Origin: Perna viridis
Lineage: Eukaryota
Direction of reading: 5' to 3'
Length of the DNA stretch: 64,000 nucleotides
NCBI GenBank assembly: GCA_037379345.1
Contig: CM074520.1
Span: 7,626,001 to 7,690,000 of the forward strand
Shown piece after piece: positions 1 to 64,000 of the stretch (the stretch's first letter is position 1; every line of letters starts with the position of its first letter). Both the position numbers and the translations under genes were made by a program. The notes below the pieces were generated by a model that was given only the letters and a program-made list of their open reading frames with translations, had not been told where the DNA came from and did no database searches.

Positions 1-1354
1 CTTTATTTTGCCTTTGTTTATGTATTGTTTTCTACTTGGTTTTATTTGTTTTGTCTTTATATTTGACTTTTGTTATTGCTTGATTTGTTATCCTTTAATT
101 TTATTATCAAGATATTCATCCGTGATGCCGCATTTCAAACACATGTACTGTTTCCAACGGACAGCTTTTATCCGTTATTCTTTGGTTTTTTTCTTTTCTT
201 CTTCATTTTTTCATGTTTTGGTGTAATTTGTTGTTGTTAAATTCATGTCATAATTTGCTATCTGACGTAATTTTATAGGAAATAAATTTTAATTGGAGCT
301 TGCAGTGGGAATCATTTGCCCTTTTCTTCCGCACTTCCGCCAGTTTGCTTAGTTTATCTCCACTGCATATCCGTCTCTTTCTCTGTCATCGTTTCATCTA
401 TGAATAAATAACTTTTATGCACTTGTCAATTGACAACAGTTTATTTTCTCCCTCGGCAAAAACCGGAAATAGCAGTAAGTCAATATATGATTTCCCATGA
501 AATCTACAGATTTAATGCGCTTTATTTACTGTCAAAAAGATTACGTAACACCTTCTACATTGAACAAAACAATAGACTTGATTAATTCAATGGAAATAAA
601 GATATTAAAGTACCACATAAATGCCATTAATGCACTTTTTGTTTTAATGTTAAACCAATCCTCGAATTTTAAATCGGTTTTTCCTAATACGGATTTTGAA
701 TATCTTTTCATTTCTCTTTTATACACTACATCTGAACCCTTCCCAGACTTAATGTTTTCTCTATTTTATGCAGATGTTCGGTTTCGACAAGTTAAAAATA
801 CTGAAACTGATATAATGACATTTAAAACATCTGATCAAAGAATATAAAAATTTCAGCCACATTTCGTATATTCAAAGAAAAATGACGGAGCCGTAATTTT
901 CAGATACAAAGTGACTCTGTAAATAATGTAAACCAAGCTTAGATTTTGCTTTTTTTTTTGTGTTATTTATCTTGTTTTGGATTTGATTACATTGTTACTG
1001 ATTTGTACAAAACCAATATGATGTATATAGATTTCATAACGATGTTTCAATGAGCGTTATTTGACATCATTCTTCCTCACTTTGTCGATCAAAACCATTG
1101 CCTGAAAGTGAAAGGTTCTACTACGTAAATGTCATTACTATAACTGAATCTGTTGCATCTGTCTTCTGTCGTTCATATACTCGTCTTGTGTTCCTGCCTT
1201 ATATAAGCTAGGTGTGGTACTGTAAAATTTTCACGTATTAAATTAAGAACATAAGTCCGATCATTCGACGATCATTCTAGTTAGGAACTTTGCCAATGCA
1301 TGATTCAGCTGTTTGACGCTATTATCAGTTTTTTACCACTGTTGAACAAATGTA

Positions 1355-1617
1355 TTCCCTTCTTCTTTCGTCTACCCCGGACTTGACTTGATAAACTCGG
1401 CGGGTGTTTCTAGAAAAGCAAAAACAGGGGACGCTTACCCTACCGGTGCACCTGGTCCATACTCCCAGTGTTTAGTTACTTTTGCTTTTGTTACTTTGTA
1501 TGTATGATTTAATTACTCTATGTTCTTTGTTGTGTGTGTCATTTTTCCATGTCTGGTCTTTGTCCCTGGATTACGTTCTTTTTATTTCCGCTGTAACCTT
1601 GGTTCCTTTGATTACTC
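1355..1617 (+). mobile_element. PLE 3'-end fragment
   Basis: gacgcttaccctaccggtgcacctggtccat ... ttgattactc. Confidence 0.8.
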
Positions 1618-3307
1618 GTTTAGCTTTATATAAGGCCTTTGTTGTTAAACGGAGAGTGACTCACTAAGATGTCTTTGTTTCTACTTGGAGGGATTCAGGC
1701 AATTAACTGCACTATTCCACATCATTAGTCAGTCATTGGATTCTAAAGGTATTCATTTTCGTGGTAGGCTTTTCTATTTCGGTACTTAAGGCATAATGTT
1801 AAATGAAAAAAAAAATTATGTCAATGCAAAATCAATGCATATCTGGTTGTTTATTTTGGTATCTGTTAAAACAACAACTCAAGTTTTACTGGCCGTAAAG
1901 TTGTAAATGGGTAACAGTCTTAAATCTGAATTTTCTTTTTTAAAGCTGTTTATATGTCATAGGTTATGTTTCAGCGTTTTGTTACTGAAATGTTAACGTG
2001 TTGATGAAACAGGTTTCACGTATTTAAACTAAAGACAAATCAAAGCGATACACATCTAAGTAATGGCGACAAAGTTGCATTAAGTATCAAATTTAACGCA
2101 TGATATGTCCATTACATATGAGAATCTGAACATAAGCCGGATTGATTTCTAACATGTGTTTGTTTTTCTAGTTAAAATACAAGATCATTATCCATCATTG
2201 TTGTTTTCCACAGTGATTCGTTAGAAGTATAGTTGGGCAATAGCCGAAAACTCCTTATTTCCTCGGATAGATTTCGATGAAAATTCCTGGGATTTACAAA
2301 AAATTATAAAACTGATAATAGATTTAAGTTTAATACGTATTATACCAATGCCTAGTATTGGTTAGAAAAAATTAAGAATTAGATGGGAATCATTTAGTGT
2401 ATCTACATACCTATATATATCTATTGACATTGACTATAGCTTTTCACAGATAATTATATTCATACATATGTATTGTACATATAAATGTACTTGGTGTTTC
2501 TTCTGTCATCAAGTACTTATTATTTTTAATCGATAAGATTAGTTAGTGTTACAATTAACAAGATAACAACTATAGAAACAGGTTTCAAAATTTATTTTTC
2601 AAAAGCAAAATGCATGAGAGGAATTGATTATTAATTATCAAATGATGCGACATTTTTTTTTTTTCATAAACTAAATATTCTTTGATAATTGAATATTTTA
2701 TTCTTTTCTGTTTTTATTTAAGATCGGAAAACTAATTTATTACAAAGATATGGAAAATGGCATAACATTTTAATAATTTTTCCAAGTATTTCCAACTTCT
2801 CTGAAACTTTCAGTACTTCGGGACGGTAGTTTCTGGTAATTACCAGAGGAAATTTCTTGCATCGGTATTTCCCGGCCAACCCTGTCAGACGAATTGTAAG
2901 CAGAATAAGTGGTATTAGGTTCGTACCGGGGTCTTTAAAGCATTTCAGGAAACTACATAAAACATTTTTTGGTGTAATTGATAACAATAGAGAATAAACA
3001 TATGGCACCGAGAGCAATATGTCTTCACAGTAGATATATATTACAAAGGAAGCCGGAAATTGAAAAATAAAACGGTAACAAAACGCTATATAAATGTCTT
3101 GACGTTGTATCGTGTTGAGGTACAAATGTATCCGAATTTTTTTTCCGAACATGCTATTATAAATAACGAAAAAAAAACAGGTCAAATACTGAGTGATAGC
3201 ATACATTTTGTCCAGTTCAATCCCCGGCCGATTCATATCAGAGAATTTTACATTTGCAGTCACTGCTTCTCCACCAAGCACGCAGTATTTGGGGGGGGGA
3301 TTGACGG

Positions 3308-3514
3308 CTGGTTGACTTAGAGTCAGAATGTTCTGGCATACATCATGTGGGCTGTTGCTTCTGTGAACTACAAATCAAGCTCAGCGTTATTGTACTAGTC
3401 AAAAGCAGAGTTTGTTCTACTGGACAATTGTTCTCGTCTTTTCGGCTTGAAATGCATGACATATCTGCCATAGGACGTTAAAATATAATAAAAAAATAAA
3501 TCAGTCAATCAATT
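3308..3514 (+). mobile_element. Decayed SINE (resembles bivalve Meta-domain SINEs) with (AATC)n-like tail
   Basis: ctggttgact..agtcag...ctgttgcttctgtgaacta...ctcagcgtt...ctagtcaaaagcag...gacgttaaa...aatcagtcaatcaat; family recalled from memory, not searched. Confidence 0.45.
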
Positions 3515-3944
3515 AAATGATTACACATGGGAAATACTTTACAAAATGTCATTGTACGAAAAGCTTAAACTTTAAACATATGTGTTTTAATGGAGAGCAA
3601 TACAAACATTTAACGTTTTATCAATGTTAAAATTTAGGCGTCATACGTATCATGGTTTCCCAACTGTTTAATATTATACCTCAGTTTGTTTAGTTTGTTT
3701 ACACATGCTGTCCCAGAAAGGCTATGACGCTCAAACAAAAATCTTGTTTTTTTTACCTAGTGGGGTATGAAAATAAACTTATACTGAAAAAGAATCCGAG
3801 AATATTCTTTGGCGACGAATTGATTCGGAAATGAGAGGTATAAAGGTACCTAAAATCACCACAAGTTGATGAGTGGGGGATGCACGGTGGACCCGCCCAG
3901 CCCATGGGCTACGTGGGTTACTGTTTTATTTCACTTTCAGAAAG

Positions 3945-4267
3945 GATGAGTCGACTCGTTCCGATAATTATGTCGACAAGTTGACATATATATCAGGACA
4001 TGTCAACATCAGTATCTCAACAACCTGACTTCATGAAGGCAGTTGCGAGAGGACAAGTCAACTTGTTTCGATAATTATGTTATCATGTGCAGGTAGTGAG
4101 CAATATCTCGACCAAAGGACTAGATTTTGAGATGTGCTATGTCGACTTGTTGAGAAAGGATGTCTACTTGACTAGATAATTTTCGTGTTAAGTGGATAGT
4201 TATGTCGACATATTGGCATAATTATCTTGATAGCTAAACTTGTCGACGGCAGAAATAAGCCTCCATA
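3945..4267. repeat. Degenerate array of gtcgac/gtcaac palindromic units, probably a transposon remnant
   Basis: Repeated ataattatgtcgac / gtcgacttgtt motifs. Confidence 0.5.
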
Positions 4268-4335
4268 TTATATTTTGTACACCGTGAGTTTTTTTTATAA
4301 CTTCTTTAAATTTCTACTATAATTAGTCATAATAC

Positions 4336-4647
4336 CATCGTTTAGCCAGATACTTTAATCCCAGTTTGACGTATTATCGTTACACAATCTAAGTTTACGG
4401 ATTTTATACATCACACCGACCCAGTAGAACTTGAGATAAAGGATATTATTTATGTTGACCTACACCACCTAGAGATATATGGTTAAAGAAAACTAATGAC
4501 TAAACTATACGACAAAAGCGATGACTTTGTAAGTATCATTTTGGTTATTTTATGTTCTTTGTTGTGTGCGTCTATTTTCCATGTCTGGTCTTTTCCTTGG
4601 ATTACAGTCTTTTGATTTCCGCTAGAATCTTGGTTCTCTTAGTTATT
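4336..4647 (+). mobile_element. PLE fragment with internal deletion (RT piece fused to the 3' terminus)
   Basis: Matches ~44395-44600, then the ttatgttctttgttgtg...ccgctagaatcttgg terminus. Confidence 0.7.
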
Positions 4648-7335
4648 TTTTTCAAATCTTACGCTTGTAATTCTTTTTACAATTCTTTTTGCAATTACTT
4701 TGAAATCGTTATCGTATGTAAAAAAAGGTCTAAACAGTTTTTTTTTTAATTTCATTTTATCGACATAAGCCTTGTTATCATATTGATTAAGAAAGTTTTC
4801 TTTACTTCAGTTGTTTTGTTTCAATTTATAATATTTGTTCCTAGTTGTTATTGGTGGATTTTTGTGTTCCTGGTTTTGTTTTAGTTTTTTGGGTTTTTTT
4901 TTCTTTTTTTTTCTTTTTTTTCCCATAACATAGACTTTTGTTTTTCCCCCAAGATCTCGTAGCTCACCATTATATTGAATCATAATTGTAAGCCAAAAAA
5001 GAAAAAAAATCATACCAATCAACACAAAAGTGTATTAAAATAAATAATCAATTGGTTGTATTATTTTTGTTTTGTCTAGCCTTAAGGCAAGCAATGCTTT
5101 ATTCTGTTTTAAAACAACGTCAAAAGTTGCATCGTTTATCTTCATTTGTAAATGATTAAGTCAATACCCTTGAACCTTCGACCTTCCTCTTGAATATGGA
5201 ACATTAAAAATTACAAAGACAGAACACAGATTTGCCTGGGTCCAATCCTCTTACCTCATAAGGTTGTAAAATAGTGTTTATAGTGTTATATTTTACATAC
5301 TTCAATGCATTGGCATTACAGTTTCTTTGAAGCAAATTTACAAATGACTATGTTATTATGGTGTAAAGTGATTAAGCACATTTAAAAAAAAACAGAGGTA
5401 AAGACCAAACACTTTTGCCTTTCAGTTTAAGTTCACAGTAAAATGTGATTGGAGAAGTAGACAAATATATTATAACCCTAAATATACAAAGTCATCATAT
5501 TTCCCGTGGTCAAAGAACAGGAAAACCACAAAAAAGAGGGTACAAACAAAAGCAACTTGATGAAATCAACAGGATATATACAGAAAAGGGTCCTTGTGTA
5601 AACAATCAATCCGGGCCCTTTCAAACAATTTAAAACATGAATCATGGTTTAAGTTAAGACTAACCTGCGTACGTAGTCGTTCATGTTCATTTATTCCTTT
5701 GAAAAAAATGTTTTTAGTTATACCAGCAATTATATATGTTGTATGGTTTACAGCTGAATTTTACATAACGGAAAAACCTCATTGATGATAGAGTTGGTTA
5801 AACTTATTTAGATATCTCTTATGTGACTATTTTATCAAGGCCGCCCATAAAACTGAATACGAAGTTTTCACAGATTTATTTCTATGAACAGTATACAAAA
5901 GTATGATATGACATTTAACAAAATAAACTATTGTTAAATAAAAGTTAACATCTAAAAAGTCATAAATAAACTATAGTATACACCGAATTATACAAAAGAG
6001 TAATCAAAAAAAAAAAAAATAATCTTTAATGATTCTAGCTGAAGAGTTCTTTTCAGGAGTCTTACATATTTACTGAAATATTTGCACAAAACAACAAAAA
6101 AACGGTTATAAAATAATATTTTCGTGACGAAAATTGAATATGTTTCGTTTGGAAACGTTTCAATGACAATCCTAATTACTATTTTCAGACCAAACCCATT
6201 ACAAAGCTTATACAGCGGAAGCTTTGTATCGTTTTTCTTATTTCCCAAACCATTTTTTTATTTCATATGATAGTAAAATACGTCTTTCTAACTTTAGACG
6301 CAGAACCATAAAGAAGTTATTTTTTGGCATACGGAAAAGTAACTATATTTTTCATCTTTCCAACAGTTTCTGATTTGGATATATGATTATCATTTATGTC
6401 TGACAAAAGAGGTTCTCTGAATGAGCGAATATAATTTTGTGTTAGAAAAGCAATATTTTCATACTAAATGGTCATTTCTGGAATCAGTTATCAGCAAAGC
6501 TCGAAAAAATATTGAAAAGCAATTGCATATGTGTTTTGATATCTGTGAGAATTACATTACTTGCATTTGCCAATGTTTCCATTTTTATCTCTGAATGCAT
6601 TGACAACAAACACATTTTTTTCATGATAAATTGAAAATTTTGAAATTAATTAATAAAGAATAAAAAGAATCACAGTTTTGACGCCATGGGCCAACATGAA
6701 AACGGGACCAAAACAATACCTTGACACACGATAAGATTCACAAAGAAATTTCTCAAAGTGATAACCCAAATATCCATTCAAGACTTATTAAGTGATAGTA
6801 AAGACCGGTTACTCAGGTTATTGTACCGAGAGTGAATGAATGTCAGCGGTTGACGTCGAAGACGACGTAAAAATTTAATTACTGTTACTTTTACGGTAAA
6901 ACAAAAACTAGATATTTTTGTGTCTAGTAACCAAGTATAAATGAACCTTAATCATTCATTATCGATTTAACAAAATAAAAAAAAAAGCAATAGTGATATA
7001 TGCCATATAAAACAATTCAATACCGGCAGTAACACATTAACGATTGTCAGCTGAAATGTGAATGTGATTACACAAAATTGAAAACAGTAACTCTTTACTT
7101 ATTTTGGAACAAGAAAGTTTGATTAATGAATAAAAATAATTGCGAAATAAATGCCAAATATTTTAATTAACTTTGCATTGTTTTTTGGTCTACTCTTAAT
7201 GCACACACGTAAAAATACAAAAAAAAAATAGAATTCAAATATAAAGTCTAAAAGATAAGTTAATATTATAACCATTGTTTAAAGATATCACACTTAAGAA
7301 AAAGTAAATCACAAGCGTTTCCTCGATCGTCGCTC

Positions 7336-7525
7336 CTATTTGTCATTTATAGATAATGATTTGACTACCAAATCAATATGATCGATCTTTCCATCTGGTG
7401 GTGCACCCGGATATGTGTATCCATCCAGAAAGTAACAAATACCAGGAATATCGTCCGGAAATCCATCAGGTAAAACCTCGCGTGATCTCGGAGTATAGCG
7501 GAACCCTTCTGTATTCTGTAAATAA
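7336..7525 (-). CDS. GUCY1A: sGC alpha last coding exon ([19 protein letters not shown]...GICYFL...INDK*)
   Basis: ccag| acceptor; alpha-type [18 protein letters not shown] tail; TAG at 7336-7338. Confidence 0.92.
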
Positions 7526-10500
7526 CTGGAAAATACACGATAATGGTTAAAGTAAAACGATTGAAAGAACTATAGCTAAAATGCTTCTTGTGGAATAGAA
7601 GCTATTAAAATCTACCTCGACAGTAAAAGAGACAATTATTTACTACGTGCTTGAGTTTAACATTTTTCTAAATATTTCTTGGGTGTTCACCAATAAATTT
7701 TAATTGAAACTGACAGATAAGAGCAAGTTTTAAAAACATAATAATACAATGGAAGATTTTGGACGATAGATGCAGTATATCCTCAGTGGTGAGGTATTAA
7801 ACATTACCATAAAGAGCAACAGTTGCGGGAGTTAATACAAAAACGGGAAACAAACACGTTCAACTTTACCCCAAAACTTATTTTCCATTCACCAATCATT
7901 GACAAAACACAAAAATATACAAGCCAAAAATTTGCCATAATTTACCTAAGAGTGTTTTCCTTTGATAATTACCCAATGAAGTATCTATGCAAGTATTTGA
8001 CAGTAGCCAATATTACCCAATTTGTGTATTAAATTTTGTGCAGTTGAACAGCGGTTTATCTTAGTATGTTTGTTAATTACCAACCCAATAACACTTAAAT
8101 ACCTATGTGTAGTTGGACTGATGTTTATTCTAGTTGCTTCACTGCCAGATTCAAACTTATTTGCCAAAGTGACATTGTTTCCAAATAAACAGTATCTAGG
8201 CATGCGTACACCAACAATTCCAGCTAGGACCGGGCCACTATGCAATCCAATTCGCATCTAGCAATAAATCAGAATAAAGCATCAATACACAAACATAGTT
8301 TAAATATAAGATTTTAGATCGATGCGTATGATTAACACATTTCGGTTTACCATTGACGACTTGTCATCGGGAATCGTTTAAGACAATTTAATGAATATAA
8401 TAGTTAATAAACCAGAATTATCTGATCCATTTTTATCATAGATTATTAACCGTTTTTCCAGTATTACGAAAGTCAAAGGTTCTTAAAAACTCAGGCTGTG
8501 TACAATATAATACCATATAAAAAAACTTAGGCTGTGTACAATATAATACCATATAAAAAACTGAGGCTGTGTACAATATAATACCATATATCAATTTGAT
8601 TGGCATTAATGTATTACATACGTCTAGATAACAAAGTGATCATCAACAAAAAGAATTTTCGAATTAGTCATTATTACCCTTATAGTGTTTCCATCGTGTG
8701 ACTTTTCCTTGCCAGCTGTATCCATCATCCTAATTGCCATCCATGCTATTTGTTGGGCGTGGTATTTTGAAGCCCGATGTAGACCCCCAGCTACACAATA
8801 TGCATCTCCAATGGTCTCTACCTACGATTTAAAGAAAAATTGATATCTTATGAAATGCAACTCACAAAAAAACTAAAACTAATTGATTGTTTTTCGTGGG
8901 ATGAAATTAGATATTAAAAACTAATGATTTGTTTTAAAATAAATAGGCCTTCAAATATTGCATCAAATTTATCGGCGAAAAAGAAGTCAATAAGTATGTT
9001 AGAATATACGAATATGTGCAAACGGAATTTTACTAATTGCTAAGTATTGAGTTTGTTAGTTAACATATTTGTACGAAAATCTTATATTGTCAATCAAATG
9101 AACAAAATCGTGCATTGGATCAGTCATATACTTTTTTATTTTATTACTAGAAGAATTTATCATTAATTTCAGACTGTTTAATAACCCATTAATATCGTCT
9201 TATCATTAAAATTTTATTTCTCATATTCTAGTATAAAGGGCAAATCATTAAGAATCATTAAATATAAATTTTTAATATTTGATGTTATTGCCTAGTCCTT
9301 TTTACAAAGTAATTCCCTAAAGATTAACATTTTATGACCTAAATGTTAAAGCTTAAAGTACCACCATCCAAAGACTACATTACAAAGATAATGAAAAAAA
9401 ATGTATACCAAAACGTGATATTTCTTTTTATAAATAGCCGCCAATGTCATCTGAATATGTGGTGAACCTTGGTATAAGCAGCTTTTCGACGTTTATGAGC
9501 TTTTGAAAAATGACACCTTTATCGGTCAAAGTCGAATGGTAGGATTTTGCCTAGACATTACTTGACAAGTGATTTATTATGTATCAAATAAAATGGCAGG
9601 TTTGTGATGAAGAACATCCGTAATATGTATTAAGTTTCAATTATAAAACTTAATGGCCTTTATCATAAAGTCCCAATTAACGAACTCGGATGACTTTTGA
9701 CACACAATCATGGTTACTATTAAAGTAAAGAACAACAGCAGACATCTCTGTCATTCACATTTCAAATTCAACCCTTTAAAAAAGACATATAATTATTTTA
9801 TAGTAAGGGGTTCCATAATACTAAATATGTAGACACAAACACAAAATTGCTTTTAGTAAGTTCAATCGTAATCAGAGCGAACATTTAATTTCGGAAGTCA
9901 TATAAAACAATATCGGAAACAGAAACACATATCATGCATAAAAATAAAATGATAATGGGTGATAGATAAAACAACACAGAGAAATCTAGATGAAGAAGAG
10001 ACCACGGACTCCATTAAAAACTAGGCGAATGCATTATGCGCTCTGGTGGGATTAGTATCATTTGCTATGAAGAAACACCCGAACGATTCACAAAATACAT
10101 ATTTTGTCAAGAAAGAGATAGGGTATATTAAACGATTGATTAAAACATGCATGTTTTTGAATAGATGTAAAATATTCAGATATACTTTTTTTGACAAGTT
10201 TACCTTGTAGACATCGAGTTCGCCACAGTAATAGTCAAACTGAGTATATAAGGAGTTCAGCATGTTGATAACCATAAGCGGTGTACACGACGAACATATT
10301 GCAGTAAAACCTACTATATCACTAAATAACATAGTTACTTCGTCGATTTTCATTGGCTCTATAGTTTCTCCTGAAATAATGCAAATATTGTACCTAGGTT
10401 AATAGTAACTTTCTAATATTCACTCTTGTATTGTTTTTTTTTTAATTTTAATTCTAATTTTTAAATTATGATTGCTTTAATAACAAAACATAAAATTTCA

Positions 10501-13500
10501 TTTCGTAGCAGGTAATAAAAACACATTAACTTGGTTTGGTGTAGTTAATATATTTCTAAGAAAACAATTTCAAATTCTATCCTGACAGTAACTACTATTT
10601 CAGTTGCGTTAATTTCATTCAATCGATCAAAAGACTTTTTATGTCTTACCTCTCCAAAGACTTGTAGCAATTTTCTCAGGAAATATCATATGAAGTAATT
10701 CAACATTTTTCTTCTTTTCTGTTTGAACAGCTTCACTTCCTTCAATGATACTTCTTTTCATCTGTTCCATTCGTTTCTTTAGGCCGTCCTAAATTTGGAA
10801 AGTAAATTATTGTCTTAAATGACCTTTAATTCCCCCAATCGAGTTTCCAAAACTTCTTATCTCAGATGAGTGGTGTCGCATACATCATTATTATCATGTT
10901 AGTTTGCTTATATTGTTATGAACATTTCTTAGATTTTCCATTCCCTGTAAAATATTGTTTATATGGAATGATTGTGGTAGTTTTATTTTTTCGAAAAGCA
11001 AATTGGTTTAATTTATTTAGACCGGCATTACAAATTTGTGCGCACTTTCGATTTTTTTTTTCTGAAATCGCAAAATGTCCAAATTCAGTGTTCATTTTCT
11101 TAGGCCTACACCCTTCAAAAATGTTTTATGATATTATTTTAAACTGGTATTACAATGTTCGAAGAGCAGAATAATGAAAAGTCATTTTATATTGCCTATA
11201 AATCTTGTTGATTTCAATTAGGTTTTATAACAATTTTTATCAGTGGATATATTAGAATAAGTTACCAAAGCATCGCATGTTCAAAGAGGTTGAGAGAAGA
11301 AATTAACATACCAATATATAAATCAATATACTTTAAATGTAAACAAGGAAATCGGCAACGACCATATTTCCATAATAGTTCAACGTTCTTCTAAGGATGT
11401 ATCATTTTATAGCACATGGCCTATTGGGAATTTAAAATTAATCGCATCAATCTAAGTATTGTGCACTATTCAATCTTTTCGATACCTTTGAAGCTGGTAA
11501 AAAGTGTTAATGTTTCGCCTTTCTGGAAAAAAGTGAGCCTTTCATAAAAATGAAATATGCGTATGGTGTGTCGTTAAAATTTAAACAACCTGGTTTAATC
11601 TACTAAAGATCTAGAAGAAAAACTAAATGTTGAATTAAATCAAACCCTATATCATGTTTATAACACTGCAATAATACTCTGTACATAGGCTTTCAGATAC
11701 GCATTTCGTAGATTTTTTTCATACTTTGATCTATACCTGAGCTTTGGTCTGTTCACCGACAAGTATGAGGTCCCTTGTTGCGTCGTGTATTGGAAGATCT
11801 GATATGTACAACCCTCGGGCTATCAGCTCGTCTAGCTTTTCAATACTTGGTGATCCTAGAAATAATATGTTGTCTGTCTCTTGTAGATAGATCATTTGTC
11901 CCTTCAGCTGCATATGCTATAAGCAAAAAAGGTTTCAACATTAGCATTTTAAATGTACGCTTTTTGGGAATAATTCAACTTTTTACAAAATGCACACTGA
12001 TATCTGCTGTAAATATACGTTGTTACCAAAGTCAGAACCTTGTGGGGCTTTTTTTCACGACGAAGTTTGTTGTGTTCAGAAATAATGATATAAGCATAAA
12101 AATATATTAGCTAAAGGTGAGCGACAACTTCTTATTACAAATGCATTAACCCATCTGCCCACATACTGTAAAAAGGGAAGGTACCAAAAATTTAAGTTTT
12201 ATGGTTGTCATCATGAACTCGTGGATCGTTATGGGGTATCCATCAGCACCATGAAAACTGATGTATTCAACGGGTCATAGTTTTCTCACCTCGTTTGACT
12301 ACCCCTACTTGACTTTTTATGAGCAACTCGGCGGGTGTTTCTAGAAAAGCAGAGGACGCTTACCCTACCGGTGCACCTGGTCCATACTCCCAGTTTTTAG
12401 TGGAGTCCGAGTTGCTCATTTACTTTTGTTACTTTGTATGTATGATTTTGGTTACTTTGTGTGCTTTGTTGTGTGTGTCTGTTTTCCATGTCTGGTCTTT
12501 GTCCCTGGATTGCATTCTTTTGATTACCGCTATAACCTTTGTTCCCTTGATTACTCTTTTAAGAACTATGAACATAGAAGCCGTTCTGTAATCTATTATT
12601 ATTATGCGTGTACTGGAAGACACTTCTTAAAAGCAATAAAATAAGACGTTTTATTTCTTTTTTTTCAAATTTCATTTTATATTTTGGCACATGTTCCTCC
12701 ATTAAATGACAGTCCTTTATAAAGATTTTAGATGAGAAGAAAAACATCTTGTTGTTGATAAATGTCAGCCACAAAAGAATCTTTAAGTCATGCAAAATCC
12801 GATTAAACTATTTAGTTTTGGATAATGTTGGTTGGTTATACCTTTTATACAACATACATATATGTGCCTATTTCATTGACAAATCTGGCGTTGTATTCAC
12901 CAAAGGTCGTAAGAGTAAAGTTGATTGTAATGACATCATAACAGAAAATAGCATTGTAACGTCATAATTTACGATCAATTTTACACTTACGACTTTTTGT
13001 GAATTTGACGCCAGATTGTTAAAATCTTAAAATGTTTGAGTGGCATTCTAGATTAACGCTGGTATTGTCAATTTACAAAGACTGGTGAATGATATCTACA
13101 TAGGATGACTCCCTGTAATTTTTCTCTAAGCCTTTACTTATCACTGTACACCCTTTTTCACGAAGCAACAGAAGAACTGGAAGTTGAACAAGATCAGCAA
13201 TGTTTTTGCATTCATCTTTCTGATACCTTAAAGGCATTTCATTTCTAGCCTATATAGCAGAAATGTACTTTCCGAGGAGGCGATTTATGATATATTTCGA
13301 GTTTACACAAAATATAGAGGCGACATTTCATCATAAGTAGACAATGTCAAAAATATGCCATATCAGACTATATATGACAGGCAGATTCACATATTAACAT
13401 TCTTTTCTTGACGAAAGAAATAGGTCATCTAAATGTATACGCTATGCGTAACAGTTTCTTGTCCAGATACGTTGTCTTTAATTTCATTTCCATGGAAAGC

Positions 13501-16500
13501 ATGTTGCAATTTACCCTTTATATGCAGCCAATTTGTGTCAAACAAATCATCTATTAAGTAGTAGTCTTTGGAAAGATCATGCACTCTGTTATATGTGATA
13601 CACTCCACATTTTTATTTTTGTTATTATGTTGCTTTATAGGTCTGTATAATAAAATGTATTATTATTCATTCCAATCTGTTTGATCTTAGGAGATAATCC
13701 ACATTAAAAATCCAACAGTTTCTATTGTATTTTATTGTTATTAACAGAGGTATCTTCCTTAATTTTGAATTCTACAGTACATTCTATGTAATTTTTATCC
13801 CCTATGAAAAGGGTTATATGAAAAGACATATGTTTATTTCTGTTTACTACAGCATTGTAACAAAATATCAAAAATAAAAATATGTAGGCGTTCCAACCAT
13901 AAATCACATTTTGCATGATTCTTATCTGGAATGATACTTAAATATTTGATTTGGTATAACAAGCTACCAATTTCTGTAAGACACTGGTGTCTGTAAAATG
14001 ATACATACATACCTGTTGTAACTTTGATCCACACTTGTTTTCAAGTACAAATGAGAAATTCACCCGGGAAAGCAGTTTAGAAAATGTAACTTGATCAAGT
14101 TTTGGTCGAACAATGCTGAAGTAAGTGTCAAAGTTCAAGCCTTTTGTTTGAATGTCTGATGCTATAACTTTCATTAGTGATTTCCCTATTTGTACTATCT
14201 TGAGATTTCTGTCAATGATCACATGAAAAGGACATGCCTCACAGAATGTCGATACACCTATTTTTAGGTCGGACGGCTTATCTGAATATGCTGATTGGTG
14301 AACACACACTGTACAGTTACTATTAGACATGCGTTTCTGAGAAGAACTTAGATGAAAGACATGGTGAATACCAACAGATGATTCGCTGGGTTGAACAACA
14401 ATCTCAATCTGAACATTACATAAGTATTCTGCTATTGCAAGTACGATCCCTGCATAATAAGCGAGTAGATGTCGCTTATCTGAGTAAAAGTGCATATCTA
14501 CATTTGTCATTTTGTTCTCACAACGAAACGATGGAGGAATCTGATTTAAAAATTTAGGTGATTTACATATTTCTTCATGAAGTCCATCTAAGTTGCTAAA
14601 GAATTCAACCATATTGCTTCCCATCATCCCTAACGACTTCCCATACTCGGCAAGACAAAGTTTGACATATTCTCCTCCTAGCTGCTTTAGACAGGTTGGA
14701 AGGTCGATTTCTGTTGGACAAAAGATACAAAATCTGGTAAGCATTATTGCTTGTGGTTATCAGCAGTTGATTTTGTTTTAAGTACAAGTCCACATAAAAT
14801 TCAGACACTGCCAATAGTAAAGTGATTCATGGTGTAGAAAAACCCACAGAACAAACAATGCTTTGTCAATCTACATATGCTATATATTTACATAACAATA
14901 TTTATTTCTGTATTCAGATCTGCACTTTTGGGAAAATGTTACATTTATTTCCGACTGAAATCAACCAAATCAAACAAAATCAAGAACAGTGACTCTTGCA
15001 ACGTTCCAATTTCATGTACAATCTATATTTTTTCTCAAAAGCGCAACCACAAAATTGATAAAAACTAAGGCTGGTTATGTGATAAGGAACTAATTCTGAA
15101 CAAGAAATCGAACTGAATTTGGTTGGTTTTTGACATGCATGAATCACCTTCTTTCTGATTTTTATAAGGTCTGATACTTAATATTCCATGGGCTGTATAT
15201 TTTCTGTTTTGCACTTCGACTGTCCAATATCATTTCGAAATGCATCCTATACCTGTACTATATGTCAAAAATGTAGTATTGTTATAGTTCACAGTATTAA
15301 CAGAAGAAAGCTATAAAAAATGTTTTCAGGCTTCAACAAAATCTATCGAGAGATTTGTACATTAAACCTTTTCAATAGCAAATAACTGATTATGAAATAA
15401 AAACAATTAAGTATCACAAATATAACATTAACAACACAATTTTAGTTGATTCATCTTTTTTCAATATTGTTATCATTATATAACATTTTAATATTGGTTT
15501 CTACAAAGTGCTCCCTGTCTGTTTATTCTTATTATATCCTGAGTTGAAAATTAAGTTCAATAAAATGAATTTGGTCACATATTGAATAGTTTCAACTCAA
15601 CTGAAGTCGATAACAAAACATTTACAAAATAAGTCAATGATCATATTGAATTGGAACGAATATTATAAATCCGTTAGTGAATGTATATAGGTTAAAGGTC
15701 AACCAATACAGTCAGAATCTCATTGATTATGTATACATTTGGCAATCTTCTGCAGACAAATGACCTAGAATGTCATCTCCAGGGACGTAGTAATCATAAA
15801 TTGATTGGATTTATAAACCGTGAGTAATTAATATTAGACCTTAATTAAGGCTTTTGATTAACAAATTTTTGCTGAGATTTGTTTCGTTATTGTGTTCACT
15901 TTCATATTGTGTGTTCTAATATAACAGTATTGATGGCCATCCTTCTTTAAAAAAACAACTAAGTATTGCTTTAGAATATCCTGATGTTGTTTTCCCAAAT
16001 ATCAAATATAACCAATATCATATTCTTTAAACAACAACAACATTAGCTTTTTAATGAAACAATACAATTATTTATATTTCACATACAAACATGTTCAAAG
16101 CAAACAAAACTTAACTTCACCTGACTGACCGTGAAGTCTAACTCACAAGTCCTCCCAAAAGGAAATACAAAATTTAACAAGTACTATCTTTAAAAGAAGA
16201 TAACCAACGCAGTAAAATTTATTCTTTTTACTTATTATGTTCTACATTTCATACAGGAATAACACATAGCACGCAATTTCATTTTTTTTTTCAAACGACA
16301 CTTAGTTATTAGTATAATGCCAACCAGGAATCAGAATTGCCATCAGAAAACTTGCGTTTCCATGAAAGAGCGTCTTTGAGGCTAAAAAGTAAAAAGTGAA
16401 GCTATGCCGACTGCGTTTGAAAAAATATAAAATATTATACTATTTTAAAAAGAAGTAGTATCAGAGTGGCTTATAAGAAAGTAAGTATTTCAATTTAAAT

Positions 16501-19500
16501 TGCTTGGATATAGTTGAATGATTCTTTATTTGATAAAAAGCAAACAAACGAAAACAAACTTAGTATTTCTAGTTTACATGTATTTTATGTTTAACTGCTG
16601 AAGCCAGCACCTGATTCCACCTAATATCTTAACCCTTTATAGTCGTCATGGAATTCTCATAGATACACTTACACTTAAGAGTATTCTATTAAGATTTGTA
16701 TAATTTAATTATAAGCCCAAAAATTTCAAATGAAACTCAGTACAATAATTCAACCTTACTTTTGAGTAACTTAATCAAATATGTAAAATCAATCAGTTTT
16801 AATTATTTAACTAAAATACAAATATTTTTTCAGTTATTTCTGTAATACAGATTTGTTTTCCTGATTACTTTTCTTACGATTTGCAATTTAAACAGTGGTC
16901 GGATCAATATAGAATAGACTTTTCTATAATTTTACAATATTCATGTAAATTATCTTTACCACAACTGACTAGTCATAGTATTTTTTTTCATTTGAACCGT
17001 TGATACACTAATTGTTTTTTAAAGTCTCAGCCCGGATAGAGTGAGGATTGTTTTCAAAGGCGAAAAATATTCTGTCCTAATTCTATACAAAAAGTACAAG
17101 GTATCTGCTAAAGGGCTAGATATGGGAGCTAATTTATTGTTTGATAGGGAAAGGGGACGTAATAATAAGCCTTAAGAATTGGCTTCATTTCGCAAATTAA
17201 TTATGATTTATAAAACTTCTTATATTTGACAAACATCTCATAGTTGTGGCAAAGGCACCATAACTTTTCCACATATACAATGCAACAATTGAATATCTCT
17301 AGTTTCTGAATAAAAATAATATCAAGAATTACATACGTAATGCAGTAGATGCTGCACGACACATGCTGAGTATAGATTCTTGGTCCACCGGATAATGTCG
17401 GAGTTCAGTGTCTATAAAGGCAGTGGTAAAAGTAACTTCGTCAATACCACAGGTTTTTCTAAAAAGATAAGGAAAAATAATTATAAAAAATTGTAAATAC
17501 ACTGATAAGTGTGCGCTACTGGTCTACTGGAACTAAAAACTCAAACACAATTCAACTTTGTGTGCGAATCTATCATAAAATTTCTACATTTCGTGCAGGA
17601 AAGTCATTTTACAATAGGTTGTCTATATATTTTAATTTTAAATCGAGTTCTGGATATTCGTTTTATTGAATAAGTAGTTTTCGTAATATTTTTTTATCCA
17701 TTTCTCTCATTTCTTGTTAACAAGATGATATCTCAGTTTTAAAATGTGCATTAACATCCTAGACAAACTTTACGTACTCACAAAACATAATCAAAGAGTA
17801 GATAAAAAGCAGTCTTCATACATTTGAGAATATGTAATTGGTCACTTTTTTTCCTCTTATTGTTTATGGTTACCTTGCTATGTTGATTGCATTGTGTCCC
17901 TTTTTCTCCAACAAGTTTGAAAACGCCCTATAAATAAAACCAGCCTGAAAAAAGGTTTTGCTTTATTAATCTTACTGCAAAGATACAGTTTGTATTAAGT
18001 ACCAGTCTTTCTAAAAATCAGACAAACGGTGATTCATGCATGTTAAAAACCCACCAAAGTTATTTCTTATTCACAAACAGTTATTGATCACACAACCAGT
18101 CTTAATTTTCATTAGGTTGTTGCGTTTTGGAGATAAAAATCATATAGATTGTAGATGAAATTTGCACTTTGGAGAATTATCGTTCTTGAATTGGATTTAT
18201 TTGGTAGATTTCATTGGGAGGTGAATGTATGATTTTCTTAAAAGCGCAGATCTGAATGCAGAAAAGATTGTTGTTATGTGAAAGTATAGCATATGTATAC
18301 TGAAAAAAACAGCGTATATTTGGTGGGATTCTCTTCACCATGAATCACTTTACCATTGGCAGTGTCTGAATGTTAAGTGGACTAGTACGTAATTCACTAA
18401 AATAATAAATAAATTAATAATAAATCATTGGACAAATAATAGAGATAGAAGTATTACCATTCAAGAGTACCCTGCCATACACATATCTGGAATTGTATTA
18501 TATAAGTAGCATGCATGGTCAACACAAACTTATATCTTTGTTACTGTTGTCATTTGTCTATTTTTACATTTAGCAGATGATGTCTCTTAAAATAGAAGTA
18601 TTTTAATAAAGTCATATCTCGTGACATTGTAATCTGAAGATTCATTTTTACCGGTGCACCTGGTCCATGCTCCCAGTTTTTAGTAGAGTCCGAGTTGCTC
18701 ATTTGCTTTTGTTACTTTGTTTGTATGATTTTAGTTACTTTATGTTCTTTGTTGTGTATGACTGTTTTCCATGTCTGGTCTTTGTCCCTGGATTACATTC
18801 TTTTGATTACCGCTGTAACCTTGGTTCCCTTGATTACTCTTTCAAGAATTCAAAAGATTCAGAATGACTTATCATTATGACCAATCAGTTTTGATTTAAT
18901 ACCGGTAGTCAGTAAGTGATCTCATTTCAATACTGACAGTTTTGAGTTAAAAATCTATTTATCATTTTTAACCGGTATAAGCATTACAATGCCCATACTG
19001 TGTAGCGTTCATTATTTGGCAGCATATAACTTTTATTTTCTATCAAAACTCTCAATTTTGCAAATTGCTCCGTCTTCAAAAAATAAAAAAATAGAATTGT
19101 CGACCGCAGAATTGAAATTCACATGCTATGCTTTGGTGACTGTGAGCAGTGTTCACGATTCAAATTGTATAAGATTAATAATACCATCATATTATTTTCT
19201 ATATATTGATGTTATCAACATCATCAGGGCGTCACTGCATATGGATGGGATTTTGAAGTGGGAAAACCGAAATGAATGTATAACATAATTGAGAATACAA
19301 ACTACTCATCTTATTAATTTTGCAAAGTACGATGCACGTGTTTCAAGGAGTAACCTTTCATCAGAGCAATAGAATCGTATACATTAAAAGATCTTAATCC
19401 AAAAGTAAATTGTATACAGGAAGGACTTAAAATCCAAACTAATGAAATACAAAATGTAGGAGACAAATACATCACAAAGACGTTCTACCATTTGCAGTAC

Positions 19501-22500
19501 AGTGATTGAAGTCTCAGTGGTTAAGGTATTTTGAAATTTATAATATTGCTAAACCGTATTAAACTCATTACTCTGCTTGTTTGTGTCTTGATATCTTAAC
19601 TTGTTTTGTGTTGTTTGTTTTGTGTAAGTTTCGACTATCATTTTGTTCAAATCTATGGGTAACAGCATTTGTGGTAGGTTATCACTTTTTCAATGGCACT
19701 GATATAGATATCGTAAGTATTTCTGTTTTTTTTATAAATATGAAATGGAACCAGGTATTGCGCAATGATAACATGTAGTGTAAGTACAACTAATTAGTGT
19801 GAGATAATCACTATAGACACCCACTAATAAACAAAAAGTTGACATACAACAGAAATAATTCACATTATGTGTCAAAAATTTATAACAGTGATAGTTCAAA
19901 AGAAAAGGTCTAAATTTTAACCTCCTTCCACTGAACCAAATCACAACTTTTTGTCAGAATTGATTAATAAAAACAAATCCCATGTAATTTTAACCTATTT
20001 TCTACCAATAAGAGGCAAACCTTCAGCAAATAAGTTTCCAGTAAAAATATGAAAGAAAATGTGGAAGGTACCTACTACCAAAGTTGGAACTATATACAAC
20101 GAAAAGCAAGGGGAATTAATTGTTGTAGATTTAGAGTAATGCATACCTTTGCACGTAGACACTAGAAATACAACTAATAAATCTTTGTTGAAAAACTTTT
20201 AATTAACGTTGATTTTTGTTTAATAGAGGCAATTGATAGACATGAATAAGAAAACATTCCGTATCACGAGTTTGTACGACGTTATTTTAATACTAATCCA
20301 TTGTGACACTGGCATTAAGGCTACCTTTCAAAATTTTAGATGTTTTAATTTTGAATTATAATATTGTATGACGAAATAAATCGACATTATCAAAAGAGAT
20401 GAAATTTAAAAAGTTATCAAACAGAAATAGCAAATTATGCCAATGAATAAAAGCCTATGTGTTAAAACAGACCCATAATTATCTCTTTTACAAGAAAAAA
20501 AATATTCTGATTCGATCAAATCCTATCTATTATATTAAACTGGAAAAAATATACTGAAACAATGCCTATATGTTTTACCAACAGGAGGAATTTAGTGTGC
20601 TGAAATAGTATACTTACTCGTTTTGAAAAACCAGGAAGTATTTACCGCAATGGTTAACCTCAGATTTATCATAAAAGATTTAAAGACATCAGAATTAATA
20701 TAAACTCAAGGAACTCAGAAATCTATAAATACTTTTGATAGAAGAATTTAGTGCTAATAAAACGTTCCATATGCCAGAATCGTATACCCCGAGATAATTC
20801 TACTTGACGTCTGTTTATCACAGATTGGCGATAGAATAAATATGTACGATCGCTGGAACATCTATTTAAAGAAACCGTTTGTCGTTTCAACAACAGATTT
20901 GTTTTATCTTCCTTTTTATATGGAATTTAAATGCAAACTTTTTTTTTTTTTTTTTTTTTGTTGTTGTTCTTCATGACTCAAAGTCATGATTTGAATTAAA
21001 TTGTCCTAACTTTGAATACCTAGTACAACGATAAGAAATAAAGTCCAAATCATTATGAAAAGGGTGGTAACTAAATTCGGTAGTCTGTAATGTCAAGTGT
21101 AAAAACATTGGCCAGTTTGTACAATATTTCCGTGTTGCTCATTTGCTTTTGTTACTTTGTATGTATGAATTTAGTTACTTTATGTTCTTTGCTGTGTATG
21201 TCGGTTTTCCATGTCTGGTCTTTGTCCCTGGATTGCATTCTTTTGATTACCGTTATAACCTTGGTTTCCTTGATTACTCTTAGTGTATTTAGGCAGACCT
21301 GGGGTAATTTTGGTGTTTAATAGTAAATGTGTAATGTAATATGGCCAATTTCAACGTAAGATTAAAGTAGCTTTCTAGAAAATGAAATGAAAGAAAGCCC
21401 ATCAACAGTTTTGCATGAAAGTTTTAGTCAAAATATGTATATAACTTTAATAATGATGCCAGTAGGACTGTCCTAACGGGAAAACAAAGTAAGAAAGATC
21501 ACAACGTCGTTTTCCACCAATCAGATTTTATCGAATATGCTTTACACAACAACCAATCACAACGAAGATTTTTTTATATCACTAGTTCATATCACATCGT
21601 CCACTGCGTGATATCGCACATATTTAGTCGTTAAAGAAGTAGATATAACGACCAAGTCATGGAGAAAACAAAATATCTAGCAATCCAAGAAGTAGGTAAA
21701 ACGGCAAAATCGTAGAGAATGATAGATATGATATATCTATACTCCAAACCTTAAGCTAAACAGAATTGGCATGCTTAAAAAATATATCTTCTGAGGTTCC
21801 CTTGACATATGAGCTAATCTATAAAATGAAATTGCCAGAAACTTCTGTATTGTTTTAAATAAGATTAATAGCTTTGCATGATTTGAAGACATTTATTGTC
21901 ATTCTTGAAACGGAATAAAGATGGTTTTAATGAATAATTTTAAAATTGATTACAATATTTTCATACTGTCATTAAATTGATAGTCTTTGTAGCCATCCAT
22001 TATAATCTTTCTTCCATTAAATCAAAATCATGAACCCATTACTTTTACAACATTTTAGGCACAATCACCGAAAACAACCATAGATAACTAAATTATTTTG
22101 TTAATTTTACATGGTATGAGTAAGTTTCTTCTTTGTCAATGAATGAAGTATTGTGTAGGCTTTTGTTTAAAGAGTAGATTTTAAAACGTTCTTTTCGAAA
22201 GCAGTTTTGTTCAGAGTGAACCATTTTTAAATATGGCTTTTCAACTGTTTATTTTCTTTTTCATGCCGTGGCTTTACCTTAATTAATGAAGTACAAAAAC
22301 AAAACACATCGATTTTACAAATTATATTTTAACAATGTCATTTGTAGCAACTTCTTTACGCCATTTGGTGTCATCTAGTACATTGAGTGAAGTCAAAAAG
22401 AATTTCGACCAATCAATATCAGTGAAAAAAATGAGTGAAAGAAACAAAAAATATCAAACAAACAATAAAAATACTTCACTCCCACGGAATCGTTTTTCAT

Positions 22501-25500
22501 ATACAATACTGTTGTCGCAGGTATTTTTATATGATTGCAATAAGGAATTGAATAAACTTTTAGGTGCTTATTAGAAAATTATTTGATATTTTTATATCAG
22601 CGTCTTTCTGTTTTGTTTCTTTGTTTCCATGGTTGTGTATATATCTCTTCATCATTAAAGATTGACCTAACTTAACTATTGGGGGCAGAACTTGAATTGG
22701 CATTGTAGTCTTTAGCCGGTCGAAGTAACTTCCTGAAGTATCCATTAGTGATAGGAGTAAAGTAGTAATTATATTACAACACTCAAACAATTCAAAAATA
22801 ATCCTATAATCATTCTTATGGATTGCAATACTTAGATCTTAGCTATAATTTTGACCGGGACTTTGCCATATGAGCTGATGTAAAACCACACTTAGTAACC
22901 TTGTGTGAGACAACATTAAGCTTCTGTAACTATTCAGTACAGACCAAGATTCTTCCTAACGTCAACGAGAAGACAAGATTAATGTCATTTGACACCCCGA
23001 AGTTCCTCATTTTCTCAATAACGACAAAAGAATTTTAGAAATTAAAAAATCAGTCTCCTTTTCCGTCTGATCTGGAACATTAACATACATTACAAAGTTT
23101 CAAGCGTTCGAATTATAATTGAATAAATATCAATACTCCCAAGGAATTTGACGGACTTAAGCATTTTTGTAGTGATGAAAGCTCACAACTGAATAACACT
23201 TATTCTTAAGCAAATTAAACTTGTAACATAGTGGATTTTATTTAAGCAGCTAAACGATCTTAGGCTACTTCTCAGATTAAATACAGAAATCTCGTTCATC
23301 GTAGTCTAGTATCAGTATACAATCACGTGACATGTTTTGTTCTAATTTTTTAATTGATTAACAGTTCGTAGACAAAAATTTCTAGCAAACACTTAACATC
23401 TTTTTAAAGATTCAAAAGCTGTCTATTCCGGTATAGTTTTTCATTTAGTAATTTATATTTTTAACTATCATCTTAAAACTACCTTGATTATCTAAAGATG
23501 AAACACAACTTCTTACACAAAAAATATTTCGACTTCATAACAAAAACGAAACATTTCCTAAACAACTAATATGTTATGTGATAATAGAACTAAACTCTTA
23601 TTCATTTTAGACAGGAAAAAGGTAACATATTTTTTAAAGATAATTTTGACTTAACGGGTTAAAGGGTTACCAAGGAAACCATGATTCTATCGGAAACCAA
23701 AAGAATGTAATCCAAAGACAAAGACCAGACATGGAAAACAGACAAACACAACAAAGAACATAAAGTAACTAAAATATTGCATACAAAGTAACAAAGGTAA
23801 ATGAGCAACTGGAACTCCACTACAAACTGAGAGCAAGGACCAGATGCACCGGGAGGGTAAGCGACCTCTGCTATTCTAGAAGATAGACAAAAGAGGAAAG
23901 GAAAACTATGACACGTTGAACAAATCAGTTTTCATGGTGCTGATGGATAAATCATAACGATCCACGAGTTCATGATGACGACCATAAAGTTTCTGTAGTG
24001 ATGACTTCAGATGCCAATTTGTTAGAATTCCAGCAAGATACAAAAAGTCTGCGTAAATACGGCAAGCTCTGGCATAACGTATAAGTTGTGATATGAAAAC
24101 TACATACGCAGGTGATGAAGGGATGTTGCCACAGACGAAAGGAAAGTTGACGATTCTAAATGAAAATTCATCGTAAAGTTTGGTCAGTAGTTTTCCTTTA
24201 CCATTGATCTCTAAGTGTATGTCAAAATAAGAGGCTGACTTCATAGTGTCTGTTGTATCCTTAATCTCAAATTCTTTGGGGTAGATGCGATGTATCAAAC
24301 CCCCGAAACTAGGATTGGTTTAAGGTAATACGTCATTTAAATAGCGGAAACTAAGATTAAATGATATAGCTAAACGATGTTCTTTCTTTCGGTTAGGATC
24401 AGCTATAAAGTCAGTTTCATAAGAGTGAAGGAATAGGTCAGCAAGTAGAGGAGCACAATTTGTTCCCATTGGAATGCCGACTGATTGTTAAAAACAAACT
24501 ATCAATGAAATCCACAAATACAAATTTCAACGCACCAATGACATTAATTCAAATAGTCCACTACATTCACCAAAACAGATCTATAGATAGCACAGCGATC
24601 TATGAATTACTGCGTACATAGCGAAAATTAGACACCAAAAAAATATACGGTATTCACTGCAAAAAAACGACGGGAGAATAATTTATTTTGAACTTGGAAT
24701 AGCACTGAGAGTATGCAGTGTGATAAGAAAAGTGCAGTTGACTTTCTGCACATTCAACAATAAGGATTAAGAAGTACAATACTGACGTAATAAAACAATT
24801 GTGATACCAACGCTTTTGAGAACGTCCTGACATTTAAAGTAGTCCGTGATCTAATTTGGAATTAAGACAGACATATTCAGAGTTGAGTGTGACATGTTTA
24901 ATTTAGTTTTAATTCACAATTTTATGACTCGATCAGTTATTCATTTCTGTTTGCAATTAATTTATCAAGAGCAATTACGATTAGATATTTGGTTTCCTGA
25001 GACAAAAATCAAATTCAATTATACTTTATTTACAATAAATCTTAATTCCGCCTACTCTATTGCACACGTGTAATGTAAAAGACTTTTACATTCCACTCGA
25101 CCAATTTCTTCTTTAGTCAAATTTATCGCAAATTTATTTTGCAATTATATCCACGCTCATTTATTGGGAAATTGTAAACAAAGTTGATTATATAAAAAAA
25201 AATAACACACACATAAAACCTGCTGCATCTAAAGTATTAATTCTGAAAATTACACATAAAATATAGCAATATAATAAAAATGAAGTGTTGGGGTACGCTA
25301 TACTGCCCTGCACTTTCTAATGCAAATAGGTCAAAAAGGTTTCAAAAGACAAGACATACAACTCATTAAAATGCTTGCCTACCTAATTGCAAGCCATTTG
25401 GGCATCTGTATTGCACAAATTTCTAGAATGAGCGAATGTAACTCAATACGAAATTTTCTACATTTTATAAATCCACACAGCTGTATAATAAAAAACATTC

Positions 25501-28330
25501 TGTTAGATTGAATGCATAAATATCATATGGGAATGGCAATAAATTAGATCTAAGTCATTTGGGCTGAATATTAGTTTCCTTTCGAGGTAATCAACTGTAT
25601 TTAGAACTGAATTTTGGGTTATTTGTCGTATAACTTGACAAGCTATAAAATCGTTTAAAATCCACTATATACGATTAGGATATTATATGGCTTCTTTGAT
25701 CGAACGATGGTTGGAACGTTATAAATTCATCCATAATTGGTTACATGCAAATTAAACATTAATCTATAGGATTCCAGCACAGACTAAAGAAGATTATAAA
25801 TTGTATGAATGTTGAAGTACATTTTTAAAACGCAAGTATGAAATTATTTTTTTTATTAAAGAGTAACCTTGCCGTAAAATTGCATAACAAGATCACATTT
25901 TTTATATAAAATGCTTCAATCTCACACTTTATATACGCAACTTATCTGATAATTTGTTTGATATTAAAAGATCTAAATAATAAATATTGTAAATAAATAA
26001 CAAATAACAAATCTAAGAGTCGTTGTTAAATTGATTTGGTAAGATACATTAAATAACCTTCTGTTTTCTTTAAAACAACTTCTGAGTTGCTTAATTACTG
26101 TTAGGTTTTTATTTTCTTATAATCCGCTGGCTTTATATAATTTTCAGATATAACAATTCCATATTTAGAACCAGGTTGTGATTACAAAAGTTTTATGAAA
26201 AAAATGACGACACCAAATACATGTCTGCGTATTTCCCATTTTAAAGGTACAGGAAATTTAGGTTCACAGAATTAACCGTTTTGTGTGTCAAAAAGAAACA
26301 ACATTTCCTGTCAACTATTCCTCTTAACTATAGTAGATTGTGAGTTAATCCCCATCCAAGACTTAGTTTTCCTTTCCTATTTGTTATATGACAACAATCT
26401 GTTATTATACAAAACTCCTTCACAGGCATGTTATCAGATTCCAGCAGTTGTTTTACTTTGCAAGCTGAATAAGTAGAAAATTGATTTTTAATACATGTAT
26501 ATTGAACAATTTGTTCTATATAGGGACATGGGTAAAAGGTGCCTTACATAGGTGCCTGTCTCTTAAAACGAAATACTCATATTAAAAATAAAATATTCTC
26601 TGTAGGGAGGTTTTAAGACAATAAAACTTTCTATCGCCCCTGTCGGTAGACACTATTAATATTTTGCTTTTCTTTATCAGCCAACTTTCTCGGTCAATCA
26701 GTCCACATTCTGTAATCAACACTGAACTGACTGCAAATTATACAAATCAACACCATAAATAAAGTTTCTTTTGGTAAAATACAATTCTTATTAGGGAAAG
26801 TCAGTATTTAGAGTAGGGTCATCAAGGATAAATTGGTAGCTTCCCAAGAAATAAACCAAGCGTTTATTATTAACAGGACTCCTGATAATTGGTGATTTAT
26901 TACCATAGGCAATAACGGTCTAGATAGACTAATGTCACTAAAATACTTGAAATATATCACTTAAGCAATGCTTTTGTGAATTATGTTCTATTTAGGCTCA
27001 ACTCTTAAAATGTGGTCAGACCGTAAGACAATATTGAGATCTAGATAAATGCTCAATCGTCCTTTTGCGACTATGTTAAAAAAACTGTGTTTTGCTTATG
27101 AAAACAATTTGCCAGTGTGAGAATTTTATATAAAATAAAAAAGTGGAATTTGATTCAAATCACTACAAATTGAACAATTGTAATAATAAAATAAAAAAAT
27201 AATTAAAAAGTATTTCCATACTATAATTATGCATATGCTTTTCCCTTTTCTGTCCCATAGTAAACATCGTTATGGTGTATCCATCTGCACCATGAAAACT
27301 GATTTATTCAACGGGTCATAGTTTTCCTTTCCTCGTTTGTCTACCCCGGACTTGACGTTTTATGAGCAATTGGGCAGGTGTTTCTAGAAAAGCAGAGGAC
27401 GCTTACCCTACCGGTGCACCTGGTCCATAATTCCAGTTTTTAGTGGAGTCCGAGTTGTTCATTTGCTTTTGTTACTTTGTATGTATGATTTTGGTTACTT
27501 TATGTTCTTTGGTATGTATGTCTGTTTTCCATGTCTGGTCTTTGTCCCTTTATTACATTCTTTTGATTACCGCTATAACCTTGGTTCCCTTGATTACACT
27601 TTCAATAAAACACTTATTTTGTTATGTAAATAACAAGATATAAGCAAATAAAGCTCACTAAAGAATAACCCAGCTCTCCATCCAATAAATCATATGGCCA
27701 AAATATTTAAACACAACATAAAACTGATGTGGCATCAGTAAGAAATCGAATATCTATACAAAGCTCATGTCAACAGATCAATGGATGTGTAGTTAATGTA
27801 AAAACGTTGTGGACAGATGGACGGACGGAGCACTTTTTTCCTCAAACAAAGCGGAAGTGTAATAACATAGAATAAAAACAATATAAAGACAGCACATTGC
27901 CATAAAATGTGATTTGTCTTCTTAGTAAACAAAATGTTAACATATTCTGTATCCAGTATTGTAAGAAAGAAATGTCGAAATAAAGAAATCTTATACAATC
28001 TATGGTATATAAAAAATTAAAAAGCACGTGTTACAATTTATAACTGTTTTACCAATTGTTTCTAATACAAACAGATCATGTACATATTGTTAGTGGTAAT
28101 TCGAATGTTTATTCGCCACATTTGATTGATATACAATTGTATTAATATCTATCAGACATATTGAATAAATATTAACTTGGTTTCTGTTTTAATTACAAGT
28201 TCTAGTCAAATATTTTGATTTAACCATTTGTTTGCATAAGGTATATACGAGTTTTATAAAATCTACAATACTCTAATGTCTAGTATAAACTGAAATCATT
28301 AGCTACTTTTATAATGGGGTGTTCTAGGCG

Positions 28331-28369
<39 letters not shown>

Positions 28370-31300
28370 CGAATAGATCTTATCTTTGTTTATTTTATCT
28401 TTAGATATTGCTGCACAAATTATATTCTGTATTTTGTCATTGCATTATTTCATTATCTTCATTTTGTTCCGAACTAGTTGTTCCATTGATCCGTAGTTTT
28501 GTCCCACAATTGTCTGCGTGTGGAGTTTTGATTCGTTCTGGAGTCTAAACATTGGGCGGTTGTTTTATCTTTCTTGTTTAGTGTTTTCTACGATGAGTAT
28601 TGTATCTTTAACTTAAAATTATTTGTAATTAGCAATTTGAACGCCTTCTAAAATTGTTAGCATGAATTAGATGAAATAGAAATGTTCAAAGACGGTTATT
28701 TGTTTACAAGCATTGTTGATTCTTAGTCTATTCTGCTTTAATCCTAAATTGTTTAAAACTTAAAGAGGAAGACATGGTTGTTTAACTATCATAAATTGCT
28801 TCACTACCGAAGCATCAAATTAGAAACCCAGTTCAAAAACACCAAAATTCCAAAAAAAATATAAAAAAACAATCAACATACAAATTATAGACACAAATAA
28901 AAAAGTAAAAATCTCACAACTAATACAATAAAAAGGCCCGCGAATAACCAGGAGTGACATCTGATTTTTCGACAGGGTAAGCATGTCCTGCTCCATCAGA
29001 GATACCTTTGAAAATTGCAAGTATGTAAAATGTAGACGCGTTTAAAAGTACGGTCACATATAAAACATGAAGATTAGAAAAAGAAGAAATCTCACCAAAA
29101 AAAAAAATAAATAAATAAATAAATAAAGCAAAATAAAGTCCCACATTAAAATGGGAGTGAAGTCAGATATTCCGACAGTGTAAGCATATCCTGCTCCTAT
29201 AGAGACATCCGTGAAAATTGCTAGAGAGTGAAATGCAGTGATAGTCAATTAAACAATTCGTACATGAATTGCAAGAATTTTTTTCCATGAATAAAAATGG
29301 CCTATATGTATTGCTTTCTTATCATAAAAATTGTCGATTCTTCGTCGTCGTTTCTTCCTTAATATCGTTCAAAACTTTAAGAAGAAGATTTGTTTGTTTA
29401 AATATCTTACGTAGGTGTTGAAAGATACAGGAAATTGACACAAGGTAGATAACGCTGACAACTGGATTAAACATGTTTATACAAAGCTTACTCTAAGATT
29501 AAACTTCAGGAAAGCTTCCGGAGCAGATGGATGGTTAGATAACATCAAGATGCTTTTCGATGTTCAATTTCATTTATTTTCAAGACAAAACTACATTATT
29601 CCGTGTTCGTAACAAATGAAACGTCAGTGTTGCTTAAAAGAACGAAGTAAGTGGATGTCGTACAGAGACAAATCTGTGTTGTTTAGTTAAGCACGATGTA
29701 GTTTTTAGTGCGTTGACATTATTGGCCTTAGTTAAAGTATGCTGTGGGTTCTTTTAAAATGTAAATTTCATTAAATAGATGACATTGATGCGTATTATCA
29801 AATGGTAATATGGATATTTTTTAACCAAATTACAAACGATTGTAAATGATATTTGTATTTTTATTTGGAATAAAAATTTAGAAATGACCATTATGCATAC
29901 AGGCTAGATATGTAAAACTGCACAGGATACTGTTATAGGGAACTTTTGGGGTTTTAAGTACAACAATAAGATTTTGACAATATCAGTGGTCAGATTTAAA
30001 AGGTTAAACAAATAATGTTTGTCTTCATCGACTTAACCAAACATTTAGAATCCACGGAGCTAAATCAAACACATTCCCTAGAAATAGGATAAGGTTATAT
30101 TAGTACATGACAAATAAGACTAAAATAGTTTAATATTTTCGTTTATTTAATAGCCTTGTACGTAGAAGAATGTTAGTGCAGTTGTAAATTATACTTAAAT
30201 TCATACCAGATAAATACAACAAAACGTTCAATACATTCCATACAGTAATCTGGTAATTTACAGACAATTTATTACACACGCTAAATTGTGTTGTCATATA
30301 TGTTTGTACCTTGTAAAACCATGACATCAACTTTACATCAGACAGAAGATCATTCTGATTATTATAAAGCATTGAAGCCTAGAAAGAACCGTATCCAATA
30401 TGAATGATATTTTTTTACATGTACATATAAAATATGTTGCTACAAAGGTGTTTCGCATTGAAATTACACATTGAGAAGACCATTAATGATATTTCTACAA
30501 ATTATAATTAATAAAAATACGTTTACCAAACAATGACAATCTGATGCTTACAATAGACGTGAAGCTACAGTCAAGATTATTGAAGCAAATATCTGTATAC
30601 ATTATGTAAAATAAAAAAAACCTGGTATAAATGCTTCTTATTCATTTTTTCTTTATTGATGGACTTTTCAATTGTATTTAGTCGATTAAAAATCAACAAG
30701 TCTGTCTCTTTTAAGTGAAATCTTGCTTTTTTAAATTAAAGAGTCTGAAAAAGCCCTGTAGATTTCGATTTAGTTTGATATATTGTAATGTCCGTGTTTG
30801 TGCATTGTATTTTGGTTAATTGATTCCATGACATTTTGTTCTAAAAATATATATGTTGCAAAAAATCAAGTGTCATATACAACACTACCCATTGTCGCAT
30901 ATAATGATGAAGTGACATCAATAGCTTTCTGTTTCTATGGTGATGTAATACAGAGTCTATTAATGCAGACTATTTGTTATGATGATTGTATTACACCTTT
31001 CTACAACAACGAGTTTCAAATTATGTGTCCATAATTTATCATTTGATAAAAATTAACTTTGTATGTTTCAAGCATCAATGCTACATTAAATACTAGGCCA
31101 TAAGAAAGATTTCATTTTAAAATACACAAACAACCAAGCGTTTAATTGTGGTCTGAAAAAAAAACAATTCAAATAATTGGTATAAGTAAGCAAGATTGTT
31201 GCACTATGTATAAAAACACCAATCATTTTAATATAGCAAATTGCATTATGCTGTGTACGTGGGGATTAGTAGAATTAGGACCAAATATTAGTTCGAGATT

Positions 31301-33570
31301 AAAAAACAATGTATACAAGAAATATTCAAAACCAAACAATATCGAAATAGAAGGTCAAATCCAGCACTGATAATTTCTATCAGAGTATGTGAAAAAAACT
31401 AGATTAGTGTAGCCCATGCCTAATTCAAGGACTAAAGCGTTAAAGTGTTAAGGGATTGTTGTATGTATTATCAAAATGATGAAATACATTTATATAGATT
31501 CCTTCACTTCTATTGATATTATGAATGTAAATAACAACGTTTTACTACACTGAGACCATGACATAATTTTTATACTAGCAATTTACGATCCATGTGTCCC
31601 TATAAAGACCATCAACAAACGATATTATTTCCATGTCATATATAACTGGTAAAAGGAGATGAATTTTATTACAGGTTGTGTGGTGATAACGTTTAAGTAC
31701 GAGTAAGCCCTTAATCTGTCTTATATTATAGCAACTGATAAGTTATATACCTTACCTTTAATTATGCTTTAAATGTTTGGTCGCTCATGTAAGTTACGCT
31801 AATTTTACAAAATGAAATTCACTTTAGTTACACATTAATTTACATCGATATTTTTTTAATGTTTCCTAAGAAGAATAACAAGTAAATTATCTGCTTATTT
31901 GATTTTTGTTCACACAAAAAAAAACATACAATGACTTTGGTATTGAACACATAAGTAAAAATATTTGTTCAACGCATGGATCTTAGAGGTAAATCGTACA
32001 TTTGCCAAAATATCATGATAATCAATGTCAAAATGTTGAAATCAAACTAATACAAAATCAGTAATTAAGTGTCAGTTTTAGTAAGAATTAAGCAAAATGT
32101 GAAAAATCAGAAACATGCATGTCAAACCCACCAATATGACAATGTAATATCACTCATGGATAATTTCTCTATTTGAAAGACCGCTTTTTGGCTTTTTTTC
32201 ACTCACTACCTGATTCTTACAGAGACTAATACTTAACACATATCACATTTAAATAGCAGTAAACAGAATTTTTAACAATGAACATAAAATATATGGTAGT
32301 AACTGCAGATGGTTTTAACTATGAAAGATAAATAAAGAATCGAAGGGGAGAGTGAAACTTCCCAATTAAAGAGTCTCTTGAAATTCTACTTAACCCAACC
32401 TCAAACAAAGTGAATCCCTTTCATTTCAATCGATTCGGTGATTTGCTTTTTAATTAAACCTTCAGTAAAAGTCATTAGAACGTTTATATGGTATAAAATG
32501 GCAAAGCTGCTATAAAATGCCAACCTGTTTATAGCGTTTTTCATATGCTGTAATCGGAATATTAAAGGACAAACCTTTAGGCTAATGAATATACACCAAT
32601 GCCTATGTGGAAAGTTGGTGCAGAAAATTAAACCTTAATTTATTGAGCTGCATTAAAATTTGTATTTACAGCACCGATATTTATATAATATAATGCACAT
32701 CAAGGAGATTGAATGTTACAATTAACTAGGTATTATTACTAAATGATGATTATATGATATGTCGTAACCAGCATGAACCTCACATTAAGTTGTAGATCAG
32801 ACGATAGCACCCACAGAGGGTAATGAATTGGTTTATATTATAGTAAAACAATCTCTCAGAGGATATACTAAAAATTTATATGGTAAACATTGCATCCTCC
32901 CTACAGTACTACATCCACTAAATCCTCCTCATAAAGATCTCTGCTATTCATAAAGCTACATTGGTGTGTAAAATTGAATGCATGATAATGGAAAACTTTC
33001 TAATTCTAACTTATTATACCACAAAAAGTGGGGTAGTCGACTTCAGTAAAAGCGGAGGGACACTCACTAAATAACTGCATATGTCTGTCATACGACTTTA
33101 ACCAAAACACTGCTTGCAGCATAAGATATTTTATCACAAACAGACTCGTCGGTACTTGACCCAAAACCTTCTTTTAAGTATATATGCGCATTTGATCAGT
33201 TATATATGACATTTATATGTTCATAACTTACCGATGGCAACAAAAGGGTTCCAACACTTTCTATCAAAGCCACAAGTCCAAGTTTTCTTTCTCCTTCGTC
33301 CAGTTCATCAGACGATGCTTGAGAGCTAAGAGATAGTCCACTTTCCTTCCTTTGTTTATTTGACGGTGACAGGTCCCGTCCAATCTTGTGCGACGGGGAT
33401 ACATCTCTCCCAGAAACTGTTCCGTTTGTTACTGTTACTTTGATTTCACATTTTATATCGTTAGAAATTTCTTGGCAGTTTTCATCGTTTTTGCCCTTCT
33501 CAGTACAGCTAGACTGGTTTTTGATCAATTCGATTTCGTTTTTTACAGCTGCTTTAAATGGACAGCTCAT
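7336..33570 (-). CDS. GUCY1A: Soluble guanylate cyclase alpha subunit, whole gene; join(complement) 33232-33570, 17874-17944, 17337-17458, 14013-14710, 11737-11916, 10650-10788, 10204-10370, 8678-8821, 8103-8257, 7336-7525; 2205 nt, 734 aa
   Basis: Domain order H-NOX, PAS/H-NOBA, coiled coil, cyclase. Alpha-type motifs: N-terminal [47 protein letters not shown]. All introns GT-AG, phases join into one open frame. Confidence 0.93.
8103..8257 (-). CDS. GUCY1A: sGC alpha coding exon 9 ([29 protein letters not shown]...)
   Basis: Guanylate cyclase signature MPRYCLFG. Confidence 0.95.
8486..8590. repeat. Tandem repeat, 3 x 35-36 bp
   Basis: aggctgtgtacaatataataccatata three times. Confidence 0.95.
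8678..8821 (-). CDS. GUCY1A: sGC alpha coding exon 8 ([15 protein letters not shown]...GNTIR)
   Basis: Second metal-binding Asp motif; 144 nt, phase 0 to 0. Confidence 0.95.
10204..10370 (-). CDS. GUCY1A: sGC alpha coding exon 7 (cyclase, [15 protein letters not shown]...LDVYK)
   Basis: First metal-binding Asp motif; cag| ... AAG|GTAAAC. Confidence 0.95.
10650..10788 (-). CDS. GUCY1A: sGC alpha coding exon 6 (coiled coil [11 protein letters not shown]...[17 protein letters not shown])
   Basis: tttag| ... G|GTAAGA; 139 nt. Confidence 0.93.
11737..11916 (-). CDS. GUCY1A: sGC alpha coding exon 5 (HMQLKGQM...[19 protein letters not shown])
   Basis: H-NOBA signature LKGQM / [14 protein letters not shown]; 180 nt, phase 0 to 0. 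Confidence 0.95.
12194..12557 (+). mobile_element. PLE 3'-end fragment (well preserved)
   Basis: RT C-terminus ([13 protein letters not shown]) plus full 3' UTR ending cccttgattactct. Confidence 0.85.
12882..13017. mobile_element. Fold-back MITE
   Basis: ~50-bp imperfect inverted arms aatctggcg..attcac..ggtcgtaagagtaaagttgattgtaa / ttacgatcaattttacacttacgac...gtgaat..cgccagatt. Confidence 0.7.
14013..14710 (-). CDS. GUCY1A: sGC alpha coding exon 4 (rest of H-NOX and start of PAS/H-NOBA)
   Basis: Within ORF 13938-14744; NLDGLH, PSFRC and [15 protein letters not shown] motifs; cag| ... CAG|GTATGT. Confidence 0.95.
14782..15164 (+). repeat. Dispersed repeat, copy A (inverted relative to 18012-18388)
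   Basis: Collinear reverse-complement match along ~380 bp, e.g. tcagacactgccaatagtaaagtgattcatggtg. Confidence 0.85.
17337..17458 (-). CDS. GUCY1A: sGC alpha coding exon 3 ([10 protein letters not shown]...CRAASTAL)
   Basis: ttttag| ... C|GTATGT; 122 nt, phase 2 to 1. Confidence 0.85.
17874..17944 (-). CDS. GUCY1A: sGC alpha coding exon 2 ([24 protein letters not shown])
   Basis: tttcag| ... AG|GTAACC; 71 nt, phase 0 to 2; resembles the first H-NOX helix; not in the ORF track. Confidence 0.82.
18012..18388 (-). repeat. Dispersed repeat, copy B (inverted relative to 14782-15164)
   Basis: caccatgaatcactttaccattggcagtgtctga and other matching blocks; a short third remnant near 32101-32135. 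Confidence 0.85.
18649..18840 (+). mobile_element. PLE 3'-end fragment
   Basis: taccggtgcacctggtccatg ... cccttgattactct. Confidence 0.85.
21134..21280 (+). mobile_element. PLE 3'-end fragment
   Basis: gttgctcatttgcttttgttact ... ccttgattactct. Confidence 0.8.
23662..24495 (-). mobile_element. Penelope-like (Naiad-type) RT fragment plus 3' UTR
   Basis: [24 protein letters not shown]...FRYLNDVL* followed by ORF 23906-24298 ([10 protein letters not shown]). Confidence 0.85.
27267..27600 (+). mobile_element. PLE 3'-end fragment
   Basis: atcgttatggtgtatccatc ... cccttgattacact. Confidence 0.85.
28820..29225 (-). mobile_element. Two tandem 3' UTR-like units of a second, related retroelement family
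   Basis: Minus strand ggagcaggacatgcttaccctgtcg and ggagcaggatatgcttacactgtcgg, the same core as the main family, each followed by a T-rich tail. Confidence 0.6.
33232..33570 (-). CDS. GUCY1A: sGC alpha coding exon 1 (MSCPF...[12 protein letters not shown])
   Basis: ATG at 33570; donor TCG|GTAAGT; an acceptor ttttag| at 33625 implies an upstream non-coding exon. Confidence 0.85.
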
Positions 33571-35014
33571 TTTCGTAGAAAGTCCTTTATTCCTTACAAC
33601 AATTTGTCCTGATCATTGTGGTTCCTAAAAATCCAACAGATTAAAGATTTCAATAGAAGCGTACAGTCAACATCACCTTCGTTAACTAAAGAAGATAATG
33701 GTATACTATAAACAACAGCGAACAGAACGTCCAAATGGATTATAAATATCACAACACGTGCTCTAGACGTTTTATAAACATTTTAGCGAAACTTGATTTG
33801 AATGAATATGAGAGATTCTATACTTGCCATACATTCAACGAGAATTTTATAATAACATCAGAAGTTATAAACCACATTGTCTACTTTAATCTATATTGAA
33901 TCACTTTCCTAGGTCTTCACTGAAATATATTAGCCACGATGGAGCATTTAACCTTAGGTTACAGGTCATAATGTGGGTGTTTTTAAACACCCAAGTTGTG
34001 TCCGGACTTGACAATGTTGGAAAAGGATTTACTTTCGATATTCCCACCATATATTTCCCGTTCCTCCCTATTCTTTAGACATCTCGGTGATTATGGATGG
34101 TGTTTACATTCATTGATCCGTTGATTTGATGTACGAGGAGAAATACAACAGCTTTATTAACATAATCTGCAAGAAAAATAGGACTTTTTAAACAATTTTA
34201 TAATCTACTTTTAAAATAATCGCGAATGATTGAACATACAGCATGCAGTGTGCTCTGGGTGAATATGATTTATAGGTTAACAGCTATGAAAATACTAACT
34301 GAGATTCAGATTAATGTATCTACAAATTATACTAATTGAACAGTTTGTTTTGTTTTGACATTTATTACTTAGCAGCAGTAAAATCAATTTTTGCTTCCGT
34401 CTTAACGATTTTAAAACAATACTTAATTAACTAATTTCTCTGGTTAGTTTCTGTAATTACATGTACATTAATTAATTATCATTATCCCAAAGGCAAAATA
34501 AGTTGTCGGTGAAAAAATACCTAGAATTTGTTTCAAACTTGACACAAATAATTTAAGTATGATCGAATGATAAAAAAAACAAGCCAATAATTACTCTGAA
34601 ATTTTATCCAATACACAAAGATGCACGCAGTCGTAAAATTCATACAAGTTCTGTAGAGCCTTTGAAGAGTTAGATTTATTCGAACTACATTGTCATTATA
34701 TGCTATTAGATGGTCATCAATCAGACTTGTGCAGATTCTCAAATGTAAGAAAACTGACATCTGATTCCAAGTTTTCCCAGATCAATGCAAAAGAGCATAC
34801 ATAACTCTCTGTATCTGATAGCTCATTACAATGGACATTTAATTGGCTTTCCCGCATTATTCACCACGTCTGATGTCGGGCACAATTATTTTCACTATTC
34901 ATGTCGTATTTATGATACTTATTAATTTTTGACGGAATTGGTCCTGAGATTTTTAACGTAATACATGTAATAAGAAGTTTTCATATCTTGATGGTGGTCG
35001 TAATACAGAATTTG

Positions 35015-35147
35015 NNNNNNNNNNNNNNNNNNNNNNNNNNNNNNNNNNNNNNNNNNNNNNNNNNNNNNNNNNNNNNNNNNNNNNNNNNNNNNNNNNNNNN
35101 NNNNNNNNNNNNNNNNNNNNNNNNNNNNNNNNNNNNNNNNNNNNNNN
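35015..35147. other. Assembly gap (133 N)
   Basis: Run of n. Confidence 1.
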
Positions 35148-37508
35148 TTGGCAATTAATAAAAACCAAAAATTGGCCGAAAAAAATAATAATATAAAAAT
35201 AAAGTAGCCATTTAAGAAATACCACATGAGCACTGGATAAACAAATAGTAAGGAACGATGCAAGATAATTTTTGTGACAGGATGAATCCTGCATACCTTA
35301 CAATATCTTAATGCTAAAGTTTCATGCCTTGTAGTTCAGCTCGCAGAGACACTCTCCACTGAACTTGAAATTGTAGCGTAAGCGAGCGCATTACAACTAC
35401 ATTGATATTGGCACATTTTAAAAACAAGTATTAAATTAACGCTATTTATACCGAAAATGAAAATAACATTTGCATAACGTGGGTGTGATATATAGCGCGA
35501 TGTTTATGGCTAACTTTTTTCAGCTTGGTTTGTTATGTTCCTTAAATCTACATTAAACTTGGACAGATTTTAAAGGGTGTTTTGTGGTGCGTTACTGTGT
35601 ATTTAATTGGTCTGTATTAGTAAGAGTAAGACCCTTCAACTTCATCTATCCAGTCTAATCTGTTGCGTCTGTCTCAAGTCAGGAAAATGTAGCACATATG
35701 TAATTTGAATTTGTTTTTTTTTCATATATCTAGGGTAAAGTGAGTTGCCCATTTCTCTCAACCAGTATACTTATTTATTCAGGTCAGCCGAAAGCAGACT
35801 CCGAGCGTTAAGAATTTCTCACCACTCATCAGACACGTATGCTACCTTTGTTTGTAATTTTTATTAGAGACTAACGTTCGAAAATTGGCCAAAATATGAT
35901 CAAAGCTGCCAATACAATACAAAGTACAAAAGTGCGCCGATACGGGATTTTGCCGTCCAATACGGCTTTTATCCGTCTAATATGTCATATTGGCCTGGTT
36001 AAAATCCATATTGGCGTGGTTAAAAAACAATATCGTCCTAGGCTGTTATGATGTATTGGACTAGTAAGTCAATAAATTAAGTCAATATAATGATTTTATT
36101 ATTGGCTTTGTATTGGTCCTTGCCTAGAAATATTGGAGTTCGGCTATGACCAATACCTAAGCCAATATGGAAAACCTTACACACTTAAAACATACTATTT
36201 AGTAGGGCTGTGGTCATTTTGACACATTCCAATATTTCATATTCTTTATATGTAGGAAACAAATGCTCGAAAAGCTACAAATGGTTTCACGTACATATAT
36301 CGCTTTCTTAAAAATAAATAATGCAAAGGAGTTTGTATAGGCAGTGAACAACACAAAGCTTAATATTGAAATATTATCTACGTTCTTATCTACCCTTGGC
36401 TCAGTGTATTTGTCATCAGCTAGACTTAGTTTCCATGCAAAGTCTAATATAAAGGGATTTTTTAACGCTTAACCCTTTTCAAGTAGCTTACGAGGAATTG
36501 ATCAAATCACCGGTTGTAAGAATTGGATGCATTATTAGTGTAAAAGCTATGAATATCAACCAATTTCCTTATAGAATGTATATGCATGTTAAAATGCTTT
36601 TCATAAATGCGTCATTCAATTCAAAATCAAGATTTTTCTTTGGTTGTCAGAAATCTAATAGAAAAATAAAGATAAACATTTTTCCGTATTGAAAATGTGT
36701 GAAATTCATTTTCCGTTATGTAAAGACAGAATTACAATTTCTCACATTAAGCCAAATTCTTAAATCGGTATATTGATATCTAATGGCTATAATAATATCA
36801 ACTATCGTTACGATAACCTGGAACCAATAGCATCAACAATAAACTGATGGATAGTTGATCAGATATGTAAATGTTTGAATTTAAATATAATCCTATGCGA
36901 CCATTCCTTTGATGTAGTCAGATAAGAACTGGAAACGAATGCTAACAAATATAAGACGCGATCAACGGTTCGCTTCAACTGTGGTTACTCCTTGGTCTCA
37001 TTTCTTATTACCAATTTTTGGGACTTCTGCCAGAAAAAAAAATCGCCGTATGGTAGTTTTCAGTGTGAATTTACAGGTCTTATTACCCAAAGACTATTTC
37101 TAAGCGCAAAATCTGAATGAGATAAACGGCGATGACATTGCATTCACATATTTGCGTACGTAGTCATTATATATAAGATATTATTCTAACAGTATGTCTG
37201 CTTATCAACTTATCCAATATAAAATTATAACTTAATTTTGAACAATTCAATCCATGTTCTATTACAAAAATATATTTTCTGTTTAGTAAATATACAATAA
37301 CGAAAGTATGCATGTATTTTAGCGTTGCAAATTTTCTTGCTTTTGAGGTGATTCCTAATTTCTTCTCGTTCATTTTCAATTCGTTTATTCGATATCCCAA
37401 CTTACATGTTTCTCAAGTGCTTATCAAAATATAAAAAAACTCGTAACCAAGAAAAGAGACTCAATATCGTCAATAATACATTTTTTTAATTGAACCATAA
37501 ACTCATAG

Positions 37509-37562
37509 TATGGACAAGGTGCACCGGTAGTATCCTCTACTTTTCTAGAGAAAACTTGCCGA
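37509..37562 (-). mobile_element. Short PLE 3' UTR remnant
   Basis: atggacaaggtgcaccggtag..cctctacttttctag on the + strand. Confidence 0.55.
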
Positions 37563-39265
37563 CCATTATGTTCTTCGTCTTCTCTGTGATGACATATTTT
37601 GTCTTTTTAGCATTGTTTCTCTCTTCCGTTTTAGAAGGCATTTGATCTTACAAATTCAGTGGACATATCAATGAATTTTGTTGTTTCGCCTGGTTCATAT
37701 TCGAAGTTTTTGTGTGTCCAAGTTGCACATTGACGTTAAGCTTTATATATGTCGTTTGTTTGGTTTATCTATGCTGTTGGTTGCTTTTACCTCTATTAGT
37801 CTTTACTTCGCCTTTTTTCTTACATCAGTATATAAGTATGATGATGTTCTGGATAATTTTACCTTGGTTACCCTTAAGCCCTTTTATATACTTTGTAAAT
37901 ACTGTTATTATTTCCTGTATCTTAAGGAAATGCCTATTCTTTACATCAATTTTTCGCCCGGCAAATGATTGGAGGTTTCCTTTATATTTTGAAAACATTC
38001 TTACATATCAGTATTATACACCCCAGGAAATAAGATTTAGAAAAAGACTATTTATCGACCGGGCTCAAATGTATAATATTAACAGAGGAAACAAAAATCT
38101 TATCCGGAAATGTGTGAAATCAATTTGAAAAAGTGCAGTCTCTCGCCGTCATAACCTTATCCTTGACTATTTCAACAAATAATGATGGATGTCATTTGTC
38201 AGTCAGTCTGATGAGATTTTTATGTCTCTATTCATTTGTAACTGGACAATAATCAGGAATCATCCTCGTCTTATACACTGATCAATAGAATATCAGCCAT
38301 AAAGACGCGGTTATTTTTTTATATCTTAAAAGAATTGCTTTGCCATGGTTAAATTACCGTACTCAGTAATCTGACTTTTGGCGGTGCAATGACACTGTAT
38401 TGTAAGCTTTAAAGAATGTTTATATCAACTAGTTCATATCATTTTGAGATCAGTTTTCCATATAGCTGGTAAAAATAAGATTATCATTATCTTTTAAGTG
38501 ATTCAATAGACAGCATTGCATAATATTCATTATTTATCAGAGAGAAATCTTTACCACTATATCAAAGCATTCAATACAAAAGGTTGACTTATTTGGTTTT
38601 CATCTTAAAGAAAAAATCCACATTTGTTATCGATGGTTTATTCTTCCAAAGCGAAACAAAAAAAAGCCTTTGCAATGTACTGTTCCTGAATCGCAATGCT
38701 ATAAAATGCTTAGTATGCATTTACTCTTACAAAATAGGTGAGCGACGTTATATAAGTAGCACTTGACATAGATCACGGCTATATATATATTGGTTAAGCT
38801 TCCCCGCCTTGGGAGTTAATATCAAAGGTGTCATATAGAGCATGCACAGAGGTAATTCGATAAAGATAGCCCAAAATCCACTTCAATAATTTATACAAAA
38901 AATAAGATCGTGTTATTTGCAGTCGAGAAACGCCTTTCACGCTTGTTAAAACTCAATTTATTAAAATAAAATGTACATCTTTTTTTCGAATCTAAGATTG
39001 TACTTTTGACACGATGTCAACCACTTTAATTTAAGCCGATGTCACCTAAATGCTCTTTTTTATTTTTCTGGCAGACCCGTCAGAGAAGTATAGCAATTGT
39101 TGAAGAACATGAAAGCTGCACAAACGAAATCGATAGTACGTTATTAATTTATAGCACTCACTTTATTGTTGGTGGGTGCATAACTTATCAACATATATCC
39201 ATTTAATAATAGATACATAATACGAAATCATCGAACATTTTATATATTTTATGTGTTTCTGTATG

Positions 39266-39730
39266 TTATTTCCCCTCGTTTGTACATTGGGTTCTCCGAC
39301 CATTGTTTTGTCCACAGATTTTCTCTTGTTTGTACATTGTGTTCCTGTCTTTGTTTTGTCTACAGATTTTTCCTCGTTTGTACATTGGGTGTTCCAACCA
39401 TTGTTTTGTACGGATTTTCCCTCGTTTGTTCATTGGGTGTTCCAGCCATTGTTTTGTCCGATGATTTTCCCTCGTTTGTTCATTGGGTGTTCCAGCAATT
39501 GTTTTGTCCAAACATTTTCCCTCGTTTGCACATTGGGTGATCCAGCCATTGTTTTGTCCACAGATTTTTCCTCGTTTGTAGATTGGGTGTTCCAACCATT
39601 GTTTTGTACGGATTTTCCCTCGTTTGTTCATTGGGTGTTCCAGCCGTTGTTTTGTCTGTAGATTTTCCCTCGTTTGTATATTGGGTGTTCCAGTCTTTGT
39701 TTTGTCATCAGATTTTTCTCGTTTGAACAT
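39266..39730. repeat. Minisatellite, ~10 x 48-50 bp
   Basis: Unit gattttccctcgtttgttcattgggtgttccagccattgttttgtc; source of ORFs at 39251-39760. Confidence 0.95.
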
Positions 39731-40215
39731 TTCTAATAGAAATTTTTTACTAAGGGCCAATGACTTGGTAGTATGTTTCGACGTGTTATTTTTACAATAA
39801 TGTCACTTTAAAAATATTTATAAGATCGAATATAGGGATTTTCTGTACGATTTGGTCTTCACCCTATCATATACAATGTACTGTTTGATTAAAGACCAAT
39901 TAAATTTACGTTAAAGGGTTTCAAAATTTAAATGAACTCACTCAATTATTTAAATACTGATATACGATGCTTTGTTAGAAGTGCCTTTCTGCTTGCAATA
40001 TTTGTTCATTACTGGTGTCCTGAAAATTATTTTTTGTCATTTATATAAACACATGGCGTAAAATATAGTTTATAAACGTTTGAAAATTGCTTTCTTAATT
40101 CAGTACTTATGTAATAAAACAACCTCTTTTAAAAATATAACCGGCGTTGCATGACGTAAATAGTATTTTCATATTACAAATCAGATATTTTTAGATTCAC
40201 ATCATTTTTACAATA

Positions 40216-40324
40216 CATATATATATAATTCCCAACGATGTTAGAACTGTCAAAGGAAGTTTGTTGTCGTTCCTCCGCAGCAACTCCGCCTGCACAAAGT
40301 CTAGCGACCTAGACCACTCGGCCG
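40216..40324 (-). mobile_element. tRNA-derived SINE, internally deleted copy lacking box B
   Basis: Reverse complement ggccgagtggtctaggtcgctagactttgtgcaggcggag...gacagttctaacatcgttggga(TA)n matches 41627-41781. Confidence 0.7.
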
Positions 40325-40505
40325 TTCTAGGCTATATAAAAATACAGTTTTCGCTGGCCAGGATGTTCCTTTTTGTAGGATAAATGTGAGGTTGTAACTT
40401 CGTACACGATGTATGAGTGTACGGGACAACTCATCTAGGTGTTGATATGTAGGATGGAGAATCAAATTAACGATACGTCACAACAAATCAATATTATACA
40501 TACGT

Positions 40506-40659
40506 CTAAGAAAGTGACTCTATTCGCTACACTGCTCCATCGGATCAAATTGATACTAACATAGTTGGAAATTTTTCAGACCTTTCTTTGTTTACGTTAT
40601 CTTCCTGTATCAATTTGATCCGATGCAGCAGTGTAGCGAGAGGAGTCGTTACATTCTTA
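40506..40659. mobile_element. Fold-back MITE-like inverted repeat
   Basis: Arms 40516-40556 and 40607-40647 (cgctacactgctccatcggatcaaattgatac / gtatcaatttgatccgatgcagcagtgtagcg). Confidence 0.7.
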
Positions 40660-41541
40660 GTAGATAAAATTGTGAAAATGAGAAGTACCCTTTTAGTAAT
40701 AAAATAAATATAATTATTCTTCTTCTCTTCAAGTTGCGAATTGTGAAAAGAAAAAGAAATATTTAAGATATTCAGAATCTAAAACCACTGAGAGTACAAG
40801 AATGGTAAAATCTCCCTGAGATAAGGAAATATCACATAACTAAAATTTGGATACCGTAGTCTCACAAGTGAGAAACAGTTATTTTCTAAATTGTCGACTC
40901 ATATTGAATAAGCAATGTTTTAATGTGATTTTCATTTCACAAATTAAGGAACATTTATCGTTTGAAGAAAGTTATGAAAGTCTTACTGGACATTTGCCAA
41001 GTTATTTTATAACTTCTTTCAAAAAACCTTGGTTGAGTTTTCCCTTTATGTTGTTATTTATTATATTCGTTCCAAACTGAAGTACAACTTTAAGACCAGT
41101 CCAATATCTCAAATATTGTCAGCGTAAACAAGTCTTGTTTATTCGACTTAAGTTATCTATCTATACGAGCTTTATTTGGTTGGTTTGTATACATATTTAA
41201 TATGGAATCATTAAATTTTGAAAGCTTGGTATCAAATTAAACACCCTGGAATATTTATATACGGAGATATAAACATAATTGTGTGAAAGTTATAAAATGA
41301 TTCCGTGGCGTTTTATTGTGTACTCTAAGAACAACTAAATCTCTCTTTTAGAACAAGGATTTTGTTGTGTCAAACGAGTGTAAAACTGAACACAAATTAC
41401 AATAAAATTAATTTATTCTACATAGAAATATATTTGGTCAACCCGGAATACAAGTTATTTATTTATTTATTTATTTATTTTTTGTAAAGAAATTGTGAGT
41501 TATTGCATTACTTTAGGCTAATATAACTTTGATTTATAGAA

Positions 41542-41620
41542 AGAGTAATCAAGGAAACCAAGGTTCGAGCGGAAATCAAAAGAATATATAACAAGGATAA
41601 AAACTAGACAGGGGAAACAG
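41542..41620 (-). mobile_element. PLE 3'-terminal remnant
   Basis: agagtaatcaaggaaaccaagg... is the reverse complement of the family terminus. Confidence 0.7.
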
Positions 41621-41626
41621 TCTAAC

Positions 41627-41781
41627 TGGCCGAGTGGTCTAGGGCGCTGGACTTTGTGCAGGCGGTGTTGCCATAGATGTCATAGCGGTACGAGGTCGAG
41701 TCCCGCGGAGGGAACGACAAAAAAATTGACAGTTCTAACATCGCTAGGAATTTTTTAGATCTGTAATACATATATATATAT
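41627..41781 (+). mobile_element. tRNA-derived SINE
   Basis: Box A TGGCCGAGTGG (41627-41637), box B-like GGTCGAGTCCC (41694-41704), (TA)n tail; second copy at 40216-40324. Confidence 0.7.
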
Positions 41782-42818
41782 TTATATTTATTGACTCAAT
41801 TTACAGCTTTACCAGCAAATACTCTAGTATAGCAATGTACATAATCTGTAGCCTTAACATCTAGTGCAGAGTAAGTGGCCAATGACTTGAAAATATTTAC
41901 CGGACCCTTAAAATAACAAAATTACCGAACACTAATCCGATCCATAATCAAATCAAGCCCAAAACAAATCTTGTAAAATAGATATTACATCACCGGGCAG
42001 TTGGTTACGCAATGTTCCTTGATACAGGCACTTTAAACGAAATGGTTGGTAAAATCTAGGTTTTACAGCGTGCTAAACCATTCGTCCATTGCGGCGTGTA
42101 TGTATCGGTGGTGATTAAATAACATTTGCATGCTATTGTGTCATAACCGGTAAGAATACTTTGATACTTTATTATATTTGATGATGTTGTTGAGCTTTAC
42201 CACAGGGTTTTTTTTCGCTTAGCAAAATGTGTAAATATATCTATAATTGGGAATATAAGATCTTTTGAATAAAAGAGTTTAACAGTCAGCACATGTCCAC
42301 AATAAGACGCTATAGATGAGATAAAATTTTAAATGAATTAAACGTTTACCTTTTGACCGGAAGACCCATTGTTATTTATTGAATAAGCCAATCTCAAGAC
42401 AATGATAATTTGGATGAGATTTCTCGTTGTCATTGACACCTTCGTGATAATTGCATATAATTCTTTTACCTTAAAGCTAACTCTCGACACACTTCATAAT
42501 CTGACTCCTCACGGACCCTTTCTAAATTGTGTAATCACAACATTAAACACATAAAGTGAGAATAATTTTAGTGGAAGAAGCACATTTACAATAGTTATTA
42601 TTAAATAATACCTACAGGTGTGAAAGATTTTAAGTGTCCTCATCTATACTACTAATGGTTTGCCTTAATTCAGAAGATAATTTTGGTAATTCTAAATGTA
42701 GTTCTGACAGTACCTGTATGGCGATACTACAGTCACGTTGCTAAAGTGTGAAATATAGTGGGAGAGTGCGAAGGCAATATGAGTTGAACGAATTACAAAA
42801 CTGTACAGATACTATGAA

Positions 42819-43075
42819 AGAATAATCAAGGGAACCAAGGTTATAGCGGTAATCACAAGAATGTAATCCAGGGACAAATACCAGACATGGAAAACAGACA
42901 TACATAACAAAGAACATAAAGTAACAAAAATCATACATACAAAGTAACAAAAGCAAATGAGCAACTCGGACTCCACTAAAAACTGGGAGCATGGACCAGG
43001 TGCACCAGTAGGGTAAGCGTCCTTTGCTTTTCTAGAACCACCGTGTTGCTCATAAAAAGTCAAGACCGGTAGCAT
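42819..43075 (-). mobile_element. PLE 3'-end fragment
   Basis: Reverse complement of the family 3' UTR; source of spurious ORFs at 42741-43102. Confidence 0.85.
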
Positions 43076-43699
43076 AGGGGAGATCAAGCAATACCAAAAC
43101 AAGTTCAGTAACTCATCTCCTCATAACAAAGTGCTAGTTAGGTGCACTTTATTAACATATTTGGAAAAATCATGATAGAACTTAAGTACAGTATATTTCA
43201 TTGCCTAAAGTGTTGGAAGGAAAGGTTTATTTAGCCTTGACCTTAGTATTACGTCAGAATTAAGCCATGATATATTCCCTTAAGATTCTTAAGCTAATGT
43301 TTTATAACAAAATCTCAAGGCAGACCGAAGTGAGGATGGCAACAAAGGAATAAATGCCATTGTTGATATTGTTAATAAGACATTTAATTACATTGTTGCA
43401 TTGCATTTTTTCTATGCATTAGTCAACACTCAATTTGTTCCGTTCATTTGCGGACAAGGTCGTGCTTAAAACATTGTTTTAAAAACATTTTGCTTTTTCA
43501 TAGATCGGAAAACGATTATTTAGCTGAATTTTGTAAATGCATAGTCTATTACAAACTTTAGCAGTTTCAATGAATAAAATAAATTAAAAGTAGAAGTAGA
43601 CTGATATTGTGTCTACATGTCATAGCTCATCCAATCCGTATTATATCGGATATTGCATACGATGATTGCCCTATTGAGGCACCTGGTTTTGTTTCAAGT

Positions 43700-45142
43700 T
43701 ATTAGTAATATCCTTGAGGATCATTAAAACTTTATGTTGTCTTATTTGATTTCTGTGTGTTATAGTATGTAGTATATGTTATAGATTCTTCATACTTCAT
43801 GCTTCCACAGGAATCCACAACAAGGCTACATAACTCGATCTGCAAAATGTACCACCAACCGGCTTTCAAAATTTTAACTTCTATACTCACAGCTGTAAAA
43901 GACCGTCTCCAGTCCTACCACGACACCTGTTTCTCCCGAAGTGGTGTTAATTTAATGTGGATCCTGCGAAGATTTTCTGGAAATCCTCAAGGTTATTATC
44001 AGAATACAATAGCATTAAAATATATAACTTTTCAACTCTTTATAATTCTATTCCCAATACTCAGTTAAAATCCCGACTCAAAAACATTATTCATCGTTAA
44101 TACTCCAAAAAGGTCAGTACACCTAGCTGCAAATGTGTAGTTCTTGGTATAGACTTCGTATACCTTGTAAAAAAACGATTCCAAATCATCTTCCAAATAT
44201 ACCAAAGAAGACGTTTTCAAACTTATGGAATTTTTATTCGACAACATATTTGTCCAGTAGGATGGACGCGTTTTTTCAATAAACGGTTGACATTCCAATG
44301 CGAACAAATTGCGCTCCGGATCCTCCACTAGCCGACCTTTTCCTTCATTCTTATGGGGCTGACTTTACTGCCGATCTAATCTAAAGAAAGGTTCATCGTT
44401 TAGCCGGATCCTTTGATCTAACTTTCCGCTATATAAATGACGTATTATCGTTACACAATCCTAATTTCGGGGATTTGATACATCGCATCTACCCTACAGA
44501 CCTTCATATATAGGATACTACAGACACTGTGAAGTCAGTCATATCTTGATCTACACTAAGGGATCCATATAAAGTAAAACTATTGAACAAACTATACAAC
44601 TTTTCCTTTTTCTGTGGCAACATCCCTTCAGCACTTGCGTATGGAGTGTTCATATCTCAACTCATACGTTATGCCAGAGCTTGCCGAAACTACACAGACT
44701 TTTTGTATCGCGCTAGAACTCTAACAAATAGGCTTCTGAAACAGGGTTATGTTGCTACAAGATTGAAGTCATCACTACAGAAGTTTTATGGTCGTCATCA
44801 TGAACTCGTGGATCGTTATGGTGCATCCATCTGCACCATGAAAACTGATTTATTTTCATAGTTTTCCTTTCCTCGTTTGTCTACCCTGGACTTGACTTTT
44901 TATGAGCAACTCAGCGAGTGTTTCTAGAAAAGCAGAGGACGCTTACCATACCGGTGCACCTGGTCCATGCTCACAGTTTTTAGTGTGGAGTCCGAGTTGT
45001 TCATTTGCTTTTGTGACTTTGTATGTATGATTTTAGTTACTTTACGTTCTTTGTTGTGCATGTCTGCTTTCCATGCCTGGTCTTGGTGCCTGGATTGCAT
45101 TCTATTGATTACCGCTATAACCTTGGTTCCCTTGATTACTCT
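43700..45142 (+). mobile_element. Degenerate Penelope-like retroelement (Naiad-type), RT region plus 3' UTR
   Basis: Broken-frame RT motifs [74 protein letters not shown]; ORF ends after the RT thumb with no C-terminal GIY-YIG; 5' boundary approximate. Confidence 0.8.
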
Positions 45143-45541
45143 TTCATTTCTCAACTCATACGTTATGCCAGAGCTTGCCGTAACTATGCAGACTTTTTGT
45201 AAGGAAGGCTAGATTTCTTACAATTAGTCTTCTGAAACAGGGTTGTGTTGCTACAAGTGGATCGTTACGGTGTATCCATCTGCACCATTAGAACTGATTT
45301 GTTCAATGTGTTATATTTCCCTTTCCACTTTCGTCTACCCCGGACATGACTTTTATGAAAAGCAGATAACCCTTACCCGACCGTTGTACCATTGATGGAG
45401 TCCTTACTAATGTTACATTGTACGTATTGTTTTGGTTATGTTATGTTCTATACGTGTGCGTCTGTTTTCCAGGTCTGGTCTTTGCCCCTGAATTACATTC
45501 TTTTGATTTCCGCTAGAATCTGGGTTTTCATGATTACTCTC
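45143..45541 (+). mobile_element. Second, more decayed head-to-tail copy of the same PLE 3' end
   Basis: Restarts at tctcaactcatacgttatgccagagcttgccg and ends in tgattactct. Confidence 0.8.
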
Positions 45542-46475
45542 TCTTGTACCAAATTATTTTATTAATTATCAAATGATTTTTAATTTGGTTAGCGTGTTTT
45601 TTCTTCAATTTGTTGGTTTGTTCCTTTGTTTCCTGTTTGCTTGTTGTATCATTAACCTATCCCTGATTTTGCTTCAATACAGTGCAAGTTTTTATCTCAT
45701 TTCAAATGATACGAAAAGAATATTTTAAATAATTCAAAATATACAGCTCAACCTGTATGAACAAAGAATTTATTGCATATACAGTTCATATTTTAGACGT
45801 TACATGCAAAATATCTAAATTGAAACGAAGGTGTGTTAAAACCTTCAAATAAATAAAAATGTTTGAAATGTTGATTGAAAATACCTCAAACAAATCCAAT
45901 TTTCAACAGAAAAATTGAACATTAAGAGGTGTGGAATTACTGATATCACAATGTTATGTAACAACACATTAGGTCGCTTATCACAAGAAGAAGAATTTTC
46001 ATGATTTTTTTTGCTGCTAATGTTGCGAGAAGATGTACATCACAGCAATACTTTCGATAATAATGACATTAATCGTATTTCTTTGAATTTTGTTTTGAGA
46101 GAATAAAAAAAAAATGCAAGAAATCTACCAAGTCGATGCACCTGATTCCCCCATTTTCAGAAAAGTAATGAGATATAAGACTTCCCAAAACCTAGATACT
46201 GTGTGTTTCCCGCCTTCCTCATTCAATCATGATGGCTTTGGATTGGCAGGTAGAGGGGATAGTTTTCTCGCCTTGATTTAACTTTCATGATCATTTTTTT
46301 TAAAATTCAATTGATATTGCTTATTTGAAAGCAAAAGTAATTTTATTATGTTGACACGAAATCACCATTACATTATTTGTTTTGTTAGGTCATTTTCTAT
46401 CAGATAAAGGGCAACCAAACTATTTAATTTACAAAAACATGAAAAATGTCATATTTTTTTAAATAGTTCATGCTA

Positions 46476-46733
46476 CACAGCAAATATTTTTCATGTGAAG
46501 TTCATGTTAATCGAGCCTCACGTGAATTTCATGTGAACTTCACATGAAATTAACGTGATTTTCACGTGAAATTCACTTAACACGACCTTCATGTTATCAA
46601 TTCATGTGAATTTCATGTTAATACTCGATTCACCTGAATTTAACGTGAAATTTATCACGAAGTTTATTTGCTCAATTCAGGTGAAAATCATGTAAAATTA
46701 ATGTGAAAATCACGTGAAATAATTTTTCCTGTG
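46476..46733. mobile_element. MITE with CACAG termini, TA flanks and an internal array of TCAYRTGA palindromes
   Basis: TA|CACAGCAAATATT ... AATTTTTCCTGTG|TA; repeated ttcacgtgaa / ttcatgtgaa units. Confidence 0.7.
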
Positions 46734-48630
46734 TAACAATTACTGTATAAAAATAATGCAATGAGTGTCATAGTGGCAATACATGCACTATGTCTTCTAT
46801 AATTGCGTTGAATGTGACACTGACCATAAAACAAATAAAAAGCACATTTTATAGCGGCAAGAACTTCGCAAAAAAAATATGTATTGCTTACAAATAAACA
46901 CGTGTACATGTACCACGATGGTGACTAACAAATGCATATCACGAGCACATAGGAAAACAAACAAAAAGTAAAATTAAAATGGATTTTGACATAAGAAACA
47001 CAAGATATGTAGCACTTTTGAGTACTAATAAAATTTAGAGTCAATGTTTTTTCGTACAAGTTTGACTGTCGTTTACTGGTTGATCGGAGTGAACTATTTT
47101 CAGAAGATTTTGTTTGCTATTATTTTCTTTGTGTTTTGATATATTGTTTGTGGATAAGTAAAAAAAACAAGGATACAAAAATGAGCACTATGATTTTTCT
47201 TATGTGCATATACAAAAAAAAATGTATCTTATTTTGCTTCTATCTATTATCGTTCAAGGATATTGTGTTTATATATAAAGCAGTATACATTCGTTACTCT
47301 GTTGTATTGAAAAGATAAGAGTTTTTGTCTACAATAATTTTACATTTTTACCATTGCAATAAATTAGATTTTAAATGATAATCAATTGATATAAAACGTG
47401 AATTTATTTTCGAGAAGGAAAAAAATGTTAATAGATGTCTAGTGTTTGCGCAATATTTTTTTTCTTTTTTCTGAATTTTCTTTTGGAGTAATAAATTCGT
47501 TTTCGTTACTGTTGTTTCATAACATCTCTTTTTTCTATCTTTCTCTTCAAAGGTAAACTTCGTAGAGAACAAAAACGGTTGATATTATATCAATAGTATG
47601 TTAATCTTCTAAGTGCATCGGTTTGAAGTTGTTATGGTTGAAGAAGGATAACTCAGTTTTATTCAAGTTAGAACAATGGACCATTCATTGCCATTATTTA
47701 TGAGAATCCTCAATTGTCAAAACGTTTTTAACGAGGATGCTGCGATGACGCAACGTTGTTTACGGGGACGAAAGTTGAATTCCCGAATTGGACCATTCTG
47801 AGTGAAGAGCTGAATTACAACAGTACACAAATTTCTTGTGTACACTAGATTTTCAGGCATTCCCGCACCTTTGTTAATTTTATAAAACAATTGGATTATC
47901 AAAGAAAAATAAAATAAAACAAAAACAAAACAAAAACAAAAAAATCCTTACATTTCCGTTTCTTTTGTTTTCTATCCGAATAAATAATTGATCAGTAATA
48001 TTGATATTACGCAGTTAGGAAACATGTGAAACGCAGATTTCTGAAGGAACGACGTTAATGACGTCACAGTATTAAATAAGTTGATACAAAAAAAAAGGAT
48101 ATAGTTGGGAAAGAAATTAAAATTACAGATCAAATATGTGTTTAAGTGTCATTCTCGGTAAGAACCAGGCAGTGGGTGAATCGTGGTATAAAATTCATTC
48201 AGTTTTTTTCATGTAAAATATTCAAAAATGGTATCTGTAATGCAGAATGGTATTATATATAATTTCATCTTTTTTTTCTGTTTTCAATGTCAGTAGTTCG
48301 GGGTATAAACTATATGAAATGCATTTCAATTTCATCACCAAAGTGTCTTCTGACACTTCCAATGCAAACAAACTGTCAGTTTGTTTTCAATAGGCCATAA
48401 ACTATGTATTCACATTGTAAAATTCGTGTGTTTTCCTGAGCAAGATTAATATTTTTTTCAATTTTGAATTATTTTTGCAGATTGCAGCACTTAAGTAGCA
48501 CTCTAGCTAAGAATCAAGCAAAATGTGATTCATGATTGAAAAGCCTACAAATTTTTATTTTTGATATTTTGTTTGAATTGCAATACATTCAGTTTTTTTT
48601 CCATATAATACGTGCTCTTAGGAGATAAAA

Positions 48631-49092
48631 ATTGTATAGAATGTACTGTAGAAATCAAAATGAAGGGAGATAACTTTGTACCAAGCGTTAACTACGTATA
48701 AAATCCGAATATAAAGGCCAACGCGTGTGTAAATAAATGCAACACCATATTTCTTATCCAATATGAAAAATGACTAATTCGGCATCTGAATCGCCCTGAA
48801 GAAGAAATATCGGGTAATTTCACGTATATAGGACGTTATATCAGAATTATGCTTAAACATTAAATCTTTAATAAAAGTAAATGTAAATGACACTAAAATA
48901 CAATAGAAACTATTGGATTTTCAATGTGGATTATCTCATAAGAACACACAGAATGGAATGAAAAATTATACATTTCATTATATAGACCCACAGAACAACT
49001 TAATGATAAAAATAAAAATGTGTACCCTTTTAAGGTGTATCACTTATTACAGAATTTGCACGATTCTTTGTACTCTTTTTTACACAGGCTGG
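48631..49092 (+). repeat. Dispersed repeat (direct copy of 50541-50777) interrupted by a ~200-bp insert
   Basis: tgtaaatgacactaaaat.caatagaaa...taaggtgtatca shared with 50541-50777. Confidence 0.75.
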
Positions 49093-49311
49093 CTCTTTAT
49101 GTCATACCAAGCGTTAACTACATTAAATCTATAATAAAAGTAAGTTATTTTCAATATTACTCAGTGCTGTTTGCCTTTGTAAGTTTTCTGTCATTTAGTG
49201 TCCGTTGTCTGTGTATGGACATTGATTGCTGTATAAGTTGCTTTTCTAGTTATTATCAGTGTTAAAATATTAGCAATAATATTTTGTTAAAAAAAATATC
49301 AATTTATCAAA

Positions 49312-49466
49312 TTATTTCTGTGTCGTTGTAATGCTTAATTCTGGTTGTGGTGTGTTGTTTGATGTTTCATCTATCTCTAGTCGGTTATATCTCTCCTTCA
49401 GTAAGGCAAGAACAGGGATACAACCTGCTATTCCTCCTAACATACACCAGGAGGCCCAACGTGTAC
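49312..49466 (-). CDS. SLC49A4: SLC49A4 exon 12 (last)
   Basis: TRWASWCMLG...ERYNRLEID...QK*. Confidence 0.9.
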
Positions 49467-52400
49467 CTGAATAGTAAAGGTCGTCATTATATTCCATTCT
49501 CAAACTAAGGACAATTACCAAAATCGTTTTATTAACCTTTAATCATACATGCTTATATGGTATTATATGAAATTATGTTTATGAAGACGAATCATTCTTA
49601 ATACATACAGGTTCTTTTGGTTATCTCATGTTCTTTGTTGTGTTTGTCTGTTTTCCCTGTCTAGTGTTTGTCCACGTATTGAATTCTTTCGGTTTCCGTT
49701 AGAATCTTCTTTTGGTACAAATTACACGTTTGTGAACCAAATGATTTTTTTCTTGGCGTAACCAACATAAGTTTTACGCTTTGGTTCAAGCGTTATATAG
49801 AATCCGTACTTCTAAAGTATGCAATTTCATTAAGGCCAGGTAGTTTACGATATCATATCATTTCATTATGATTAATAATAGAAGAATTAATTATAATGTG
49901 TGCCTTCATTTAAATACATATACGTTTACTTACTAAATGCATATATATAAAATGCTACCATTGTTTTATTTTTAGTAAAAAGTTTGCCTTTTATTGTGAT
50001 GGATTTTCTCAAATAGTAGCTTTTTATCTTTGAAAAAGTGCGATAAGGTGTCGCCTTATACGAGGCCTAGAGCTAAGTAGCATGGTTTTCTTAACTTACC
50101 AATATTAGGAATCATTTGAACAACCAAGAAAGTAGCACCTCCAACGTTAGTAGCAAGGGTAAGAACTAAGTTAGTTGTTCCTTCAGGAACTGGAAAAGCT
50201 ATTTCACATCCAACCTCGAAAAACAAGGGGATGGTTGAGTTTAGGAACATGGTTCCCAAAATAATGGATGTATATAACTGAACTGAAATATAAAAATATA
50301 TAGGTACTCAAACCTTTCGACATTGTAATAATTACAATATATGAAATAGTTTTCCTGTTCGTATAAGACCGATCTCGCCACTTACATGTAAGAGAAGGGT
50401 TATGACTCGATAATGTTTTATGAATTAAGTAGCACTCCGAATAAGAATTATGCAATGTATGATACATGGTTGGAAAACCTACAAGTTTTTATTTTTGATA
50501 TTTTGTTTTATCATATAACCCTTGAACATAAAAGATATAAATTATATAGAGTGTATTGTAGAATTCAAAATTAAGGGGGATAACTCTGTAAATGACACTA
50601 AAATGCAATAGAAAGCATTGAATTTTCAATCTCCTAAGAGCAGACAGATTGGGATGAATAATTATACATTTCATCATATAGACCTATAAAGAAACAATAA
50701 CAAAAATAAAAATGTGTAGCCGTTTTTTAAGGTGTATCATATATTACAGACTTTGCAAAATTCTTACACAGACTGCTACTCAATTATGCAAAAATGGAAA
50801 CAAGTTAACACGGCAAAAATAGTTGAACTGTCATTTTGTCATGTTGTTGTTTTTATGAACACACATCGGTTAGATGTCTAATTTGAACAGAAGGTGTGTC
50901 TTATCATATTACATTTTATTACTAACCTTTATATCTACAAGGCAAAAATAAACTGCAGTTGTAAAACTTTTGACGATTTAGAAAAAAAAAGGAAACTGCA
51001 TCTATTTGTCACTGCCAGTAGGTATTGCCTTGCAGGCGCGTAGCTGAGGCCAAATTGAAGTGTAGGCAAAATTACGGCAGGGGGTCTGGGGGCCGCTTAA
51101 GGCCCCTAGCAGGTCCAGGGCTGAGCCCTGGTAGGGGGCAAAGCCCCCCCTCCCCCCGCCCGAAGCTCCGCGGAGATAGCGTTTTAGAGCATCATTTATG
51201 CCTCTTCTGGATGTATTTTATCTCCAACAAAAAAAAAAAAATGGCAAAATTAAGTGCAGGCAAAAGCTTTTTTGCCTACCGGCAGCTACGTGCCTGCCTT
51301 GGTATTCAATCTGGAATTCATTCCCGAATTAGTCTAAACCATGTACAATACAAATCACTCAATTGATTTGGTATATTATTCAGAAGTATTCCTTATCTCA
51401 GATTTTCGCTGTCACTGGACGTCTAGGGTTAATACATGCCCCAAAAACCAAATTACCTTTCATTTATCAAATAACTCATTTAGACCTTTATAAAGTTTTG
51501 CCAGATTGTCAAGGATTTTCGGTTACATCGTACATATTAGGTAACTGTAAGGAATATCATACTCGTTATGAATTATACATGATACCTGTTCGCCGACTGG
51601 TTATATTTACCTGTTGAGGACGGAATGATTCCTTGAACTAGGAATATAAACCAGACAAAACAACCCGACGCCAACGTATACAGCAATAACAGGAACAGTC
51701 TCATGTGTCGTGTCAACACATCTGAAAACCTACAATTAAGTAAGAGGGGGGCTTATCAGGGGCGGATCCAGACACTTTGAAAAGGATGGGTGCCAGTGGG
51801 GGTTCCTCGGAAAAATGGAGTGTTAGGACATTATTTGTCATGTTTTTTTTTCAATTTTTCACATAAAAATTACATTTTTTCTGTAAAAAGGGGGTGCCAA
51901 CCACTTGCATCTCCCTCAGGATCCGCCAATGCTTTTAAGAGAAAATGGGATAAAAACATCGGAACATTGTGGCTCGTTCTTACACTATCATAGTTATTCC
52001 AGTCTACCTTAATTGAAAAAATGCTCTGCAGGAGATAAATTTTATGTACGTACTGTATGTGTATGACTTTCGTGGTTGAGTTTTACTTGGTGAAGTCGGA
52101 CCACTACAAATTTTGCTTTATAATTTTAAGGCTCTGTAATATTTAGAAAGGGCATTTTCTAATATTAAGTGTGCAGATGTCAAGATTCTTTATTTACAAT
52201 CATGAAATAATGACAATTAAAACATATTTTACACAGAACACAATACGTACACGTTTCCTATTACTAATGAAATCAATAAACGTTAGCTTTTTGAAATTTT
52301 CATGGCGTAAGCCAAAGTCGGATTTATTAATATTTATAGACAAATGTCTTGATCTCAAAAGACCCATTTCAGAAAAATTCAAATATCTTTAATTTACATT

Positions 52401-62710: not shown

Positions 62711-64000
62711 TGAAATGGATGAGAAAAATGAAGATGAACACATTCTCATGTGCAGATGCACTTAATAAGGATTAATATGTGTGGGTACAAAAATATATCT
62801 CTCATCCTCTGTATTACAGTAATATTCTCCACAAAGCACGGAAAGCTTGATACTCACCCAATAATTTAACTAAACCATTGAATATGCTCATTAGTAAGGG
62901 ACATAGTAATGATATTGTTGTCAAATTGTTAAGGACAGCATATTTTTGGTATTAATATTGATTCTCTCATAGGGTCTTAAAATAGATATCAAAACAATAT
63001 ATTCATGATATATGTACATTTGTATATACCTGCAGAGAAAATGATTAATCTATGTAAATATTTTTACTAGTAATTTGAAACTTGTCTTACTTTGCCAGAC
63101 ATTTCATTTCTATATCTTTTTTACTAGTAAACTTTACAAAGATATTAAACTAGTTGAAATAATTTTCAAGACTATAAATAGTTCAAACTTATTGCAAGAA
63201 CATTTTTCCATTTTCTTTGATCTGTGTATGATTTCTCTATGGACTCTATCCCCCTTCCTATAACCTATACTGTGCCCCCTTTCTGCCCATTTAAAATTAT
63301 CTGAATGGCCCTTTATGATTTCCACTCTTGTAAATAAATTACCCCAAGCCAATTAAGAAGTGTCACCTTCATTAACTACATCCTGTCGTAATTAACCCTC
63401 AGGTAAACCTCAGGTAATTATCAGTGATCAATCAGCTGACCAGGGTTATCGGAAAATGACAAGTAGAAAATGAATCCCTATTGGATCTATAACAATTTTA
63501 TGGACAGCCAATCATTGGTTAATAATTAATTTACACTGCACAATTAATTTTACAAATATTTTCAAGTTAACAGGTCTAAATTTTGTAGAACTACCGGTGT
63601 AAACAATTGCATGATGCACTTGTTTGTTTATTCAAAATGTCAGTTACCTCTAATATAATTTCAATATTTTAAATTTTTTTCTATATCTTCAACAGTAAAG
63701 GACATTTTCTATAAGTTGTAATTGCAATAGTTATAGGAAATAATATTCCTTCTATTTACTCAAGATTTTGATATTTAATTGGAGCAATATTGAATATTTG
63801 TAACATTTCAAGCAACATTTCACCTCATAGTATGTCATTAATGTAAAGAATCACTTGCCCTTCCCCCCCCTGAGTTAACATGCTCCATCATTGCAAAAAC
63901 ATTGACTAATTTGGCCACACAACGACCTGATCATACTGAAATTAATTTCATAACTCTGTCATTGGGGATCTTAAGGCTTCAGTAATACATTTTCAGCTCA

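Follow-up and report, generated by a model that had tools for sequence, protein, structure and literature searches.

The 3' UTR and pseudo-LTR (pLTR) of one large group of Naiad-type Penelope-like elements (PLEs) carry a conserved RNA motif, which on balance we read as a predicted self-cleaving ribozyme of an undescribed class, likely working as a dimer of two copies. The parts of this reading differ in strength: that the motif acts as a dimer is very probable, and that it is catalytic, given a dimer, is a prediction we hold to be reasonably probable. The widest form of the claim is evenly poised—a new dimer-only ribozyme class with two intermolecular palindromic helices would extend from cnidarians to chordates and over two unrelated retrotransposon superfamilies, and the pLTR slot would be interchangeable between hammerhead, twister and the new class. 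The main feature of the motif, overlooked by the original prediction, is a pair of loop-less palindromes (Table 1).

Architecture of the motif and its place in the window

The window is a stretch of 64,000 nucleotides of Perna viridis contig CM074520.1, and the Naiad copy described here is intronic, within a soluble guanylate cyclase gene on the minus strand. Its RT fragment (12194-12280) closes with a TAG codon at 12278-12280, and the motif begins 39 nt after that stop. P1 stacks directly on P2; a linker follows, and P5 then abuts P1, making a three-way junction. The original prediction had placed P1, CGGGTG/CACCTG, AAGC/GCTT, ACCCT and ACTCC/GGAGT correctly. P5 is free in sequence and length across families, from 4 to about 25 bp, and the conserved stretch between the two palindromes is a candidate catalytic or tertiary core. 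The motif folds with z = -3.5 (0 of 200 shuffles were as stable); the minus strand, at z = -3.6, comes near this value.

Table 1. Parts of the motif, further copies and other features, in window coordinates
Feature	Position	Strand	Remarks
5'-truncated Naiad copy	12194..12559	+	last 28 RT codons, stop, 3' UTR
P1 5' strand, outer helix	12319..12331	+	13 bp with 12407-12419; sequence free, pairing kept across families
P2 5' strand CGGGTG	12332..12337	+	same by eye in 12/12 published consensi; elsewhere preset by the search pattern
Palindrome 1, TTTCTAGAAA	12338..12347	+	loop-less self-complementary 10-mer; predicted intermolecular helix
Conserved core RVCAGRNNNNGCTYACYCN	12348..12366	+	possible 3-bp stem with 7-nt loop, then YACYC
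Palindrome 2, ACCGGT	12367..12372	+	8 bp counting flanking U-G pairs; predicted second intermolecular helix
P2 3' strand CACCTG	12374..12379	+	G-U wobble in 24/25 representatives, G-C in 1/25
P2-to-P5 linker	12380..12385	+	5-6 nt in 17/25 representatives
P5 hairpin (ACTCC 12386-12390/GGAGT 12402-12406)	12386..12406	+	flush against P1
P1 3' strand	12407..12419	+	pairs with 12319-12331
Main-family copy with indels	1379..1515	+	
Main-family copy	23779..23904	-	deletion within motif; behind RT
Main-family copy	27353..27484	+	
Further decayed copy, second family	28895..29023	-	adjacent to the next copy
Decayed copy, second family	29103..29233	-	divergent copy of the original prediction
Main-family copy	42935..43067	-	
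Main-family copy	44893..45026	+	behind about 650 nt of RT
Soluble guanylate cyclase exons (HNOB, HNOBA, Guanylate_cyc)	10021-14756	-	surround the 12194 copy
Reading frame	33196-33612	-	listed beside the guanylate cyclase exons
Weak MFS transporter match	56646-57005	-	
MED7 coding region	60234-60860	-	
Tandem repeat	39254-39731		50-nt period
Another dispersed repeat family	13553-13941 with 48491-50784		

The host element and its copies

Naiad identity, as originally proposed, is upheld by features set out in section 6 of Craig et al. 2021 (PMC8557442, covered in part). The translation of L325 places a GIY-YIG endonuclease N-terminal to the RT, together with CX2-5CxxC and CCHH fingers, and Pfam finds GIY-YIG in L320 at E = 0.00019, its 22.1 bits falling short of the 22.6 cut-off. 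L041 and L325 show PPDCSC (the CxC linker), GPKY and PADKA (the DKA motif), and YIDD is seen in long copies; pLTR partial tandems, inverted 5'-truncated copies and a tail are all present. Full-length elements hold two same-strand motif copies, 3,399-3,403 nt apart in L320, L321 and L325 and 3,102 nt apart in L322.

Two tandem arrays were also observed. At G000:C3:46.03-46.08 Mb (L400-L406), 16 near-identical Naiad units of 3,409 nt, their ORF broken, are arranged head to tail; this array likely expanded after insertion. A 5.1-kb tandem repeat of at least four units occupies G000:C6:47.13-47.15 Mb; each unit (L320, L321) is a full pLTR-ORF-pLTR Naiad with two motif copies.

A covariance model, whose training set included the 12319 copy, gave 10 matches in the window at E up to 1. 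It gave 52 matches in 800 kb of evenly spaced genome samples, a density which suggests that the genome may carry tens of thousands of copies. The invariant-core search pattern, CGGGTG-N11/12-CAGR-N4-GCTYACYC-N7/10-CACCYG, has 10,298 exact matches in the genome (G000, 723 Mb); its reversed control has none.

The copy at 29126-29225 is a member of a second family, most other members of which retain CGGGTG/CACCTG, and a search for RT upstream of this copy found none. Its P2 changes had been put forward as family-level covariation, and the genome-wide counts do not bear this out: the G>A plus C>T double change is seen 56 times against 43.9 expected (Fisher p = 0.10; 10,298 unchanged, 833 and 543 single changes). 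The double change in this copy is neutral decay. A compensatory subfamily in P2 was likewise rejected, the double changes fitting the expectation from single ones.

Palindromes and covariation

The cluster set comprises 155 matches, among the matches listed, a figure that includes 30 loci of G000; the resulting 43 clusters, none dropped, include chance matches and decayed singletons. In this set, 22 of the 37 distinct modal 10-mers of palindrome 1 are fully self-complementary, and Watson-Crick pairing at the central position stands at 0.73, compared with 0.32 when shuffled (both among the matches listed). For each of the five pairs 0 of 10,000 column shuffles reach the observed value, and for palindrome 2, with 29 distinct 6-mers and Watson-Crick pairs counted, at most 4 of 10,000 do, in a register set by a length rule chosen after the data were seen; these counts, again among the matches listed, overstate independence, the clusters being related; about half of the matches come from one assembly. 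Self-complementary central 4-mers make up 11 of the 17 distinct ones, or 35 of the 43 clusters (among the matches listed), and because 11 different ones occur, several double changes are needed whatever the kinship of the families.

The self-complementarity that marks a dimer-forming RNA is kept, in sequence, by compensatory change, the central pair included. Because adjacent central bases cannot pair within one strand, and yet their complementarity is kept, the conservation points to pairing between two copies. Among the matches listed, eight of the ten 10-mers from the largest clusters form no hairpin alone, and all ten form duplexes of 9-19 kcal/mol. Co-folding lends modest support: the gain averages -8.6 kcal/mol against -6.4 for shuffled segments and is better in 28 of 43 clusters (among the matches listed), with a program that cannot form both palindromes at once.

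A set of 25 representatives was picked by hand and favours clean examples; in it, pairing holds for 97% of cells, and two-sided change is seen in all eight palindrome pairs (8/8). P2 is invariant here except for a change from G-U to G-C; being invariant, P2 and most of the core yield no covariation signal. The AAGC/GCTT hairpin of the original prediction stands as a sequence and not as a covarying helix: its AGC/GCU stem shows no two-sided change in the 25, and the middle pair is broken in four of them. Cognate P1 strands score 7.7 against 4.6 for crossed families, and the cognate partner ranks first in 10 of 25 representatives, in a test that missed some families and searched a range of 130 nt (the partner in L167 lies beyond it). 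Between them, the palindromes and P1 pairing support the earlier proposal of a conserved structured RNA with cross-family covariation. Subfamily-level variants, counted by eye, fall on 0 of 91 non-CpG sites within the motif and on 11 of about 170 flanking sites (p = 0.01). This is a real RNA motif under selection.

An alternative fold, GGGUG/YACYC with a CAG/CUG pseudoknot, is disfavoured—by eye, the C variant of CACCYG breaks it and keeps P2, and one published consensus, in the part of the supplement covered, has ACTA. The RNA may switch between the P2 fold and the GGGUG/YACYC fold.

Spread beyond the genome

Exact strings and inspection by eye place the motif in 12 of the 54 published Naiad consensi (PMC8557442 File S5, covered in part), a minimum, since a string search overlooks variants and motifs split by line breaks. 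The 12 comprise two from Clytia, five from bivalves, four from hemichordates and one from a toadfish, three of them assigned by their order in the file; by eye, both segments are self-complementary in all 12. In metagenomes the core pattern matches at least 122 stretches, about half from one assembly, and in IMG/VR it matches none. Its three stretches in prokaryote genomes are two apparent chance matches and one Naiad-like contaminant, and the matches in bacterial DNA at L060, L182 and L184, which have no palindromes, are apparently chance. A Naiad-like RT match lies upstream in 18 of the 43 clusters (among the matches listed).

Three further observations belong here. L183, a contig of 407 bp filed under a bacterial genome, holds a Naiad 3' end near-identical by eye to a published pearl-oyster consensus and is likely contamination. 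At L165 the motif follows a reading frame that ends, by eye, like a ubiquitin-specific protease. In two Chlamys (green algae) consensi, in the part of PMC8557442 File S6 covered, a P2-like helix, GACGGGTG, encloses a near-palindrome with a 1-nt centre; a distant relationship to the motif is possible.

The motif also occurs behind a different kind of ORF. In L167 a stop codon precedes its start by 57 nt, and the ORF closed by this stop shows, over 60 aa, 70% identity to the C-terminus of P0003, a 1,254-aa RT whose best PDB matches are R2 proteins; in L066 and L164 the motif lies behind an N-terminal piece of the same R2-like ORF type (presumably HERO-type). This link rests on three short contigs from two lineages, which carry palindromes of their own; L081 and L110 possibly also show the motif behind pieces of R2-like ORFs. 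The association may be a chance insertion of a truncated Naiad. Taken at face value, the R2-like contexts suggest that the motif is not tied to the Naiad protein.

The 3' end and a second conserved motif

The motif had been proposed to define the 3' end, and the copy ends speak otherwise: in 1.02 Mb sampled, 63 of 96 lie at +225 to +236 from CGGGTG, about 140 nt past the motif and beside a different conserved motif. The 5' truncation points (n = 82) are spread out, with no pile-up in the motif. The second motif, CTGCTGGTGG..TCCCCGAG, sits at the tail junction and has 203 pattern matches in G000; in 15 of 30 loci it follows the first motif at a distance of 247-249 nt; an example (L325:5960-6060, minus strand) has a helix, an internal loop CTGCTGGT/CCRAG and a small GGA..TCC hairpin. 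It is found at the 5' start as well as the tail junction of Naiads, and it starts published coral, bivalve, hemichordate and fish consensi in the part of the supplement covered.

The only PLE examined in vitro begins reverse transcription at its tail, not at its hammerhead (PMC11167929, covered in part), and for this reason we consider the second motif, rather than the first, the better candidate for RT recognition or initiation. Recognition of the first motif by Naiad RT, as once suggested, is weakened on two counts: sister Naiads do without the motif, and an R2-like element carries it. At the 3' end (12519-12556 of the window) 410 RNA-seq reads step back by 38 nt, which fits reiterated Naiad tails.

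Alternation of motifs in the slot after the RT

The idea that the motif substitutes for a hammerhead gains support from a sister family in which a twister-like motif fills the same slot. Published Mgal, Bpla and Mphi consensi, as far as the supplement was covered, lack the present motif, keep the second (5') motif and show, by eye, twister-hallmark sequence and palindromes after the RT; the features used for recognition are those we take to be twister's. A local twister-like Naiad family (L340-L374) has 67 exact matches in G000 and none in the control, and its RT is 45-56% identical to that of motif-bearing Naiads. The twister-like core follows the RT in 12 of its 15 loci, and the present motif stands at that spot in 0 of 15. 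No twister core was found within 600 nt upstream of the 5' motif in 30 loci. Other Naiad consensi, in the part covered, show hammerhead-like cores by eye. An RT tree on 13 of 42 rows, picked for clean frames and meant to show whether the twister-like family nests among motif-bearing ones, drew in the long branch L097 at support 33.

Proposed mechanism and its rivals

We favour a dimer-dependent ribozyme because of the slot exchange, the R2-like ORF context, the precedent for dimer gating in PLEs and the avoidance of the motif by variants. A pLTR-ORF-pLTR transcript would bring two motif copies together; palindrome 1 would pair with its counterpart in the other copy over 10 bp, roughly one turn of helix, and palindrome 2 likewise over 6-8 bp. 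Two symmetric junctions would result, each made of P2, two intermolecular helices and the partner's conserved core, and a lone copy in a host transcript would stay inactive. The dimer would then cut, possibly helped by the element's protein, and release unit-length RNA; this RNA may become circular and serve as template for more-than-unit cDNA, a route already proposed for dimeric hammerheads in other PLEs. Reverse transcription would start elsewhere, at the tail about 230 nt downstream, beside the second conserved motif. The precedent comes from PLE hammerheads with a palindromic helix III, which cleave as dimers (PMC4209133, covered in part).

In RNA-seq run X21 (about 19%, 18,102 records) molecules do not start or stop in numbers at any one position, and the reads derive from both strands. 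The null result weighs little, because most copies are single and decayed and because an active PAc hammerhead left no read-end pile-up either (PMC11167929, covered in part). Among 95 copies, no mutation hot spot was found as a ligation scar.

The main rival, unlikely if by no means negligible, is a non-catalytic dimerisation or packaging signal akin to a retroviral kissing loop, which would anchor a pair of RNA copies to a dimeric Naiad protein and promote the template switching behind tandem and inverted insertions. Such a signal would produce the same palindrome covariation; the invariant P2 helix suits recognition by protein, the PAc protein is a predicted dimer whose hammerhead is dispensable for insertion in vitro (PMC11167929, in the part covered), and a cleavage footprint is absent from the 82 truncation points and from X21. 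Set against it are the twister-hallmark motif that sister families hold in the same place, the occurrence of our motif after an unrelated R2-like ORF, and an unpaired core with invariant bases that exceeds the needs of a kissing signal. 3'-UTR recognition is common among non-LTR elements, and a monomeric cis element bound by Naiad RT, setting the 3' end or the start of reverse transcription, would agree with the 3' UTR position, the deep conservation and the stable monomer fold; we consider it improbable, as most copy ends lie well downstream, published Naiads without the motif keep the other motif at the tail junction (in the part covered), and complementary central bases would be useless in a monomer.

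A twister or hammerhead that has diverged strongly or swapped strands, its core put together from two molecules, is about as improbable. Its order would be loosely like that of the sister twister motif (CGGG, palindrome, UAC/UAA-CC, CCUG and CAGG, by eye), and CUGA follows P2 in most families; yet the U of CUGA is C in some families, GAAA, UAA and GAGG are conserved at no fitting place, and neither Rfam nor the hallmark strings, counted below, lend support. Least likely of all is a DNA-level feature or neutral by-product, in which proteins bind the palindromes or template switching corrects inverted repeats. Stems that fold equally well on either strand and individual copies that decay neutrally would suit it; palindrome sequences that differ freely between families, wobble pairs that read G-U on the sense strand (24 of 25 in P2), fixed linker lengths and chance bacterial matches devoid of palindromes would not.

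The finding bears on a point of Craig et al., namely that Naiads make pLTR tandems without a canonical hammerhead. New self-cleaving ribozyme classes are rare; searches at sites where known ribozymes alternate are what yielded pistol, hatchet and twister-sister (PMC10085705, covered in part), and slot alternation in Naiads invites the same search logic for this 100-nt motif. Should dimer-gated RNAs recur in this slot, that would argue for the pairing of two pLTR copies as a step central to Penelope-like transposition. And were the motif not catalytic, two loop-less helices joining one natural RNA to another would still make an uncommon architecture, of which this genome has over 10,000 copies.

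Comparison with known RNAs

A search of Rfam, at E up to 10 in the window and at E up to 5 in 16 loci, finds nothing at the motif, a weak negative in that Rfam also misses the sister twister-like motif; twister-sister and hatchet, for which Rfam scans alone were used, gave no match. Among the matches listed, the hammerhead core CUGANGA occurs in 2 of 43 clusters, with GAAA at no conserved place, the twister L4 string in 0 and its L1 string in 6, the hairpin Loop B string AGAAACA in 5 and the pistol GCG, which follows the pseudoknot strand, in 1 (hairpin and pistol have no Rfam match). The HDV-like L3 string occurs in 5 of 43 and the SECIS string RUGA..AA..GA in 4 of 43 (among the matches listed); the bases after P5 pair in P1, and, where a SECIS element would go with an in-frame UGA in the ORF, the endonuclease cysteines of L325 are plain Cys. 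In the literature searched, motif strings included, no published description of the motif was found; subscription journals or preprint supplements may hold an earlier one.

Twister ribozymes have UAA in L1 opposite GAGG, a P4 loop with CC..GC/GU and the pseudoknots T1 and T2. The twister-like (type-P5) motif of mytilid-type Naiads shares with the present motif its slot after the Naiad RT stop and its palindromic segments, and the two were not found together in one element. It has a P4 with a CC..GU loop, YAA and GAGG, none of which the present motif has, and by eye it shows compensatory changes in P2 and P4. HDV-like ribozymes are built on a nested double pseudoknot with P3/L3 and an unpaired J4/2 that carries the catalytic C. 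Those of non-LTR retrotransposons resemble the motif in a G-rich helix that has a G-U wobble close to its base, with a variable hairpin coming next; the motif, unlike them, has no P3/L3 (3 bp and 7 nt) before the P1 3' strand, and where they form J4/2 after the hairpin, its bases pair in the covarying outer stem. Retroviral dimer-initiation kissing loops likewise vary in sequence and keep complementarity, whereas the motif belongs to a non-viral retroelement and sets two palindromes in a multi-way junction that has an invariant core.

The host is that of the Naiad clade, with N-terminal GIY-YIG, CxC, DKA, pLTRs and inverted copies (Craig et al. 2021, PMC8557442); the covered parts of that paper report no canonical hammerhead in Naiads and do not describe the motif. 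The minimal dimeric hammerheads of PLEs (Cervera & de la Pena 2014, PMC4209133, covered in part) are alike in lying in the pseudo-LTR as two copies about 3 kb apart, and in a loop-less palindrome such that only the dimer can fold. The motif differs from them in lacking a CUGANGA/GAAA core, in having two palindromes rather than one, and in its extra three-way junction of P1, P2 and P5. Although a member of none of the classes tested, as far as its sequence can tell, it resembles the dimeric PLE hammerheads in position and in design.
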